64,000 bases of DNA, taken from Myxococcales bacterium. GTDB lineage: Bacteria > Myxococcota_A > Polyangia > Palsa-1104 > SHYY01. Position numbers and translations under genes: made by a program. The first letter of the stretch is position 1; every line of letters begins with the position of its first letter. This document shows, one piece after another, positions 1 through 64,000 of this stretch. Location of the stretch: assembly GCA_009692555.1 (NCBI GenBank), contig SHYY01000002.1, positions 19,158 to 83,157 of the forward strand, given 5' to 3'. Below the pieces are notes generated by a model, which saw only the letters and a program-made list of their open reading frames with translations, ran no database searches and was not told the DNA's origin.

Positions 1-1
1 G

Positions 2-295
2 GTGCCGAAGGGCCGCCAGGTCTTCCGCAAGGTGGGCACGCGCGCCGCGCAGGCGATCTCCAAGGTGGTGATGGCGGCGATCGGCCACCGCACCGCCTGG
101 GGCTCGGTGGCACCGACGGTGGTGCGGGCGCACAAGCTGGAGGCCTACCTCGACGGCGGGGGGCGCGATCTTGCTGCGGCGCAGCAATTGCTCGGCGACG
201 AGATCCACCCGATCGACGATATCCGCTCGACCGCCGCCTACCGCCTCCGCGTCGCCAAGAACCTGCTCGCCGAGGTCATCCCCGCGAACCGGTAG
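2..295 (+). CDS. 3' end of a molybdopterin-dehydrogenase FAD-binding (medium) subunit, CoxM/XdhB-like; 5' end lies outside the window
   Basis: ORF open from the window edge. C-terminal DDIRSTAAYRLRVAKNLL resembles the CO-dehydrogenase flavoprotein C-terminal domain. Stop TAG at 293-295. Confidence 0.6.
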   Translation: MPKGRQVFRKVGTRAAQAISKVVMAAIGHRTAWGSVAPTVVRAHKLEAYLDGGGRDLAAAQQLLGDEIHPIDDIRSTAAYRLRVAKNLLAEVIPANR

Positions 296-488
296 GAGCC
301 TGTTGGGGTAAGGCGCCGTAGCGAGGCTGCCGAGACCGAGGCCAGGCCTGGGCCCCCGCCGCAGGACGGGGAGGCCGCAGGCCGAAAAGCGACGACGACG
401 GACTGCTTTCTGCAATCCGGAGGAGGAGCGACGAAGAATGGCCGAAGGGATCGGCGGCCGCAGTAGGCGCATTACCCCAACAGGCTCC
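295..488. mobile_element. 194-bp MITE-like element (family A) with 17-bp perfect terminal inverted repeats GGAGCCTGTTGGGGTAA
   Basis: 295-311 is the exact reverse complement of 472-488. Flanked by TA on both sides. Sits between convergent genes, and its left end overlaps the TAG stop of the upstream gene. Its internal core resembles the core of the family B element. Confidence 0.7.
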
Positions 489-500
489 TACGCCAGGCGG

Positions 501-989
501 CTACATCCCGGCGACGAACAGCCAGCGGTGACCGTTGTAGGCGAGGTCGAGGCGCTTGTCGTTCTGCTTGCGCTCCCAGCGGTCGCCCATGTCGGTCGCG
601 ACCTGGAAGCTGGCGTCGTAGCGGATCTCGATCTGGGCGCGCGTGCCCTTGACCTCGATGCTGCGGTACTCGACGTTGAAGCGCAGCGAGCGCAGCGACT
701 GGAGCCGGGTGGCGATCACCTTCTTCAGCCCCTCGTAGCCGTAGTCATCGTCGCCCTTCGGGGTGCCGGAGTCCTCGAAGTAGCTCGGATCGGCCATCGC
801 CAGCAGCGTCGGCGCGTCGCGCTCCTCGAGGGCGCGGCGGTACTTCTCGCACACTTGGAGCAGATCGCGGTTGGCCCTCGAGTCGGCGACAGTGGTGCCG
901 GGGATGGTGTGGACTGCCGCGCAGGCCGGGCCGAGCGCCAGCGCCAACGCAAAGGCGAAGTAGAACGGTGCGAGGCGTCGGATCAGCAC
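501..989 (-). CDS. hypothetical secreted protein (N-terminal signal peptide)
   Basis: 162-aa ORF with a hydrophobic N-terminus (FYFAFALALALGPACAAV) and normal amino-acid composition. The overlapping plus-strand 298-aa ORF is low-complexity shadow. Confidence 0.7.
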   Translation of the reverse strand: MLIRRLAPFYFAFALALALGPACAAVHTIPGTTVADSRANRDLLQVCEKYRRALEERDAPTLLAMADPSYFEDSGTPKGDDDYGYEGLKKVIATRLQSLRSLRFNVEYRSIEVKGTRAQIEIRYDASFQVATDMGDRWERKQNDKRLDLAYNGHRWLFVAGM

Positions 990-1090
990 GTTTTCCAGCT
1001 CCTTGAGTCGCGTATCCAGGCCGCGGAACGGACCTTTATTCCCCGCCTCTTACCACGCCCGGCCCCCGGCCGCGAGTTTCAGCCGGGAAC

Positions 1091-1178
1091 AGGATGGGGC
1101 AGGATGAGGACAGGTTGGGGCAGCTTGGGGGCAGCTTGGGGCAGCTTGGAGGGCAGGCTGGGGACAGGGTTGGGGCGG
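1091..1178 (+). repeat. G-rich degenerate tandem array (CAGCTTGGGG / GGTTGGGG units), G-tracts on the plus strand
   Basis: Read directly: caggatgggg caggatgagg acaggttgggg cagcttggggg cagcttgggg cagcttggaggg caggctgggg acagggttgggg. A second short array (CCGGTTGGGG x3) lies at 1364-1400. Confidence 0.8.
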
Positions 1179-1363
1179 GTGCTTAACAGCGGAGGGGGCC
1201 CTCTTGCTCGTCACGTAGTCGTAGTCGTAGTCGTAGTCGTAGTCATGCTCACGCGCATGTGCCGGAGAGGTGATCCCCTGCGCGAGAGTGCCCCTGAATC
1301 GACTACGACTACGACTACGACTACGACTACGTGAGCGGAGGGACCCCCTTCTCCGTTAAGCAC
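1179..1363. mobile_element. 185-bp imperfect palindromic element (family D, copy D1) whose arms end in hexamer arrays (GTAGTC)5 / (GACTAC)5
   Basis: Left arm 1179-1244 (GTGCTTAAC...(GTAGTC)5). Right arm 1301-1363 ((GACTAC)5...GTTAAGCAC). Central 56-nt loop. The right arm matches 49324-49380 at 56 of 57 positions. Confidence 0.8.
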
Positions 1364-1493
1364 CCGGTTGGGGACCGGTTGGGGCCGGTTGGGGCAGATC
1401 GGTTGACGAACGGGTGTCCGGCGGCTAACATTGCGACCCTCCCTGTCTTCCCGCGGGGCCCGCGCAAGCTGCCCTACACGAAGGTGGTGTCCC

Positions 1494-3113
<1,620 letters not shown>

Positions 3114-3127
3114 CGATCGCTCCTCTC

Positions 3128-3811
3128 ATGAACGGGTTTCACGCTGCCGCGGTCCGCCACGCCTGGGACGAGACCGCCGATCTCCGCGGCCTCCGGCTCG
3201 ACGTGGCGCCCGAGGTGCTCGGCTCGCACCGTCGGTCCGGTCAGTATCTCACGCTGCGCGTCGGTGCCCAGGAGGGCTTCTTCGCGCTGGCTTCGGCCCC
3301 GGGGCAGTCCACCGAGCTGCTGGTGAAGCGCGGCAGCGCGATCGGCGATGCGGTGGCGGCGCTCGCGGAGGGAACGGAAGTGGAGACCTCCGAGGTGGAG
3401 GGCAAGGGCTATCCTATCGAGGAGAGCGCGGGAGGCGACCTGCTCCTGTTCGCGGCCGGGTCGGGGATCACGCCGATCCGCGCGGCGATCCGCCAGCTAC
3501 TCGCAACCCGGGAGCGCTTCGGGCGGGTGCTGCTCTTCTACGGCCAGAGGCGGCCGGGCGACTTCGCCTACCGAACCGAGCACGCCGACTGGGCGCAGGC
3601 GGGGATCGAGCTCGTGCCGGTGGTGTCGCGGCCCGACGGTGCGGAGTGGAGCGGCGCCACCGGGCACGTGCAGGACGCCGTGCTGGCGGTTCGCCCGTCG
3701 GTGGAGCGGGCGACGGCGCTCCTGTGCGGGATGAAGGGGATGGTCAGCGGCGTGACCGCGGCGCTCGGCACGCTCGGGCTCCCTCGGGAGCGCGTCTTCC
3801 TGAACTACTGA
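3128..3811 (+). CDS. ferredoxin-NADP reductase-like FAD/NAD(P)-binding oxidoreductase
   Basis: 227 aa. GQYLTL (FAD-binding RxYS-like) and LLLFAAGSGITP (NAD-binding GxGxxP). Terminal LNY. Confidence 0.8.
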   Translation: MNGFHAAAVRHAWDETADLRGLRLDVAPEVLGSHRRSGQYLTLRVGAQEGFFALASAPGQSTELLVKRGSAIGDAVAALAEGTEVETSEVEGKGYPIEESAGGDLLLFAAGSGITPIRAAIRQLLATRERFGRVLLFYGQRRPGDFAYRTEHADWAQAGIELVPVVSRPDGAEWSGATGHVQDAVLAVRPSVERATALLCGMKGMVSGVTAALGTLGLPRERVFLNY

Positions 3812-4293
3812 TGGGTTGCCGCTCGCTGGTCCTGATCGTCGCCGGGCTGCTCGTGACGCGGACGGTGGGCGCCGAAGAGGCCGTGGTGGTGGAGACCCCG
3901 CCTCCCTCGGCGGTGATCGTGGTGCCGGCGCCGCCCTCGCCACCGACGGTGGTATTCGTGCCGCCGCAGATCGACACCGAGGACCTCGAGCGGCGCGGCC
4001 GGCAAAAGAAGCGGATCGGCGGGATCTTGATCGGCACGGGTTCCGCCGCGATGGTGCTCGGGATAGTCGCCACTGCGATCGGTGGCGCGCTCGACTCACC
4101 AGAGCGGAGCTACACGCCGCTGTGGGCGATCGGCGCGGTGACACTCGGGGCCGGCGCAGCAGTGGTGATGACCGGGATCGGCTACTACCTCGTCGGTGGC
4201 GTGCAGATGCAGCAGGCGCGGCGGATCCCGGGCTACCTCTCGCTCGCATCGCTCCCGTCGGGCGCACTCGCCTCCTGGCACCTGACGTTCTAG
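3811..4293 (+). CDS. hypothetical membrane protein (signal peptide, Pro-rich linker, two C-terminal TM segments)
   Basis: ATG 3811 overlaps the TGA of the upstream gene (TGATG). Only the last 160 codons of the 581-aa track ORF look real (MGCRSLVLIVAGLLV...). Confidence 0.65.
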   Translation: MGCRSLVLIVAGLLVTRTVGAEEAVVVETPPPSAVIVVPAPPSPPTVVFVPPQIDTEDLERRGRQKKRIGGILIGTGSAAMVLGIVATAIGGALDSPERSYTPLWAIGAVTLGAGAAVVMTGIGYYLVGGVQMQQARRIPGYLSLASLPSGALASWHLTF

Positions 4294-4479
4294 TGTCCCG
4301 ACACAGAAGTTCGCAGTAGAAAAAGGCCGCGCACTGCCGCGGCCCGGCGGCAAGTGCCACCGTGCGCAGGGGTGGGGACCCAGGCGGCTTTGCCGACGGG
4401 GCGGGGCGGCACGCCCCGTGGGATCATGGCTAGTGTTCTGCTGAGAAATTCTGCAAGAATTTCTCGGACAGGACACTAG
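4290..4479. repeat. 190-bp intergenic palindrome-ended element (family C) with CTAGTGTCC / GGACACTAG ends and a GC-rich core shared with 16462-16535
   Basis: The 9-bp terminal inverted repeats contain the TAG stop codons of both convergent flanking genes. Internal hairpin GAGAAATTC-TGCAA-GAATTTCTC (4443-4465). Core 4362-4425 recurs near 16.5 kb. Confidence 0.65.
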
Positions 4480-5570
4480 CCGAGCGCGCCGCCGAAGAGC
4501 TGGCAGTCGAGGATGCGCTCGATGAACCAGAGGAGCGCGAGCGCCGCGATCAGCGACGAGCCGCCGAGGCGGACCACGCGGTCGTAGCCGAAGCGGCGGC
4601 CAAGGACGAGCGTCAGCGGCGCGCCGACGAAGACCACCCCGGCGAGCGGAATCGGAGAAACGCCAAAACTGCGAAAGAGCAGGAAGGTGGCAATCACGCC
4701 GCCGGCCGCCGCCGCGATCTCCCACGGGCGCACCCGCACCGCCTTGCCGCACAGGGCGAGCAGCGGCAGCACCGCCGCCACCACCGCCAGCTGGCCCGCC
4801 TCCACGCCGACGTTGAACGACACCAGCGAGAGGAGGAGTCCTTTCTCCGGCAGACCGATCTCCTTCAGCACCGACGCGAAGCCGAACCCGTGCACGAGCC
4901 CGAAGCCGAAGGTGAGCAGCCAGCGGTGGCGCGGCGCGCGATGGCGCAGGTTCTCGATGCCCACCCAGGCGATCGAAATCGCGATCGCCGGCTCGACGAC
5001 GCGCGTCGAGAGCGCGATGTAGCCGAGCGCCGAGGCGATCAGGGTGACCGAGTGGGCGAGGGTGAACGCCGTCACCACCACCAGCACGCTGCGGAAGCCG
5101 CGGCGCAGACCCGCCTGCCCGGCGATCACCAGGAGACCGAACAGGAAGGCGATGTGATCGTAGCCGGTGAAGATGTGCTCCACGCCGAGGTGGAGGTAAT
5201 CGCGCACGTGATCCGAGACCCCGAGATCGCGACGGATCTGGAGCGTGCGGGCGGCGGCGCGGAACACCTGCTCGCGCCCCTCGTCGCTGCCGTAGGCGAT
5301 GCGCGCGATGCCCTGGTGGCGCGGGTCGAGGTCGAAGAAGAGATCGTAGCGGATCTCCGCCTCCTCGATCGTGCGCGGGCAGCGATAGGTGAGCTTGGCG
5401 GCGGCGAAGAAGCCGTCGGTCTTGTCGACGAAGGTGAGGTCTTCGGGCTCGCCCGGGCACTCCGCGCCGCGGGAGCGGATGTGAACGTGGGCGCGGACGT
5501 AGTCGAACAGACTGCCGCGGCCGGCGAGCACCTCGTCGCGAGTCACCGGGCGATCCTTCTCGACGCCCAC
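4476..5570 (-). CDS. HupE/UreJ-family membrane protein with a large N-terminal extracytoplasmic domain; true start probably lies upstream (see findings)
   Basis: HSVTLI and GLVHGFGFA motifs, multiple TM segments. The track start is GTG 5570, but the in-frame upstream sequence encodes a signal peptide. Confidence 0.8.
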   Translation of the reverse strand: MGVEKDRPVTRDEVLAGRGSLFDYVRAHVHIRSRGAECPGEPEDLTFVDKTDGFFAAAKLTYRCPRTIEEAEIRYDLFFDLDPRHQGIARIAYGSDEGREQVFRAAARTLQIRRDLGVSDHVRDYLHLGVEHIFTGYDHIAFLFGLLVIAGQAGLRRGFRSVLVVVTAFTLAHSVTLIASALGYIALSTRVVEPAIAISIAWVGIENLRHRAPRHRWLLTFGFGLVHGFGFASVLKEIGLPEKGLLLSLVSFNVGVEAGQLAVVAAVLPLLALCGKAVRVRPWEIAAAAGGVIATFLLFRSFGVSPIPLAGVVFVGAPLTLVLGRRFGYDRVVRLGGSSLIAALALLWFIERILDCQLFGGALG

Positions 5571-5748
5571 CGCCTCGTAGAGGTCCGACGACGCGATCTG
5601 GAGGGTGTACTCGACGTGGCTGCCGGCAACGACGATCTCCGAGTAGGCGACCGACGACTGGTGGGCCCGGGCGGGCGCGGCGAAGGAGAGCGGCAGCGCC
5701 AGCGCGACGAGCCCTGCGAACGCGGGCGCGCGGCGCAGGGAGGCGGCC

Positions 5749-6051
5749 CTAGTTGGCGCCGTAGGAGGCGGCCTGGCGCTGCACGGTCTGGTAGAACGCC
5801 TGCGGGTCGACGTTCAGCTTCAGGCCCAGCACCTGCGTCGAGAGGAAGTAGATCGCGGCGAGCGCGAACATCAGCGCCGCCAGCGCCGCCACGCCAAGCA
5901 GCCCGGCGACGAACAGCGCCGCGACGGTGCCGCCCGCGACGGCGATCCGGACGATCGCGTTCTGCTCCTGGACGATCGGCGGCGAGAAGAGAGCGAGGCC
6001 CGTCTTGCCGCCCGCGAGCACCTGCTTGACCCAATCGAACGGATTTTGCAT
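5749..6051 (-). CDS. small hypothetical membrane protein
   Basis: Start set at ATG 6051 (MQNPFDWVKQ...). Two hydrophobic segments. The upstream 12 codons of the track ORF run toward a repeat element. Confidence 0.6.
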   Translation of the reverse strand: MQNPFDWVKQVLAGGKTGLALFSPPIVQEQNAIVRIAVAGGTVAALFVAGLLGVAALAALMFALAAIYFLSTQVLGLKLNVDPQAFYQTVQRQAASYGAN

Positions 6052-6104
6052 CGACCAGAATCTAGCGGATCGCGGCCGGGAATTCAAACCACCCGCTCAG
6101 ATCA

Positions 6105-6295
6105 GGGCCCGCGAATGGACAACTCAGTCGCCCTCGCGGCCGATCCATCCCGGCAGGCTTCGGGGGGCTTGCCCCCCTTCTGTAGTCTTGGGGGGAAGCT
6201 CCTCCGTCAAATACAGAGAGTATTCTCCGTCGTCGCGCCTCGCCATCCGGGCGCCTCGGCAGCGATCATCGATCGAGTTGTCCATTCGCGGGCCC
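6105..6295. mobile_element. 191-bp MITE-like element (family B, copy 1) with 21-bp perfect terminal inverted repeats GGGCCCGCGAATGGACAACTC
   Basis: 6105-6125 is the reverse complement of 6275-6295. It differs from the inverted copy at 59826-60016 at 3 of 191 positions (manual alignment). It abuts the stop codon of the 6296-6976 gene with no spacer. Confidence 0.9.
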
Positions 6296-6976
6296 TTAGC
6301 GTTCGGGATCGCCCTTGCCGGTGGGAGCGAGCGCGATCGTCGGGCGGTGGCCGATGAGGACCAGCGGCGGCGCGAACTTCTGGGCGAGCAGCGCGGCGAT
6401 GCCCTTCTCGTTCGGCAGGCGCGCGTCGAAGTCCTTCCAGATGCGGCGGTCGCCGCGGCAGGAGTAGGTGCGGCACGCCAGCGGCCGCTCCTCGTAAAGG
6501 CCGCAGAAGTGCGTGGCGCGGTCCTGGTGGACGCATCGTCCGTCGTCGCCGTGGAGGATGAAGTAGGGGCGGCCGAGGTCCCAGCGCACCATGCCCTCCT
6601 CGACGTCCTGGGTCGAGAGCGGCACCTGCATCGAGCAGCACGCGCCGCGGCAGAGCGCGAAGCGAGCACCGCAATCGACCTCCGCGTTGTCGGCGGCGTG
6701 CTTGTCGCCCGTGTCGGTCTGCACCCGGGCCCGGGTGACCCGCGAGGACTCGTCCGCCTCCACCTCGGCGCGCGCGCGCTCGACCCGGGCGCGCACCTCC
6801 GCGCCGTCGAGGAGCCCCTTTTCGACCAGCAGATCGACCAGCGCCAGCACCGTCGCCGCGAGCTCGAGGAGGTTGGCGCGGTTCTCGCCAAGCTCGGTGT
6901 TGGTTCGCAGCAGGCCGCGTTCGATCAGCCGATCGAGCGGCGCCGTCGACGGTGATTTTTCGGATCCCTCCGCCAT
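6296..6976 (-). CDS. YkgJ-like cysteine-cluster (putative Zn/Fe-binding) protein
   Basis: 226 aa. Cys clusters CGARFALCRGACC and later C..C motifs (HFCGLY, ACRTYSC) typical of UPF0153/YkgJ-type proteins. Confidence 0.7.
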   Translation of the reverse strand: MAEGSEKSPSTAPLDRLIERGLLRTNTELGENRANLLELAATVLALVDLLVEKGLLDGAEVRARVERARAEVEADESSRVTRARVQTDTGDKHAADNAEVDCGARFALCRGACCSMQVPLSTQDVEEGMVRWDLGRPYFILHGDDGRCVHQDRATHFCGLYEERPLACRTYSCRGDRRIWKDFDARLPNEKGIAALLAQKFAPPLVLIGHRPTIALAPTGKGDPER

Positions 6977-7007
6977 CGCGTCCTCCTCGCTCGCCGGACC
7001 CCTCGGG

Positions 7008-8303
7008 TCACAGTGGCAGCGTCACGTAGTAGGCGAACTGGCCGCGCCCGACGAGCAGCACGGTGTCCTGATCGGGCGGCAGCTCGCCGAGCGCCTCCTG
7101 GAAGTCGGCGGCGCCGCGGACTTCGCGCGAGCCGAGCTGAAGGATCGCGTCGCCCGGGCGGAGGCCGATCCGGTCGGCGATCGATCCGCGCGCGACCTTG
7201 GCGACCATCGCGGCGCGCCCGCCCCCGTCGCTGACCTCGATCCCGAGGCGCCGCCGGATCCGCGCCGCCTGCTCGCGCGGATCGAGGCCGCCTGCCTTCA
7301 GCTTGAGCGCGCCGCGGGTGGTCTTGAGGAGCACCTCATCGCCGGCGAGGACGTGCGCAGTCCGCTCGAGGTAGCTCTGCAGGTCGGGCGTCGGCGCGTC
7401 ACCCACCCCGACGATCATGTCGCCCGCGCGCAGCCCCGCAGCGTGCGCCGGGCTCCCCTCCTCGACGGCAACCACCACCACGCCGCCGCGCGCCGGTCGC
7501 GCTTCGAGACCGAGCCAGCCGTGGCGCACCCGGCCAAAGCGGAGCAGATCATCGACGATGGCGCGTGCGCGATCGATCGGGATCGCGAAGCCGATCCCCG
7601 GGCCGCCGCGGTGGACCGCGGTGTTGATCCCGATCAGCTCGCCGTCGAGGTTGACCAGCGGCCCGCCGGAGTTCCCGGGGTTGATCGCCGCGTCGGTCTG
7701 GAGGAAGTCCTCGTAGACCCGATGGGGGGTCTTCACCACGCGGTGAAGCGCCGAGACGACGCCGGTGGTGACGGTGTGGGCGAGGCCGAACGGGTTGCCG
7801 ATCGCGATCACCGTCTCGCCGACCATCAGGTCGCGCGCGGTCCCGATCGCCACCGCCGGGAGCGCCTGCCTGGTGATGATCTTGAGCACCGCCAGATCGA
7901 ACGAGGCGTCCGCGCCGACGAGCTGGGCCGGCAGCTCGCGCCCGTCGCTGAGCTGCACCTTGATCCGCGCCGCGCCGGCCACCACGTGCTCGTTGGTGAT
8001 CACGAAGCCGCGCGGATCGACGATCACCCCCGAGCCGAGCGAGGTGCTGCCGGAGCGCGGGCGCCCGGGGAGGTCGAGCTCCTCGGGATCGGGCAGCCCG
8101 AAGCCGCCCTGGAATGGGCTCTGGCGCGGCCGCTCCTCGGTGAACACCGCCACCACCGCCGGGGCCACCTTCTCGACCGCGGTCACCACCGGGGTCCGGC
8201 GGGGCGAGCCGGGGGGCGGCGCGGCGGCGGCCTCTGGGTCGAGCCGGACGAGCGCGACGAGCGCGAGGAGAGCAGGGACAATGCGGACGATTGGGCGAGT
8301 CAT
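7008..8303 (-). CDS. HtrA/DegP-family periplasmic serine protease with two PDZ domains
   Basis: Only the last 431 codons of the 1133-aa track ORF are real. Start ATG 8303 (MTRPIVRIVPALLALVAL signal). Catalytic motifs TNEHVV, DLAVLK, GNSGGPL. Confidence 0.92.
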   Translation of the reverse strand: MTRPIVRIVPALLALVALVRLDPEAAAAPPPGSPRRTPVVTAVEKVAPAVVAVFTEERPRQSPFQGGFGLPDPEELDLPGRPRSGSTSLGSGVIVDPRGFVITNEHVVAGAARIKVQLSDGRELPAQLVGADASFDLAVLKIITRQALPAVAIGTARDLMVGETVIAIGNPFGLAHTVTTGVVSALHRVVKTPHRVYEDFLQTDAAINPGNSGGPLVNLDGELIGINTAVHRGGPGIGFAIPIDRARAIVDDLLRFGRVRHGWLGLEARPARGGVVVVAVEEGSPAHAAGLRAGDMIVGVGDAPTPDLQSYLERTAHVLAGDEVLLKTTRGALKLKAGGLDPREQAARIRRRLGIEVSDGGGRAAMVAKVARGSIADRIGLRPGDAILQLGSREVRGAADFQEALGELPPDQDTVLLVGRGQFAYYVTLPL

Positions 8304-8396
8304 GGGTGCGGGGACTCGACGGGAAGGCTCCGCCAGAGCGCCCGGTGGTGTCAAGCGCCCCTGGGTTGTGACCAGGGATGTGACACGATTCTCCCG

Positions 8397-10355
8397 ATGG
8401 CCAACCAGCAAGAGCACCCGCAAGACACCCTCTCGTCGCTGCCGACCAATCTGCCCCCGCCTTCCGGCGAGGCGCTCGCGCCGTTCGATCCGGTCGCCGC
8501 GGAGTCGGCGCTGGCGGGCGCGCTCGGCGAGGAGGGCTTCAAGCGCTACCAGGACCGCGAACAGATCGGCGAGGGCGGGATGGGCGAGGTGCGCCTGTGC
8601 CTCGACGGGCGCTTCGGACGCGAGGTGGCGATGAAGCTGGTGCGCGCCCCGGAGGTGACCGACCACGGATCGCACGCCGACCGGCAGATGCGCTTCCTCC
8701 GCGAGGCGCGCGTGCAGGGGAGGCTGGAGCATCCGTCGATCGTCCCGGTGTACGATCTCGGCCGCGATCCGGCCGGCGCGCTCTACTTCACGATGAAGCG
8801 CGTGCGCGGCCTCACCGTCGAGGAGATCCTCCTCCAGCTCGCCGCGGGCGACCCTGCTGCGTTGCAGCAATTCTCGCGACGCAAGCTCCTCTCGGCCTTC
8901 ACCAGCGTCTGCCTGGCGGTCGATTTCGCGCACGCCCGCGGTGTGCTCCACCGCGACCTGAAGCCGTCGAACATCATGCTCGGCGACTTCGGCGAGGTGT
9001 ACGTGCTCGACTGGGGGCTGGCCAAGCTGGCCGGGCGCGAGGAGCCGGCGCCGCGCGGGGAGGCCACCACCGTCGATGATCCGGAGCTCGGCGCAGGCCG
9101 CACCGCCCACGGGGCGATGATGGGGACGCCCGGCTACATGGCGCCCGAGCAGGTGCGCGGCGAGGTCGACAAGCTGGATGCCCGCACCGACGTCTATGCG
9201 CTCGGGGCGATCCTGTTCGAGCTGCTCGCCTTGCAGCCGCTCCACGGGCGCAACAGCGCCGCCGAGGTGATCGCCGGAACGCTCACCGGCGCCGATGCGC
9301 GGGCCTCGGTGCGGGCCCCGGATCGCGATGTGCCGCCGGAGCTCGAGGCGGCGTGCATCCGTGCGACCCGCCTCGATCCCGCGGCGCGCCACCCGACGGC
9401 GCGCGAGCTGTGTCAGGCGGTGGAGCGCTTCCTCGACGGGGATCGCGATCTCGGACTGCGGCGTGAGATGGCCGCGTCGCACGCGCAGCGCGCCGAGGAG
9501 GCGGCGACGGTGGCGCTCTCCGCCGAGCCCACCGCCAACGACGAGCGGAGCCGGGCGCTGCGCGAGGTGGGGCGCGCGCTGGCGCTCGACCAGGGCCACA
9601 TCGGGGCGACCCGCACGCTGGTCCGGCTGCTCACCGAGCCGCCGCGCGAGCTGCCGCCCGCCGCCCAGGCCGAATCGGATCGGGTGGCGATGCGCGAGCA
9701 GCGCGCCGCGTCGCGGATCGGCTTCTTCGTCTACCTGAGCTGGTTCCTCTACGCGCCCGCGGTCCTCTGCATGGGCGTGCGCAACTGGACGGTGGTCGGG
9801 ATCTCGGCGGCGCTGTGGGGCGGCGCGGCGCTGTGCTGCCTCGGGATGTACCTGCGGCCGCGGCCGGTCAACACCACCCCCTACCCGCTGTTGATCCTGA
9901 GCTCGCTGGCGGTCGCCTCGAGCTCGCTCCTCTTCGGCGTCTACATCCTCCTGCCGAGCCTCGCCACGGTGAACACCATGTCCTACATGCTCGGCCGCGA
10001 GCGCTCCCACCGCCTGCTGGTGCTGGTGATCGGCTGCCTGACCATCCTCGGCCCGCTCGCCCTGGAGACCTTCGGGCTGATCCCATCGGCCTACGACTTC
10101 CACGACGGCGTGATGACCGTGCTCCCCCGCGTCCTCGATCTGCCGCCGATCCCGACCCAGGCCAGCCTCCTGATCATCCACCTCGCGGTGGTGGTCACGT
10201 CGAGCCTGATCATCGCCCGGATCCGCGACGTGAGCGCGCTCGCCGAGCGACGACTGCAGATGCAGGCGTGGCAGCTCCAGCAGCTCGCTCCCGATCAGGC
10301 GAAGGGCGCCATCGAGCCGGAGATGCCGTCCGATCCGAGGTGCTTCATCTCGTAG
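8397..10355 (+). CDS. Ser/Thr protein kinase with C-terminal multi-TM region
   Basis: Start ATG 8397 within the 1254-aa track ORF. GEGGMGEVRL, VAMKLV, HRDLKPSNIML, DWGLAK, APEQ. Hydrophobic C-terminal third. Confidence 0.9.
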   Translation: MANQQEHPQDTLSSLPTNLPPPSGEALAPFDPVAAESALAGALGEEGFKRYQDREQIGEGGMGEVRLCLDGRFGREVAMKLVRAPEVTDHGSHADRQMRFLREARVQGRLEHPSIVPVYDLGRDPAGALYFTMKRVRGLTVEEILLQLAAGDPAALQQFSRRKLLSAFTSVCLAVDFAHARGVLHRDLKPSNIMLGDFGEVYVLDWGLAKLAGREEPAPRGEATTVDDPELGAGRTAHGAMMGTPGYMAPEQVRGEVDKLDARTDVYALGAILFELLALQPLHGRNSAAEVIAGTLTGADARASVRAPDRDVPPELEAACIRATRLDPAARHPTARELCQAVERFLDGDRDLGLRREMAASHAQRAEEAATVALSAEPTANDERSRALREVGRALALDQGHIGATRTLVRLLTEPPRELPPAAQAESDRVAMREQRAASRIGFFVYLSWFLYAPAVLCMGVRNWTVVGISAALWGGAALCCLGMYLRPRPVNTTPYPLLILSSLAVASSSLLFGVYILLPSLATVNTMSYMLGRERSHRLLVLVIGCLTILGPLALETFGLIPSAYDFHDGVMTVLPRVLDLPPIPTQASLLIIHLAVVVTSSLIIARIRDVSALAERRLQMQAWQLQQLAPDQAKGAIEPEMPSDPRCFIS

Positions 10356-10434
10356 CGATCCGTCCCGCTGGGCCTCAGCCCGCGCACCCAGGGGACGCGG
10401 TGGCGCCACCTGCGGCGGTTCAATTTGGCTCAGC

Positions 10435-11068
10435 TCAGCCAGCGAGCCAGTGTTCCCCGGGCATGATGCGCTTCATGAACTCGTCAAACAGCGGCACCGT
10501 GAACGCCGTGTCACCGTGGTTCGGACTCCAGATCATCCCCTTGCCGATCAGCCCGTTTCGCAGAGGAGCAAGCGCCGTCACCTTGCGGCTCAGCTGCGCG
10601 GCAATGTCCCCGGAGCGGTGCGGCCCCGGTCCGAGTTCTGCCATCGCACGCACGTAGCGCCTCTCCATGGGGTGTGATCGCAAGTAGTCGGTGACCACGG
10701 CCGCACTCGTCGGCGTCGGCGTCGGCGTTTGCGTCGGCGTCGGCGGGTCGAGAGGGCATCGCGCCAACGCCTACGCAAACGCCGACGCCGACGTCCACGT
10801 CGAGCCACCGACTATCGTGGATCACACCCCTCTCCATGGGCGTCAGCCGGTCGAAGCGAACCCGGAAGAAGCTCTCGTCCAGCGCCGCCACGGCTTGCTC
10901 CGACGCGGCCTCGACGTCCTTCTCGGTGATCGGACCTGCCTGAGCCACCTCCCAGGCCCGCTTGCCCCACTCCTGCAGGAAGTAGGGGTAGCCCCTGGTC
11001 TGATTCACGATTCGCTCCACCGCGGCAGAAACCCAGGCGACCTTGAGATCGTGTGCGGGCTTCACCAA
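10435..11068 (-). pseudogene. 5'-truncated remnant of an AAA/ATPase_2-type ATP-binding protein (C-terminal winged-helix part), split by a palindromic element insertion
   Basis: Two ORF frames join as ...GYPYFLQEWG...FRVRFDRLTPMER | RYVRAMAELGPGPHRSGDIAAQL...FTVPLFDEFMKR once 10671-10839 is removed. No N-terminal P-loop domain is present; the fragment starts right after the 3' end of the neighbouring gene. Confidence 0.75.
10671..10828. mobile_element. 158-bp imperfect palindromic element (family D-like, copy D3) with (GTCGGC)n/(GCCGAC)n arms, inserted in a coding sequence with an 11-bp target duplication
   Basis: Ends GGTGTGATC / GATCACACC. Arms carry GTCGGC hexamer runs. The direct repeat CCTCTCCATGG occurs at 10660-10670 and 10829-10839. 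Confidence 0.85.
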
Positions 11069-11134
11069 GGCGTGGCAGGCAGCTGCCTGCGGGAGCGCCC
11101 CCGCAGGTTGGTCAGGGGCATCATTTCGGGCCGA

Positions 11135-14100
11135 TCAGCCCGGCGTCGAGTCCTCGAGGATCTCGCTCGCCGGGGGCGCGGCGAGGTACCTGGAGCGCCA
11201 CTGCTCGTCGCGCAGGCGGGCCGCCTTTTTCCGCACCTCGGCGCGCGCGCGTGCCAGCGAGGCCGCGGCCTCGTCGCTGCGACCGGCGCCGGCGGCCAGC
11301 CGGGCGTGGTGGAAGAGCACCTCCTCGGCCTCGTCGACCCGTCCGGCGTCGCAAAGCGCCACCGCCTCGGCGGAGCGATCGGCGGCCTCCTCGCGGCGCC
11401 CCGAGCGCGCGAGGGCCAGCCCCTCGGCGATCAGCCCGAAGGCCACCCCGTTCGGGATCGCCGCCTCGCGGGCCAGCTTGACCGCCGAGCGCGCGAGATC
11501 GAGCGGCAGGTCCGGCGGCGCACCCGCCGCGAGCTTGCAAAACGCAAGGTAGACCAGCGCGCGGATCTCCTGGTAGCGGCTCCGGGTCGCCTGCGCCAGC
11601 TCGAGGCCGCGCTCGAGGTGCTCCGCCGCCGCCGCGATTTCGCCGCGCCGGAGATCGACCTGGCCGATCGAGATGCTGGCGTCGGTGAGGGCGCTCATGT
11701 CGCGGCTCGCCTCGTCGAGCTCGAGGGCCCGGACGAGGTGGCGGTGCGCGCGATCGTGATCGCCGAGCAGCGCATGAACCTGACCGATGTTGCCGAGGGT
11801 GGCGCCGAGCCCGACCCGGTCGCCGATCTCCTGATCGATCTTCAGCGAGTGCTTGTAGTGAGCGAGCGCCTGCTCGAGGTCGCCCTGGCTGATCGCCACG
11901 TTGCCGAGGTTGTTCAGCGTCGCGGACTCGCGGCGGCGACTGCCGAGGCGGCGGTGGATCGCGAGCGCCTCGCCGTAGGCCCGCGCGGCCTCCTGCCCGC
12001 GCCCCTGATCGCGCTCGATGGTGCCGACGGCGCTTTGCACCTGGGCGCGTTCGAGGAGTCCGGCGCGGTCCTCGGGGTCGCCGAGCGCGGCGAGGGCGTC
12101 GCGGGTGCAGAGGAGCGCCTCCGGATAGCGTCCGATGTGGATCAGCAGCGTTGCGTCGAGGCGCAGCGCCTCCGCCTCGGTGATCCGATCGCCCGCCGCG
12201 CGCGCGGTCTCCCGGGCGCGGGCGCTCTCGCGGCGTGCGGCGGCATGCTTTCCGGTGTCGAGGTAGTAGGAGCTCAAACGAGCCAGCGAGCGCGCCAGGC
12301 GCCCCGCGTCGCCGAGGTCCTCCGCCAGCCGGCGCATGACGGTCACCTCGGCCAGCTCGTCGTCGCGCTGACCGAGGGCGCGCAGGATCTGCTCGCGCTC
12401 GGCGTGAAGATCCCAGCACTCGGCCCGCAGAGCCGGTTGGTCGCCGAAGAGCGCCAGCGCCTGGCCGAAGTGGCGCCAGGCCTCGGCGTTGCCCGAGACA
12501 TCGCGGGCGTGGATCCCGGCGCGGGCGAAGGCGCGACCCGCTTCGATCGGCTCCCCCGCCGCCTGGAGGTGATGGGCGATCCGCGCGTCGTCGGCGCCGC
12601 GATGGTAGGACGGCGATCCGGCGAGGCGCTCGGCGGCGCGGCGGTGGAAGGAGGCGCGCACCTCGGCGGCCAATCCACCGTAGGCGATCTCCTGGGCGAG
12701 CGCGCTGCGGAAGGCGAACTCTCCGCGCGGCTCCGTGGACCTCGCCGCCGCCTGGGGCCCCTCCTCGACCGGCACGAGCAACCCGCGCACGGTGAGGCGC
12801 TCGATCAGCGGCGCGGCGTCGACACTGTCGAGGAGGGCGGCGAGATCGACCGCGCGGAAGATCCGGCCGAGCACCGCCGCGGCGCGCACCGCGGCGCGCT
12901 CCTCGTCGGGGAGGCGGTCGAGACGGGCGCCGATCAGCGCCTCGATCGAGAGCGGCACGGCGACCTCGGTGTCGAGGCGCTTGAGGGCGAAGCCGCCGCT
13001 CTCGCCCACCGCCAGGATCCCGCGCTCGGCCAGCGACTCGAGGATCTCGTTCAGGTAGAACGGGTTGCCGCCTGCCCGGTCGAGGGTGGTGCGGATCAGC
13101 GCCGCCACCGCCTCGTCGTCGGGGCGCTCGAAGCGCGCGCGGAGGAGCCCCTCACGCGCCCGCGGGGAGAGCTCGCCGACGAAGATCGGGCTGACGTTCG
13201 GCTCGCCGAGCAGGATCTCGATCCGCGCGTCCTCGTGCAGCGTCTCGGGCCCCGGGACGCCCGCGCGGGTGGTCCCGGCGATGACGATCTCCACGCCACC
13301 GTCGTCGGTGTCCGCCAGCTCGGGGGGACGCGCCTCGTGGCGCGCGGTGGCGAGGATCAGGACCGGCCGCGGCAGCGGGTCGCGCGCCAGAGCGAGGAGG
13401 AGCTCGAAGGACTGGGTGTCGGCGAAGTGGAGATCCTCGACGATGAGCACCAGGGTGCGCTCGCGCGCCAGGCGGTCCCCGATGGCGCGGATGCCCTGGT
13501 AGAGACGGTGGCGGCGCTCCGCCGGGTCGATCTCGTCAGCGCCGGGCACGTGGAGACCGAGCAGGAGCGCGAGCGCCTCGGTGATCGGCTTCACCCGCTT
13601 CCCACCGTCGCCGCTGAACAGCTCGGCGACCCCTGCCTGGATCATCCGCTTCAGGTCGCGCGGCTCCGCAACGTCTCCCACGCCGAGGAGGTCGCGGGCG
13701 AGGTCGGCGGTGAGCGCGTAGGGGGTGTCGCGGCGGCCCAGGCTGCCGACGGTGCGGAGCACGAGGTGGGTGGCGGGATCGAGCCGCGCCCACAGCCGGG
13801 CGACGAGCGAGCGCTTGCCGACACCGCGATCGCCGACGGCAAGGAGAAATCGCCCCTGGCCGCGGGTCGCCACGTCGCGCGCGGCGTCCTCCAGCGCCTG
13901 CAGCTCCAGCTCGCGTCCCCACAGCGCGCTCCCCGGCGCCGTCATCCGCTCCGCCCGCGGCGTCGCGCCGAGCGTTCGGAACACGCGCACACGCGACGGC
14001 TCGCCCGGCTCCACGGCTTCGGCCGGGGAGGCGCCTTGCGCCGCGAGGCCGATCGCCTCCAGCTCCTCGAACCGCCACTCGCCGCGCGCCGCCCGGAAGA

Positions 14101-15682
14101 CCTCGCCACCGACGAGCACCTCCCCCGGCATCGCCTCCTCGGCGAGGCGGCGCGCTATGCTCCCGACCGGGGCGCACAGCTCGTGCTCGAAGCGCGCGTC
14201 GCCGGTGACCGTGCTCCGCCCGACCAGCGCCGCCCCGGCCTCGACCCCGATCGAGAGGTGCAGCGGCGGGCGGAGATCGCGCACGATCCCGTCGAGTGCG
14301 TCGATCAGCGCCAGCGCGAGCTGGATCGCCCGCGACGGGTCGTCCTCGGCGCCCACCGGCAAGCCGATCAGGTAGGTGAAGCCGCGCTCGTCGAGGCGAT
14401 CGGCATGGGCGTGATGCTTGTATGCGACGTGCTCCGCCACGCGCAGGAAGTCGAGCAGCACGCCGCGCGCGCGCGTTTCGCCGAGCTGCCGACGCAGCGC
14501 CGCGAGCCCGCCGAGCGCCCCCTCGACCACCACCACGTTCTTCCGCTCGCGCGGTCCGGCCACGAGCGGCAGGTGGCCCGCGTCGCCCGAGGTCACCGAC
14601 GCGGTCGGCGTCACCGACGGTCCGGTGGCGAGCTCGTCGTCGTTCGGCTGGGTAGGCGAGGTCTCCTCGGTCGAGGAGGCCACCGCGCGCCGCGCCGCAG
14701 CACGCGCCTCGACTCCGCCGGCCTCCTGCGGCTCTTCCAGCGCGCGGATCCGGTTGCGCTCGGCCTGCGGCACCACCTGCGCGACGAACGCCGCCATCGC
14801 CCCCGACTCGTAGATCTCCCCCTCCTGCGACCCGAGGCTGAAGAAGAACTTGCCGAGCGCCTGCTGGAGATCGCGCGCGGTCTGGAAGCGATCCTCGGCC
14901 CGCCGCGCGAGGGACTTGAGGATGATCCGCTCGAGCTCCTCGGGCAGATCGGGATCGGCGTCGCGCGGGCGCGGCACGAGCGCGCTGCGGATCGCCTCCA
15001 GCGCCTGCCGCTCGCCCATTCGCCCGAACAGCGCGCGCCCGGTGGTGAGCTCGTAGAGGACGATCCCCGCGGCGAAGATGTCCGAGCGCCGGTCGATGGG
15101 GAGGCCCGACGCCTGCTCGGGCGACATGTAGGCGAACTTTCCCTTCACCACCCCTTCGTCGGGCTTCTGCCCGCGCGCCCGCGCGATCCCGAAGTCGACG
15201 ATCTTCACCGCTCCGTCGAAGCTGACCAGGATGTTCTGCGGCGAGACGTCGCGGTGAACGATGTGCAGCGCCTCGCCCGCGTCGTCGGCCTTGCGATGGG
15301 CGTAATCGAGCCCCTTCGCCACCTGCTGCATCACGTAGGCGGCGAGCCCCGGGGGCACCTTGCGGCCGGCGGCGGCGGCGGCGTGGATCAGGCGGAGGAG
15401 ATCGACCCCCTCGACGCGCTCCATCGCCAGGAAGTAGGTGTGCCCGAGCTGCCCGTAGTTGAAGGTCTGGACGATGTTCGGGTGATTCAGGATCACCCCG
15501 ATCTTCGCCTCGTCCTCGAACATCGCGCGGAACTGCGGCGCCTGGGCCAGCCCGGGGTGGATCTTCTTGATCACCAGCACCTTCGAGAGCCCCCCGATGA
15601 GCGGCTCGCGCGCGAGGAACACCTCGGCCATGCCGCCGGCGCCGAGCCGTCGCAAGATCTGGTATTTGCCGAACGGCTCCAC
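11135..15682 (-). CDS. 1515-aa multidomain Ser/Thr kinase: kinase, cyclase-homology-like region, P-loop NTPase (STAND-like), TPR array
   Basis: GAGGMAEVFLA, LVIKKI, HRDVSPQNILV, DFGIAR, SPEQ. Central Walker A GDRGVGKRS. C-terminal repeated A/L-rich TPR-like helices. The 1674-aa plus-strand ORF is its shadow. Confidence 0.93.
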   Translation of the reverse strand: MEPFGKYQILRRLGAGGMAEVFLAREPLIGGLSKVLVIKKIHPGLAQAPQFRAMFEDEAKIGVILNHPNIVQTFNYGQLGHTYFLAMERVEGVDLLRLIHAAAAAGRKVPPGLAAYVMQQVAKGLDYAHRKADDAGEALHIVHRDVSPQNILVSFDGAVKIVDFGIARARGQKPDEGVVKGKFAYMSPEQASGLPIDRRSDIFAAGIVLYELTTGRALFGRMGERQALEAIRSALVPRPRDADPDLPEELERIILKSLARRAEDRFQTARDLQQALGKFFFSLGSQEGEIYESGAMAAFVAQVVPQAERNRIRALEEPQEAGGVEARAAARRAVASSTEETSPTQPNDDELATGPSVTPTASVTSGDAGHLPLVAGPRERKNVVVVEGALGGLAALRRQLGETRARGVLLDFLRVAEHVAYKHHAHADRLDERGFTYLIGLPVGAEDDPSRAIQLALALIDALDGIVRDLRPPLHLSIGVEAGAALVGRSTVTGDARFEHELCAPVGSIARRLAEEAMPGEVLVGGEVFRAARGEWRFEELEAIGLAAQGASPAEAVEPGEPSRVRVFRTLGATPRAERMTAPGSALWGRELELQALEDAARDVATRGQGRFLLAVGDRGVGKRSLVARLWARLDPATHLVLRTVGSLGRRDTPYALTADLARDLLGVGDVAEPRDLKRMIQAGVAELFSGDGGKRVKPITEALALLLGLHVPGADEIDPAERRHRLYQGIRAIGDRLARERTLVLIVEDLHFADTQSFELLLALARDPLPRPVLILATARHEARPPELADTDDGGVEIVIAGTTRAGVPGPETLHEDARIEILLGEPNVSPIFVGELSPRAREGLLRARFERPDDEAVAALIRTTLDRAGGNPFYLNEILESLAERGILAVGESGGFALKRLDTEVAVPLSIEALIGARLDRLPDEERAAVRAAAVLGRIFRAVDLAALLDSVDAAPLIERLTVRGLLVPVEEGPQAAARSTEPRGEFAFRSALAQEIAYGGLAAEVRASFHRRAAERLAGSPSYHRGADDARIAHHLQAAGEPIEAGRAFARAGIHARDVSGNAEAWRHFGQALALFGDQPALRAECWDLHAEREQILRALGQRDDELAEVTVMRRLAEDLGDAGRLARSLARLSSYYLDTGKHAAARRESARARETARAAGDRITEAEALRLDATLLIHIGRYPEALLCTRDALAALGDPEDRAGLLERAQVQSAVGTIERDQGRGQEAARAYGEALAIHRRLGSRRRESATLNNLGNVAISQGDLEQALAHYKHSLKIDQEIGDRVGLGATLGNIGQVHALLGDHDRAHRHLVRALELDEASRDMSALTDASISIGQVDLRRGEIAAAAEHLERGLELAQATRSRYQEIRALVYLAFCKLAAGAPPDLPLDLARSAVKLAREAAIPNGVAFGLIAEGLALARSGRREEAADRSAEAVALCDAGRVDEAEEVLFHHARLAAGAGRSDEAAASLARARAEVRKKAARLRDEQWRSRYLAAPPASEILEDSTPG

Positions 15683-15701
15683 GCCCGCGCGGAGGATAGC
15701 A

Positions 15702-16358
15702 CTACCGCGGAGTGATCTTCAGGTTGTCGAAGTGCAGCTCGGCTTCCCAGTTGTTGATCGCGAAGAAGCGGTGGTTCTCGCCTTCGAGAGGCTGGGCGTC
15801 CTCGAAAGAGAGGAAGGGAGCGCCGTCGACCTGCCAGTCGACCTTCCCTTGGCCGCCGGTGCGCTCGATCCGCCAGTGGTACTTCTGCCCCTTCACCACG
15901 CGCGGCTCGCTGCGCGTGTGGCGGTCGCCGCCGTGCTCGTGCATGCGCGCCAGCGTCGAGGTGGTGTTGCGCCAGCCGCCGAAGATGAAGTTGTAGGCGG
16001 TGGAGGTGTAGGCGGCGGTCTTGTCGCCGGTGGCGAAGGATTTTCCGTCGCCCCACACCTCGACCTTGAGATCGCCCGCGTCGTCGTTCGACCAGCAATC
16101 GAATTCGATCACCGCGTCGCGCGGGATCGGGCGGGTGAGCCACAGGGGGTGGTTGTAGCCGCGCGCCACGACCAGCTCGCCGTTCACGATCTTGTAGGCC
16201 TCAGCGTCGGTGGCGAGCCAGTCGGGGCCGAGCGACGGGCGGTTGAAGTCGTCGCTCCAGGCGGCGGTGATCGCCGGCTTCGCCTCCGGGGCGATCTCGG
16301 TGCAGGTGCAGCCGGGGTTGAGGGCGGCGAGAGCGAACAGTGCGAGGAGGGCGCGCAT
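15702..16358 (-). CDS. lipoprotein, possibly a DUF1080/LamG-like beta-sandwich
   Basis: Lipobox LAALNPGC. 218 aa with balanced composition. The fold assignment is a guess from W/F/G-rich beta-strand patterning. Confidence 0.7.
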   Translation of the reverse strand: MRALLALFALAALNPGCTCTEIAPEAKPAITAAWSDDFNRPSLGPDWLATDAEAYKIVNGELVVARGYNHPLWLTRPIPRDAVIEFDCWSNDDAGDLKVEVWGDGKSFATGDKTAAYTSTAYNFIFGGWRNTTSTLARMHEHGGDRHTRSEPRVVKGQKYHWRIERTGGQGKVDWQVDGAPFLSFEDAQPLEGENHRFFAINNWEAELHFDNLKITPR

Positions 16359-16388
16359 GGGTTCTCCATTCTCAGGTTGGCTGATCTA

Positions 16389-16775
16389 CTAGTTCCGAGA
16401 ATCGTCGCGGCGCGCGAAGATTCTCGAGCGGCCAGAGGCCGCGTCGGCGCGCAGTCGCGCCGTGGGCAGGGGTGGGGACCCCGACGGCTCTGCCAGGCTC
16501 TGCCGGCGGGGCGGGGCGGCCCGCCCCGTGGGATCGTTCAGCGCGGCCCACGGGCTGCGCTTTTGGTTGCGGCCTGTGGGCCGCGCTGAGAGCCTGTGAG
16601 TGAATCCCGGACCGTTGCTTTCCGAGCCTGCTGCACGCCGGCGATTGCCGGCGAGCCCCGCGAGCGAGACGCAAGCAGCGCGAGGCGCGACGAGGAAACC
16701 TACTCTCTGTAGAGTGACGAGGAGCAACGAAGCGATGCGCCGCGGATCGCTCGCGAGGCGGCGGGAGGGATTTGC
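16389..16775. repeat. composite intergenic repeat region holding copies of the family C GC-rich core and the family B-like core
   Basis: 16462-16535 matches 4362-4425 (GGGGTGGGGACC...GGGGCGGGGCGGC.CGCCCCGTGGGATC). 16675-16775 resembles the centre of family B (GAGGCGCGACGA...TACTCTCTGTA...GACGAGGAGC). Hairpin GAGAATC/GATTCTC at 16397-16425. Confidence 0.6.
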
Positions 16776-18371
16776 TCACGGGCTCTGAGAGCTGGCCATC
16801 GATCGGTCGAGCAGCCAGCGCAGCGCCGCGAGCCGCTCCCGGACCTCGCGCGCCGTCGGGCGGGCCGCAGGATCGCGCGACAGCAACCGATCGACCAGCT
16901 CGCGCACATCGCGGGTGATGACGTGGCCGAGCGACGTGATCACCGAGTCGGGGAGCGCGGCGAGCAGCGTCTCGCCACGCACCAGGGCCGCGCGATCGAA
17001 CGGCGCCGCGCCGGCCAGCATCTCGTGGAGGATCACCCCGACGGCATAGAGGTCCGATGCCGTGGTCGCCTCACCACGCCTCTGCTCGGGCGCCATGTAA
17101 CCGAGGGTGCCGGTGGCCTCGGTGGGCGCGGCGTCGACAAGGTGGGCGAGACCAAAGTCACCCAGGACGAGGTCGCCCTCGGCGAGCGCGGCCAGCGACG
17201 ACGGGAGCGGCCGGAAGAGCAGGTTCCCGGGCTTGATGTCGCGGTGGACGATCCCCGCGCGGTGGACCGCCTCGAGGGTGGTGCACAGCTCCACGCCGCG
17301 CCGAAGCGCCGCCGCCGGGGCCAGCCGCCCGCGCTGGAGGAGATCGCGCAGCGTCCCGCCCGCGCACAGCTCCATCGCCACCAGATTGCGCTCCTCGTCG
17401 AGGTCGTAGATCGCCACCACGCCCGGGTGGCGGAGCGCGGCGGCGATCCGCGCCTCGTTGAACGAGCGCACTCGCGCCTCGGCCCGCGCCCGCGCCGAGG
17501 CGTTCGGGTGGAGCAGCTTGAGCGCCACGTCGCGCTCGAGCTCGAGGTCGCGCGCGAGGTAGACCGCCCCCGCGGCGCCGCGCCCGAGCTCGCGCTTCAG
17601 GCGGTAGCGCGCGCTCACTTCCGGTCCGAGCCCGCCCACGCCGGCGATGGTCTCCGCGGCGGCGGCGGTGTGGGAGGACTCCTGGCGCGGCCGGAGGCGA
17701 TCGGCTCGGCCGCGCGCCTTCGGGTAGTCGATGTCGACGGCGATCACCCGCTCGTAGTCGCGCCGCGCCGCGGCGAGATCGCCCGCCCGCTCGTGGGCCT
17801 CCGCGAGCAGGAAGCGGGCGCGCAGCGCATGCTGCGGCGCAGCAAGAAGGCGCTCCAGGTGCGGGATCGCCGTCTCGTGCTCCAGGCGATCGCAGAGCAG
17901 CTCGACGAGCCGCGCCGCGAGGTCGAGGTCGTCGGGGCGCGCGGCGGCAAAGCGGGCGAGGAGCTCGATCGCGGTGCGCTCGCGGTGGGTGGCGAGGAGG
18001 CGCTCGATCGCCGACCAGAACTCACGACCCCCGAGGACGATCGCGCTCGGAGGCGCCGGCGGGACGGGCGATCCGGCGAGCGGGCTCTGCTCCGGCGCGG
18101 GCCCCACGCGGGCGAGCAGCTGGCGCAGGAAGGCCTCCTCGGCGGGCATCGGCGGCGCCTCCGCGTCGGGAGGACGCGCGGGGGGCGCCTGTGGCCTGCG
18201 CGGCGACGGCGGCTCGGGCGGCCGGAAGGCGCCCTTCACCCGGCTCCAGAACGACTGAGCCTCATCGACCCGCCGAAGGCGGCTCCACAGCGTCCCCTGG
18301 GTCTTCGGGGACGGAGCCTCATCGACCCGCCGAAGGCGGCTCCACAGCGTCCCCTGGGTCTTCGGGGACAT
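16776..18371 (-). CDS. Ser/Thr protein kinase with N-terminal duplicated peptide, Pro-rich linker and TPR-like region; kinase domain is C-terminal
   Basis: Start ATG 18371-18369 overlaps the TGA of the upstream FHA gene by 1 nt. GRGAAGAVYLA, VALKLL, HRDIKPGNLLF, DFGLAH, APEQ. Confidence 0.9.
   Translation of the reverse strand: MSPKTQGTLWSRLRRVDEAPSPKTQGTLWSRLRRVDEAQSFWSRVKGAFRPPEPPSPRRPQAPPARPPDAEAPPMPAEEAFLRQLLARVGPAPEQSPLAGSPVPPAPPSAIVLGGREFWSAIERLLATHRERTAIELLARFAAARPDDLDLAARLVELLCDRLEHETAIPHLERLLAAPQHALRARFLLAEAHERAGDLAAARRDYERVIAVDIDYPKARGRADRLRPRQESSHTAAAAETIAGVGGLGPEVSARYRLKRELGRGAAGAVYLARDLELERDVALKLLHPNASARARAEARVRSFNEARIAAALRHPGVVAIYDLDEERNLVAMELCAGGTLRDLLQRGRLAPAAALRRGVELCTTLEAVHRAGIVHRDIKPGNLLFRPLPSSLAALAEGDLVLGDFGLAHLVDAAPTEATGTLGYMAPEQRRGEATTASDLYAVGVILHEMLAGAAPFDRAALVRGETLLAALPDSVITSLGHVITRDVRELVDRLLSRDPAARPTAREVRERLAALRWLLDRSMASSQSP
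18257..18370. repeat. near-perfect 57-bp tandem duplication (2 copies) at the extreme 5' end of the kinase gene
   Basis: Copies at 18257-18313 and 18314-18370 encode SPKTQGTLWSRLRRVDEA(P/Q) twice, directly after the start codon. Confidence 0.9.
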
Positions 18372-19549
18372 CAGGCCTCCACCTCGACCCGCGCTGGCGC
18401 CTGCTTTGGCTCGCCCACCTCGACGACGTCGCCGCGCAGGAGCTGGATGCGCGCTCCGGCGCGTGCGCCGTTGAGCTGGAGCGGGTGCCCGCCGATCGCA
18501 GAGAGGCAGGGCCGCCCGTCGCTGAAGCGGAGCTCGAAGGCGCCGCCCGCGAGGAGAAAGGGCGTTGCTGCGGCGATCACCTTCAAGCCGCGATCGAGCC
18601 CGCGCGCGACCGTCAGCGTCAGCACGCCGCTCTCGACGCGGAAGCGGATCCCGCACAGCTCCCCCAGGCCAAGCTCGCCCTCCTGGTCCAACGGCAGCTC
18701 GCCACCGACGGCGCAGCCGGCGAGGAAGGTGCCGTTCTTCGACGCGCAGTCGCGCACCCGGAAGCGCCCGCCGGCCTCGAGGATCTCGGCGTGGCGGCGC
18801 GAGATCCCGCCGTCGCGGAGCGCCACCTCGCACGATCCCTCGCGCCCGAGCCCGAGGGGAAACGCGCCGACGTAGGTGGCCCGCTCGGCGCCGATCCGGA
18901 GCGTCACCCGCGACGCGGTGAGCCGCCGCGCCTCGAGCGACTCGATCAGGCGCGCGTACTCACCGACGGGAGATACCTCCATGCAGCCCCGGAGCGCGGC
19001 GAGGGCGCGGTCGCGCTCCCCGGCGGCGAGCCAGCGCTGGTAGTCCTCGAACCCCTCGGAGAGGAGGGTGTCCTTCCGGCGCCGCTTCTCGTCGCGCGCG
19101 AGCACCGCCTCGAGCCGATCCACCTCGCCCGCGCGCTGGTAGCTGTCGGCGGCCTCGCGCTCGTCGCCGGCCAGCTCGTGGCACTCGCCCGCGCCCGCCA
19201 GGTCATCGGCCGCGGTGAAGAGCGCCGCCGCCTCGCGCAGCACCGCGCGATCGGACTCGGAGATCACGCCGCTGGCGCGCACCAGGAGGAGCATCGCGCG
19301 GGCGACGCGCCGCCGGACGTCGCGGTCCACGTCCTGCCCGCCGTCGCTCCAGCGCACCGCGGCGCGCAGCTCGGCGAGGCGCGCTTCGTGTCCTCCTGCG
19401 CGCTCCGCCGCGAGGAGGTGCATCTCGCCCACCTTGTGCCGCTCGCCCGAAAGCGCGTAGGCGCGGGCCGCGTCGCCATAGTCGCCCGCTGCCTCGGCCG
19501 CGAGGGCGCGCCGGAAGTCGGCCGAGAAGACGCGCTTGAAGAACGCCAC
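18371..19549 (-). CDS. FHA domain-containing protein with N-terminal TPR-like helices
   Basis: 392 aa, GTG start 19549. FHA signature GREGSCEVALRDGGISRRHAEI...RVRDCASKNGTFL. Translationally coupled to the downstream kinase. Confidence 0.88.
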   Translation of the reverse strand: MAFFKRVFSADFRRALAAEAAGDYGDAARAYALSGERHKVGEMHLLAAERAGGHEARLAELRAAVRWSDGGQDVDRDVRRRVARAMLLLVRASGVISESDRAVLREAAALFTAADDLAGAGECHELAGDEREAADSYQRAGEVDRLEAVLARDEKRRRKDTLLSEGFEDYQRWLAAGERDRALAALRGCMEVSPVGEYARLIESLEARRLTASRVTLRIGAERATYVGAFPLGLGREGSCEVALRDGGISRRHAEILEAGGRFRVRDCASKNGTFLAGCAVGGELPLDQEGELGLGELCGIRFRVESGVLTLTVARGLDRGLKVIAAATPFLLAGGAFELRFSDGRPCLSAIGGHPLQLNGARAGARIQLLRGDVVEVGEPKQAPARVEVEA

Positions 19550-19552
19550 GGG
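19520..19552. repeat. 33-bp perfect direct repeat, copy 1 (contains the FHA gene start and first 10 codons)
   Basis: GGCCGAGAAGACGCGCTTGAAGAACGCCACGGG is identical to 20177-20209. Confidence 0.95.
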
Positions 19553-19555
19553 TGA

Positions 19556-20137
19556 TCACTGCGCCGAGTCGAGCAGCTCCACCTTGTCGTAGATCTCCGC
19601 GAGCGAGAGGTCGACGCCCAGCGAGGAAAGTGTCACCGCCCCTTCGCCCACTCGCTCCGTGAAGAGCCACTCGGGGTGCTCGATCCGGCGGTAAAGCTCC
19701 ACTCGCCGCTCGGCCTGCGCGACCAGCAGGATCTCCTGCAGCGACGGGAGCCTCCGGTAGTGGGCGAACTTGGCGCCGCGATCATAGAGTTCCGTGGAGT
19801 CGGAGAGCACTTCGACCAGCAGGAGCGGGTTGGTCAGCGACAGCGGGTCCCGCGAGTGGTACTTCGCCGGGCCGCAGACGACCGTGACGTCGGGGTAGGT
19901 GTAGAGGCGGGTCTCCGCGATGTGGACGCGCTGATCGCTCCCGAGCGCAAGACAGGGCTTGCCGCGCAGGAGGCCGCGCAGCGCTCCCTGGATATTGCCA
20001 GCGATGAGCGTGTGGCGCGTTGATGCGCCGGCCATCGCGACGATGCGTCCGTTGACGTACTCGTGCTTGTCCTCGCTGCCCCGCTCTCGAGCGAGATACT
20101 CGTCCTCGGTGGCGAGTTCCTGGTGCGCGGCGTCCAT
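19556..20137 (-). CDS. Uma2-family (DUF820, PD-(D/E)XK-like) endonuclease
   Basis: ATG 20137 (MDAAHQELATEDEY...). Family-typical YEL-like N-terminus HEYVNGRIVAM, then PDVTVV and LLVEVLSDST core. Stop lies 6 nt upstream of the FHA start. Confidence 0.85.
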   Translation of the reverse strand: MDAAHQELATEDEYLARERGSEDKHEYVNGRIVAMAGASTRHTLIAGNIQGALRGLLRGKPCLALGSDQRVHIAETRLYTYPDVTVVCGPAKYHSRDPLSLTNPLLLVEVLSDSTELYDRGAKFAHYRRLPSLQEILLVAQAERRVELYRRIEHPEWLFTERVGEGAVTLSSLGVDLSLAEIYDKVELLDSAQ

Positions 20138-20176
20138 TCGCAAAGTCTACCACCGCTGACGGCGACGGCGACGGCA

Positions 20177-20209
20177 GGCCGAGAAGACGCGCTTGAAGAA
20201 CGCCACGGG
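20177..20209. repeat. 33-bp perfect direct repeat, copy 2 (orphaned copy of the FHA start region)
   Basis: Identical to 19520-19552. On the minus strand it opens an 18-codon ORF (MAFFKRVFSACRRRRQRW) that ends 12 nt before the Uma2 ATG. Confidence 0.95.
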
Positions 20210-20238
20210 CGGAAGTGTATATCGTATGCTGCGCGCTG

Positions 20239-21819
20239 ATGCTCGAGCACGTCGCCCTCCACCAGACGCGCTTCAACGCTCCCGGCGTCGCCCCCGATTC
20301 GCGCGGCATCCTCCTCGGCAAGCAGGGCGCGGTGCTGTTCGCGTCGATCGACAAGCTGGTCGGCTTCTTCCGCATCCTCTCCGAGGAGGCGCCGCTCGAC
20401 GACCTCCTCCCGACGCTGAAGCTGCTCCAGGTGAGGACCCCGCTCCAGAGCCGCGAGTTCCTGATCCTGTTCCACGCCGCCTCCTCCTACCTCGTCGACC
20501 GCGCCGCCCGCATCACCACGCTCCTCGGCGGCCTCACCTTCACCGGCTCGGGCAAGCACTACGTGAAGTACCGCGACGAGGGCTCACCGCTCGGCTACGA
20601 CGTGAGCGAGCTGTTCGCCGAGGCGGAGGCCGGCAGCGCCGACTACCTCCTCTACGCCGAGGCCTTCACCCAGGGCTACTCGCGGGTGAAGGAGATCCCG
20701 TTTTCGCAGCTCGTCTTCCGCCTCTCACCGCGCGCCATCCCCGGCGAGGGTCCGCGATCGCGGAGGCGCGGCGCGGCGGTGAAACGGTCCGCGGCGCCGG
20801 ACCGGGCCGCCTCCGGCGAGGCGCTGTGGCTGGTGGTCCGCCCGGGCCTCGGTTCGAGCGTGCTCACCTACCTGTGGCGCAATCGCGTCGAGAGCCACGC
20901 GGCGCTGGTCGAGCGCGAGGGCGCGGGCGGGGCCTTCGGCGGGCGTGAGAAGTATCTGCTCATCCGCGCGCAGAACTTGCCCGGGCGGATGCTCGATCTG
21001 TTCACCGACGTGCCGGGGATCGAGATTCACCGCGCGGTGGGAGAGAACTTCGTCGTCGAGCTGGGCTACCGCCACCCGCTGCGCCTCGAGTCGTGTCAGA
21101 GCGTGTTCGATCGCGAGAAGTTCTACGTCTTCTCCGGACAGCGCGACGCGGTCGACGTGATCGCCGCGGCGGGCGGCCTGCCGCTCACCGCCTCGGAGAA
21201 GCTGATCACGGCCGGCTTCGACCTCGGCGAGCGGAAGGAGCCCACGGCGAACGTGGCCAGCAAGGCGGCCGAGGTGGCGGTGATGCTGCGCCTCGTGCCG
21301 TCGTCGACCCCCCCGCGCAGGGTGAGCGCGACGCTCGTTTCATGGACGCACCTCGACTGGCTGAAGAAGCTGGTCTTCGCCGTTCCACCGCCGGTGCTCA
21401 CCGGCTACCGCGTGGCGCCGGTCGACGACGGGCTCCTGATCACCGGGGCGCGAGGGGTCGACGGTCTGCCGATCGGCGAGCTGTTCCAGGAGGCCGCGCC
21501 CTCGATCTACATCCCGGTCGGCTTCGAGTTCCTGCCGCGGATCTCCGAGTCGGTGCTGACCGATCACGTCGGCGGCGTGGGCGGGCGCGTGGTGCTGTTC
21601 CGGCGCGGCTCGGCGGCACCCTTCGCGGTCGCGGAGTCCGACTTCGAGCCCCTCGGTCGCCGCATGCTCGGCCGCCTCGAGATCGAGACCCGCCCGCGCA
21701 GCACACGAGCCGCCGTTCCCCGCCCTCCCGCCGACACGCTGGTCCAGAACGAGCCGCTCGGCGCGCTGCCACTGTGGGGTTTCCAGGGCGGCGAGATCCC
21801 CGAAGCGGGCGACGAGTAG
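20239..21819 (+). CDS. hypothetical protein (about 527 aa), no family recognised
   Basis: Long ORF with balanced, non-shadow composition (K, F, Y, I present). Start uncertain (GTG 20215 or ATG 20239). No catalytic motif seen. Confidence 0.7.
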   Translation: MLEHVALHQTRFNAPGVAPDSRGILLGKQGAVLFASIDKLVGFFRILSEEAPLDDLLPTLKLLQVRTPLQSREFLILFHAASSYLVDRAARITTLLGGLTFTGSGKHYVKYRDEGSPLGYDVSELFAEAEAGSADYLLYAEAFTQGYSRVKEIPFSQLVFRLSPRAIPGEGPRSRRRGAAVKRSAAPDRAASGEALWLVVRPGLGSSVLTYLWRNRVESHAALVEREGAGGAFGGREKYLLIRAQNLPGRMLDLFTDVPGIEIHRAVGENFVVELGYRHPLRLESCQSVFDREKFYVFSGQRDAVDVIAAAGGLPLTASEKLITAGFDLGERKEPTANVASKAAEVAVMLRLVPSSTPPRRVSATLVSWTHLDWLKKLVFAVPPPVLTGYRVAPVDDGLLITGARGVDGLPIGELFQEAAPSIYIPVGFEFLPRISESVLTDHVGGVGGRVVLFRRGSAAPFAVAESDFEPLGRRMLGRLEIETRPRSTRAAVPRPPADTLVQNEPLGALPLWGFQGGEIPEAGDE

Positions 21820-21824
21820 GGCGC

Positions 21825-22949
21825 GTGAGCCGCGGCGGTTTCGTCGAGTCGTTCCTCCTCCCGCTCGTCGCCGGAGGGGTGGCCCACGTCGGTGCGCCGC
21901 TCGGACTGGCCGGGCTCGCACGGCTGCGCGCGCTGAAGGTCGATCCGGGCCTCGCCGCCGAGGTGTTCGCGGCACGCTCGGCGGTCGCGAGCGAGCTGCT
22001 CTACGATCCGATCCCACCGCAGCTCGATCTCCCGTCGCTGCGCCTCGCGATCGCGGTGCACGATCTGCTGTTCCTGTTCCATCCTGGCGCGGCCGGACTG
22101 GCGGTGCGCGGCAAGAGGATCGCCGAGGTGGCGCGCTTCGCCGCGGCGCTGGCCGCTCTCCCCGCCACCACCGATGACGACATGCTGGTCGCGCGCCACA
22201 CCATCCTCCATCTGGTTCCCGGCCTCGGACGGACGGATGTGCGCGTGTCGTTCTGGGCGGGTAGGCGCGAGTTCCATGGCGAGGAGCCGCCCCGCCGCCT
22301 CACCGCCTGGCCGAACATGCGGCGGGTGCACGAGGAGCGCTGGCGGGTCGGCTGCTTCGCCGAGGCGGCCTCGCACGCGCAGGGCGGCGAGGTGGTGCGC
22401 GCCCTCCTCGACGCCAGCCCGCTCACCGATCTCCTGAACCCGGTGCGGATCGAGCCGCGCCTCGTTCTCGGCAGTCGCCGCGCTGTGCTCGCGAGGCCCG
22501 CGCTCTGCCGCCTGGTCATCTACGCCTGGCTCGACGGTGGAATCGACCGGGTCGGGGGCGCGCTGGCGACCGCGGCGATCGCCGAGCTCGACGGGCGGGA
22601 GCCGGAGGTGGGCCGCTTCGTGTGCGCCCTGATCGCCCATCTGCACCTCTGCACAATCCTCGCGCCGACGGCGCAAGTGCCGACCCGCGAGCGCCGCCCG
22701 GCGCCGCGGATCCTGGTGGGGACCGACCTCGCCCTGCGCGACTTCTACGGCCTCTTTGCCGCGCTCCACCGCGCGATCCCCAGGCTGGCTGCGCCGGCGG
22801 ATGTGCATCGGGATCCACGCCTCGGGCCGAGGGTGGCCGAGCACGCAGCGGCCTGCGCCCTGGCCTGCGGCGAGCTGCGCGTCGGTGAGCTCGCGGCGCT
22901 GGTGGCGCGAACCGGGGGCCCGATCGCCCTCTCGAACGCCCTCCCTTGA
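21825..22949 (+). CDS. hypothetical protein (374 aa), mostly helical, no family recognised
   Basis: GTG 21825 lies 5 nt after the stop of the upstream gene. Only the last 374 codons of the 618-aa track ORF look coding. Confidence 0.6.
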   Translation: MSRGGFVESFLLPLVAGGVAHVGAPLGLAGLARLRALKVDPGLAAEVFAARSAVASELLYDPIPPQLDLPSLRLAIAVHDLLFLFHPGAAGLAVRGKRIAEVARFAAALAALPATTDDDMLVARHTILHLVPGLGRTDVRVSFWAGRREFHGEEPPRRLTAWPNMRRVHEERWRVGCFAEAASHAQGGEVVRALLDASPLTDLLNPVRIEPRLVLGSRRAVLARPALCRLVIYAWLDGGIDRVGGALATAAIAELDGREPEVGRFVCALIAHLHLCTILAPTAQVPTRERRPAPRILVGTDLALRDFYGLFAALHRAIPRLAAPADVHRDPRLGPRVAEHAAACALACGELRVGELAALVARTGGPIALSNALP

Positions 22950-23059
22950 TGGCAAGTAACGTATTGTCACATAAGTCAAAATGATGGAAAGGCGGTTACG
23001 TACAATCTCTGTGATTGATATTATACATCTTGCAAATTGATGAAAAGAGCATATCGGCC
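22950..23059 (+). promoter_or_regulatory. AT-rich island upstream of the Fic gene (candidate promoter or foreign-DNA junction)
   Basis: gtaacgtattgtcacataagtcaaaatgatgg...gattgatattatacatcttgcaaattgatgaaaag is far more AT-rich than any other stretch of comparable length I noticed in the window. No confident -35/-10 assignment. Confidence 0.35.
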
Positions 23060-24187
23060 ATGATTTTCCAGGTGCCCAGGCTCGACGCCAGAGAGCTCGA
23101 GATCAGCGACCGGATCGAGGAGCTGAAGCAGCGCCTCGGCTATGCCACCCGGGCGCCCGCGCGACGCTGGCAAGGTCTGCTCCGCCGCAACTCGTTCGCG
23201 AACGCGATCCGCGGCTCGAACAGCATCGAGGGCTACAACGTCTCGGTCGACGATGCGGTGGCGGCCGCCGAGGGCGCGGAGCCCCGCGATGCCTCCGCTG
23301 ACACCTGGGCCGCGATCACCGGTTATCGAGCAGCGATGACCTATGTCCTGGAGCTGGCTGACGATCCGCATTTCTCGTTCTCGACCGATCTGCTGAGATC
23401 GCTGCATTTCATGATGATCCAGGCCGATCTCACCAGGCACCCGGGGCGATGGCGGCCAGGACCCATTTTCGTTCACGACGATCAGACCGACAGGACCCTC
23501 TACGAGGGGCCGCCCGCCGAGGACGTGCCGGCGATGGCGGCCGAGCTTGCCCTGGCGCTCAACCGGAAATCCGAGGAGCCGGTGACGGTGCGGGCGGCGA
23601 TGGCGCACTTGAACCTGGTGATGATCCACCCGTTCTCCGACGGCAACGGACGGATGGCGCGGTGCCTCCAGACGCTGGTCCTGGCGCGGGCCGGGACGCT
23701 CGCGCCGATGTTCTGCAGCATCGAGGAGTACCTCGGCAAGAACACGCAGAGCTACTACGACGTGCTTGGTGAGGTCGGCGGCGGCGCATGGCACCCGGAG
23801 CGCGATGCGAGGCCGTGGGTCCGATTCTGCCTCGCGGCTCACTTCCGCCAGGCGAGCACGCTGCTCCGTCGCTCGCGCGAGATGAGCCGGTTGTGGGAGG
23901 TGGCGGATCGCGAGCTCCGGAAGCGCGGCCTGCCGGAGCGAATGGTCGTGGCGTTCGTCGATGCGGCCATGGGCTTCCAGGTCCGCAACGCCACCTACCG
24001 CTGCGCAGCGGAGGTCTCCGATCAGGTCGCCGGGCGCGACCTCCGGCAGCTTGCGGTGGAGGGCTTTCTCGAGGCCGTCGGCGAGCGGCGCGGGCGCTAC
24101 TACAAGGCGTCGAGGCGCCTCGCGCAGCTGTTTGCCGGCCTTCGTGAGCCAAAGCAGACCGAAGATCCGTTCGCCGATCGTCTGTGA
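23060..24187 (+). CDS. Fic-family protein (AMPylase-type) with intrinsic inhibitory helix and C-terminal wHTH-like region
   Basis: Active-site HPFSDGNGRMAR. N-terminal SNSIEG fits the [ST]xxxE[GN] inhibitory motif. Start ATG 23060 (MIFQVPRLD). Confidence 0.9.
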   Translation: MIFQVPRLDARELEISDRIEELKQRLGYATRAPARRWQGLLRRNSFANAIRGSNSIEGYNVSVDDAVAAAEGAEPRDASADTWAAITGYRAAMTYVLELADDPHFSFSTDLLRSLHFMMIQADLTRHPGRWRPGPIFVHDDQTDRTLYEGPPAEDVPAMAAELALALNRKSEEPVTVRAAMAHLNLVMIHPFSDGNGRMARCLQTLVLARAGTLAPMFCSIEEYLGKNTQSYYDVLGEVGGGAWHPERDARPWVRFCLAAHFRQASTLLRRSREMSRLWEVADRELRKRGLPERMVVAFVDAAMGFQVRNATYRCAAEVSDQVAGRDLRQLAVEGFLEAVGERRGRYYKASRRLAQLFAGLREPKQTEDPFADRL

Positions 24188-24355
24188 GGTCCGGAGGCGC
24201 CGTCTGCGTGTCCTCGGTGCAAGCCGCTTGCGAGCACACGAGGAGACACCCGATGCGCCACCTGCTGATCGCCTTGACCGCTCCTCGAACGCAGGTAGCC
24301 ACCGCAGGGCAATCGAGTTCCCGTGGCGAGGTTCTGCGGTACACTGCCGCGCGCC

Positions 24356-25645
24356 ATGGAGAAGCCGCCTCCCGTCCCCGTGCCGCTGACCCCCGCCGTC
24401 CGCACCGATCCTGCGCCAGCGACGCCGGCAATAGCCGGCGTGCAGCAAGCTCGGAGCGCAACGGCGCGCCCTCCCGCCACCTCCTCGCCCGCGATCGCCG
24501 TGCGCCTCCAGGAGGCGGCGCGGGTGATGGAGCAGCACTTCCTCGACAAGCAGGAGATCATCCGCCTCCTGCTCATCTCCACCGTCGCTGGCGAGCACAT
24601 GGTCCTGGTGGGGCCGCCCGGCACCGCCAAGAGCGCGCTGGTGCGCCTGTTCGCCCGGCTCGTCGACGCGAAGTACTTCGAGTACCTCCTCACCCGCTTC
24701 ACCGAGCCGAACGAGCTGTTCGGGCCGGTCGATATCCGTGCCTTCCGGGAGGGGGTCTACACCCGCCGCACCGAGACCATGCTCCCCGAGGCGGAGATCG
24801 TCTTCCTCGACGAGATCTTCAAGTCGAACTCGGCGATCCTGAACTCGCTGCTGACGATCGTCAACGAGCGCACCTTCTCCAACGGGTCGAAGGTGATGAA
24901 GGTGCCGCTGCTCTCGATGTTCGGCGCCTCGAACGAGGTCCCGAACGACGAGAACCTCGCGGCGATCTTCGACCGCTTCCTGATCCGCGTCGCGTCCGAC
25001 AACCTCGACGGCTACCACTTCCACAACCTCGTCTCGCGCGGCCTCGCGACGGAGACGGCGAAGATCACCGGGCGCGAGGATCAGATCAAGCCGCTCCTCT
25101 CGGCGCGCGATCTCCACGAGCTGCACCGCCGCTTCGATCAGCACCTCCAGTTCAGCGAGGACTTCCTCTCGAAGTACAAGGGGATGATCTTCCAGATCCG
25201 ATCGGAGGGGATCTCGGTCTCCGATCGGCGGGTGGTGAAGCTGCTCAAGCTCTTCGCCGCGTCGGCGGTGGTCGACGGACGCCAGCAGGCGAACGACTCC
25301 GACTTCTTCATCCTCCGGCACATCTGGAACAACCTCGACCAGACCGAGATCCTCGACGAGATCGTGAAGCCGGTGGTCGATCGCTACTTCCGAGATCATC
25401 CGGATGCGCGCCGCTTCACCGCCGGCGGCGCAGGCCTCGACGAGATCCTCGCCGAGCTGAAGATCATCCGCGAGGTGCTGACCTCGGGCGAGCAGCTCTC
25501 CGACATCCAGCTCTTCTCGCAGCTGAAGAACCTGAACGAGATCAAGGCGGCGCTCCAGGCGGTCGACTCCGAGACCGCGCGCCGGATGATCGGCGAGATC
25601 GACGCGCTGCTCGAGAACCTCTTCGCGTCGTCGAAGTTCGGCTAG
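24356..25645 (+). CDS. RavA/MoxR-type AAA+ ATPase with Pro/Ala-rich N-terminal extension
   Basis: Walker A GPPGTAKS, Walker B IVFLDEIFK, and FEYLLTRFTEPNELFGP plus LNSLLTIVNERTFSNG, which closely parallel my recollection of E. coli RavA. Start ATG 24356 (alternative GTG 24323). Confidence 0.88.
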   Translation: MEKPPPVPVPLTPAVRTDPAPATPAIAGVQQARSATARPPATSSPAIAVRLQEAARVMEQHFLDKQEIIRLLLISTVAGEHMVLVGPPGTAKSALVRLFARLVDAKYFEYLLTRFTEPNELFGPVDIRAFREGVYTRRTETMLPEAEIVFLDEIFKSNSAILNSLLTIVNERTFSNGSKVMKVPLLSMFGASNEVPNDENLAAIFDRFLIRVASDNLDGYHFHNLVSRGLATETAKITGREDQIKPLLSARDLHELHRRFDQHLQFSEDFLSKYKGMIFQIRSEGISVSDRRVVKLLKLFAASAVVDGRQQANDSDFFILRHIWNNLDQTEILDEIVKPVVDRYFRDHPDARRFTAGGAGLDEILAELKIIREVLTSGEQLSDIQLFSQLKNLNEIKAALQAVDSETARRMIGEIDALLENLFASSKFG

Positions 25646-25657
25646 GTCGCCCGCCCG

Positions 25658-26613
25658 ATGATCGATCAGGCCCGCCTCGACCGCATCCACCTCCATCCGC
25701 GGCCGTGGGGACAGCGCCTGCTCGGCTGGCTCTTCCTGCGGCCGAACTTCCGCATCTTCCGTCGCACCCGCATCCTCCTCGAAGGGCGCGAGCACCTCCC
25801 GCGCGGCGGCGGGGCGATCCTGGTCATGAACCACACCGACCGCTACAATATACTGGCCCCTCCAGTACCAGCTGTGGCGCGAGAACCTCGGCTTCACGGC
25901 AACCTGGGTAAAGGGGAAATACTACGAAAACGCGGCGCTGGCCTGGTTCATGGACGCCTGCAACAACATCCCGGTGCCGTCCCCGGGGCTACCTCCTCAC
26001 CAAGGACTTCCAGCGCGCGCTCGGCCGGGTGCCGAGCGACCTGGAGTACGGCTTCCTGAAGCGCCTCTGCGACGGGGCGATCGACGAGCAGGCCGCCCGG
26101 AAGGACGGTGGCGAGGGAATCGCGGCGCTGCTCGGGAGCGGCTTCACCGCGGCGGCGCTCGAGGCGCGTTTCAAGGCGATGATGCGGCGGGTGGTGGCGA
26201 TCAATCGCGAGGGGCTGGCGATGGGGCTCAACCTCCTCATCTTTCCGCAGGGCACCCGCTCGATCCGCCTCACCCGCGGCCACACCGGCGCCGCGCAGGT
26301 GGCGCTCCATACCGGCGCGCCGGTGATCCCGATCGGCTGCAACGGCTCCGACCAGCTCTACCCGGGCAACTCGCCGTGGAGCCGGAGCGGCACCGTCCGC
26401 TACCGGATCGGCGAGCCGCTCACCGTCGACAATGCGCTCCGTCCGTTCGCGATCGACCAGCCCTTCACGCCCTTCACCCGCGACGCCGAGCGCCACGAGC
26501 CGACGTTCCGCAAGCTCACCGATCTGCTGATGGATCGCATCGACGCGCTGCTCGATCCGCCCTACCGCTACGGCGACGTCACCGAGGGCAAGGGAGCCAG
26601 CCGCTTCGTCTGA
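25658..26613 (+). pseudogene. PlsC-family lysophospholipid acyltransferase interrupted by two +1 frameshifts
   Basis: Frame 1 gives ...ILVMNHTDRYN. Frame 2 gives YWPLQYQLWRENLGFTATWVKGKYYENAALAWFMDACNNIPVPS. Frame 3 gives RGYLLTKDFQ...LLIFPQGTRS...PVIPIG. Shifts lie near 25850 (AATATAC) and 25981-25988 (CCCCGGGG). Confidence 0.8.
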
Positions 26614-26633
26614 CGCCGTGCTAGCCTTCGGCC

Positions 26634-27197
26634 ATGCGGCACATCGCCGTCGCGCTCGGGTTCCTCGCCGCCCTCACCGGCTGCAAGGTCGACAAGCTCT
26701 CTTCGCGGGGAAAGACGCCGCCCGCGCCGGCGAACGGCTCGTCGCTGACGCAGCGTTTCGGATCGCCGAACAAGCGGATCACCGCCCGCTACCCGGCCGA
26801 CTTCGCGGCGAGCGTCCCGCCGAACACCAACGCGGTCATCCTCGCCCGCAACCTCCCGGGCGGCAGCGACGAGGCGGTCTCGCTCCTGCCGATCGAGAAC
26901 CCGGTGTCGCACGCGCTCGAGGAGTTCGCGCGGATCGTCCACAACGCCTCGACGGGCACGCTCCACAAGTGGCAGCAGACCTCGATCCGCCGCACCCCCT
27001 GCAACGGAATGCCAGGCGTCGAGATCACCGGGACCTGGGTCGACGAGAAGTCGGGCGGCGTCCTGTTTCGCCGCGCCTGCGCGTTCGTGCGCAACCGCCA
27101 CGGCTACTGCTTCGGCTACTCGGCGCCGCAGGGCGTGGCTCTCGAGCACATGCCGCTCCTGCAGGCGATCGTGGAGGCCACCGAGTTCGGGGACTGA
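26634..27197 (+). CDS. hypothetical lipoprotein
   Basis: Lipobox LAALTGC, 187 aa. Confidence 0.75.
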   Translation: MRHIAVALGFLAALTGCKVDKLSSRGKTPPAPANGSSLTQRFGSPNKRITARYPADFAASVPPNTNAVILARNLPGGSDEAVSLLPIENPVSHALEEFARIVHNASTGTLHKWQQTSIRRTPCNGMPGVEITGTWVDEKSGGVLFRRACAFVRNRHGYCFGYSAPQGVALEHMPLLQAIVEATEFGD

Positions 27198-27268
27198 ACT
27201 GGGTCTTCGGGGACTGGGCTTGCGGGAACTTGGCGCGCTGGCCGCCGTTGGCTATCCTCCTCTGGCGA

Positions 27269-28519
27269 ATGGGCCTGTCGCCGAGAGTGCTGGTGGTTGG
27301 GATGCTCCTCCTCGGCGCTTCTGCGCCCGTTTTGGCAAAGCCCGCCGGGACGGCGAAGGACGGAGGTCCCCTGGCGCAGGCCAAGGCCCATTTCCTGAAG
27401 GGGCGCGAGGCCTACGAGGCCGGCGACTACATCGCGGCGATCCGCGAGTTCCAGGCGGCGCAGGCGCTCTCGCCGTCGCCGCTGCTCGACTACAACATCG
27501 GGCTCGCGCAGGAGCAGTTCGGCGACCGGAAACAGGCGGTGGCGCACTACCGCGCCTACCTCGAGGCGAAGCCCGACGCGACCAACCGCCCCGACGTCGA
27601 GCAGCGCATCGCGGCGCTCGATCCGGCCCCGCCACCGACGGTCGATCCGGTGCCCGAGCCGCCCCCGGTGAGGCGGCCCGATCAACCGCAAAGGCCCCGG
27701 CCCGAGATCCAGTGTCCCGCCGGACAGACGGTCACCGAGGACACCGCCGACCACTGCTGCTGGGGCGGGCAGGTGTGGTCGAAGCGACGCGCGGCTTGCG
27801 CCGGGATCCCGCAGTGCCCGGCCGGGCTCCAGGTGAGCGGCGAGACCTGCATCAAGGCGGTGGCGCCGCTCCCGCCGCTCGACATGGATCCGTGGGCGAT
27901 CACGCCCACTCCGCGGGCCGGCCCGCCGCCGCCGACCTACGCGCCTCGCCCGGTGGGAGCGCCCGGGACGGTGCAGGTGACCTTCACGCCGAAGCGCCGC
28001 GAGTTCATCTACGTGATCACCGCGGGCAAGCAGTCCTGCGCCACGCCCTGCTCGCTCTTCCTCAAGCCGGGCTCGGCGAAGATCGGGATCACCGGGGCCG
28101 GGGAGTTCAGCGCTCGCTTCACCGTCCCGACCACAGCGACGGTGGTGGAGGTGCAGCACCGCCGGATCGGATCGCTCGTCGCCGGGTCGATCCTGGTGTT
28201 CTTCGGCACCGTGGCGGCGATCTCGGGAACCGTGCTCGTCGCGCCCGGCCCGAGCAAGAGCTGCAGCGATCCGCCGGACTGCAGCACCGAGGTCAACAAC
28301 CCGAACTTCGCCTACGGGGTGGTGGCGTTCCTCGCATCGGCGGTGCTGCTCCCGATCGGGATCCCGACGATGTCGAAGATGGACGCGAACGAGATCTCGC
28401 TCCACAGCGGCACCACGGCCCGTGCGCCCGATCCGGGCCCGGGCAACGTTCGTCTCATCGGTGCGGGGCTCGGCGCCTGGCAGGGCGGCGCGGGCGCAAG
28501 CCTCCGCTTCGCCTTCTAG
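27269..28519 (+). CDS. secreted TPR-containing protein with Cys-rich middle, PEGA-like segment and C-terminal TM segments
   Basis: Start ATG 27269 (MGLSPRVLVVGMLLLGASAPVLA). TPR-like YEAGDYIAAIREFQAAQAL...AVAHYRAYL. Confidence 0.75.
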   Translation: MGLSPRVLVVGMLLLGASAPVLAKPAGTAKDGGPLAQAKAHFLKGREAYEAGDYIAAIREFQAAQALSPSPLLDYNIGLAQEQFGDRKQAVAHYRAYLEAKPDATNRPDVEQRIAALDPAPPPTVDPVPEPPPVRRPDQPQRPRPEIQCPAGQTVTEDTADHCCWGGQVWSKRRAACAGIPQCPAGLQVSGETCIKAVAPLPPLDMDPWAITPTPRAGPPPPTYAPRPVGAPGTVQVTFTPKRREFIYVITAGKQSCATPCSLFLKPGSAKIGITGAGEFSARFTVPTTATVVEVQHRRIGSLVAGSILVFFGTVAAISGTVLVAPGPSKSCSDPPDCSTEVNNPNFAYGVVAFLASAVLLPIGIPTMSKMDANEISLHSGTTARAPDPGPGNVRLIGAGLGAWQGGAGASLRFAF

Positions 28520-28550
28520 AAAGGAACTCGCTGCGCTCATCCCTTTCTAG
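28516..28550 (+). terminator. stem-loop CTAGAAAGG-N17-CCTTTCTAG overlapping the stop codon of the upstream gene
   Basis: Perfect 9-bp stem. No U-tract, so intrinsic-terminator function is uncertain. It has CTAG ends like the family C element. Confidence 0.35.
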
Positions 28551-28638
28551 CCATCTACAGAGGGCGTCCCGCCCTCCCCCATCGGCGGAGCCGCTGGGGT
28601 CCCCCTCCCGGCCCACGGCCGGACTTCCGGCCGGGGCG

Positions 28639-28747
28639 CCCGTGGCGCCCTGAAAGAGACCAGGTTCCATGCGCACGGCGATGGTCGGCGACCCCGACGG
28701 GCGCCCATCCCCCGTGGCGCCCTGAAAGAGACCAGGCTCCATCCGCA
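28639..28747. repeat. direct repeat of a 37-nt unit with 72-bp period (CCCGTGGCGCCCTGAAAGAGACCAGGyTCCATsCGCA)
   Basis: Copies at 28639-28675 and 28711-28747 differ at 2 positions. Intergenic, between convergent genes. Confidence 0.8.
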
Positions 28748-28787
28748 GCGGGTCGGCCGCAGGCCGGTGAGTAACTGATTCTGAGCC

Positions 28788-29327
28788 TCAGTCCTCGGAG
28801 ACTTCGATCGGCTCGTCGTCGAGCTCCTTGCCGATCGGCTCCTCGTCGTCGGCGACGCCGCCGCCACGCGGCTCGTCGTCGTCGCGCGGGGCGGGGCGGC
28901 GGCCACCGATGGGGTGCGGAGGCCGCTCGGTAGGCGCGGGCGCGACCTCGCGCACCGGGGCGACAAAGGTCTCCCACTTCGCCACCGCGCGGAGGGCGTC
29001 CTGGAGGCTGACACCCTTGGCGAGCATCGCGTTCAGCTGCGCTTTCGCCTCGGGGGTCAGGCGACGGGCGGGGACCACCGCGGGAGCCTCGGGATCGGCG
29101 GCCCCGCCAGCCTTCTTCGTCGGGGCTGCGGCGGGCTTCGCCTTTTGGGCAGGCGCGGGCGCGGGCGCCTCGTCGCCCTCCGGCTCCTCGGCCTCGGCGT
29201 CATCGCGCTCCTCGGGGGGCAGAGGCGGCGCAGCGGCCGATTTCTTCCTGGTCTTGCTCGCCTTGGCGACAGCTGGGCGCTCTGCGGTCGGGGCGGGCTT
29301 CTTCGGGGGACGCTTGGTGGTGGGCAT
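28788..29327 (-). CDS. hypothetical Lys/Pro/Ala-rich protein with acidic C-terminus
   Basis: 179-aa ORF with a basic AKP-rich N-terminus and a small globular segment (LTPEAKAQLNAMLAKGVSLQDALRAVAKWE). Low complexity lowers confidence. Confidence 0.5.
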   Translation of the reverse strand: MPTTKRPPKKPAPTAERPAVAKASKTRKKSAAAPPLPPEERDDAEAEEPEGDEAPAPAPAQKAKPAAAPTKKAGGAADPEAPAVVPARRLTPEAKAQLNAMLAKGVSLQDALRAVAKWETFVAPVREVAPAPTERPPHPIGGRRPAPRDDDEPRGGGVADDEEPIGKELDDEPIEVSED

Positions 29328-29393
29328 TCTGAGGATCTTCTAAGCAAGGTTGGCGCCGGGACGCAAGAGCGAAAATTCGGCTAGTCTTCCGGG

Positions 29394-29744
29394 ATGCCGC
29401 CGCCCTACCCGACCGACACCCGGGCGCTCCAGCGCGACACCGACGTGGAGACGTTCACCGCCGGGGGTCCGGGAGGGCAGCACCGCAACAAGACCGCCAA
29501 CGCGGTGCGCCTCCACCACCGCCCGAGCGGCCTCCGCGTGACGGGGACCGAGCGGCGCTCGCTGGTGGCGAACCTGCGCGCGGCCTTCGAGCGGCTGGAG
29601 CGCGCCCTGGCGAAGGCCAACCATGTTCCCGAGCCGCGCCGCGCCACCCGCGTCCCGCCGCGCGAGAAGCGCCACCGCACCGACGAGAAAACGCGCACCG
29701 GGGAGCGCAAACGCACGCGCACGCGGGTGGGGATGGAGGAGTGA
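29394..29744 (+). CDS. arfB: ArfB-like GGQ-domain peptidyl-tRNA hydrolase (alternative ribosome-rescue factor type)
   Basis: 116 aa. GGPGGQHRNKTANAVRL GGQ motif followed by a basic C-terminal tail (REKRHRTDEKTRTGERKRTRTR). Confidence 0.8.
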   Translation: MPPPYPTDTRALQRDTDVETFTAGGPGGQHRNKTANAVRLHHRPSGLRVTGTERRSLVANLRAAFERLERALAKANHVPEPRRATRVPPREKRHRTDEKTRTGERKRTRTRVGMEE

Positions 29745-29746
29745 CT

Positions 29747-30277
29747 CTAGAGCTTCCTCGCCCGGGCTTCGAGGAAGCGCGCGACGCCCTTCGCGGTCTC
29801 GGTCAGGTTCGGCCGGATCATCGCGCCCAGGAACTTCTCGACGGCGGGGGCGATCGTGCCGGCGAGGAAGCGCGGGATGGGCAGCTTCTTGCCGTCGATC
29901 TCGAGGTCGCCGAGGACCGCCAGCGTGCAGCCACCGTCGGCGACACGGAACTCGTTCCTGCCCTGGGCGTGCACCGCCTCCTTGAACGAGTGCGCCTCCA
30001 TCCGCCAGGCGCAAACCCAGGCCCCCTCGTCCCAGGTCGCGTTGTCGGTCCAGGTGAGCATCTTCTCCGACAGGACCGCGCGTGCCACCTTGGGGATATC
30101 GCCCCCGCCCTGCCACACGTTGACGATGTGCGCCACCAGGCCGTCGTCGCGCCGCGACTTCTCCTCGATGCCGCGGATGTTCGGCAGGAAGGGCACCAGC
30201 TCGACCAGGCGATCGCGGCAGGTGCGAAACACCACCTCCCGGGGAAAGGGCAGGAACGAATCGACATTCAGCTTCAC
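29747..30277 (-). CDS. hypothetical protein, possibly SRPBCC-fold
   Basis: 176 aa. The start overlaps the hisS stop (ATGA). The fold call is a guess. Confidence 0.6.
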   Translation of the reverse strand: MKLNVDSFLPFPREVVFRTCRDRLVELVPFLPNIRGIEEKSRRDDGLVAHIVNVWQGGGDIPKVARAVLSEKMLTWTDNATWDEGAWVCAWRMEAHSFKEAVHAQGRNEFRVADGGCTLAVLGDLEIDGKKLPIPRFLAGTIAPAVEKFLGAMIRPNLTETAKGVARFLEARARKL

Positions 30278-31596
30278 GACTTCACCTCCGTGGATACCGA
30301 CCTGGCGACCGCCTGCTTCACCGCGGCGGCGAGATCCGACAGCAGCACCTCGCGCTCCTCGGAGCGGGCGAGATCGCGTAGCTTCACCGCGCCGCGGGCG
30401 AGCTCGTCCGGCCCGGCGATCACCGCGCAGCGCACGCCCTCCCGCGCCGCTTTCTCGAGCTGCTTGCCGAGCTTCTTCGGCTCGAGCGGCGTCACCACGC
30501 GCAGGCCCGCCCGTCGGAGATCGTGGGCGATCTGCTTCACCGGGCCGCGCGCCGCGGGGTCGGGGGAGATCACCTGCACATCGGCCCCCACGCGCGCTGC
30601 GGGGGCAATCTGGTGGGTGTGCAGGAAGTCGATCAGCGTCACATCGCCCATCCCGAAGCCGATCCCGGGGATGCGCTGCTTGCCGAACAGACCGACCAGG
30701 TTGTCGTAGCGCCCGCCCCCGGCGATCGAGCGGCGGTTCTCGGGATCGGTGTCGAAGATCTCGAACACCGACGAGGTGTAGTAGGTGAAGCCGCGGATGA
30801 TCAGCGGATCGAACTTGAGCTGCACCGGCTGCGACGTGACGAGTCCCTCGCGGATCACCCGGGCGACGTTCGATCGCAGGGCGACCTCCGTCGGTGCGAG
30901 CTTGAGGAACTCGTCCTCTGGCGCGGTGATCGTCGCCACCACCCGCTCCGCGTCGAGGCCGAGCGCGGTGATGATCTTCTTCGACTCCTCGACCGGCAGC
31001 TTCTCGAACTGATCGAGCGCGCCGAACAGCGCGTCCAGCTTCTCCTCGGGCACGCCGCCGTTTGCGGTCAGCGCACCGCGGACCAGCGCGCGATCGGAGA
31101 CGCGAAGAACGAAGTCGGACGTCTTCGCACCGACGGAGAACATCATCTCGGCGAGGATCTCGAAGATCTCCGCCTCGGCCTCCCAGGACTCCGTGCCGAA
31201 GAGATCGACATTGACCTGCCAGTGCTCACGGTAGCGCCCGCGCTGCTTGCGCTCGTAGCGCCACAGGTTGGGGTGCGAGTACCAGCGCGCGGGGAGCTGG
31301 AGCTTGCCTGCGCACGCGGCGATCATCCGCGCCACCGACGGGGTCATCTCCGGGCGCATCACCAGATCGCGCCCCCCGCGATCGGTCATCCGGTAGGTCT
31401 GCTGGGCGACGATCTCCTCGCTCGACTTGGACGCGTAGAGCTCGAACGGCTCGAGCATCGGCGCGTCGTAGCGCAGGTAGCCATACGACTCGACGACCTC
31501 GTACAGGTGCGCGAACACCAGCTGGCGGACCGACATCTCCTCGGGAAAAAAATCGCGCGTGCCGGGGAGGGGACCGGTGGGAAGAAATTGGGTCAT
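30274..31596 (-). CDS. hisS: histidine--tRNA ligase
   Basis: Start ATG 31596 (MTQFLPTGPLPGTRDF). MRPEMT, WRYERKQRGRYREHWQ, AGGGRYDNL. Overlaps the serS stop by 4 nt. Confidence 0.95.
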   Translation of the reverse strand: MTQFLPTGPLPGTRDFFPEEMSVRQLVFAHLYEVVESYGYLRYDAPMLEPFELYASKSSEEIVAQQTYRMTDRGGRDLVMRPEMTPSVARMIAACAGKLQLPARWYSHPNLWRYERKQRGRYREHWQVNVDLFGTESWEAEAEIFEILAEMMFSVGAKTSDFVLRVSDRALVRGALTANGGVPEEKLDALFGALDQFEKLPVEESKKIITALGLDAERVVATITAPEDEFLKLAPTEVALRSNVARVIREGLVTSQPVQLKFDPLIIRGFTYYTSSVFEIFDTDPENRRSIAGGGRYDNLVGLFGKQRIPGIGFGMGDVTLIDFLHTHQIAPAARVGADVQVISPDPAARGPVKQIAHDLRRAGLRVVTPLEPKKLGKQLEKAAREGVRCAVIAGPDELARGAVKLRDLARSEEREVLLSDLAAAVKQAVARSVSTEVKS

Positions 31597-32867
31597 TTTT
31601 TTGGGACGAGCCGATCGCGGCCGCCCATCCAGTAGCGGAGCGGCTCCGGGATCACCACCGAGCCGTCGGCTTCCTGGAAATTCTCCAGGATCGGGATCAG
31701 GATTCGCGGCGAGGCGATCGCGGTGTTGTTGAGGGTGTGGCAGTAGCGGACCTTCTCGTGCGCGTCGCGCCAGCGGATCATCGAGCGGCGGGCCTGGAAC
31801 TCGTGCAGCGTCGAGCAGGAGTGCGTCTCGCAGTACTTTCCGCGGCTCGGCATCCACGACTCGATCTCGTGCTTCAGCACCTGCCCCTGCCCCATCTCGC
31901 CGGTGCAGGCGAGCGCCACCCGGTGCGGGATATTGAGCGCGCGCAAGATCTCCTCGGCGTTCCCGAGGAGCCCGAGGTGCTCGCGCGCCGACACCGCCGG
32001 ATCGCTGGCGCACACCACCACCTGCTCGATCTTCTGGAACTGGTAGACCCGGTACAGGCCGCGCGTGTCCTTGCCCGCCGCGCCCGCCTCGCGCCGGAAG
32101 CAGGGCGAGATGCCGACGTAGCGCTTCGGGAGGTCCTTCTCGTCGAGGATCTGCTCGCGGTGCAGCGACACCAGGCCGACCTCGCTGGTGCCGACGAGGT
32201 AGAGAGAGTCCTGCTCGATCGCGAAGGTGTCCTCGCGCCCGAGCGGGAAGAAGCCGGTGCCGAGCATGGCCTGCTCGCGCACCATCACCGGCGGCGCGAC
32301 GGCGGTGAAGCCCTTCGACACGACGTGGTTCAGGGCAAAGTTCAGCACCGCCATCTCGAGCAGCACGCCGTCGCCGGTGAGCGCGTAGCTGCGGCTGCCG
32401 GCGAACTTGCGCGGCCCCTCGAAGTCGACCAGGCCGAGGGCGAGCGCCAGCTCGACGTGATCTTTCGCAGTGAAATCGAACGTGCGGGGCTCGCCGAAGC
32501 GCCGGACCTCCCGGTTGTCATCGTCGGTGACGCCGTCGGGCACCTCTTGGGAGGGCACGCTCGGCACGAGCAGCATCAGGCGATCGAACTCGGCCTGGCT
32601 CTCGGCGAGCCTGGCTTCGAGCGCCGCGATCGTGTCCCGCAGGCCCTTGGCTTCCGCCACCGCCGGTGCCTTCTCGGCGGGCGGCAGCTTGGGGATCGCG
32701 GCCGACAGCTCGTTCCGACGCTGGCGAGCGCCGTCGGTGTCCCGGATCGCGGCGCGGCGATCGGCGTCCACCGCGAGCAGGCGGTCGATGTCCACGTCGA
32801 GCCGCTTGCGCAGGACGGCGCTCTTGACCTCCGCGGCGTGCGTGCGGATGAACTCGATATCGAGCAT
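31593..32867 (-). CDS. serS: serine--tRNA ligase
   Basis: Start ATG 32867 (MLDIEFIR). CFRREAGAAGKDTRGLYRVYQFQKIE and TLNNTAIASPR class-II motifs. Confidence 0.95.
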   Translation of the reverse strand: MLDIEFIRTHAAEVKSAVLRKRLDVDIDRLLAVDADRRAAIRDTDGARQRRNELSAAIPKLPPAEKAPAVAEAKGLRDTIAALEARLAESQAEFDRLMLLVPSVPSQEVPDGVTDDDNREVRRFGEPRTFDFTAKDHVELALALGLVDFEGPRKFAGSRSYALTGDGVLLEMAVLNFALNHVVSKGFTAVAPPVMVREQAMLGTGFFPLGREDTFAIEQDSLYLVGTSEVGLVSLHREQILDEKDLPKRYVGISPCFRREAGAAGKDTRGLYRVYQFQKIEQVVVCASDPAVSAREHLGLLGNAEEILRALNIPHRVALACTGEMGQGQVLKHEIESWMPSRGKYCETHSCSTLHEFQARRSMIRWRDAHEKVRYCHTLNNTAIASPRILIPILENFQEADGSVVIPEPLRYWMGGRDRLVPKK

Positions 32868-32917
32868 GAAGGGGCTCCCGGGAGAGTGGCGAGTGGCTGA
32901 TGATCGCAAAGCGATCG

Positions 32918-33367
32918 TCAGGGCGTGGTGGCGCAGTTCGCCGCGACGTCGCAGCTGCTGGCGCAGGTCTTGGCGCCGTTGCACTTCAGGCCGCAGCCCT
33001 TGGTGCAGCCGGTGACCTTGCAGACCGGGGTGGTGGCGCAGGTCAGCCCGCAGCTGTTCCCCGGGCAGTCGATGGTGCAGGAGGCCGCGCCGTTGCAGAC
33101 CGAGGCGCAGTTGCCGCCGCCGCAGGTCAAGGTGCAGGTGGCGCCGCCCGAGCAGGAGAGCGCGCAGCTGCCGCCGGGGCAGGAGAAGGAGCAGGTGCCG
33201 GAGGTACAGGCGAAGCTGCAGCTCGCGCCGTCGCCGCCGCACACCAGGTCGCAGCTCCCGGCGGCGCAGGCGCACGAGGAGCCGACGCACGTTCCGCTGC
33301 TGCCGCCGCAGCCGGCGACGACGAGGCCGGCCGAGAAGAGCGCGAGGATAAACGTGAACCTGTGCAT
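32918..33367 (-). CDS. Cys/Gly/Ser-rich repeat lipoprotein (about 12 tandem xGGxxCxxxC units)
   Basis: Start ATG 33367 (MHRFTFILALFSAGLVVAGC lipobox). Then GSCDLVC GGDGASCSFAC TSGTCSFSC PGGSCALSC SGGATCTLTC GGGNCASVC ... Confidence 0.75.
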   Translation of the reverse strand: MHRFTFILALFSAGLVVAGCGGSSGTCVGSSCACAAGSCDLVCGGDGASCSFACTSGTCSFSCPGGSCALSCSGGATCTLTCGGGNCASVCNGAASCTIDCPGNSCGLTCATTPVCKVTGCTKGCGLKCNGAKTCASSCDVAANCATTP

Positions 33368-33503
33368 CGCTGCCTCCATGGGATTGCCCTGAGCCCGTCG
33401 CAGGGCGCAGGGCGCAGGCGATTGTGCGGCAGGCGGAGCGATTTGTAAAAAGCTTCTCACCCCGAGGGCGGCGCGGTCCGGGCTCCCCCGGCGGCGATCG
33501 GCC

Positions 33504-34421
33504 TTACTTCTCCGGGCAGCCCACCGACGAGCTGTGGCGGCTGCCCCACCCGTTCTTGTCCTCGCGGCTCTGGCGCGCCCGATCGGGGCCGATCGCGCCG
33601 CCGAGATCCCGCTCGAACCCGTCGCCCATGCCGGTGAGGAAGCGCATCAACCGCTCGACCGGCGAGCGCGGGTCGATCTGCACCGGGACCAGGCCGGCGC
33701 GCTCCTGGGAGAGCCGCTGGAACACCAGCTTCACCTCCTTCTCGGGCGACTTGTCGAGGATCTCCTCCTGCAGCACACGCGGGTTCAAGGTCTCGGCGCC
33801 CGCCGCGTCGCCCGTGACGTCGACGTAGATCTTCTTCAGCTCGGCGACGGCACGCGCGTTCCACTCGCTGCTCACGCGGTTGAACTCCCCGCGTTCGCCC
33901 TCGGCGAGCCCGAGCTCGGCGGCACGCTCCGGCGCGAGCGTCCAGGGGTTCGCCCCGATCCCCGGCATGTCCCACTTCAGCTCGCAGTTCTTCGCCATCG
34001 CTCCCAGCTCCTCCTTCGTGGGCGCGAAGAAGGGGGAGTCGCCCGGCTTCCGCGTCTCGCCAGGACGCTTCGCCCCGTCGCTGCTGTGCTCCACTTCGAT
34101 GCGCTCCAGGCGGGTCCTGAGCGCCGCCAGCTCCGCGCGCTGGACGCGATCGCGGCCGAGCAGCTCCTCGCGCGTCGCCTCCGGGGCCGGCACCTCGGCC
34201 CATGACGGCGAATGCGACGCCTCCGCGACCGAGGGGCGCCGCGCTGCGCTCGCCGCCTCCGGAGCGAAGCCGGCCCGCGCCCGCGCCTGCTCCCCCGCCG
34301 CGATCGCGGTACGCCCGCGCTCGTTGGCGAGCAGCACCCTGCCCTCCGACACCGTGACGAGCACCGTCGCTGCCAGCGCCGCTCCGACCGCGGCGCCGAT
34401 GATTCCCTGCTGGTTGATCAT
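33504..34421 (-). CDS. hypothetical membrane-anchored protein with FecR-like N-terminal strand motifs
   Basis: ATG 34421 has a GGAGGT 9 nt upstream. The ORF is open to GTG 34529, and that extension encodes VEVTGTCFRVEV, so the start is uncertain. Confidence 0.6.
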   Translation of the reverse strand: MINQQGIIGAAVGAALAATVLVTVSEGRVLLANERGRTAIAAGEQARARAGFAPEAASAARRPSVAEASHSPSWAEVPAPEATREELLGRDRVQRAELAALRTRLERIEVEHSSDGAKRPGETRKPGDSPFFAPTKEELGAMAKNCELKWDMPGIGANPWTLAPERAAELGLAEGERGEFNRVSSEWNARAVAELKKIYVDVTGDAAGAETLNPRVLQEEILDKSPEKEVKLVFQRLSQERAGLVPVQIDPRSPVERLMRFLTGMGDGFERDLGGAIGPDRARQSREDKNGWGSRHSSSVGCPEK

Positions 34422-34645
34422 GGACACTACCTCCACGCGAAAACAGGTCCCGGTCACCTCCACGTCGCCCTGATCCAGCTCGCTCGGGGGCATGCGGGGC
34501 CTCGGCTCCATGGCGACAGCTACACTCACAGAGCGTTACACGGGAGGGCGGGCAAAACGTTCCCGAAAAAACGACGGGGCGAGCGGGACCTCACTCGCCG
34601 CGCCTGCGTGGCCAGGCGGTGCGGTCGCTACTCGGAGCGGGATGC

Positions 34646-36319
<1,674 letters not shown>

Positions 36320-36533
36320 GGGGGAGGGTGTTTAGCACGCGGCGCGGCGCTTGGGATCGATGGCGGTGGCGACGATCGCGGGGTCGACCGGGGCCGGCGC
36401 GCGGGCTTCGCGTCGGCCGGGGACTGATCGGCAGCTTGAATTTCCTGCGAGCACAAGATCGGGTACACCATCCTGCGCCATGCCGCGTTCGACTAGCGCT
36501 AGCTCTTCCTGCTCGCTCCGGCTGCGAACGCCC

Positions 36534-36776
36534 TCAACGCCGTCGCAAGGCCTGGAGCCGGCGCCCGTTGCGCAGGCGGCGTGCGTAGGCGATGCGGCTG
36601 GCCGGGGTGGGATAGCGCCGTGTGAACCAGGCGATGAGCGACAGCTTCTCCGCCCGCGCCTCGTCGCTGAGCTCGTCGGCGACGCGGGCCTGGAACTCCT
36701 CCGCGGTGAGCGCGCGCTCGTAGATCGCGCGGGCCGCCTCGCGAAGCCGCTCGGCCTCCACCCTCTTGTCGCTCAC
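36534..36776 (-). CDS. small helical hypothetical protein (80 aa), partner of the upstream nucleotidyltransferase-fold gene
   Basis: GTG 36776 overlaps the upstream TGA (GTGA). Only the last 80 codons of the 113-aa track ORF are used. Confidence 0.5.
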   Translation of the reverse strand: MSDKRVEAERLREAARAIYERALTAEEFQARVADELSDEARAEKLSLIAWFTRRYPTPASRIAYARRLRNGRRLQALRRR

Positions 36777-37249
36777 GGCTTCGGCCGGTCGCGCAGCAGC
36801 GTGAGGTAGGCGACGTCTTCGGCGTCCTTGGCGCGCGCCGCGAACATCTTCGTGGCGATCAGATCGTCGATGCACGGCAGCGCGACGAAGATGCCCGCCC
36901 CGACGTCGACCAGCACCCGCCGGACCCAGACGTCATCGAAGGCGATCCTCCGCCCATCGATCGTCGGCACCACCCGCGCGACCAGCACGTCGACGCGCAG
37001 GTCGTTCTCGAGCACATAGCGCCCGGTCTTTCGCGCCTCCTCGGGCGAGCGGTTGGGAAAGAGGCCGATCGGCTCGAGGGCGCGGTTCAACGCCGCGGCG
37101 TCGTCGATGTGGATCCAGAAGTCGTAATCGAAGCTGAAGACCGGCGAGCCGAGGAGGATCACCGCCTGACGACCGATGAGAACCGCCCGCGCGCCGGACT
37201 GCGCGACGGCGCGGAACATCTCCTCCTCTTCGGCGGGCGATCCCTGCAT
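36773..37249 (-). CDS. pol-beta-superfamily nucleotidyltransferase-fold protein
   Basis: 158 aa. GRQAVILLG...FSFDYDFWI fits the G-x-A...[ST]xDxD pattern of minimal NTases. Confidence 0.6.
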   Translation of the reverse strand: MQGSPAEEEEMFRAVAQSGARAVLIGRQAVILLGSPVFSFDYDFWIHIDDAAALNRALEPIGLFPNRSPEEARKTGRYVLENDLRVDVLVARVVPTIDGRRIAFDDVWVRRVLVDVGAGIFVALPCIDDLIATKMFAARAKDAEDVAYLTLLRDRPKP

Positions 37250-37641
37250 CGCAGCGCGAGATTAGGCCGGTCAGGACATCACTGGCAAGGCTCGCCGACC
37301 TCCGTCGGTGATCCTCAAGCTGAACCTGCCGATCCCACCCGGATGTCCTGCGGATGGCGCTGCTCTGGCGGCGCCCAGCTCGCCCCTTCGCCACCGACGG
37401 TGCCTGCGGGAGCTGCGGGAGCCGCTTCGGCGTCACTGCAATTCCAGCACATGCCCGTAGTCGGGGGGTCCGTGGCTTCGACAGGAGCCTCTCCATCACT
37501 CCTCCACCCCGGGGAGTGCAGCGCGTGGAATAACGTTCCATGACGAACCGGGGCCCGGCTCCACGGGCGTCCGACCGGCCGCCGGATTGAGCGCCACCGT
37601 CGACGGGACGCTCGGGCTGGTCCGCCGTCGCTGATTCCGGA

Positions 37642-38808
37642 TCAGAAGAGGGGCAGGCCGGTGAGGGCGCGTCCGACGAATTCGAGGAGGTGGTCGGCGG
37701 TGGGGGCCATCACCCACCCGGCGCGGGCGTCGCGGAAGGTGCGCTCGACGCCGAGCTGTCGCGAAAAGGCGGCGCCGCCGCAGGCCTTCATCGCGCCGTC
37801 GGTCACGTCCACCGCCGCCTCGAGCGAAGCGAAGCGCGACTGGAGCACGAAGAGCGGCGTCGTCTCCGACGGGTGCTCCATCTCGGCGACGGTGTAGCCG
37901 AGCAGCGCCCGGGCCTGCTCGGTGCGCGCGCTCATCCTTGCGAGACGTGCGCGCAGGGTCGGGAGATCGCGCAGCTGGGTGCCGGTGTGCTCGAAGCCGG
38001 TGCCGGCGAGGTGCTTCGCGGTGGCGGCGACGGCGGCGCGGCACAGCCCGTTCGCCATCGCCGCGGTCCCGACGGAGAACCACGGCAGGATCACCTCCAG
38101 CTTGGTCGTGGCGCCGGCGCCGAGATCGCTGATCAGATCGCCCTTGGCGACCGCGAGCCCCTCGATCTCCACAGCGGTGGAGTCGTTGCCGCGCAGGCCG
38201 AGGCCGTCGAACGAGGCGGCGACCCGGACCCCGGCGCTGCCGCGGCGGATGAGGTAGATGGTCGATTCAAGGGGCGAGGCGGCACCCGGGCGCTGCGCCG
38301 TCGAGACATACGAGTCGGCGTGGTTCGCCGAGGTCACCCAGGACTTGTGGGCGTGGGTGGTGTAGCCGGTCCCCTGCTCGACCAGCTTCGAGACCGGCGC
38401 CCAGAACTGCGACCGGGAGCCGCGTTCGGAGAGGGCGAGGGTGGTGAGGTGCTTGCCCGCGGCGATCTGGCGGAGCAGGTCGTCGCGCCCGGCGAGCGTG
38501 GTCGCGGAGGCGATCGCCTGGGCGGCGGTGACGTGCATGACGTAGATCATCGCGGTCGACGCGCAGACCTGCCCGAGCTCTTCCGCGACCGCGGCGAAGG
38601 TACGCGGCGCCTGGCCCGCGCCGCCCACCGACGGGGAGAGGCACAGCCCGAACAAGCCGGCCTCGGCGAGCGCGGCGACGCTCTCTTTCGGAAAGCGACC
38701 TTTTCGGTCGACGTCTTCCGCGTGGCGGGCGGCCACCTCGGCGGCGATGGAGGCCGCCGTTTGCGCAAGCCTGGTGCCGGCTGCGTCGAGACCATACAGA
38801 TGGGCCAT
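37642..38808 (-). CDS. acyl-CoA dehydrogenase-fold flavoprotein
   Basis: 388 aa with family-typical layout (N-terminal helices, central beta domain WVTSANHADSY, C-terminal helices ending RDARAG...). Substrate unknown. Confidence 0.8.
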   Translation of the reverse strand: MAHLYGLDAAGTRLAQTAASIAAEVAARHAEDVDRKGRFPKESVAALAEAGLFGLCLSPSVGGAGQAPRTFAAVAEELGQVCASTAMIYVMHVTAAQAIASATTLAGRDDLLRQIAAGKHLTTLALSERGSRSQFWAPVSKLVEQGTGYTTHAHKSWVTSANHADSYVSTAQRPGAASPLESTIYLIRRGSAGVRVAASFDGLGLRGNDSTAVEIEGLAVAKGDLISDLGAGATTKLEVILPWFSVGTAAMANGLCRAAVAATAKHLAGTGFEHTGTQLRDLPTLRARLARMSARTEQARALLGYTVAEMEHPSETTPLFVLQSRFASLEAAVDVTDGAMKACGGAAFSRQLGVERTFRDARAGWVMAPTADHLLEFVGRALTGLPLF

Positions 38809-38909
38809 GGGACCTCCTCGCCGTCGGTGGCGTTCGCGCGTTGTTACGCGGCACCCGCCCCGACCGTCCAGCGAATAATATCGATACCGCTGATGTTCTA
38901 CATCGAGTC

Positions 38910-38923
38910 ATTCGATTTCTAGA
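38910..38923. promoter_or_regulatory. AT-rich motif ATTCGATTTCTAGA in the divergent promoter region; near-identical copy at 40930-40943
   Basis: ATTCGATtTcTAGA versus ATTCGATaTaTAGA (12 of 14). Both lie in rare AT-rich patches bracketing the two-gene operon next to a LysR regulator. Confidence 0.3.
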
Positions 38924-38963
38924 TCCGGCTTGACCACGCCCTGGACGGCGCGTAGAGAGGGAC

Positions 38964-39761
38964 ATGCTCACCATCGCCGCCGTCGCCTATGACCCGCGCG
39001 TCGTCACTGTCTGGGAGGGGATCTGCGACTACCTCACCGGCGCAGGCGTGCCGGCCGACTATGTCCTCTATCGCAGCTACGAGGCCCAGGTGAACGCGCT
39101 GTTCGCCCGCCACGTCGACGTCGCCTGGAACACCAACCTCGCCTACGTCCGCTCGCAGGATCGCGCCGGGGGGCAGTGCCGCGCGCTGGCGATGCGCGAC
39201 ACCGACCTCGATTGGACCACCAAGATCATCGTTCGCCCAGGCGCCGCGTCGTCGCTGGCAGACCTCCGCGGCAAGACGCTCGCGCTCGGCAGCCGCGACT
39301 CCGGCCACGCGGCGATCCTCCCCGTGCACTTCCTGCGCGCCGAGGGGCTCGAGCCGGAGCGCGACTACCGTCCGCTGCGCTTCGACCTCGATGTCGGCAA
39401 GCACGGCGACACCGGCGCCAGCGAGATCGAGGTGCTGAGGGCGGTGCTGGACGGGCGCGCCGACGCGGGCGCGGTCGGGGCGCCGTTCTGGGCACGGGCG
39501 ATCGAGACCGGCCAGGTGCCGCGCGGTTCGGCCGAGGCGATCTGGACCTCGCCTCCCTATCACCACTGCATGTTCACCGCGCTGCCCGACTTCGACCCGG
39601 CGCGCGCGGACCAGTTCACGCGCGCGCTGTTCGCGATGTCGTACGACGATCCCGCGCACCGCCCGGTCCTCGACGCGGAGGGGCTGAAGCAGTGGCTGCC
39701 GCCTCACACGGATGGCTACGGCTCGCTCACCACGGCGGCGCGGGCGGCTGGCCTGCTGTGA
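38964..39761 (+). CDS. PhnD/SsuA-like periplasmic-binding-protein-fold protein without a signal peptide
   Basis: 265 aa. LRGKTLALGSRDSGHAAILPVHFL and GRADAGAVG segments are typical of phosphonate/sulfonate-binding-type folds. The N-terminus is not hydrophobic. Confidence 0.7.
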   Translation: MLTIAAVAYDPRVVTVWEGICDYLTGAGVPADYVLYRSYEAQVNALFARHVDVAWNTNLAYVRSQDRAGGQCRALAMRDTDLDWTTKIIVRPGAASSLADLRGKTLALGSRDSGHAAILPVHFLRAEGLEPERDYRPLRFDLDVGKHGDTGASEIEVLRAVLDGRADAGAVGAPFWARAIETGQVPRGSAEAIWTSPPYHHCMFTALPDFDPARADQFTRALFAMSYDDPAHRPVLDAEGLKQWLPPHTDGYGSLTTAARAAGLL

Positions 39762-40927
39762 CCACCCTCCTCGATGGGGGTCGGCTCGACGGCCCTGGCG
39801 GCCTCGCCCTGCTCCTGCGGCGCGGGCTGGCGCGGCTCGACCCCGGCGATGTCCTCGAGCTCACCACGCGCCACCCGGCGGCGCTGCACGACGTGCCGGC
39901 GCTGGTGCGCGGCGGTGGCCACCACCTCGAAGGGCGGCGCGACGAGGAGGGGGTGGCGCGGTTCCGCATCGTGCGCGGATCCCTCTCCGCCCTCGCTCGT
40001 GCCGAGCCTGAACATCCTCTGCACGCCCCTTCCGACTCCGGCTTCGCGCTGCGCGAGACGGTGCACGAGGGGGGCGCACCGCATGTGCCCTTTGCGCTCG
40101 ACAGCCGCGAGGAGGTGTGGGTGGACGAGGCGCGCGCGCTCCACGAGAAGGCGGTCGCCCAGCAGTGGTCGGTGGCGCGGGATCTCGACTGGAGCGAGGG
40201 ACCGCCGCTCGGCCCCGACCTCGACTGGGCGATCGCCCAGATCATGTCCTTCCTCGCCGAGAACGAGGTCTCAGCGCTGCTCGTTCCGGCGCGCTTCCTC
40301 CACCGGATCCACCCGCACTTCGTCGACGTCTCGCTCTTCCTGGCCGGCCGGATCGCCGACGAGGCGCGCCACATCGACGCCTTCCGCGCCCGCGCCGCGC
40401 GCGCCGGCGCCGGCCCGGTCTACTCCACCCGCTCCACCCGCGCGTCGCTGCTGACGCTGATCGAGGAGCCGGACTTCACGACGGCCGAGTTCCTCCTCGG
40501 GGTGCTGGGCGAGGGCACGTTCCTTGAACTGCTCCACTTCATCGAGACCCACGCCCCCGATCCGCTGACCGCCGAGATCTGCCGTCGCGCACGGCTCGAC
40601 GAATCACGTCACGTTCACTTCGCGATGGCGCACGTCCGCCATCGCATCGCCGCCGACGCTGCCGTCGCCCCGCGCCTCGCCCGCGCCGCCCGCGCCCGAT
40701 CCGAGCGGCTCGCCGCGGTGGGCGCGCTGAACCCGTTCTTCGACGACGCGCTGGTGGTGCTCGCCGCCGGGGGGCTCGATCCTGCCGGTCTCGCCGCCGG
40801 CCTCGACGCGCGCGCCGCGCTCGACCGCGAGATGGCCGCAACGCGGGTCCGCAGGCTCCTCTCGATCGGGTTCTCGGCCGAGGAGGCGCAGGAGCTCTCG
40901 GCGAGCCACACCCAGAACATCATGTAG
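39758..40927 (+). CDS. fusion of a TusA-like domain (lacking the conserved Cys) with a ferritin-like di-iron (AurF-like) domain
   Basis: GTG 39758 overlaps the upstream stop (GTGA). Two ExxH motifs (DEARHIDAF, DESRHVHFA) in helical context. Confidence 0.7.
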   Translation: MTTLLDGGRLDGPGGLALLLRRGLARLDPGDVLELTTRHPAALHDVPALVRGGGHHLEGRRDEEGVARFRIVRGSLSALARAEPEHPLHAPSDSGFALRETVHEGGAPHVPFALDSREEVWVDEARALHEKAVAQQWSVARDLDWSEGPPLGPDLDWAIAQIMSFLAENEVSALLVPARFLHRIHPHFVDVSLFLAGRIADEARHIDAFRARAARAGAGPVYSTRSTRASLLTLIEEPDFTTAEFLLGVLGEGTFLELLHFIETHAPDPLTAEICRRARLDESRHVHFAMAHVRHRIAADAAVAPRLARAARARSERLAAVGALNPFFDDALVVLAAGGLDPAGLAAGLDARAALDREMAATRVRRLLSIGFSAEEAQELSASHTQNIM

Positions 40928-40929
40928 TT

Positions 40930-40943
40930 ATTCGATATATAGA
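40930..40943. promoter_or_regulatory. second copy of the ATTCGAT-N-T-N-TAGA motif
   Basis: See 38910-38923. It lies between the operon stop (40927) and the 3' end of the LysR gene (40993). Confidence 0.25.
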
Positions 40944-40992
40944 GCATCGGTCCGGGTAAACTGGTCGTCGCTCCAGTATCGACCAGGTCGAT

Positions 40993-41877
40993 TCATCCGG
41001 GGGCGCGATCGATGACCAGCTTGAGGAACGCGCGCGCGGCCGCCGATGCCGTGACGCCGCGTAGACTGCCCATGTAGAAGGTGCGCTTCAGCGGTGTGCC
41101 TCTGAGCTTGACGAGGCGAACTCGCCCGGCGGCGAGATCCTCCTTCACCGCGGTGCGCGAGATGAAGGTCAGGCCTAGCCCCTCGAGGACGCAGCGCCGC
41201 GCCGCCTCCGTGCTCCCCGCCTCGATGTGGCCCTCCCGTTCGGCGAGACCGGCCGGCAGGAGCTTCGCCACCGCCTCGCGGGTGCCGGACCCCGGCTCGC
41301 GCAGGATGATCGGCAGATCGCCGAGCCCGAGGCGCGATGTCTCGCTCGTCGCGTAGGGCCCGCTCGCCGGCGCGACGAGGACGATCTCGTCGTGGGAGAA
41401 GCGGACGCAGGCGACCCGCCGATCGCGGATCGGCGAGCCGACGCAGGCCAGGTCGCAGTCCTCGCCGAGCAGCGCCGCCGTCGCCTGCCGCGAGTCGGAG
41501 ACCTTCAGGATCAGGGTGACCTCGGGGTGGGCGCGCTGGAACTCGCCGAGGAGCGGCGGCAGGAGATACTCCGCCGGGATGGTCGAGGCGGCGATCGTCA
41601 CCCGGCCGCGCTGGCCGGTCTCCTCGGCGCGCAGCCGGTGGAGCGCCTCGTCGCGCAGCGCGATCATTCGCCTGGCGAAGCCGAGCAGCACCCGGCCTGT
41701 CGGGGTCACGCGCACCGAACGCCCGCGCCGATCGATGAGCCGCGCGCCCACCGCGGTCTCGAGGGCCTTGACCTGGAAGCTGACCGTCGACTGGCTGACG
41801 TGCAGCACCTCGGAGGCGCGCGAGAAGCTGCCCAGCTCGATGACCGTCCGGAAGGTGCGGAGCTGGTCGATGTTCAT
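40993..41877 (-). CDS. LysR-family transcriptional regulator
   Basis: N-terminal HTH FRTVIELGSFSRASEVLHVSQSTVSFQVKALE. 294 aa. Confidence 0.92.
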   Translation of the reverse strand: MNIDQLRTFRTVIELGSFSRASEVLHVSQSTVSFQVKALETAVGARLIDRRGRSVRVTPTGRVLLGFARRMIALRDEALHRLRAEETGQRGRVTIAASTIPAEYLLPPLLGEFQRAHPEVTLILKVSDSRQATAALLGEDCDLACVGSPIRDRRVACVRFSHDEIVLVAPASGPYATSETSRLGLGDLPIILREPGSGTREAVAKLLPAGLAEREGHIEAGSTEAARRCVLEGLGLTFISRTAVKEDLAAGRVRLVKLRGTPLKRTFYMGSLRGVTASAAARAFLKLVIDRAPG

Positions 41878-41970
41878 GGGTATTTCACACCGCGCAGGTC
41901 ACGGGCACTTGGCCACGCCGACGCTGATCTCGCGCAGGCGACCGGCGCCGGTGCCATGACGAGACTCTAG

Positions 41971-42207
41971 CACCGGGCGAGCACGATCCTGTTCTGGTTC
42001 CCGCCCGAGACGCTCTGCCCGATCACGCTGTATGAGCTGGGCGCCTGGTCGATGACCGCGAAGCCGATCTTCGTGGGCGTGCATCCCGACTATCGGCGCG
42101 CCCTCGACGTGGCGATCCAGACCCGGCTCGCGCGTCCGGAGGTGATCATCGCGCCGTCGCTGGTGGCGCTGGCGGACCAGGTGCGTGCTGCGCTCTCGAC
42201 CCGCTGA
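41971..42207 (+). pseudogene. start-less 79-codon remnant of a nucleoside 2-deoxyribosyltransferase-like protein (C-terminal part)
   Basis: Open frame bounded by TAG 41968-41970 and TGA 42205-42207. It encodes ILFWFPPETLCPITLYELGAWSMTAKPIFVGVHPDY.... It has no usable start codon and is absent from the ORF track. Confidence 0.5.
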
Positions 42208-42272
42208 ACCTTCACCGGGAGCCCCGGTTCCTGCCAGGGCACCACCCGGTCAGCCACCGCCGACCTCCGGGG

Positions 42273-44471
42273 TCAGCCTCGGTCGATGAGGACCAGCAGG
42301 TCGGCGCCCGAAGTGGACCAGTCCTGCAGCAGGTGGTGCGCGCCCGCCGCGATCAGCGGGAGGCTGCGATGCTCCCAGTCGGCGCCCTCGCCCTGCGGCA
42401 CGCCGATGGCGATTCCTCCGAGCGCGCGCGTGGTGGCGACTCCGTCGGCGGCGTCGTTGAAGAACAGCAACTGCGCACCCGGGTGGGAAGCGACGAGGCG
42501 GCGGAGGCTCGCGTCGCGGAACGCCTCGGCGGTGGTCGCCTCCGGCACGAGATCGGCGGTGACGACCAGCCGCTCGTCGACCAGCTCGCCAAGGCCGCAC
42601 TCGCCGAGCTGGCCGAGCGTGCGCGCCCGGGGCGTGTGGGCGAAGGTCGCGACCGCGCGAGGGATGCCGCGCTCGCGCAACGCGGCGACGAACTCGGCGG
42701 CCGCCGCTGCGCCTTCGAGCGGCACGTCGCGCCCGACCGAAAGCCGCGCTTCGCGGAACAGGCGGGTCACGTCGGCGGCGCTGGTGCCGGGGCGCTGCGC
42801 GGCCACGCGATCGAGCACTTCGCCGTCGCTGGCGCCGTAGCTCGCGCGCTCGATCCACGCCAGCGCCCGCGCCTCGTCGAGGTCGCCGCGGAGCCGCTGG
42901 ACCACGCGCGCCATCGCGAGCTTCCAGTTGGGCCTGGCGAGCGTTCCATGGAGATCGAACACCGCGAGATACGGGCCGCGAAACGCCGGCAGATCATCGG
43001 CGACCGCGAGCAGCCTTCCCGGACGGGCCGCGCGGGCCTCGTCGAGGGGCTGACTCCCCGCCACCAGTGCACGGCCCCGCTCGTCGCTGCGCACGTAGGA
43101 GGCGCGGAAATTTTCCGGAAGGATCGAGTAGACGTCCTGTGCCCCGCCGCGCGCGAGGACGCTGCCGGCCGGGGCGTAGGCCCACGCGCCCCAGGGCGAG
43201 CGGTAGCGGATCGGCGAGGTGATCTCGGCCATCCGGCTCGGCGCCCCGCGCGGCAGGTAGAAGCCCGGGCCCTCTCGGCCCTCGGTGAAATAGCGCAACC
43301 GGAAGGTCGCGTCGGTGAGGAAGTAGCGATCGCCCTGGCTGGTCTGGATCTTCCAGTCACCCGCCTGCGCGATGTTGAAGGTCGAGCGGAAGGTGCCCTG
43401 CCCACCGACGGTCTCGAGGGTCTCGTCGGCGACCGCGGGCTCGGCGCACACGCCCTCCACCTTGCGCGCGAAGAAGAAGCGTCCGCCGGTCCACGGAGCG
43501 CCGGGCGCGTCGGCGGTGAAGTCGATCTCGGATCCGGGATCGACCAGGCGGAACTGGTGGCGGTCGGAGCGGTCCCAGCCGAGGATCGAGTTGCGGTTGT
43601 TGCGTCGCTTCGGATCGCGCGCCACCCAGGTCCAGCCGTCGTAGCTCAGCACCGGCCGCCCGACAGGGCCGACCACCCGGTTCCGCTCGTTGCCCATCAT
43701 GTTGAGCCGGTCGCGGCTGAACTGGATCTTCACGAAGGTGCGCTCGATCGTCTCCGACGTGGTGTTGAGGTCGGGGGTGTGGACGTCGTAGGGGGTCATC
43801 CGGAGCAGGGTGTAGGGCGGATAGCGCAGCGGCTCTCTTCCCTCGGCGAGCGCGTCGAAGCGCCGCAGGACGGCGACGAAATCGGTGGAGTCGATCCCGC
43901 GCAGCGAGAACGGGCCCGGGAGGAAGAGCGTCGAGAGCGCGTCGAAGACCACGTAGGTGTTGTCGACAACCGTCGGCGGCCGGTCGTCACCCTCGAGGCG
44001 GGTGGTCTCCGGCGAGACGAAGGCGTCGCCGTGCCAGCCGACGCGGCGCTGTGCCTTGCCGGGCTCCACCAGCTTCTGGTCGACGGTGAAGTAGGCGTAG
44101 TAGAGCGAGTCGAAGTCGGGGTTGATGGCGCGCTCGTGCTCCACGGCAAGGCGCAGCGCCTCCCCGAACTGCGCGAACGCCTCGGGGATGGCCCAGGCAG
44201 TGCCCGGCATGCGGATCGCGAGGTCGAGGACGCGCAGGCCGCGCTGGCGGCTGAACGCTCCCCGATCGCGGAGCTCGCCCACCACCGACGGCAGGTGCGG
44301 GCGCTCGTACTCCTCGACGTCCCACCTCATCATGTGGTGGAGCTTCTGGAGGTCGCACCCGGCGTTGCGGTCGGAGGCGGCGCGGAGGAGCTGCTCGCGC
44401 TCGGGCGCGGACAGCCTCCGCCCGAATGGCTCCGCGGGAAGTTGGGCGCGGAGCGGGTCGGGCAGCGTCAT
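42273..44471 (-). CDS. large three-module hypothetical protein: N-terminal HxD...H (cupin/2OG-oxygenase-like?) domain, central beta-rich domain, C-terminal HAD-like hydrolase
   Basis: WHGDAF...DVHTPD in the N-terminal third. C-terminus has AVFDLHGTLARP (HAD motif I-like with His in place of the second Asp) and FFNDAADG (motif IV-like). Start ATG 44471 or TTG 44510. Confidence 0.75.
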   Translation of the reverse strand: MTLPDPLRAQLPAEPFGRRLSAPEREQLLRAASDRNAGCDLQKLHHMMRWDVEEYERPHLPSVVGELRDRGAFSRQRGLRVLDLAIRMPGTAWAIPEAFAQFGEALRLAVEHERAINPDFDSLYYAYFTVDQKLVEPGKAQRRVGWHGDAFVSPETTRLEGDDRPPTVVDNTYVVFDALSTLFLPGPFSLRGIDSTDFVAVLRRFDALAEGREPLRYPPYTLLRMTPYDVHTPDLNTTSETIERTFVKIQFSRDRLNMMGNERNRVVGPVGRPVLSYDGWTWVARDPKRRNNRNSILGWDRSDRHQFRLVDPGSEIDFTADAPGAPWTGGRFFFARKVEGVCAEPAVADETLETVGGQGTFRSTFNIAQAGDWKIQTSQGDRYFLTDATFRLRYFTEGREGPGFYLPRGAPSRMAEITSPIRYRSPWGAWAYAPAGSVLARGGAQDVYSILPENFRASYVRSDERGRALVAGSQPLDEARAARPGRLLAVADDLPAFRGPYLAVFDLHGTLARPNWKLAMARVVQRLRGDLDEARALAWIERASYGASDGEVLDRVAAQRPGTSAADVTRLFREARLSVGRDVPLEGAAAAAEFVAALRERGIPRAVATFAHTPRARTLGQLGECGLGELVDERLVVTADLVPEATTAEAFRDASLRRLVASHPGAQLLFFNDAADGVATTRALGGIAIGVPQGEGADWEHRSLPLIAAGAHHLLQDWSTSGADLLVLIDRG

Positions 44472-44540
44472 CCTGGCGGCGAGAATCCACCGCGTCGGCG
44501 GCGGTGTCAAACCGAGGGAAGACGTCCCAGTTGGCGATGG

Positions 44541-45374
44541 CTAGCGGCCGAAGCCGCCGAGCGCCGCCTGGCCGAAACCCGCCGCGCCCTGGCTCGCACG
44601 GAGCGCCGACTGGGAGAACACCTGGAAGGCTCGCCGGATCTCCTGCGCGCTGTTGCCGGGAGTGAGGATCCAGCGGTCGTCGATCCCCATCTCGCGGAAC
44701 ACCCGACGGAAGTCGGTGTTGCCGTCGTCGATCCCCATCGCCGCGACGATGTGCTCCTCGGTGGCTGCGAGGTCGGAGACCAGCGCCGCCACATCGCCGG
44801 CCTGCGCGCGCACCGAGTGCTGGTCGCCGCCGTCGGTGATGAGGAGGGTGATGCTCCGCGCGGGCACTCCGCTCTCGGCGAACTCGCGCGTCTTGGCGAT
44901 CACCGTTCCGAGCAGCACCACCGACTGGTCGAACAGCGGCGTGCCGAGCGCGGCCCGGTAATTCGCCCCGTCCATCCGCGGCGCGCCGGCGATCGGCCGG
45001 TAGGGAAAGAGCACCGTGCCGTTCAGGTAGCGCGTGTGGGCCAGGATCGCCCCGCCGCTCTTCGACGACGCGAGCGCCTCGATCACCAGGTTGTGCCCGT
45101 CCCGCACCGCGCCTTCGTTGCCAGCGACGGCGATCGAGCCCGAATCGTCCGGCATGATCGTCAGCAGGAGCACTTCGCTGGCCGGCACATCGTCGACGTG
45201 CATGCCCAGCCCGGCCTGGATCCGCGCGCCGAGATCTTCGATGGTGAGCGCGTTCAGCGCCGCTCGCGAGAGCATCCCCTCGGCGTGCGCGGCCTCGATC
45301 AGCGCCTGCACATGCGGGTTTCCGTTTCCGTTTCCGTTTCCGTTTCCGTTTCCGTTTCCGTTTCCGTTTCCCAT
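44541..45374 (-). CDS. von Willebrand factor A domain protein with intact MIDAS and an N-terminal (Gly-Asn)9 repeat
   Basis: MIDAS residues DDSGS ... GTPLFD ... LLITDGGD. The start ATG 45374 is followed directly by nine GGAAAC units. Confidence 0.85.
   Translation of the reverse strand: MGNGNGNGNGNGNGNGNGNPHVQALIEAAHAEGMLSRAALNALTIEDLGARIQAGLGMHVDDVPASEVLLLTIMPDDSGSIAVAGNEGAVRDGHNLVIEALASSKSGGAILAHTRYLNGTVLFPYRPIAGAPRMDGANYRAALGTPLFDQSVVLLGTVIAKTREFAESGVPARSITLLITDGGDQHSVRAQAGDVAALVSDLAATEEHIVAAMGIDDGNTDFRRVFREMGIDDRWILTPGNSAQEIRRAFQVFSQSALRASQGAAGFGQAALGGFGR
45318..45371. repeat. perfect hexanucleotide microsatellite (GTTTCC)9 = (GGAAAC)9 on the coding strand
   Basis: 54 nt with no mismatches, directly after the start codon of the vWA gene. 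Confidence 0.97.
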
Positions 45375-45450
45375 GTCTGCCTCGTTTCTCCTGTGAGCCG
45401 TTTCAGTCCCCGCACCGAGGGGACGCGTGGAGCCGCCTTTCGGTGGTTGA

Positions 45451-46512
45451 TCAGCCGAGCGAGAGGCCCGGCCACGCCGCGATCGGATCGGTCGACCGCA
45501 CGAGGTGCATCCCCGCCGCCTCGAAGCGCCGCAGCGCCTCCTCCGCCTGCGGAGTGAAATCCGCCACGAAGCCGCCCTTGCCGTCGGGGACCGTCACCGA
45601 CGACATGCAGTCGGTGAGCACGTAGACCTTCCGCGCCAGCGCCGGATCTTTGACCGCGATCTCCGAGAGCAGGTCGTCGATCGAGCTCTTCACGCAGTGG
45701 CGCGCCGCCTGCCCGGCGATGATCACCGCGTCGGCGGTGAGGAGCGTGGAGAGGAACTGCGTGTTGCGCTGCGCCAGCGGCTGCCCGTCGTGGCGGCTCA
45801 GCACCTCGGGGCGCATCACCGAGTAGTTCTCGGTGAACGGGTTGCCTCCCTTCACCTCGGCCCACGACTGCGCGCACCGCACGAACGAGTGGAACAGGCG
45901 CGCCTCGTGGATCGTCCCGGCCAGCGCGTGCCCGTCGCTGCCGAGCAGGCAGTGCGGCGGCCAGAGGTAGAGCTTGTACTTGCCGGCGCGGGCCAGCTCG
46001 TCGCAGTAGTGCTTCACCTGCTGGAGCAGCCAGGGGTAGCTCCCGTTGCACAGCCACTTCGCCATCGCCGGGTTCGGGCGCACCTCGCCGCGGGCGATAT
46101 CGTCGCTGCCGATCTCGCGGTGCGGGGCGAGCGGGCGGTCGTCGCGATCCACCCAGAACGACGGGAAGAAGATCTGGTAGGCGAAGTGGGTGTCGAGGGT
46201 GGTGGTGATGTTGGTGATCGCGCCGAGGTTCCGGTAGATGAACGCGGCGGTGCGCAGGTTGTCCCCGAGCGCGCCCCGCCCATCGCGACCGCCCACGTAG
46301 AGCGAGCCCCTCGGGAAGCAGAAGTCCCTCTGCACGTCGATCAGCAGCAGGTGGATGTTGGTGCCGTCGGTGGCGGCGGGGGCGATGGCGTGGCGGTGGC
46401 GCCACTCGCCGGCCTCCTCGTAGAGGCGCTGCGGGTCGGGGCTGTACTCCCAGCGCTCGGCGTTCTTCGGGTCGTGGAACGAAGGCAACGGCAACGGGTT
46501 GGCGCGTTTCAT
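45451..46512 (-). CDS. pncA: long-form nicotinamidase / isochorismatase-family hydrolase
   Basis: LLLIDVQRDFCFP, LWPPHCLLGSDGHAL, catalytic Cys in IIAGQAARHCV. GGAGGTG lies 5 nt upstream of ATG 46512. Confidence 0.8.
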   Translation of the reverse strand: MKRANPLPLPSFHDPKNAERWEYSPDPQRLYEEAGEWRHRHAIAPAATDGTNIHLLLIDVQRDFCFPRGSLYVGGRDGRGALGDNLRTAAFIYRNLGAITNITTTLDTHFAYQIFFPSFWVDRDDRPLAPHREIGSDDIARGEVRPNPAMAKWLCNGSYPWLLQQVKHYCDELARAGKYKLYLWPPHCLLGSDGHALAGTIHEARLFHSFVRCAQSWAEVKGGNPFTENYSVMRPEVLSRHDGQPLAQRNTQFLSTLLTADAVIIAGQAARHCVKSSIDDLLSEIAVKDPALARKVYVLTDCMSSVTVPDGKGGFVADFTPQAEEALRRFEAAGMHLVRSTDPIAAWPGLSLG

Positions 46513-46560
46513 GGCTCACCTCCGGCCCTCGCGGGCCACTCGGGTTGGTGCGCTGCGGAA

Positions 46561-47670
46561 TCAGGCCATCCGCAGCGCGGTGATCGTCCGTCCGCCCACC
46601 ACCAGGATTCCGGCGCGCTCCACCAGCAATCGCGAGCGCGCGTCGACGAAGGACTCGGTGTCGGGAAAAGTGCGCACCGCCTCGATCCGCCCGCCGCGGA
46701 CCTCCACGCGCACGATCCCCGCGTCGGTGGGCGCGAGCAGGAAGGCTCCGGCCGCCGCCGCGCCGCCGAGGACGCCAAGCCACGAGTCGTCGCCCGCGGT
46801 GGCTTCGGCCTCGCCCAGGGTCGCGCCGTCTGCCCGCAGCGCCACGCAGCGGTGGGTGGTGCGACCGGCCTCCTGGGTCGCGAGAGAGAGCCAGGCGCGC
46901 TCCCCGTCGAAGGTACAGGCTGCCTCGACGAGCTGGCCAGAGAGCCGCGGGAATGCGGCCAGCTCCTTCACTCCCGGGCGCTCGGCGTCGAAGACGAAGC
47001 CCACCGTGATCCGACCGGCGCGGTAGAAGCCGACCCCGAAGCGCTCCCCGACGAAGAGCCGGGTCTGGCCCGCCAGCGTCGTGCCGATCGTCTCGGGCCC
47101 GAAGCGGCCGTCGCGGAGCAGCAGGCCACCCTGGGCCCAGTAGGCGTGGTGCGCGTTTGCATCGAACGCCGGCTCGCCACCAACGACATCCACCGAGAGC
47201 CGCTCGGGCCTGCATCCGGGCGAGAAGATCGCGAGGTCGCCGCCGCGAGCGATCAGGGTCGCCGCCCCGCGCAGCCGCACCTTCGCAGAGGGATCGAGGC
47301 GCGCGCCCTCGTCGATGACACCGCCGTCTTCCCGCCTCAAGATCTCGCCCTCCTGGGAGAGCCACGTGGGGGACCCATCCGCCCCGATCGCGGCGAACAC
47401 GATCCGGCCGCTGGTCTCGCACCGACGGGTCGCCGTCACGTCGCCGCGCACGGTCACCACCACCTCGCCGTGCGTGGCGCCGGGCGCGCAACCGGGGCAC
47501 GCCTCGCGCGCGTGCTCGATGCCGCAGCGTTCGCAGCGACGGAAGCAGAGCGTCTCCAGGAGCCGCGCCGGAAAGGCCTCGCGGAGGTCCTTCTCGAAAA
47601 CGAGGTGAAGCTGATGGAGCAGCTCGTCGGGCAGCGCCCGCCAGGGAGTGGCCGGCTTCGGGTAGACCAC
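46561..47670 (-). CDS. hypothetical protein: N-terminal Zn-ribbon (CxxC-x11-CxxC) followed by a long beta-rich region
   Basis: CFRRCERCGIEHAREACPGCAP, then about 300 aa of G/V/R/A-rich strand-like sequence. The part of the 581-aa track ORF above 47787 overlaps pncB and is rejected. Start uncertain (GTG 47670 chosen, no clear RBS). Confidence 0.6.
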   Translation of the reverse strand: MVYPKPATPWRALPDELLHQLHLVFEKDLREAFPARLLETLCFRRCERCGIEHAREACPGCAPGATHGEVVVTVRGDVTATRRCETSGRIVFAAIGADGSPTWLSQEGEILRREDGGVIDEGARLDPSAKVRLRGAATLIARGGDLAIFSPGCRPERLSVDVVGGEPAFDANAHHAYWAQGGLLLRDGRFGPETIGTTLAGQTRLFVGERFGVGFYRAGRITVGFVFDAERPGVKELAAFPRLSGQLVEAACTFDGERAWLSLATQEAGRTTHRCVALRADGATLGEAEATAGDDSWLGVLGGAAAAGAFLLAPTDAGIVRVEVRGGRIEAVRTFPDTESFVDARSRLLVERAGILVVGGRTITALRMA

Positions 47671-47786
47671 CTCGGGGTCGAAGACGGTGACGCGGCGGAG
47701 CGGGCGCGCACCCGGCAGAGACCTTCGCGCCGGATCCTTCGGGCGGTAGACGCCTCCGTAGGGCCCGACGACGGGCCGCGCTTCGT

Positions 47787-49277
47787 TCAGGGCGGGCGGC
47801 TCTGCTCCCGCGCCGCGAGGATCATGCGCGTCTTCAGCGCGTGGAGGCCGCGCTCGAGGCCAACCGGGTACTGGTGCGGGTGCTTGAAGCGGCGGATCCC
47901 CGGGTGCAGGCGGGCGATCTCGGCGCGCGCGCGCTCGCGGATCGCGGCGATGGTGGGCGACTCCCCCACCCGGCGACCGCCGCGAACCACCGGGACCAGC
48001 AGGTCTTCGTGGGCGGCGTGCTCGGCGAACTCCTTGCTGCGGGTCGGGTCCAGCGGATCGATGATCACCCGGCTCGCCGGGCCGAGCTCCTCGTCGTAGA
48101 TGAGGTCGCCGAGGAGGGTCGCGCCATCCGGCCCGAGGTAGCGCCGCACCTGGAGCACCCCCGGCGTCGAGACCTTGGCGGCCTGCTCCGAGAGCTTGAT
48201 CCGCGGGCGCCATGCGCCACCCGGCACACGTACCGCCGAGAGCTTGTAGACGCCGCCGAGCGCGGCCTCCTCGAACGCGGTGATCAGCCGGGTGCCCACC
48301 CCCCACATCGTGATCGCCGCACCCTGCTCCCGCAGGCTGCCAATCACGTGCTCGTCGAGATCGTTGCTGGCGATGATCGCGACGCCCGGGAATCCGGCCT
48401 CGTCGAGGAGGCGGCGCGCCGCGATGCTGAGGTAGGCGAGATCGCCCGAATCGAGGCGGATGCCGGCCAGCTCATGGCCCCGCTCGCGCAGCGCGTGGCC
48501 GGCCTCGATCGCGTTCTGGACGCCGCGGAGGGTGTCGTAGGTGTCGACGAGGAATACGCAGTTGCCGGGCTGCGCCTCGGCGTAGGCGCGGAAGGCGGCG
48601 GGCTCGTCGTCGAAGAGCATCACCCAGCTATGGGCGTGCGTCCCTCGCACCGGGATATCGAGGAGGCGACCCGCGAGCACGTTGGAGGTGGCTGCGCACC
48701 CGCCGATGTGGGCGGCGCGACTGGCTGCGAGCGCTCCGTCGATGCCCTGCGCGCGCCGGAGGCCGAACTCGAGCACCGGCGCGCCGCGGGCCGCCTCGCA
48801 GATCCGCGCGGCCTTGGTGGCGATCAGCGTCTGGAAGTTGATGATGTTGAGCAGCGCCGACTCCAGCAGCACGCAGGCGATGAAGGGACCCTGCACGCGC
48901 ATCAGCGGCTCGTTCGGGAACACCACCCGGCCCTCGGGGATGGCGTCGACGTCGCAGAGCAGGGCGAGCCCACCGAGGTAGTCGAGGAAGGCGGGCTCGA
49001 AGAGCGGACCGCCCCCGCCGTCGCGGAGGCCCTGGAGGTAGGCGAGATCCTCGGGGTCGAAGCGGTGGCTGGTGATGTAGTCGACGGCATGCGCGAGGCC
49101 GCAGGCGACGGCGTAGCCGCTGCCAAACGGGGTCCGCCGGAAGTAGAGGTGGAAGGTGCCTTCGCGCTCGGCGGCGCCGGACCGCCACGCCGCGCTGGCC
49201 ATCGTCAACTCGTAGAGGTCGGTGAGGAGGCCGAGCGCCGGGCGATAGAGGCTGGAGGGGAGGCTCACGCCGAGCAC
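47787..49277 (-). CDS. pncB: nicotinate phosphoribosyltransferase
   Basis: [12 protein letters not shown]-terminal signature, [22 protein letters not shown] motifs. 496 aa, GTG start. Confidence 0.9.
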
Positions 49278-49323
49278 CGGACCACGCTCGCGCGATGCCA
49301 GTCAAGGGGCCCCCCGGCGGCGG

Positions 49324-49380
49324 GTGCTTAACGGAGAAGGGGGTCCCTCCGCTCACGTAGTGGTAGTCGTAGTCGTAGTC
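49324..49380. repeat. solo arm of the family D palindromic element (copy D2)
   Basis: GTGCTTAACGGAGAAGGGGGTCCCTCCGCTCACGTAGTGGTAGTCGTAGTCGTAGTC matches the reverse complement of 1307-1363 at 56 of 57 positions. It ends 22 nt before the kinase start codon. Confidence 0.85.
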
Positions 49381-49402
49381 GGCCTTTGAAACGGAGGAGC
49401 CC

Positions 49403-51403
49403 GTGGCAGATTCCCACGATCAGATCAAGCTGGCCTCGGGTGAGCAGGTGGCGCCCACGGCGGGGCCGAGGCGGAGAGCTGCGGGTGACGCGTTGACCCG
49501 CACGATCGATCCGCGCCGCCTCGCGCTCGAGGGAACGCTGGCCGCGCCGGCTCCGCGCAAGGCCGCCCCCGCCCCGTCGCTGCCGGTGATCTCGATCGGC
49601 GGTCCCGACGGCGCGGGCGCGCACGGGGAGGAGCTGGCGGTGACGCGCACCCTCGGCGAGGGCGGGATGGCGCGGGTCGATGAGGCGTGGCAGCGGTCGC
49701 TGGAGCGCCGGGTGGCGATCAAGCGGGTGCGTCCCGATCGTTGGAGCGAGGCCGCCGACCAGGATCTGCTCCACGAGGCGCGGATCGTGGGCGCGCTCGA
49801 GCACCCGAACATCATCCCGGTCCACGCGTTCGGCGTCGATCGGGGCGGGCAATCGGTGCTGGTGATGAAGTGCGTCGAGGGGGTTTCGTGGCGCGCGCTG
49901 ATGGAGCAACCGGAGCACCCGGTGTGGCAGGGGCGTACCGACGAGCCGCTGGGGCGCCACCTGGAGATCCTCCAGCAGGTGTGCAACGCGGTGCAGTTCG
50001 CCCACGGCCAGGGGGTGATCCATCGCGATCTCAAGACCGATAACGTGATGATCGGGGCGTGCGGCGAAGTCTACGTGGTCGACTGGGGGATCGCGGTCAA
50101 GCTCGACGAGCGTGGGCAGGCACCCGCGCCCGACCTCGCCGGGACGCCCGCCTTCATGGCGCCCGAGATGGTGCGTCCGGGCCATTGCCTCACGGTCCGC
50201 ACCGACGTGTACCTGCTTGGCGGGATCCTGCACGAGATCCTGACCGGCGGTTCCCGCCACGACGGCGTGACCCTCGAGGAGGTGCTCCAGCAGGCGCGCG
50301 AATCGCGGCCTTGTGAGCACGACCCGTCGGTGCCCGAGGAGCTGGCGGCGATCTGCCGGCGCGCGACCCAGGTCGATCCGGCGGCCCGGTATCCCGATGT
50401 GCCGGCCTTTCGCGAAGCGATCGCGGGCTTCCTGCGCCACCGGGGATCGACGCTTCTCGGCGAGGAGGGCGCGCGGCGTCTCGTGGAGCTGCGGGCGCTT
50501 CTGGACGCTCCCCCGGGGGCGGCGCCGGGCGCGGCCGTCGACCCGCGGAACCTGGTGGTCCGCCGGCTGGCCGCGGAGTGTCGCTTCGCTTGCGATCAGG
50601 CGCTGCGGGCGTGGCGCGACAACGTGGCGGCAGCTCGCACGGCGCGGGACTGCGGACGGGCGATGATCGATTTCGAGCTGTCGGCGGGCAACGTCGCGGC
50701 GGCCGAGTCGCTGCTCTCCGAGCTGGCCGCTCCGGAGCCCGTCCTCGTCGAGCAGGTGCGGGTCGCGCGCGCCCGGAGCGACGCGGATCGGGGCGGGGCC
50801 GGCCGGCTCGCGGTGCTCCTCCAGGATGCGGACCTCCAGGCGGAGGAGGCGATGCGCCTCCGCACCTACCTGATCGGCTCGGTGGTCATGACCCTCACCG
50901 TCGCGGTGATCCTGTTTCTCGGCCGCACCGGGCGAATGGAGGTCCAGGCGCTCCACGTGATCGCGGTGATCGGACTGCCGATGGTCCCCCTCACGATCGT
51001 CGCCCTGCGGAGCTGGCGCACGCTGCGTGACCGGCGCGTGAACCGGAAGCTGGTGTTCGCCTGGTTGGCCCTCATCGTCGCCGAGCTGGTCGAGGCGATC
51101 GTCTGCGCGCGCCTGCACGTCCCGGTGGGCGCGCTGCTCGCCACCATCGCGCTGATCTCCGGGCTCGGAGCGGTGCTCTTCGGGCTGTTCCTCGACACGC
51201 GGCGGCTCTTGCCCGTGGTTGCGGCGATCGCGCTGGTGCCTCTGGGTGCCCTGGTGTGGCCGGATCGCGTGCTGGAGGGGATGACGTTCGCGATGGTGGT
51301 GGCGACGGCGGCCTACCTCCGCGCGTGGCGGCGCGCTGTCGGTGAGCTGGCGAGCCGGGAGTCGGTCAGGCGCTCACGATCGTCGCCGAAGATCGAGACG
51401 TAG
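49403..51403 (+). CDS. Ser/Thr protein kinase with C-terminal multi-TM region
   Basis: GEGGMARVDEA, VAIKRV, HRDLKTDNVMI, DWGIAV, APEM. GTG start preceded by GGAGGAG. Hydrophobic C-terminus. Confidence 0.88.
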   Translation: MADSHDQIKLASGEQVAPTAGPRRRAAGDALTRTIDPRRLALEGTLAAPAPRKAAPAPSLPVISIGGPDGAGAHGEELAVTRTLGEGGMARVDEAWQRSLERRVAIKRVRPDRWSEAADQDLLHEARIVGALEHPNIIPVHAFGVDRGGQSVLVMKCVEGVSWRALMEQPEHPVWQGRTDEPLGRHLEILQQVCNAVQFAHGQGVIHRDLKTDNVMIGACGEVYVVDWGIAVKLDERGQAPAPDLAGTPAFMAPEMVRPGHCLTVRTDVYLLGGILHEILTGGSRHDGVTLEEVLQQARESRPCEHDPSVPEELAAICRRATQVDPAARYPDVPAFREAIAGFLRHRGSTLLGEEGARRLVELRALLDAPPGAAPGAAVDPRNLVVRRLAAECRFACDQALRAWRDNVAAARTARDCGRAMIDFELSAGNVAAAESLLSELAAPEPVLVEQVRVARARSDADRGGAGRLAVLLQDADLQAEEAMRLRTYLIGSVVMTLTVAVILFLGRTGRMEVQALHVIAVIGLPMVPLTIVALRSWRTLRDRRVNRKLVFAWLALIVAELVEAIVCARLHVPVGALLATIALISGLGAVLFGLFLDTRRLLPVVAAIALVPLGALVWPDRVLEGMTFAMVVATAAYLRAWRRAVGELASRESVRRSRSSPKIET

Positions 51404-51409
51404 AAGGCT

Positions 51410-53572
51410 TCACTTCGGGCAGACCGGACCGCTGCAGAGCATGCGGCGCGGGACCTTTCCCTCGGGGGTGGCGGCGTTGTAGCGCGAGGGGAGGTTGCCG
51501 CCGTTCTTCATCGACTCGCCGCGGATGTACTCGGCGAGCGCCTCGAAGTCCTTCACCTCGCTCTTCTCGGCGTCCTTGCGGTGGACGATGGTGTCAGGCA
51601 GCGGGACGAATTTGCCGTTCTTGTTCTTGAGCGTCACACCGACGCTGTCGGCGAAGCTGGCGATGTACATGTTGGTCGACACGCCGTAGAGGGTCATCGC
51701 GTCGCGCACGGTGTTCGGCGGCGTCCACGGGAGCGCGCGATTCATGTCGAACAGCACGGTATCGAAGGCGCCCTCGTAGCCCTTCGAGTGATCGGAGATC
51801 CACTCGATCTTGGTCACCCGCCCGTTGGTGGGCACGAAGTTTCCTTTCGCCGAATCGAAGGGCGCGCGCGTGGTGTCGTAGGTGACGCGCATCCCGCTCG
51901 GGACGAGGAAGAGCGAGTTGGTGCCCTCCTGCAGGCCGTAGTTGGCGGCGATCTCGAAGGCGATCTTGATCTCCACGAACAGCAGGTAGACATGCACCAG
52001 CGGGTAGCCGATCGAGCCGTCGGCGGGGCTGATCCCGAGCGGCAGGATGCGGAACAGGTCGGCGAAGGCGAGGTTGCCGGTCTTGCCCTTCGGGAGGTCG
52101 CCGCGGATCACGCCCGCCGAGTGGATCGCGAGGTCGGTGGTCTCGCCGCTGCCCATCGGGCTGGCGTACTTGTCGGCCGCGGCGAAGAGCGCGTCGGAGG
52201 CGAGATTGAGCAACTCGGTCTCCTGCGACGGGAGAAGGCCCACCACGTCGAACGGCGCCTTGCCGAGGGTGCGGAAGTAGAGGTCGCCCTCCTTGGCCGC
52301 GTCGTCCTTCACCGGCGTGCCCTCGATCCGGCCGAGGGCTCCCTCGAGGAACGACTTGCCGGTCATCCCGAACGGCTTGGTCTCGAGCTCGCGCACCGCC
52401 GCGCTCTGCGCCATCACCATCGCCGGGTCGGGCAGGATCTTGTCGTCGACCGGGACCAGCTTCGAGCCGGCCGCGTCGAAGCTGACGCTGCCGTCGGTGG
52501 CGACGGTCAGGTCGAGCCGCCCGACGTAGGCCCCGTAGGAGCCGGCCTGCACCACGAACACCTTCTTCTTGGTGCTCGTGTTCACGACGACGATCGGCGC
52601 GGTGACGACGGTGTGGGTGTGGCCGCTGACGATCACGTCGATCCCCGGGACGTTCTGCGCGATCCGGTAGTCCTCGCCCTGCTCGGGCTTCACGAGGTCG
52701 ACGCCCGAGTGGCTGAGCGCGATCACCAGATCCACCTTCTCGACGGTGCGCAGGCGATCCACCGTCGGCTGGATATCGGCGTAGAGCGCCTTCAGCACCT
52801 CGTCGGTGGCGGTCTCCTTCTTCGACGCGCCGAGCGAGAAGGTCACCGGCGCCTTGGGGGTCTCGACGTAGGCCGCGTTGGCGCCGACGATCCCGAGCAG
52901 GCCGACCTTGAGCCCGTTGGAGGTGGTGAGCACATGGTATTTCTGCACCAGCTTCGAGGGGTCGGGTAGCTCGGCGTAGGCGGCGGCGAGCGTGTCATCG
53001 CGCGCGTCCATCGCATCGAAGTGGATGTTGGTCGACAGCGTCGGGATGAGGCCGCTGCCCGACTGCGCCGCCTTGAGCGCGGTGGCGAGCGCGGCGGGAC
53101 CGAAATCGAACTCGTGGTTGCCGAGGCAGGTGGCGTCGTAGCCGAGCGTCTTCATGAGCGTGAAGTCGGGCGCGGTGGTGGTGAAGCCGACCTGTGGGAG
53201 CGTCCCCATCACGTTGTCCCCGGCGCTGAGCGTGAGCGTCGCCGCGCCCGCCGTCTTCGCCGCGTCGCGCTCCTGCTTGAGCACCGTCATCCGCCGCGCC
53301 ACCCCGCCCTTCAGCGTGCCGGTGCCCGGCGTGTTCGCAGTCGGGAAATCGTCGAGCTCCGGCGCGAAGGCGAAGAGGTGCGAGTGCTCGTCGTTGGTGT
53401 GGAGCAGAATCAGGCGGCGCGGACCGGCTTGCGCGAGGTCCGGCGGCCCGGCGTCCAGGGTCGCCTGGGCGTCCGATCCACCGTCGGTGGCGTCGGTGGG
53501 GGTGGGGGTGGTGCCGCAGCCCGAGGCCGCGAGGAGAAGGAGAGGTGCCAGTCGATTCATGGAACGATTCAT
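51410..53572 (-). CDS. UshA-like bifunctional metallophosphatase/5'-nucleotidase lipoprotein
   Basis: Start ATG 53572 (GGAGGA upstream). Lipobox LLAASGC. HTNDEHSH, SAGDNVMG, LGNHEFDFG metallophosphatase motifs. C-terminal nucleotidase domain. Confidence 0.88.
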   Translation of the reverse strand: MNRSMNRLAPLLLLAASGCGTTPTPTDATDGGSDAQATLDAGPPDLAQAGPRRLILLHTNDEHSHLFAFAPELDDFPTANTPGTGTLKGGVARRMTVLKQERDAAKTAGAATLTLSAGDNVMGTLPQVGFTTTAPDFTLMKTLGYDATCLGNHEFDFGPAALATALKAAQSGSGLIPTLSTNIHFDAMDARDDTLAAAYAELPDPSKLVQKYHVLTTSNGLKVGLLGIVGANAAYVETPKAPVTFSLGASKKETATDEVLKALYADIQPTVDRLRTVEKVDLVIALSHSGVDLVKPEQGEDYRIAQNVPGIDVIVSGHTHTVVTAPIVVVNTSTKKKVFVVQAGSYGAYVGRLDLTVATDGSVSFDAAGSKLVPVDDKILPDPAMVMAQSAAVRELETKPFGMTGKSFLEGALGRIEGTPVKDDAAKEGDLYFRTLGKAPFDVVGLLPSQETELLNLASDALFAAADKYASPMGSGETTDLAIHSAGVIRGDLPKGKTGNLAFADLFRILPLGISPADGSIGYPLVHVYLLFVEIKIAFEIAANYGLQEGTNSLFLVPSGMRVTYDTTRAPFDSAKGNFVPTNGRVTKIEWISDHSKGYEGAFDTVLFDMNRALPWTPPNTVRDAMTLYGVSTNMYIASFADSVGVTLKNKNGKFVPLPDTIVHRKDAEKSEVKDFEALAEYIRGESMKNGGNLPSRYNAATPEGKVPRRMLCSGPVCPK

Positions 53573-53631
53573 GGGTCCTCCGTGGCGGCGATCTTCCGCT
53601 GCATGGTATCGTCCGCGCACGGAGGTTCGCT

Positions 53632-53871
53632 ATGAAAAGGCAGATCGGAATCGCTCTCGGCGGACTCGCGGCAGGGCTTGTTCTCGGACTGGCACCGACG
53701 GTGCTGGCGCATCCCACCGGCCACGAGTCGCACACCGCGGCGGACTGCGAGAAGCTCCCCTCGCCGGAGCGCCAGCAGTGCCTGAAGTGCGTCACCCGCC
53801 CGATCAAGCACCACTACCACCCCGACTATCCCGCCGGCACCCGCTGCCGCCCCGACGACGGCAAACCGTAG
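53632..53871 (+). CDS. small secreted His/Cys-rich protein (79 aa)
   Basis: ATG 53632 preceded by GGAGG. Signal peptide MKRQIGIALGGLAAGLVLGLAPTVLA. The mature part is rich in H and C (HPTGHESH, HHYHPDYP). Confidence 0.65.
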   Translation: MKRQIGIALGGLAAGLVLGLAPTVLAHPTGHESHTAADCEKLPSPERQQCLKCVTRPIKHHYHPDYPAGTRCRPDDGKP

Positions 53872-53879
53872 GCGCACGC

Positions 53880-54497
53880 ATGGAATCGGAAGCCCCGCTC
53901 GGACCGCGGCTGCCGCTCCCGCCCGATCGCGATCAGGTGGTGATCCTGAACCGCATCCCGTGGGCGCAGTACGACGCGCTCTGCCGGGCGCGGGAGGACT
54001 CCGCCGGGCCACGCATGGCCTACCTCGACGGGAGACTGGAGTTCATCAGCCCTTCGCGCCGTCACGAGTACGAGAAGAAGCTGATCGCGCGTCTCATCGA
54101 GACCTACGCCGAGGAGACCGGGCTGTCGCTGAACGGCTTTGGCTCCGAGACCTACCGGCGCAAGGTCAAGGAGGCCGGCGTCGAGCCCGACGAGTGCTAC
54201 TGTGTCGGTCCCGCGAAGCTGGTTCCCGATTTCGCGATCGCGGTGGAGTACACCAGCGGGGGGATCGACAAGCTCGAGATCTACCGTCGCCTGCGGGTCG
54301 CCGAGGTGTGGATCTGGGCACGCGGTCGCTTCTGGATCTACCGCCTCGCCGCTCGCCGCTACGAGGAGCGGGAGGGTAGCGAAGTCCTGCCGCGCCTCGA
54401 CCTCGCCGAGATCGCTCGGATCGTCGCCTCCACCGACGAGTCGCACCAGACCGAGGCCGTGCGCGCCTACCGTCGCGCGCTGCGGCGGCGCGGCTGA
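53880..54497 (+). CDS. Uma2-family (DUF820) endonuclease
   Basis: ATG 53880 within the 447-aa track ORF. MAYLDGRLEFISP, PDFAIAVEYTSGG core. 8-nt and 6-nt gaps to its neighbours. Confidence 0.85.
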   Translation: MESEAPLGPRLPLPPDRDQVVILNRIPWAQYDALCRAREDSAGPRMAYLDGRLEFISPSRRHEYEKKLIARLIETYAEETGLSLNGFGSETYRRKVKEAGVEPDECYCVGPAKLVPDFAIAVEYTSGGIDKLEIYRRLRVAEVWIWARGRFWIYRLAARRYEEREGSEVLPRLDLAEIARIVASTDESHQTEAVRAYRRALRRRG

Positions 54498-54503
54498 AGC
54501 GGA

Positions 54504-54821
54504 ATGCGACGCCTCGGTTCATACGCCCTCCTCCTGTTGGCGTTGCTGGTCGCAGCGACGGTGGCGGGCTGCCACAAGAGCCCCACCGATGTGTGCAACA
54601 AGCTGTGCGAGAAGACCATCGCGTGCACCGGCGGCACCACCCAGGCGATCGCGCAGTGCAAGGTGCTCTTCAACTGCGCCAACTCCGACAGCAACCCGAA
54701 CCGCTGCACCGACGAGAGCCTGAACAACAGCGTCGACTGCCTCGACAGCTGCGCGAACGATAGCAACTGCAACACGATCGCGATGTGCACGGGCGGCTGC
54801 CCGAAGTGCGTGACGAAGTAG
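54504..54821 (+). CDS. small Cys-rich lipoprotein
   Basis: Lipobox TVAGC. 105 aa with 14 Cys. Confidence 0.7.
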   Translation: MRRLGSYALLLLALLVAATVAGCHKSPTDVCNKLCEKTIACTGGTTQAIAQCKVLFNCANSDSNPNRCTDESLNNSVDCLDSCANDSNCNTIAMCTGGCPKCVTK

Positions 54822-54834
54822 CCGCGGCGGCACG

Positions 54835-56748
54835 ATGAGGCTCCTCAAGATCGCCATCGCCAACGTCAACTCCACCGTCGGTGCGGTGCGCTCGAACGTC
54901 AACCGTGCGCTCGCGCTGGCGCACGCCGCGGCGGCCGACGGGGCGACGCTGATCGCACTGCCCGAGCAGTGCATCTCCGGATATCCGCCGGAAGATCTGG
55001 TGCAGTGGCGGGCGTTCGTCGACGCCCAGTGGGACGAGCTGCACCGCTTCGCCCGCGAGACCGCCAGCCTCGGCGCGGCGCTCGCGATCGGCGTCACCTG
55101 TGCCCGCGGGCCCCTGATCTACAACTGCGCCGCGCTCGTCCACCGCGGCCGGGTGCGCGGCCTGGTCCCGAAGGAGAAGCTCCCGACCTACAACGTCTTC
55201 TACGAGGGGCGCACTTTCACCCGCGGCGTCCCAGGCCTTTGGGACGAGCTCTCCGGCATCCCCTTCGGCGACCTGGTCTTCGACCTCGACTTCGGCACCA
55301 TCGCGCTCGAGGTGTGCGAGGACATCTGGTCGCCCGACGGACCGATGCGTCGTCGCTGCTACGCCGGCGCCGAGGTGGTGCTGAACCTCTCCGCCTCGCC
55401 CTTCCGGCTCGGCATCTCGGCCACCCGCCGCGAGATGATCGCCACCCGCGCCGCCGACAATCAGGCGGTGGTGGTGTACGCGGCGCTGGTCGGTGCCAAC
55501 GATGGCCTGATCTTCGACGGGGGGGGCTACATCTACCAGAACGGCCGTCTTTGCCACGATGCGCCGCGCTTTCGCGAGGGCTTCTCCGCCGCCACCGTCG
55601 ATCTCGATCGCACCCGCCGCCTGCGCGCCGAGAACACCACCTGGCGCACCGATCACGAGACCTTCGCCCCGCTCGCAGCGTCGGTGAAGCACATCCCCAT
55701 CGACGAGCCGACGGAAGGCCGCGATCGGTTGACCTACCCCGTGCCGGCCCACGGGAGCTTTTTCCTTCCGCCGCCCGAGGCTCACCGCCCGGCGCGGAGC
55801 GAGTTTTGCGAGGAGCTGCTCGATGCCCTCACCCTTGGCGTCGGCGACTACTTCGAGAAGATCGGCTGCTTTCGCACGATCGGCGTGGCGCTCTCGGGCG
55901 GGCGCGACAGCCTGCTCTGCCTGATCATCGCCCGTCGCTACGTCGACCGTCGCTTTGCCGCGCTCGACGAGGCCGGGCGGCGCGAGAAGGCCGGCGAGCA
56001 TTGCCGCGCGTTCTTCATGCCCTCGCCCTACTCGTCGCCCGAAACCACCCGCGCCGCCGCGGTCGCCGCCGCCGAGCTGGGCGTTCCGTTGGCGATCGTT
56101 TCCGTTGATGAAGCGTTCGAGCGCGAGCTTCTTGCCGTCGCTGCCATGCTCCAGCCCGGCGAAGCGCTCACCGCCGCCGCCCGCCAGAATGCCCAGGCCC
56201 GCGTGCGCGCGGCGCGGATGTGGACCTGGTCGAACTGCGCCGCCGGCCTGTTCCTCCAGACCAGCAACATGAGCGAGAAGGCGGTCGGCTATTCCACCAT
56301 CGGCGGCGACGGCGAGGGCGCCCTCGCGGTGATCGCCAACCTCCCGAAGACCGTCGTCAATTACCTGCTCGATTACCTCCTCGAGACCACCGGCTCGGAG
56401 GCCATCCGCCTGACCCTCTTGAAGCCCGCCACCGCCGAGCTGGCCGAGGGCATGGAGGACGAGAAGGACCTCATGCCCTTCCCGGTGCTCGACGCCTGCT
56501 TCGCCCTCTTCGCCGGCGAGAAGATGGCCCCTGGCGAGGTCGAAGAGGTGCTCCGCGCCCTGTTCCCCGACGAGGACGCCGCCCGCCTGGCAGCCTGGAC
56601 CGAGAAGTTCGCGCGGCTCTTCACCCAATCGATCTACAAGTGGGTGCAGGCCCCGATCTCGCTCCACGTCGGCAACCTCGACCTCGATCGCGAGCGCGCC
56701 CTGCAGCTCCCGGTGGTCGAGCGCGGCGAATGGTGGCGCCGCGGGTGA
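54835..56748 (+). CDS. nadE: glutamine-dependent NAD+ synthetase (CN-hydrolase domain plus PP-loop synthetase domain)
   Basis: N-terminal nitrilase-like LPEQ...K...CEDIW. SGGRDS PP-loop. 637 aa. Confidence 0.93.
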   Translation: MRLLKIAIANVNSTVGAVRSNVNRALALAHAAAADGATLIALPEQCISGYPPEDLVQWRAFVDAQWDELHRFARETASLGAALAIGVTCARGPLIYNCAALVHRGRVRGLVPKEKLPTYNVFYEGRTFTRGVPGLWDELSGIPFGDLVFDLDFGTIALEVCEDIWSPDGPMRRRCYAGAEVVLNLSASPFRLGISATRREMIATRAADNQAVVVYAALVGANDGLIFDGGGYIYQNGRLCHDAPRFREGFSAATVDLDRTRRLRAENTTWRTDHETFAPLAASVKHIPIDEPTEGRDRLTYPVPAHGSFFLPPPEAHRPARSEFCEELLDALTLGVGDYFEKIGCFRTIGVALSGGRDSLLCLIIARRYVDRRFAALDEAGRREKAGEHCRAFFMPSPYSSPETTRAAAVAAAELGVPLAIVSVDEAFERELLAVAAMLQPGEALTAAARQNAQARVRAARMWTWSNCAAGLFLQTSNMSEKAVGYSTIGGDGEGALAVIANLPKTVVNYLLDYLLETTGSEAIRLTLLKPATAELAEGMEDEKDLMPFPVLDACFALFAGEKMAPGEVEEVLRALFPDEDAARLAAWTEKFARLFTQSIYKWVQAPISLHVGNLDLDRERALQLPVVERGEWWRRG

Positions 56749-56749
56749 T

Positions 56750-58366
56750 TCAATTGCAGGGGCAGGGAATGCACGCGCTGGAAGGCATCTTGGGATTGCG
56801 GCAGAGGTCGAGGTTGGCCAGCGGCACGCATTGGCTCGGCGGCTGGTCGAAGTCCTCCCGCGCGCAGCACTTTTTCGGGCAAAAGATGAGGCAGCTGCTG
56901 AGCATCGGGTGGCAGTCACACTGGGTGCCTCGCCCGCCGTCCTCGAGCCGTTGGAAGTTGAGGTACATCGCGCCGCAGCTCGCGGAGGAGCCGCAGGATC
57001 CGCACGATCGCCCATCGCACAGGCAGACGCCATTCTTGCAGTAGGATCCTGCGGCGCAACCGCACTTCGAGGGAGCGCAGACATGATTGGCGCAGCTCCC
57101 GCTCATGCAGTCATCGGCCGCGCGTTGCACTTCTGGCCCTCGCCGCAGCGGTCGCACGACGGGCCGCCGCAATCGACGTCGGTCTCGTTGCCATTTGTCT
57201 TCGCGTCCAGACAGAGCGGGCGGGCGCCGCATCGGCCCGACTCGCAGCTCCCGCTCAGGCAGTCGCCGTCGCTCTTGCATCTCTTTCCGAGAACGCACTT
57301 CGGGCACGATCCGCCGCAGTCGATGTCGCTCTCGTCCCCGTCGAAGAGAATGTCGCCGCAGCTGCTGCAGATGCCGCCCTGACAGAACGGCGGCGCACAG
57401 TCGCAGCGGCTCTTGCAGGCGCGTCCATGGCCGCAGGGCAGACAGGCGCGGCCACCGCAATCGAGGTCGCTCTCGTCCCCGTCCTTCAGCTTGTTGGCAC
57501 ACGCGGCCGCCGTCGAGCAGATTCCATTGGCGCAGGTGCCGCTCGCGCAATCTTTGGCCTGCTGGCAATTCTTTGCGACGCGACAGGTCGGGCACAGCTT
57601 CCCGCCGCAATCGACGTCGCTCTCGTCGTCATTCTGGATGCCGTCGAGGTGGAGACATCCGGCGCACAGCCCAAAACTGCACAGGCCGCCGACGCAATCG
57701 GATGCGTCGAGGCACGACTTCCCGCCAGCGCACGTCTTGCAGACTTTCCCGCCGCAATCGACGTCGGTCTCGTCCTGGTTCTTCTTTCCATCGATGCAAC
57801 CGATGCACCGGCCGCCCTGGCAGATGCCGCTCATGCAATCCGGGCCCTGCTTGCAGATCTGCCCATCGGCGCAGCCCGGGCAGGCGGTACCGCCACAATC
57901 GATGTCCGTTTCGTCCAGATTCTTCACTCCGTCGCCGCAGCCGTTGCAACGACCTCCCTTGCAGACTCCGCTCTCGCAATCCATGGCCACGTGACACTGC
58001 TTGCCGCCGCCGCACGGGTCGCAATTCATGCCACCGCAGTCGATATCGGACTCGTCCGCATCCTGCGTTCCGTCGCCGCACGATTTGCATCGGCCGCCGC
58101 TGCAATGACCATTGAGACAATCGAAGTGGTCCTTGCACCGCCGGCCAGCGGCGCACCGCTTACAGTGCGTGCCGCCGCAATCAATGTCGGTCTCCTCGCC
58201 GTTCCAGTACCCATCCGCGCAGTAGTCCGTCTGGCATCCGGCCTCTCCGCACGCGGGCGCCGCGCGATCGACGGCGACGCTGTCGGGCGGCCACCAGCCG
58301 TCGTCGACCTGGCGACCGCGCCTGGCAGGACATCAGCGCCAGGGCCGAAATGAGCAGCGCGCGCAT
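56750..58366 (-). pseudogene. Cys-rich repeat lipoprotein (about 45-aa DGxxNxDETDxDCGGxxCxxC...DCxSGxC units) carrying two compensating frameshifts
   Basis: The signal/lipobox MRALLISALALMSC (ATG 58366) and the C-terminal DDCMSGSCANHVCAPSK... share one frame. The whole repeat region (about 58320 to 57120, including the 308-aa ORF) is in another frame and has no start codon of its own. Confidence 0.7.
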
Positions 58367-58547
58367 GGCGGTAGGGTGAGCCCTCCGCCGAGTCCTCTCA
58401 AGAGGGCGCCCCGCGATTGGCCTGGACCGCCCGGGGCAGGCTGTCCCCATCAAGGGCCCGAAACCGGGTCAACTGACCCCACCCGCGGCCCGATCGGCGC
58501 ACGGAATGGGCACTTTCGGTGGCACAACCGGTGCTAAGCTGGCCGCC

Positions 58548-59825
58548 ATGCGTGGACTACGCCTCCTGGCCCTGGCTACCCTGGTGAGCGGTTGCAACCC
58601 CGATCTGATCCCCGGCGGTGTGCTGCCCGACGGCGCCACCAAGGGGCCCCTCCCCGGCCCCGGCGGCGACCACGATCTCGCCGGCCTGCCGAACCCGGGC
58701 AGCGACGGCGGCGGCATGATGGCGAACCCCTGCCCCGAGGGCCAGCACCTGGAGGCGATGAAGTGCCTCCCCGACGAGTTCACCTGCGCCGAAGAGTTCC
58801 CCTGCCCCGGTGGCTTCGTGTGCAAGGGCGGCCACTGCATCCAGCTTCCCGGCCCGTGCGGCAACAACGACGACTGCCCGGTCGGCCACCTGTGCATCAA
58901 CGGCAACTGCGTCCCCCAGTGCCCGAACCCGAACCCGCAGTGCATGAAGGACGCGGACTGCAAGGCGGCCGAGGTGTGCATCGGCTGCGCGTGCGTGCCG
59001 ATCGACATGTGCAAGAAGCCCACCCCCGACCTCTCGGGCGCGCCCTGGCAGGCCCACCAGATCCTGCACCTCGACGAGGCGCTCTCCGGCTTCGGCGGGA
59101 TCATGGTCGGCATCCTGAAGAAGCTGCGCGACGGCATCCTCGGCTGCCCGAAGGGCTCGGCCGCCGACTGCTTCCTCTACGAGATCATCGCCCAGTTCCT
59201 GCCGCAGTGGTCGAAGACGCTGATCGTCGCGCTCGGCAACTTCGGCGACTTGATCGACAACCACAACTTCCTCGTCGACTCGGAGATGACCTTCAAGAAG
59301 AACGGCAAGCCGCAGGGCTACTCCACCGTCGACCACTGGCAGTGGCTGACCTTCAGCTACCAGAACATGATCATCCACAAGAAGCCGGAGGACATCGCGC
59401 AGATCGGCAAGCCGGTGTTCGTGAACTTCGAGTCCTCGGCGATCTGCGGGATCCTCTACGTCGAGAAGCACAAGATCGAGGGCGTGCTCTCGGGGATCCT
59501 GAAGTGGATCGTCGACACCTTCGTCGAGATCCAGACCAAGGGGCAGTACAAGACGCTCGGTGAGGCGATCGACGGCGCGATCGACTGCTCGAAGGTGCAG
59601 GACCTCGCGGCGAAGGCGGCCTGCTTCGGCTTCACCAAGGGCTTGAAGCAGCAGATCGACGACGCGCTCAACAAGTGGCTGCTCTCCTACTCGCTGATGA
59701 CGCTGAAGGGCACCGCCACGGTCGCCTCGGGCACCTCGATCATCGACGGGAAGTGGGACGGCACGCTCGGCAGCCTCGGTGGGCTGTTCAAGAACTTCAC
59801 CGGCGAGTGGACCGCAAAACGATAA
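58548..59825 (+). CDS. lipoprotein with N-terminal Cys-rich module and C-terminal globular domain of unknown function
   Basis: Start ATG 58548 (MRGLRLLALATLVSGC). K/I/F/W-containing, non-shadow composition. Confidence 0.75.
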   Translation: MRGLRLLALATLVSGCNPDLIPGGVLPDGATKGPLPGPGGDHDLAGLPNPGSDGGGMMANPCPEGQHLEAMKCLPDEFTCAEEFPCPGGFVCKGGHCIQLPGPCGNNDDCPVGHLCINGNCVPQCPNPNPQCMKDADCKAAEVCIGCACVPIDMCKKPTPDLSGAPWQAHQILHLDEALSGFGGIMVGILKKLRDGILGCPKGSAADCFLYEIIAQFLPQWSKTLIVALGNFGDLIDNHNFLVDSEMTFKKNGKPQGYSTVDHWQWLTFSYQNMIIHKKPEDIAQIGKPVFVNFESSAICGILYVEKHKIEGVLSGILKWIVDTFVEIQTKGQYKTLGEAIDGAIDCSKVQDLAAKAACFGFTKGLKQQIDDALNKWLLSYSLMTLKGTATVASGTSIIDGKWDGTLGSLGGLFKNFTGEWTAKR

Positions 59826-60016
59826 GGGCCCGCGAATGGACAACTCGATCGATGATCGCGGCCGAGGCGCCCGGATGGCGAGGCGCGACGACGGAGAATA
59901 CTCTCTGTATTTGACGGAGGAGCTTCCCCTCAAGACTACAGAAGGGGGGCAAGCCCCCTGAAGCCTGCCGGGATGGATCGGCCGCGAGGGCGACTGAGTT
60001 GTCCATTCGCGGGCCC
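59826..60016. mobile_element. 191-bp MITE-like element (family B, copy 2), inverted relative to copy 1
   Basis: Terminal inverted repeats at 59826-59846 and 59996-60016. Flanked by TAA on both sides. Begins directly after the TAA stop of the upstream gene. Confidence 0.9.
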
Positions 60017-60044
60017 TAAGGGCCGGGAATGAACAGGTCGGGAG

Positions 60045-60061
60045 TGTTTCGGCGCGCCTGA
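60045..60061. repeat. 17-nt exact copy of the tRNA-Arg 3' end plus its downstream flank (TGTTTCGGCGCGCCTGA)
   Basis: Identical to 62843-62859, which spans the last 9 nt of tRNA-Arg and the 8 nt beyond it. Confidence 0.8.
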
Positions 60062-60106
60062 AGGGAATCGCAGCGATTCGAGGAGCGGTGCGGTAGTATT
60101 CGCCCC

Positions 60107-62733
60107 ATGGACGTGCCGGGGTTGGCGGTCGGGCGCTGCTTCGGCGGTCGCTACCGTTCGGAGCGGCTGCTCAAGACCGGACAGGGCATCGAGACGCACC
60201 TCGGGACCGAGGTGACCACCGGCGATCCGGTGGTCATCAAGGTTACCGACGCCGCGACCTATTCCAGCGGCGCCGCGATGCGCCTCGAGCACGAGGCCGA
60301 GGTGCTGCGTCACCTGCAGACGCCGCTGGTCGCGCCGCTCCTTTTCTTCGGCCGGGATGCGGGCTCGCTCTATCTGGTCATGCCGTTCGTACCCGGCGTC
60401 ACCCTCGCGGAGCGCCTCCACGGGGAGCGGCTCGGGGTGGCGGGCGCGCTCGCGCTCGGGCGCGCGCTCCTGGGCGCCCTCGCGGAGGCCCACGAACACG
60501 GCGTCCTCCACCGCGACGTGAAGCCCGCGAACCTGATCGTCGACGAGCGGGGGCGATCGCGCGCGCCGTCCTGATCGACTTCGGCCTCGCAAGGAGCGCC
60601 CGCCTGGACGCCGCCATCCGCGACCAGCTGGTCGGCACCGCCCGTTACATCTCGCCCGAGCAGGCCGGCCTGGTCGACGAGGACGTCGACGCGCGCTCGG
60701 ACCTCTACTCGGCCGGAGTCGTGCTGTACGAGTGCCTCGCGGGGCACCCCCCGTTCGGCGGAGACAGCATCGGCGAGGTGCTGCGGATGCACCTGTCGGC
60801 CCGCCCGGCCGGGCTGCGCACCCTCGACCCGGAGGTGCCGCGCGCGCTCGACGAGGTCGTGCAGCGGCTGCTCCGGAAGGATCCGCGCGATCGCTGCCAG
60901 ACCGCGCGCGCCGCGCTGTTTGATCTCGAAGCGATCGCCTCGGCCGTTGCGGGCGGCGACCGTGATCCCGCGATCGCCGTGGGCGCGCACGACTGGCGAC
61001 GCACGCTGACCGAGCCCGCCTTCGTGGGGCGCCAGGGCGAGCTCGTGGCGCTGGCAGCGCAGCTCGCGCGCGCGCGCCTCGGCCGGAGCGGACTGGCGCT
61101 CGTCGAAGCGCAGTCGGGCGGTGGCAAGACCCGGCTGCTGGGCGAGTTCGCCCTCCAGGCCCTGCGCGCGGGCGCGCTGGTGCTGCGCGGTCAGGGCGTC
61201 GATCATGCGGCACGGCGGCCGTTCCAGCTCCTCGTCGGCGTGGCCGCCGATCTCGCACGCGCAGCGACGGGCGAACCCGGCCTGGCCGCGCACCTCCGCG
61301 TGCAGCTCGGGGAGAGCGCGAACGCCGCCGCCGCGGCGCTCCCGGAGCTCCGCGCGCTGCCCGCGCCCACGCCCGGCGAGCCGGTTGGCCCCGAGACCTT
61401 CGCCGAGGCCCGCACGATCCGCGCGCTCTGTGCCCTCCTCGACGCGCTGGGCACACCGGAACGCCCGGCCCTCGTGCTGCTCGACGACGGCCAGTGGGCC
61501 GACGGCCTCACCCTCAAGCTGCTCGCCGAATGGAGCCGGCGCGGCGCCGACCGGCGCCACTCGGTGCTGGTCGTGGTCGCTTTCCGCTCGGAGGAGGCGC
61601 CCGCCAACCACCTGTTGCGCAAGCTGAATCCGTCGCTGGCGCTCGAGCTGCCGCCGCTGCCCCAGGAGGACCTCCGGCAGCTCGCAGCGTCGATGGCCGG
61701 CCCGCTCCCCGGCGAGATCCATGACCTCGTCGCCGGGCTCGCGGAGGGCAGCCCCTTCATGGTCTCCGCGGTCCTGCGGGGCCTGTCCGAGTCCGGTGCG
61801 CTCGTCGCCGAGGTGCAGGGCTGGCGCGTCGAGCCGCTGGCGCTCGAGGACGTCCGCTCCTCGCGGCACGCCGCGGCATTCCTCGCGCGGCGCATCGAGC
61901 TCCTGCCGCCGGACGCGCTGGCGATCCTCGAGGTGGGGGCGGTGCTGGGCAAGGAGTTCGACGTCGCGCTCGCCGCCTCGCTGGCGGAGCAGAGTTCGCC
62001 CCGGGCGATCGCGGCCATCGACGAGGCGCGAAGGCGGCACATCCTCTGGATGCGAGACCTCGGCGCGCGGTGCGCGTTCGTCCACGACCGTCTCCGCGAG
62101 GCCTTGCTCGCACGCATCTCGCCCGAGCGGCTGCGCGCGCTCCACCTCGCGGCGGCGCAGCGCCTGGAGGTGTCGTCCCGAGATCGGGTGTTCGAGCTCG
62201 CCTACCACTTCGACGCCGCGGGCGACGCCACGCGCGCTCTCCCGTATGCGCTCGCCGCCGCCGCCGACGCCCGCGCCCGCCACGCGCTGACCGTCGCCGA
62301 GGACCAATACCGGATCGCCGCGCGCGGGGCGGCGGCGTCCGAGGCGGCGGTGCGCCGGACGATCCACGAGGGGCTGGGCGACGTGCTCATGCTCCGCGGC
62401 CGCTACGAGGCGGCGGCGGGCGCGTTCGAGGCCGCGCGCGAGCTGTGCGCCGGCGCGGTCGCGCGCGCCGAGGTGGAGGTCACGAGCGACGCCATCACCG
62501 CGCGCCTGTGCGTGCGCGACCACGGCATCGGAATCGCCCCCGAGGATCAGGCGAGGATCTTCGAGCGCTTCGAGCGCGCGGTGTCGCTGCGCAGCTACGG
62601 CGGCCTCGGCCTCGGGCTGTGGATCACCCGCGAGATCGTCGCCGCGATGGGCGGGCAGATCCGCGTCGAGAGCCGCCCGGGCGAAGGTTCGGCCTTCCAC
62701 CTCGAGCTGCCGCGCGCGCAGCCCCTCACGTGA
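60107..62733 (+). pseudogene. Ser/Thr kinase / P-loop NTPase / TPR-like / truncated histidine-kinase ATPase fusion, frameshifted in the kinase domain
   Basis: HRDVKPANLIVDERG ends in a premature stop at 60572-60574. The next frame continues RAVLIDFGLARS...SPEQ...YECLAGHPPF. The shift maps to a G5 run at 60549-60553. The C-terminus keeps only DHGIGI and GGLGLGL boxes, with no HisKA. Confidence 0.8.
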
Positions 62734-62759
62734 CGGCCTGCGCGGTGCGGACTTGCGAG

Positions 62760-62836
62760 TGGGGTGGATGACGGGGTTCGAACCCGCGACGACCGGCTCC
62801 ACAGGCCGGTGCTCTACCAGCTGAGCTACACCCACC
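62760..62836 (-). tRNA. tRNA-His (anticodon GTG) with genome-encoded G-1 and CCA
   Basis: Reverse complement reads G-GTGGGTG-TA-GCTC...CCGGC-CTGTGGA-GCCGG...GGGTTCGAACCCC...CATCCAC-C-CCA. The cloverleaf stems pair. Confidence 0.93.
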
Positions 62837-62850
62837 AGAAACTGTTTCGG

Positions 62851-62924
62851 CGCGCCTGAGAGGACTCGAACCTCCGACCAACGGCTTAGAAGGCCGCTGC
62901 TCTATCCACCTGAGCTACAGGCGC
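62851..62924 (-). tRNA. tRNA-Arg (anticodon TCT), CCA not encoded
   Basis: Reverse complement reads GCGCCTG-TA-GCTC-AGGTGGATA-GAGC-A-GCGGC-CTTCTAA-GCCGT-TGGTC-GGAGG-TTCGAGT-CCTCT-CAGGCGC-G. Confidence 0.93.
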
Positions 62925-62992
62925 AGGCGATGTTCGGTTCGCGACGTGACCGCGAAGGTATGCCGCAGGTGGGCGCGGCGCGTCAAGGTGAA

Positions 62993-63595
62993 TCATTGAG
63001 TTTGTTGACCCGCCGGCGCGGGCTGCTCTGCAGAGCCGGCGGGCGCAGGGTAGGCGAGATCACCGCAGGTCGCGCCCAGGCTGCCGACCGCGTCGTTGTA
63101 GTAGTTCATCGCATCGACGGCGTGACCGTTGGCGCGGTTGCGGTGCAGGCGCCCGAGCCCGGCAAAGAGCGCGCCGACCAGCAGCGATCCCACCCCGGCG
63201 CCGAGCCACGGAAGCAGGCTGGACGCGCGCGCCTCGGTCTCCGGTGGGCGCACCCCGTACTCCACGATCGCGCCGGTCGCACCGACGGCGATTCCCGCCC
63301 CCGCGAACAGCGCGCCGATCACCGAGAGAGCGATCGCGCTGCGCCCGGAGTGGCTCGCCTCGCGCGCCTGCAGGGCGGCCTCGGGGACGCAGCGGACGTG
63401 CTCTGCGAGGCCGCGCCAGGGCAGTGAGCGCGCCACCGTGCGCCCGCCCGCCACCATCTCGTAGCCGCCGTCGTAGCGCAGGGTCAGCTCGCCGCGCGCC
63501 ACCACTTGCGGCGTGTAGTAGGTGCTGCCGACGCAACCGGAGGTGCCAGCGGCGACCCCCGCAGCGACGAGCAGCGCACAGAGGCGACCGCTCAC
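62993..63595 (-). CDS. hypothetical lipoprotein with C-terminal TM segments
   Basis: GTG 63595 preceded by GGGAGG. Lipobox AGTSGC. The first 37 codons of the track ORF are rejected. Confidence 0.65.
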   Translation of the reverse strand: MSGRLCALLVAAGVAAGTSGCVGSTYYTPQVVARGELTLRYDGGYEMVAGGRTVARSLPWRGLAEHVRCVPEAALQAREASHSGRSAIALSVIGALFAGAGIAVGATGAIVEYGVRPPETEARASSLLPWLGAGVGSLLVGALFAGLGRLHRNRANGHAVDAMNYYNDAVGSLGATCGDLAYPAPAGSAEQPAPAGQQTQ

Positions 63596-63596
63596 C

Positions 63597-63998
63597 TCAA
63601 CCTCCCTGGCCCGGCCAGGCGCACGGCGAGCCGGGCGTGCGCGCGAGGTCGTTGTAGACGTTCGTCCAGTCGATCGCCTCGGGGGACTTGTCGGTCTCGG
63701 GGTCATCGAGCGCCATCCAGAAGTCGATCGCCACCAGGGTGACCATCGCCGCCACCACGAAGATCACCAGGAGGATCGCCGCGCCCTCCTTGTTCCCGCC
63801 CAGGTCCAGCGACGGCAGGGAGCTCCCCGGCGAACCGCCCGACCCGCCGCCGAGGCGCGCGCCATGAAGCGTCGGCACGAACAGCGGTGGGTGGGGCAGA
63901 CGCGGGGCGAGCCCGGGCGTGACGACGACGATCGGCGGCCCGTAGTAGCGCGGTGCCCACACCCGCCTCTGCACCGGGTAGCTCGGCGAGAGCTGCAC
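63597..63998 (-). CDS. hypothetical membrane protein (may extend beyond the window edge)
   Basis: ORF reaches the window end. One clear TM segment (AAILLVIFVVAAMVTLVAIDFW). Its stop lies 1 nt from the start of the downstream gene. Confidence 0.5.
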   Translation of the reverse strand: MQLSPSYPVQRRVWAPRYYGPPIVVVTPGLAPRLPHPPLFVPTLHGARLGGGSGGSPGSSLPSLDLGGNKEGAAILLVIFVVAAMVTLVAIDFWMALDDPETDKSPEAIDWTNVYNDLARTPGSPCAWPGQGG

Positions 63999-64000
63999 CG

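Follow-up and report, generated by a model that had tools for sequence, protein, structure and literature searches.

The window analysed here, 64,000 nucleotides of a Myxococcales genome, holds a row of five genes on its minus strand that runs from pncB through g2, g3 and g4 to g5. The sequence-only reading had described five co-directional genes with short gaps, and an ORF check of the window returned all five at the coordinates first given. From pncB to g5 the successive gaps are 116, 48, 76 and 69 bp, the last of which is 30 bp if g5 (42273–44471) begins at the TTG at 44510. No terminator-like site above shuffle expectation was detected between the five genes, and the row is predicted to form one operon. 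In a second assembly (an independent ENA contig), gene order and spacing are identical to those of the window.

The first two steps of Preiss-Handler salvage convert nicotinamide to nicotinate and nicotinate to NaMN. The pncB gene (47787–49277, minus strand) encodes a bona fide nicotinate phosphoribosyltransferase (NaPRTase) of 496 aa, as had been proposed: it reaches 571 bits with the NCBIfam model NF006695 (cut-off 469), matches Pfam NAPRTase_N, NAPRTase and NAPRTase_C, and is 64% identical to pncB of the nicotinamidase locus L008. The assignment of g3 (45451–46512, minus strand, 353 aa) as a nicotinamidase was also borne out, as a long-form PncA-like protein of about 350 aa compared with about 190 aa in PncA. 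Against M. tuberculosis PncA (3pl1), its family profile aligns with E 6e-4 over three collinear motif blocks, which contain D59, WPPHC and C273 in that order, and the residues D59, D107, H109, H187, K221 and C273, which are invariant in the family, are candidate catalytic or metal residues. NCBI names the protein nicotinamidase, and its identity across Myxococcota is 70–76%. Judged from these matches, pncB and g3 provide the first two Preiss-Handler steps of NAD salvage. A glutamine-dependent NAD synthetase gene, nadE, is found 5.5 kb off on the opposite strand (54835–56748, plus strand); its product matches Pfam CN_hydrolase and NAD_synthase and is homologous to that of the nadE following pncB in L008.

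The g2 gene (46561–47670, minus strand, 369 aa) was identified by homologue alignment as the remnant of a protein composed of a kinase, a Zn ribbon and a beta-rich domain. It retains the 4-Cys Zn ribbon (about 47488–47535) and the beta-rich C-terminal domain, both recognised earlier, and is without any kinase catalytic motif; this corrects the earlier listing, because g2 is 5'-truncated and not a complete member of its family. All complete homologues found are 547–641 aa long, and g2 aligns solely to their C-terminal ~370 residues. A profile of the full-length homologues matched 230 protein kinases in the PDB at positions 18–233 (best E 1.3e-4), from the Gly-loop to the alpha-F helix, with K36, D148, N153 and D165 invariant, and matched the Nop10 Zn ribbon at positions 294–323. 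Upstream of g2, BLASTP revealed a start-less stretch of ~39 kinase C-lobe codons (47671–47789, minus strand) that abuts and overlaps the pncB stop codon. From ~47790, the window aligns to residues 215–254 of the 626-aa kinase protein of L008, and the first ~214 residues (1–214) of the kinase gene are missing. There is no in-frame ATG, GTG or TTG upstream of 47670 in this stretch, and because the kinase-homologous codons reach the pncB stop without a start codon, it looks like a deletion scar. The truncation is reproduced in the second assembly. The identity of g2 to its homologues is 48.7%, against 43 ± 8% expected from the divergence of g3. As g2 is not more diverged than the full-length homologues, the remnant may have a function of its own, in which case the label "decay" may overstate its condition.

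The g4 gene (44541–45374, minus strand) encodes a 277-aa vWA-like protein. The complete MIDAS that had been noticed (D76-x-S78-x-S80...T145...D181) is invariant in an alignment with 11 homologues, but the vWA fold was not confirmed, as profile searches against Pfam, NCBIfam and the PDB gave no match to it. Some orthologues are named VWA or VWFA domain-containing in UniRef, and "vWA-like" is used here from the motif and these names only. At the N-terminus of g4, Tandem Repeats Finder detected a perfect hexanucleotide repeat, (GTTTCC)x9 (45318–45371, minus strand; 9.0 copies, 100% match), encoding (Gly-Asn)x9, which is absent from the aligned g4 homologues.

The last gene, g5, encodes a 732-aa protein in which a domain resembling Fe(II)/2-oxoglutarate oxygenases is fused to a beta domain and a HAD-fold domain, and the window copy retains all family-invariant residues. 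Domain A (residues ~20–270; 43662–44414, minus strand) is modelled as a double-stranded beta-helix. Its top 50 PDB fold matches are all Fe(II)/2-oxoglutarate dioxygenases, such as SptF, KanJ, EvdO2 and AviO1 (E about 2e-3, probability 0.85–1.0), with modest E-values and TM-scores and a model pLDDT of 71; the proposal that the N-terminal HxD...H module is oxygenase-like agrees with these matches. The family invariants H147-x-D149...H231...R244 give the HxD...H...R pattern shared with the PhyH-like dioxygenases (the four above and AndA), which provide the best folds; unlike them, g5 has an extra conserved beta domain. At the sequence level, domain A matches phrog_1843 (1e-18) but no Pfam family or PDB chain, and stand-alone paralogues of it exist. 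Domain B (residues ~290–465; 43077–43604, minus strand), all-beta in the model, is conserved together with domain A in a two-domain family and matches Pfam PGDYG weakly (6.5e-4 in the relative P0052, 0.085 in the window protein).

The second Asp of motif I (Asp+2) serves as acid/base in HAD phosphatases. The HAD-fold domain of g5 (42276–42989, minus strand) gave 210 Foldseek matches in the PDB at E<=1e-3, the listed top ones being HAD phosphatases and dehalogenases, and resembles beta-phosphoglucomutase-like phosphatases and L-2-haloacid dehalogenases in fold; Pfam Hydrolase matches it at 1.4e-3. The nucleophile Asp of motif I and a motif IV of the form NDxxDG are present. However, the atypical motif I, D-L-H-G-T, has His in place of the phosphatase Asp+2, resembling the DxYGT of dehalogenases, and "FDLHGT" occurs in all seven aligned homologues that bear the HAD domain. 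The HAD fold noted earlier therefore stands, while phosphatase activity is not secure.

A start-less C-terminal fragment resembling nucleoside 2-deoxyribosyltransferase (41971–42206) adjoins g5, and its translation matches Pfam Nuc_deoxyri_tr2 below the curated cut-off (E 3e-5, profile positions 66–105 of 105). The remnant that the sequence-only reading had noticed is encoded on the plus strand and converges on g5; it probably lies outside the unit to which g5 belongs.

Gene neighbourhoods were tabulated for 82 nicotinamidase loci. The operon found across Myxococcota, and in most of the other myxobacteria examined, begins with nrtR, followed by genes for a PP2C phosphatase, the kinase with its Zn ribbon and beta domain, the nicotinamidase and the vWA protein, and is kept between species with fixed gene order and about 70% identity. 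Among these loci, g3 is present in 82, g4 in 80 (after g3 in all 80), the C-terminal part of g2 in 78, the kinase domain in 68, PP2C in 62, nrtR in 47, pncB in 14 and nadE in 8, whereas g5 is present in none. Conversely, pncA and pncB are absent from six of six loci orthologous to g5. An association of the unexplained genes with nicotinamidase thus applies to g2 and g4 and not to g5. Proteins with Pfam NUDIX and NrtR_WHD and with PP2C_2 occur in L008 and L009, and pncB, nadE and nrtR adjoin the nicotinamidase in L008, L081 and L086. Neither nrtR nor PP2C was found in the 64-kb window, although they could lie elsewhere in the genome, and the window has no copy of the operator-like box GTGT-N-ACACTA conserved upstream of myxobacterial nrtR.

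NrtR is a regulator of NAD metabolism of the ADP-ribose family. The loci L008, L081 and L086 resemble the NAD salvage operons controlled by NrtR (Rodionov et al., 2008; PMC2330246), and the window row is similar in holding pncB and a nicotinamidase with nadE nearby, but differs in lacking nrtR and the box; that paper says nothing of kinase, phosphatase or vWA partners. Such partners belong to another published module. The TerY-P triad of Anantharaman, Iyer and Aravind (2012), as summarised in PMC11090510, consists of a TerY-like vWA protein, a PP2C phosphatase and a Ser/Thr kinase that carries a Zn ribbon at its C-terminus, and a module of PP2C, vWA and a kinase with Zn ribbon and beta-rich domain was described by Kaur et al. 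(2020; PMC7159879); in these accounts a Zn-ribbon-fused kinase, PP2C and a stand-alone vWA protein recur. All three proteins are encoded in the intact myxobacterial operon: its kinase combines kinase, 4-Cys Zn ribbon and beta-rich domain as in the Kaur module, and its vWA protein is stand-alone with a complete DxSxS...T...D MIDAS. Unlike TerY-P, it has nrtR upstream and a nicotinamidase gene lying between those for kinase and vWA, and the window row has neither the PP2C gene nor the catalytic domain of the kinase. The PADLOC defence-system models, which should include TerY-P, gave no match to PP2C, kinase or vWA proteins of the operon, and the relation to TerY-P is thus one of architecture, not of family membership. 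In this architectural sense, the intact operon is a TerY-P-like phospho-signalling triad placed inside an NrtR/NAD-salvage locus.

A different route connects g5 to NAD metabolism. Members of its family are fused to NMNAT-like CTP_transf, IMPase, HD, Pol-beta NTase and His-phosphatase domains, and NAPRTase, NadE, Prs, PncA and NMNAT are neighbours of g5 relatives in L002, L007 and L093. In L002, a terminase and a g5 relative accompany NAPRTase, PncA, NadE, Prs, NMNAT, an NAD-kinase-like gene and NUDT9. Phages and giant viruses also carry g5 relatives; in the jumbo Ralstonia phage RsoM2USA, one is found downstream of a NadV-like gene, at a distance of two annotated genes, and a short ORF on the opposite strand overlaps both. 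This recalls the phage NAD+ synthesis sets NadV/NadM/NadR (PMC9503650) and the NAD+ reconstitution pathways NARP1, NARP2 and NARP3 (PMC13464706), though neither the NAD-synthesis section of the former nor the abstracts and outline of the latter name a 2-oxoglutarate-oxygenase-like component. Unlike these phage relatives, g5 is chromosomal and has a HAD domain where they have NMNAT. An NAD context is absent from its close orthologues at the loci inspected; the NMNAT-like fusions within NAD-synthesis clusters belong to more distant relatives. The fusions and neighbours suggest that its substrate is a pyridine or other nucleotide or nucleoside. The NAD-related character proposed for the cluster beyond pncA and pncB is upheld by these g5 relatives and by nicotinamidase loci with g2, g4 and nrtR.

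The earlier proposal joined the five genes in one route, in which NaPRTase forms NaMN, the HAD domain releases the riboside and the oxygenase-like domain modifies it to a modified pyridine nucleoside. Tight co-directional spacing without detected internal terminators, the union of oxygenase-like and HAD folds in g5, and the fusions and NAD clusters of the g5 family are in its favour, but we regard it as quite improbable: g5 and the nicotinamidase loci do not coincide in either direction, g2 (truncated here) and g4 derive from a signalling triad, pncB is a neighbour in just 14 of the 82 loci, and a phosphatase step is not secure with a HAD motif I that lacks the acid/base Asp. Plain salvage is a further alternative, with only pncB and nicotinamidase functional, g2 a pseudogene, g4 an orphan and g5 an unrelated neighbour brought in by rearrangement. 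The deletion scar with its start-less codons, the second gene fragment adjoining at 41971–42206 and the displaced nadE fit such debris; it is nevertheless very unlikely, given that g2 is an ORF of 369 codons no more diverged than expected and that g4 and g5 keep every invariant MIDAS and family residue.

An unlikely, but somewhat different, possibility is that the kinase/PP2C/vWA triad and nicotinamidase act in anti-phage defence or counter-counter-defence, with g5 a captured phage-type NAD enzyme; removal of nicotinamide, for example, would leave phages unable to rebuild NAD+. According to PMC11090510, triads of the TerY-P-like kind can act by themselves as anti-phage systems, the NARP abstracts state that phage NAD+ reconstitution needs nicotinamide, and viral g5 relatives are consistent with capture. 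Against this, no component is matched by any PADLOC model, the window copy lacks kinase and phosphatase, and at least one operon (L009) adjoins the housekeeping genes hrcA-grpE-dnaK; the fixed order, the wide presence in Myxococcota and such neighbours are unlike variable defence islands.

We consider it probable that the row is a lineage-specific, partly decayed version of the operon conserved across Myxococcota, in which the pncB stop codon has been joined to mid-kinase codons while g2 and g4 persist as intact ORFs. Consistent with the earlier impression of an undescribed combination, no published description was found; the searchable literature yielded neither an association of nicotinamidase with kinase, PP2C and vWA nor one of g5 relatives with NAD clusters. 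On the reading of a partly decayed operon, g5 would be a separate acquisition, an Fe(II)/2-oxoglutarate-oxygenase-like enzyme joined to a beta domain and a hydrolase of HAD fold, positioned here by a shared NAD-related role and not as a step of a fixed five-gene pathway. Where the operon is intact, kinase and PP2C would add and remove phosphate on a partner, possibly the nicotinamidase or NrtR, that the MIDAS site of the vWA protein recruits, and would thereby tune nicotinamide recycling; in the genome of the window, this signalling control would have been lost or reduced to a binding-only remnant.

The minus strand carries five consecutive genes in one direction, as the sequence-only reading had described: pncB (47787-49277), g2 for a Zn-ribbon and beta-rich protein (46561-47670), g3 for a nicotinamidase (45451-46512), g4 for a vWA-like protein (44541-45374), and g5 for an oxygenase-like/HAD fusion (42273-44471). 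The short gaps between these open reading frames measure 116, 48, 76 and 69 bp in that order, with the g5 start at 44471 taken from the NCBI annotation; an alternative TTG start at 44510 would reduce the g4-g5 gap from 69 to 30 bp. The G+C content is about 71% across the window. No sigma-70-like promoter was found by a consensus scan, the three terminator-like sites (of which two lie within a repeat and on the strand opposite to the genes) are no excess over the 1.9 expected after shuffling, and no riboswitch or other RNA exceeded the Rfam threshold between 41 and 50 kb. The five-gene layout is compatible with a single transcript.

Just upstream of the cluster are a gene for an UshA-like 5'-nucleotidase/metallophosphoesterase (51410-53620, minus strand) and nadE, encoding a glutamine-dependent NAD synthetase (54835-56748, on the opposite, plus strand, 5.5 kb from the cluster), and therefore further nucleotide and NAD genes lie outside the five-gene row. 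A canonical Ser/Thr kinase gene (49403-51403) is divergent from pncB, and the intergenic region between them carries a (CGTAGT)x4.3 repeat (49356-49381). At the other end, a start-less C-terminal fragment resembling a nucleoside 2-deoxyribosyltransferase (41971-42206, plus strand) occupies the space between the end of g5 and a LysR regulator gene (40993-41877), which suggests local rearrangement. The fragment scores below the Pfam threshold (24.6 bits against a cut-off of 30) and covers only positions 66-105 of the 105 in the profile. Being incomplete and on the opposite strand, it was rejected as a member of the unit.

The pncB product is a nicotinate phosphoribosyltransferase, as had been called, with full-length matches above the equivalog cut-offs of two curated models (NF006695, 571 against 469 bits; TIGR01513, 525 against 297 bits). 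The product of g3, named 'nicotinamidase' in the NCBI annotation, scores under the curated thresholds (Pfam Isochorismatase, 17.9 against 27 bits; NCBIfam PRK11609, 20.9 against 174 bits). In two alignments of its homologues (A3 and A5), the catalytic residues D59, K221 and C273 and the metal-site residues D107, H109 and H187 (WPPHC) are invariant, and they align with the PncA blocks in 3pl1 and 3r2j. The g3-family profile matches Mycobacterium tuberculosis PncA (3pl1, E 6e-4) in three collinear blocks, one with the catalytic Asp, one with the WPxHC metal site and one with the catalytic Cys. By these residues and this profile match, which agree with the earlier call, g3 is identified as a divergent, long-form nicotinamidase (PncA, isochorismatase-like) of 353 aa, 70-76% identical among Myxococcus, Corallococcus, Archangium, Cystobacter, Sorangium, Haliangium and Anaeromyxobacter.

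The g3 profile yielded 80 loci from species-representative genomes, by title mostly Myxococcota alongside a few MAGs titled Elusimicrobia, Deltaproteobacteria or Proteobacteria, and two earlier loci brought the set to 82, in which components were counted by tblastn. Besides g3 itself (82/82), g4 was detected in 80 loci and the C-terminal part of g2 in 78, so that both stand alongside the nicotinamidase gene as the sequence-only reading would have it. The kinase domain of g2 was present in 68 loci, PP2C (PP2C_2) in 62, nrtR, upstream, in 47, pncB in 14 and nadE in 8, and in many cases a component is missing because the contig stops there. The gene order is fixed, namely nrtR, PP2C, the kinase-Zn-ribbon-beta gene, g3 and g4, and this operon is conserved across Myxococcota. 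In the intact example L008 the order is pncB, nadE, nrtR, PP2C, kinase, g3, g4, with Pfam support for NUDIX+NrtR_WHD and PP2C_2; in L081 and L086 it is pncB, nadE, nrtR, g3, without the triad of kinase, PP2C and vWA genes. About 40-90 bp upstream of nrtR in L008, L054, L059, L060, L071 and other loci, a conserved TTGACAT-GTGTC-N5-7-GACACTA(A/T)G element overlaps a -35-like hexamer and contains a GTGT-N-ACACTA box, and it is a candidate NrtR operator.

The window copy of this operon is reduced. All complete g2 homologues are 547-641 aa long, and the window protein aligns to their C-terminal ~370 residues only. With the full-length family profile, 230 protein kinases in PDB were hit (best E 1.3e-4) over a region that begins at the Gly-rich loop, takes in the catalytic loop and the DFG equivalent and ends at helix alpha-F, with K36, D148, N153 and D165 invariant in the full-length homologues, and the Cys4 segment of the family matches the Nop10 zinc ribbon. 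In the window, every kinase motif is lost, and the zinc ribbon and a beta-rich domain of about 290 aa are kept in an open frame. The resemblance to the L008 protein (residues 215-254) goes on for 39 codons before the annotated GTG start of g2 and ends at the pncB stop codon, with no in-frame start codon in between. An assembly artefact at the pncB-g2 junction was rejected, since an ENA contig from a separate assembly, though possibly built from the same reads, has the identical layout of pncB, a 117-bp gap and a 369-aa gene. Judged by these alignments, g2 is a truncated gene whose kinase domain has been deleted; the Zn ribbon and beta-rich domain described earlier are real, and they are the remnant of a kinase gene that has lost its 5' part. 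Single-sequence PDB searches with g2, g4 and g5 gave no meaningful match.

The MIDAS residues of g4, DxSxS (76-80), T145 and D181, are invariant across 11 homologues, and some of the at least 2750 family members are named VWA or VWFA domain-containing in UniRef. The fold found no confirmation in profile searches of PDB, Pfam and NCBIfam; therefore, of the earlier description of a vWA protein with a complete MIDAS, the motif stands and the vWA assignment is probable rather than proven. A tblastn search with g4 against plasmids returned nothing useful. The N-terminus of g4 carries a (Gly-Asn)x9 repeat, not present in its homologues, that is encoded by a perfect (GTTTCC)x9 hexanucleotide microsatellite (45318-45371), whose length could vary in frame.

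TerY-P, whose definition (Anantharaman, 2012) is taken here from PMC11090510, is summarised in that article as a TerY-like vWA protein, a PP2C and a Ser/Thr kinase with a fused C-terminal zinc ribbon, proposed to form a metal-sensing phosphorylation switch. A module in the related literature (PMC7159879), whose kinase is joined to a Zn ribbon and a beta-rich domain, has the architecture of the g2 family. A kinase fused to a C-terminal Zn ribbon is common to TerY-P and the intact homologous loci, whereas the intact myxobacterial operon differs from TerY-P in its inserted nicotinamidase gene and the upstream NrtR. Since the three-protein architecture is the same, the intact operon would work like a TerY-P triad with an inserted nicotinamidase gene, and it is TerY-P-like by architecture, not by HMM membership. 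The window departs further: the kinase domain is deleted with the Zn ribbon and beta domain left, no PP2C gene occurs next to the cluster or anywhere in the 64 kb, and the vWA-like g4 stands alone with its MIDAS motif complete; two of the three defining components of TerY-P are wanting. Unlike an NrtR regulon, the 64-kb window has no nrtR gene and no match to the GTGT-N-ACACTA box pattern. The ancestral state was presumably of the L008 type, from which a single deletion reaching from the pncB end into the middle of the kinase gene would remove nrtR, PP2C and the head of the kinase. The displaced nadE implies further rearrangement beyond a single deletion.

The g5 gene probably has another history. 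As a conserved operon member it was rejected, no g5 domain occurring in any of the 82 loci, and the expected synteny with pncA and pncB failed equally among its HAD-type orthologues (57-67% identical), whose six loci all lack pncA, pncB, g2, g3 and g4; therefore, the placement of g5 seen in the window is unique. In L008 (11790-14000), L010 and L069, its place after the vWA gene is taken by a non-homologous protein of about 736 aa with an N-terminal SAM methyltransferase domain.

Only twelve close relatives of g5 were found by an indexed search. The C-terminal domain gave 210 PDB fold matches at E<=1e-3, of which the top matches listed are of the HAD family, and the structural model places it in the Rossmannoid HAD fold. 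HAD phosphatases have DxDx(T/V) as motif I, its second Asp serving as acid/base. In g5 it reads DLHGT, as in all seven HAD-bearing homologues aligned, with His for the second Asp, so that the HAD-like fold and atypical motif noted earlier hold and the phosphatase motif is not present. Because HAD matches swamped the full-length model, a second model was needed for the highly conserved N-terminal core (residues ~20-465), in which H147-x-D149...H231...R244 is invariant. This core model (pLDDT 71) has Fe(II)/2OG dioxygenases as all of its best 50 PDB fold matches (E ~2e-3, probability 0.85-1.0); the core profile had no match among PDB sequences. Together with the invariant residues, the fold matches argue with moderate strength for domain A as an Fe(II)/2OG-dioxygenase-like double-stranded beta-helix with an HxD...H triad and a basic residue, in line with the oxygenase-like module predicted beforehand. 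In a viral structure library the best match of the core was an uncharacterised Orpheovirus protein (E 4e-31), followed by phage proteins, some of them named 2OG-Fe(II) oxygenases.

An exhaustive profile search found 1396 proteins of the domain-A family, many being stand-alone domains of about 250 aa. Domain A matches phrog_1843 (unknown function), and its copies in jumbo phages, in T4-like phages of Acinetobacter and in phages of Microbacterium are without exception annotated as 'hypothetical'; no relatives were found in a viral contig set scanned with the core profile. The fusion partners of the family are nucleotide enzymes, namely NadR-type NMNAT-like, IMPase, HD, Pol-beta nucleotidyltransferase and histidine phosphatase domains. 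Near NMNAT-fused members, locus L002 has an unusually complete NAD gene set (NAPRTase, NadE, Prs, PncA, NMNAT, NUDT9 and NAD-kinase-like genes), and similar sets occur in L007 and L093. L002 (1-15154) also carries IMPase, terminase, two 2OG-oxygenase-like genes and a 1018-aa unknown protein. In Ralstonia phage RsoM2USA (L090), a Pfam scan found a NadV/NAMPT-like gene (RsoM2USA_14, 6487-7884) two annotated genes upstream of the domain-A gene (RsoM2USA_12, 7935-8738), where BLAST with known NAD proteins had found none. RsoM2USA_13 is a short opposite-strand ORF overlapping both, and all three are annotated 'hypothetical protein'. No NAD genes lie near domain A in Salicola phage SCTP-2. The link of g5 to NAD is thus drawn at the level of the family, and the substrate of g5 would be an NAD-related nucleotide or nucleoside. 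Directly after the NMNAT-oxygenase fusion genes, a conserved protein of about 86 aa is encoded in L003 (6411-6671) and L007 (3332-3592 and 7858-8136, including a paralogue), with a weak XPA_C match as its sole Pfam match. Some giant proteins (1620-6010 aa) likewise contain the oxygenase-like plus beta-domain module, namely P0045, without a Pfam match, P0046, P0049, P0050 and P0051.

In our favoured reading, which we hold to be rather probable, the window contains a decayed triad-nicotinamidase operon that has lost triad control, together with an NAD-related g5. The intact triad would use phosphorylation to control nicotinamide recycling, its recruiting or sensing element being the vWA MIDAS site, and the window copy would have lost this control. 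A single five-gene biosynthetic pathway would suit the compact row; the absence of g5 from the 82 loci and the kinase origin of g2 speak against it, and we regard it as quite unlikely. A conflict or defence module is unlikely. For it, modules related to TerY-P are reported in PMC11090510 to be anti-phage; against it, no PADLOC model matched the window proteins, and the intact L008 and L009 proteins gave only weak matches (E 0.003-0.06) to models of other systems (PD-T4-6, MkoA and PDC-M01A). That salvage genes are here accompanied by non-functional debris would fit the loss of the kinase head, and it seems improbable indeed, given the open frame of g2 and its identity to homologues of 48.7%, against 43 +/- 8% between intact homologues at equal g3 divergence. 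As this identity is not below expectation, either the deletion is recent or the remnant is still constrained.

Taken singly, the components are of known kinds: enzymes of the Preiss-Handler route, a triad like TerY-P, a 2OG oxygenase and a HAD domain. A triad hard-wired to nicotinamidase under NrtR across Myxococcota appears to be undescribed in the literature searched, and so does the repeated association of oxygenase-like family members with NAD genes and NMNAT-like domains, seen in phage-like and other contigs. Triad partners of NAD salvage are unmentioned in the NrtR paper (PMC2330246), as is a triad-nicotinamidase link in the searchable text of a phage NAD review and of TerY-P-related articles. 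It is possible, and we propose it tentatively, that two undescribed NAD-linked systems meet here, the triad-nicotinamidase-NrtR operon and the 2OG-oxygenase-like enzyme family. The former may be a Myxococcota-wide, TerY-P-type switch hard-wired to nicotinamidase under NrtR, which would serve phosphorylation-gated nicotinamide recycling for NAD homeostasis or phage/prey conflict. The latter, a widespread viral and bacterial oxygenase-like/beta-domain family with recurrent NMNAT-like fusions, in some loci beside NAD salvage genes, could carry out a novel reaction with a pyridine nucleotide or nucleoside as substrate, for example as an added branch of NAD reconstitution or modification.

Conflict between bacteria and phages centres in large part on the supply of NAD+, which is also a key control point of metabolism. 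The window holds a decayed example of the triad-nicotinamidase operon, a natural deletion variant in which the nicotinamidase, the vWA protein and the Zn-ribbon/beta domain were kept after loss of the kinase and the phosphatase. If true, the coupling of the triad to nicotinamidase would be a new mode of NAD salvage regulation, testable in the genetically tractable Myxococcus xanthus, whose operon is intact, and a pyridine-nucleotide-acting oxygenase-like family would add an extra enzyme, outside the described pathways, to the NAD gene sets of phages and giant viruses.
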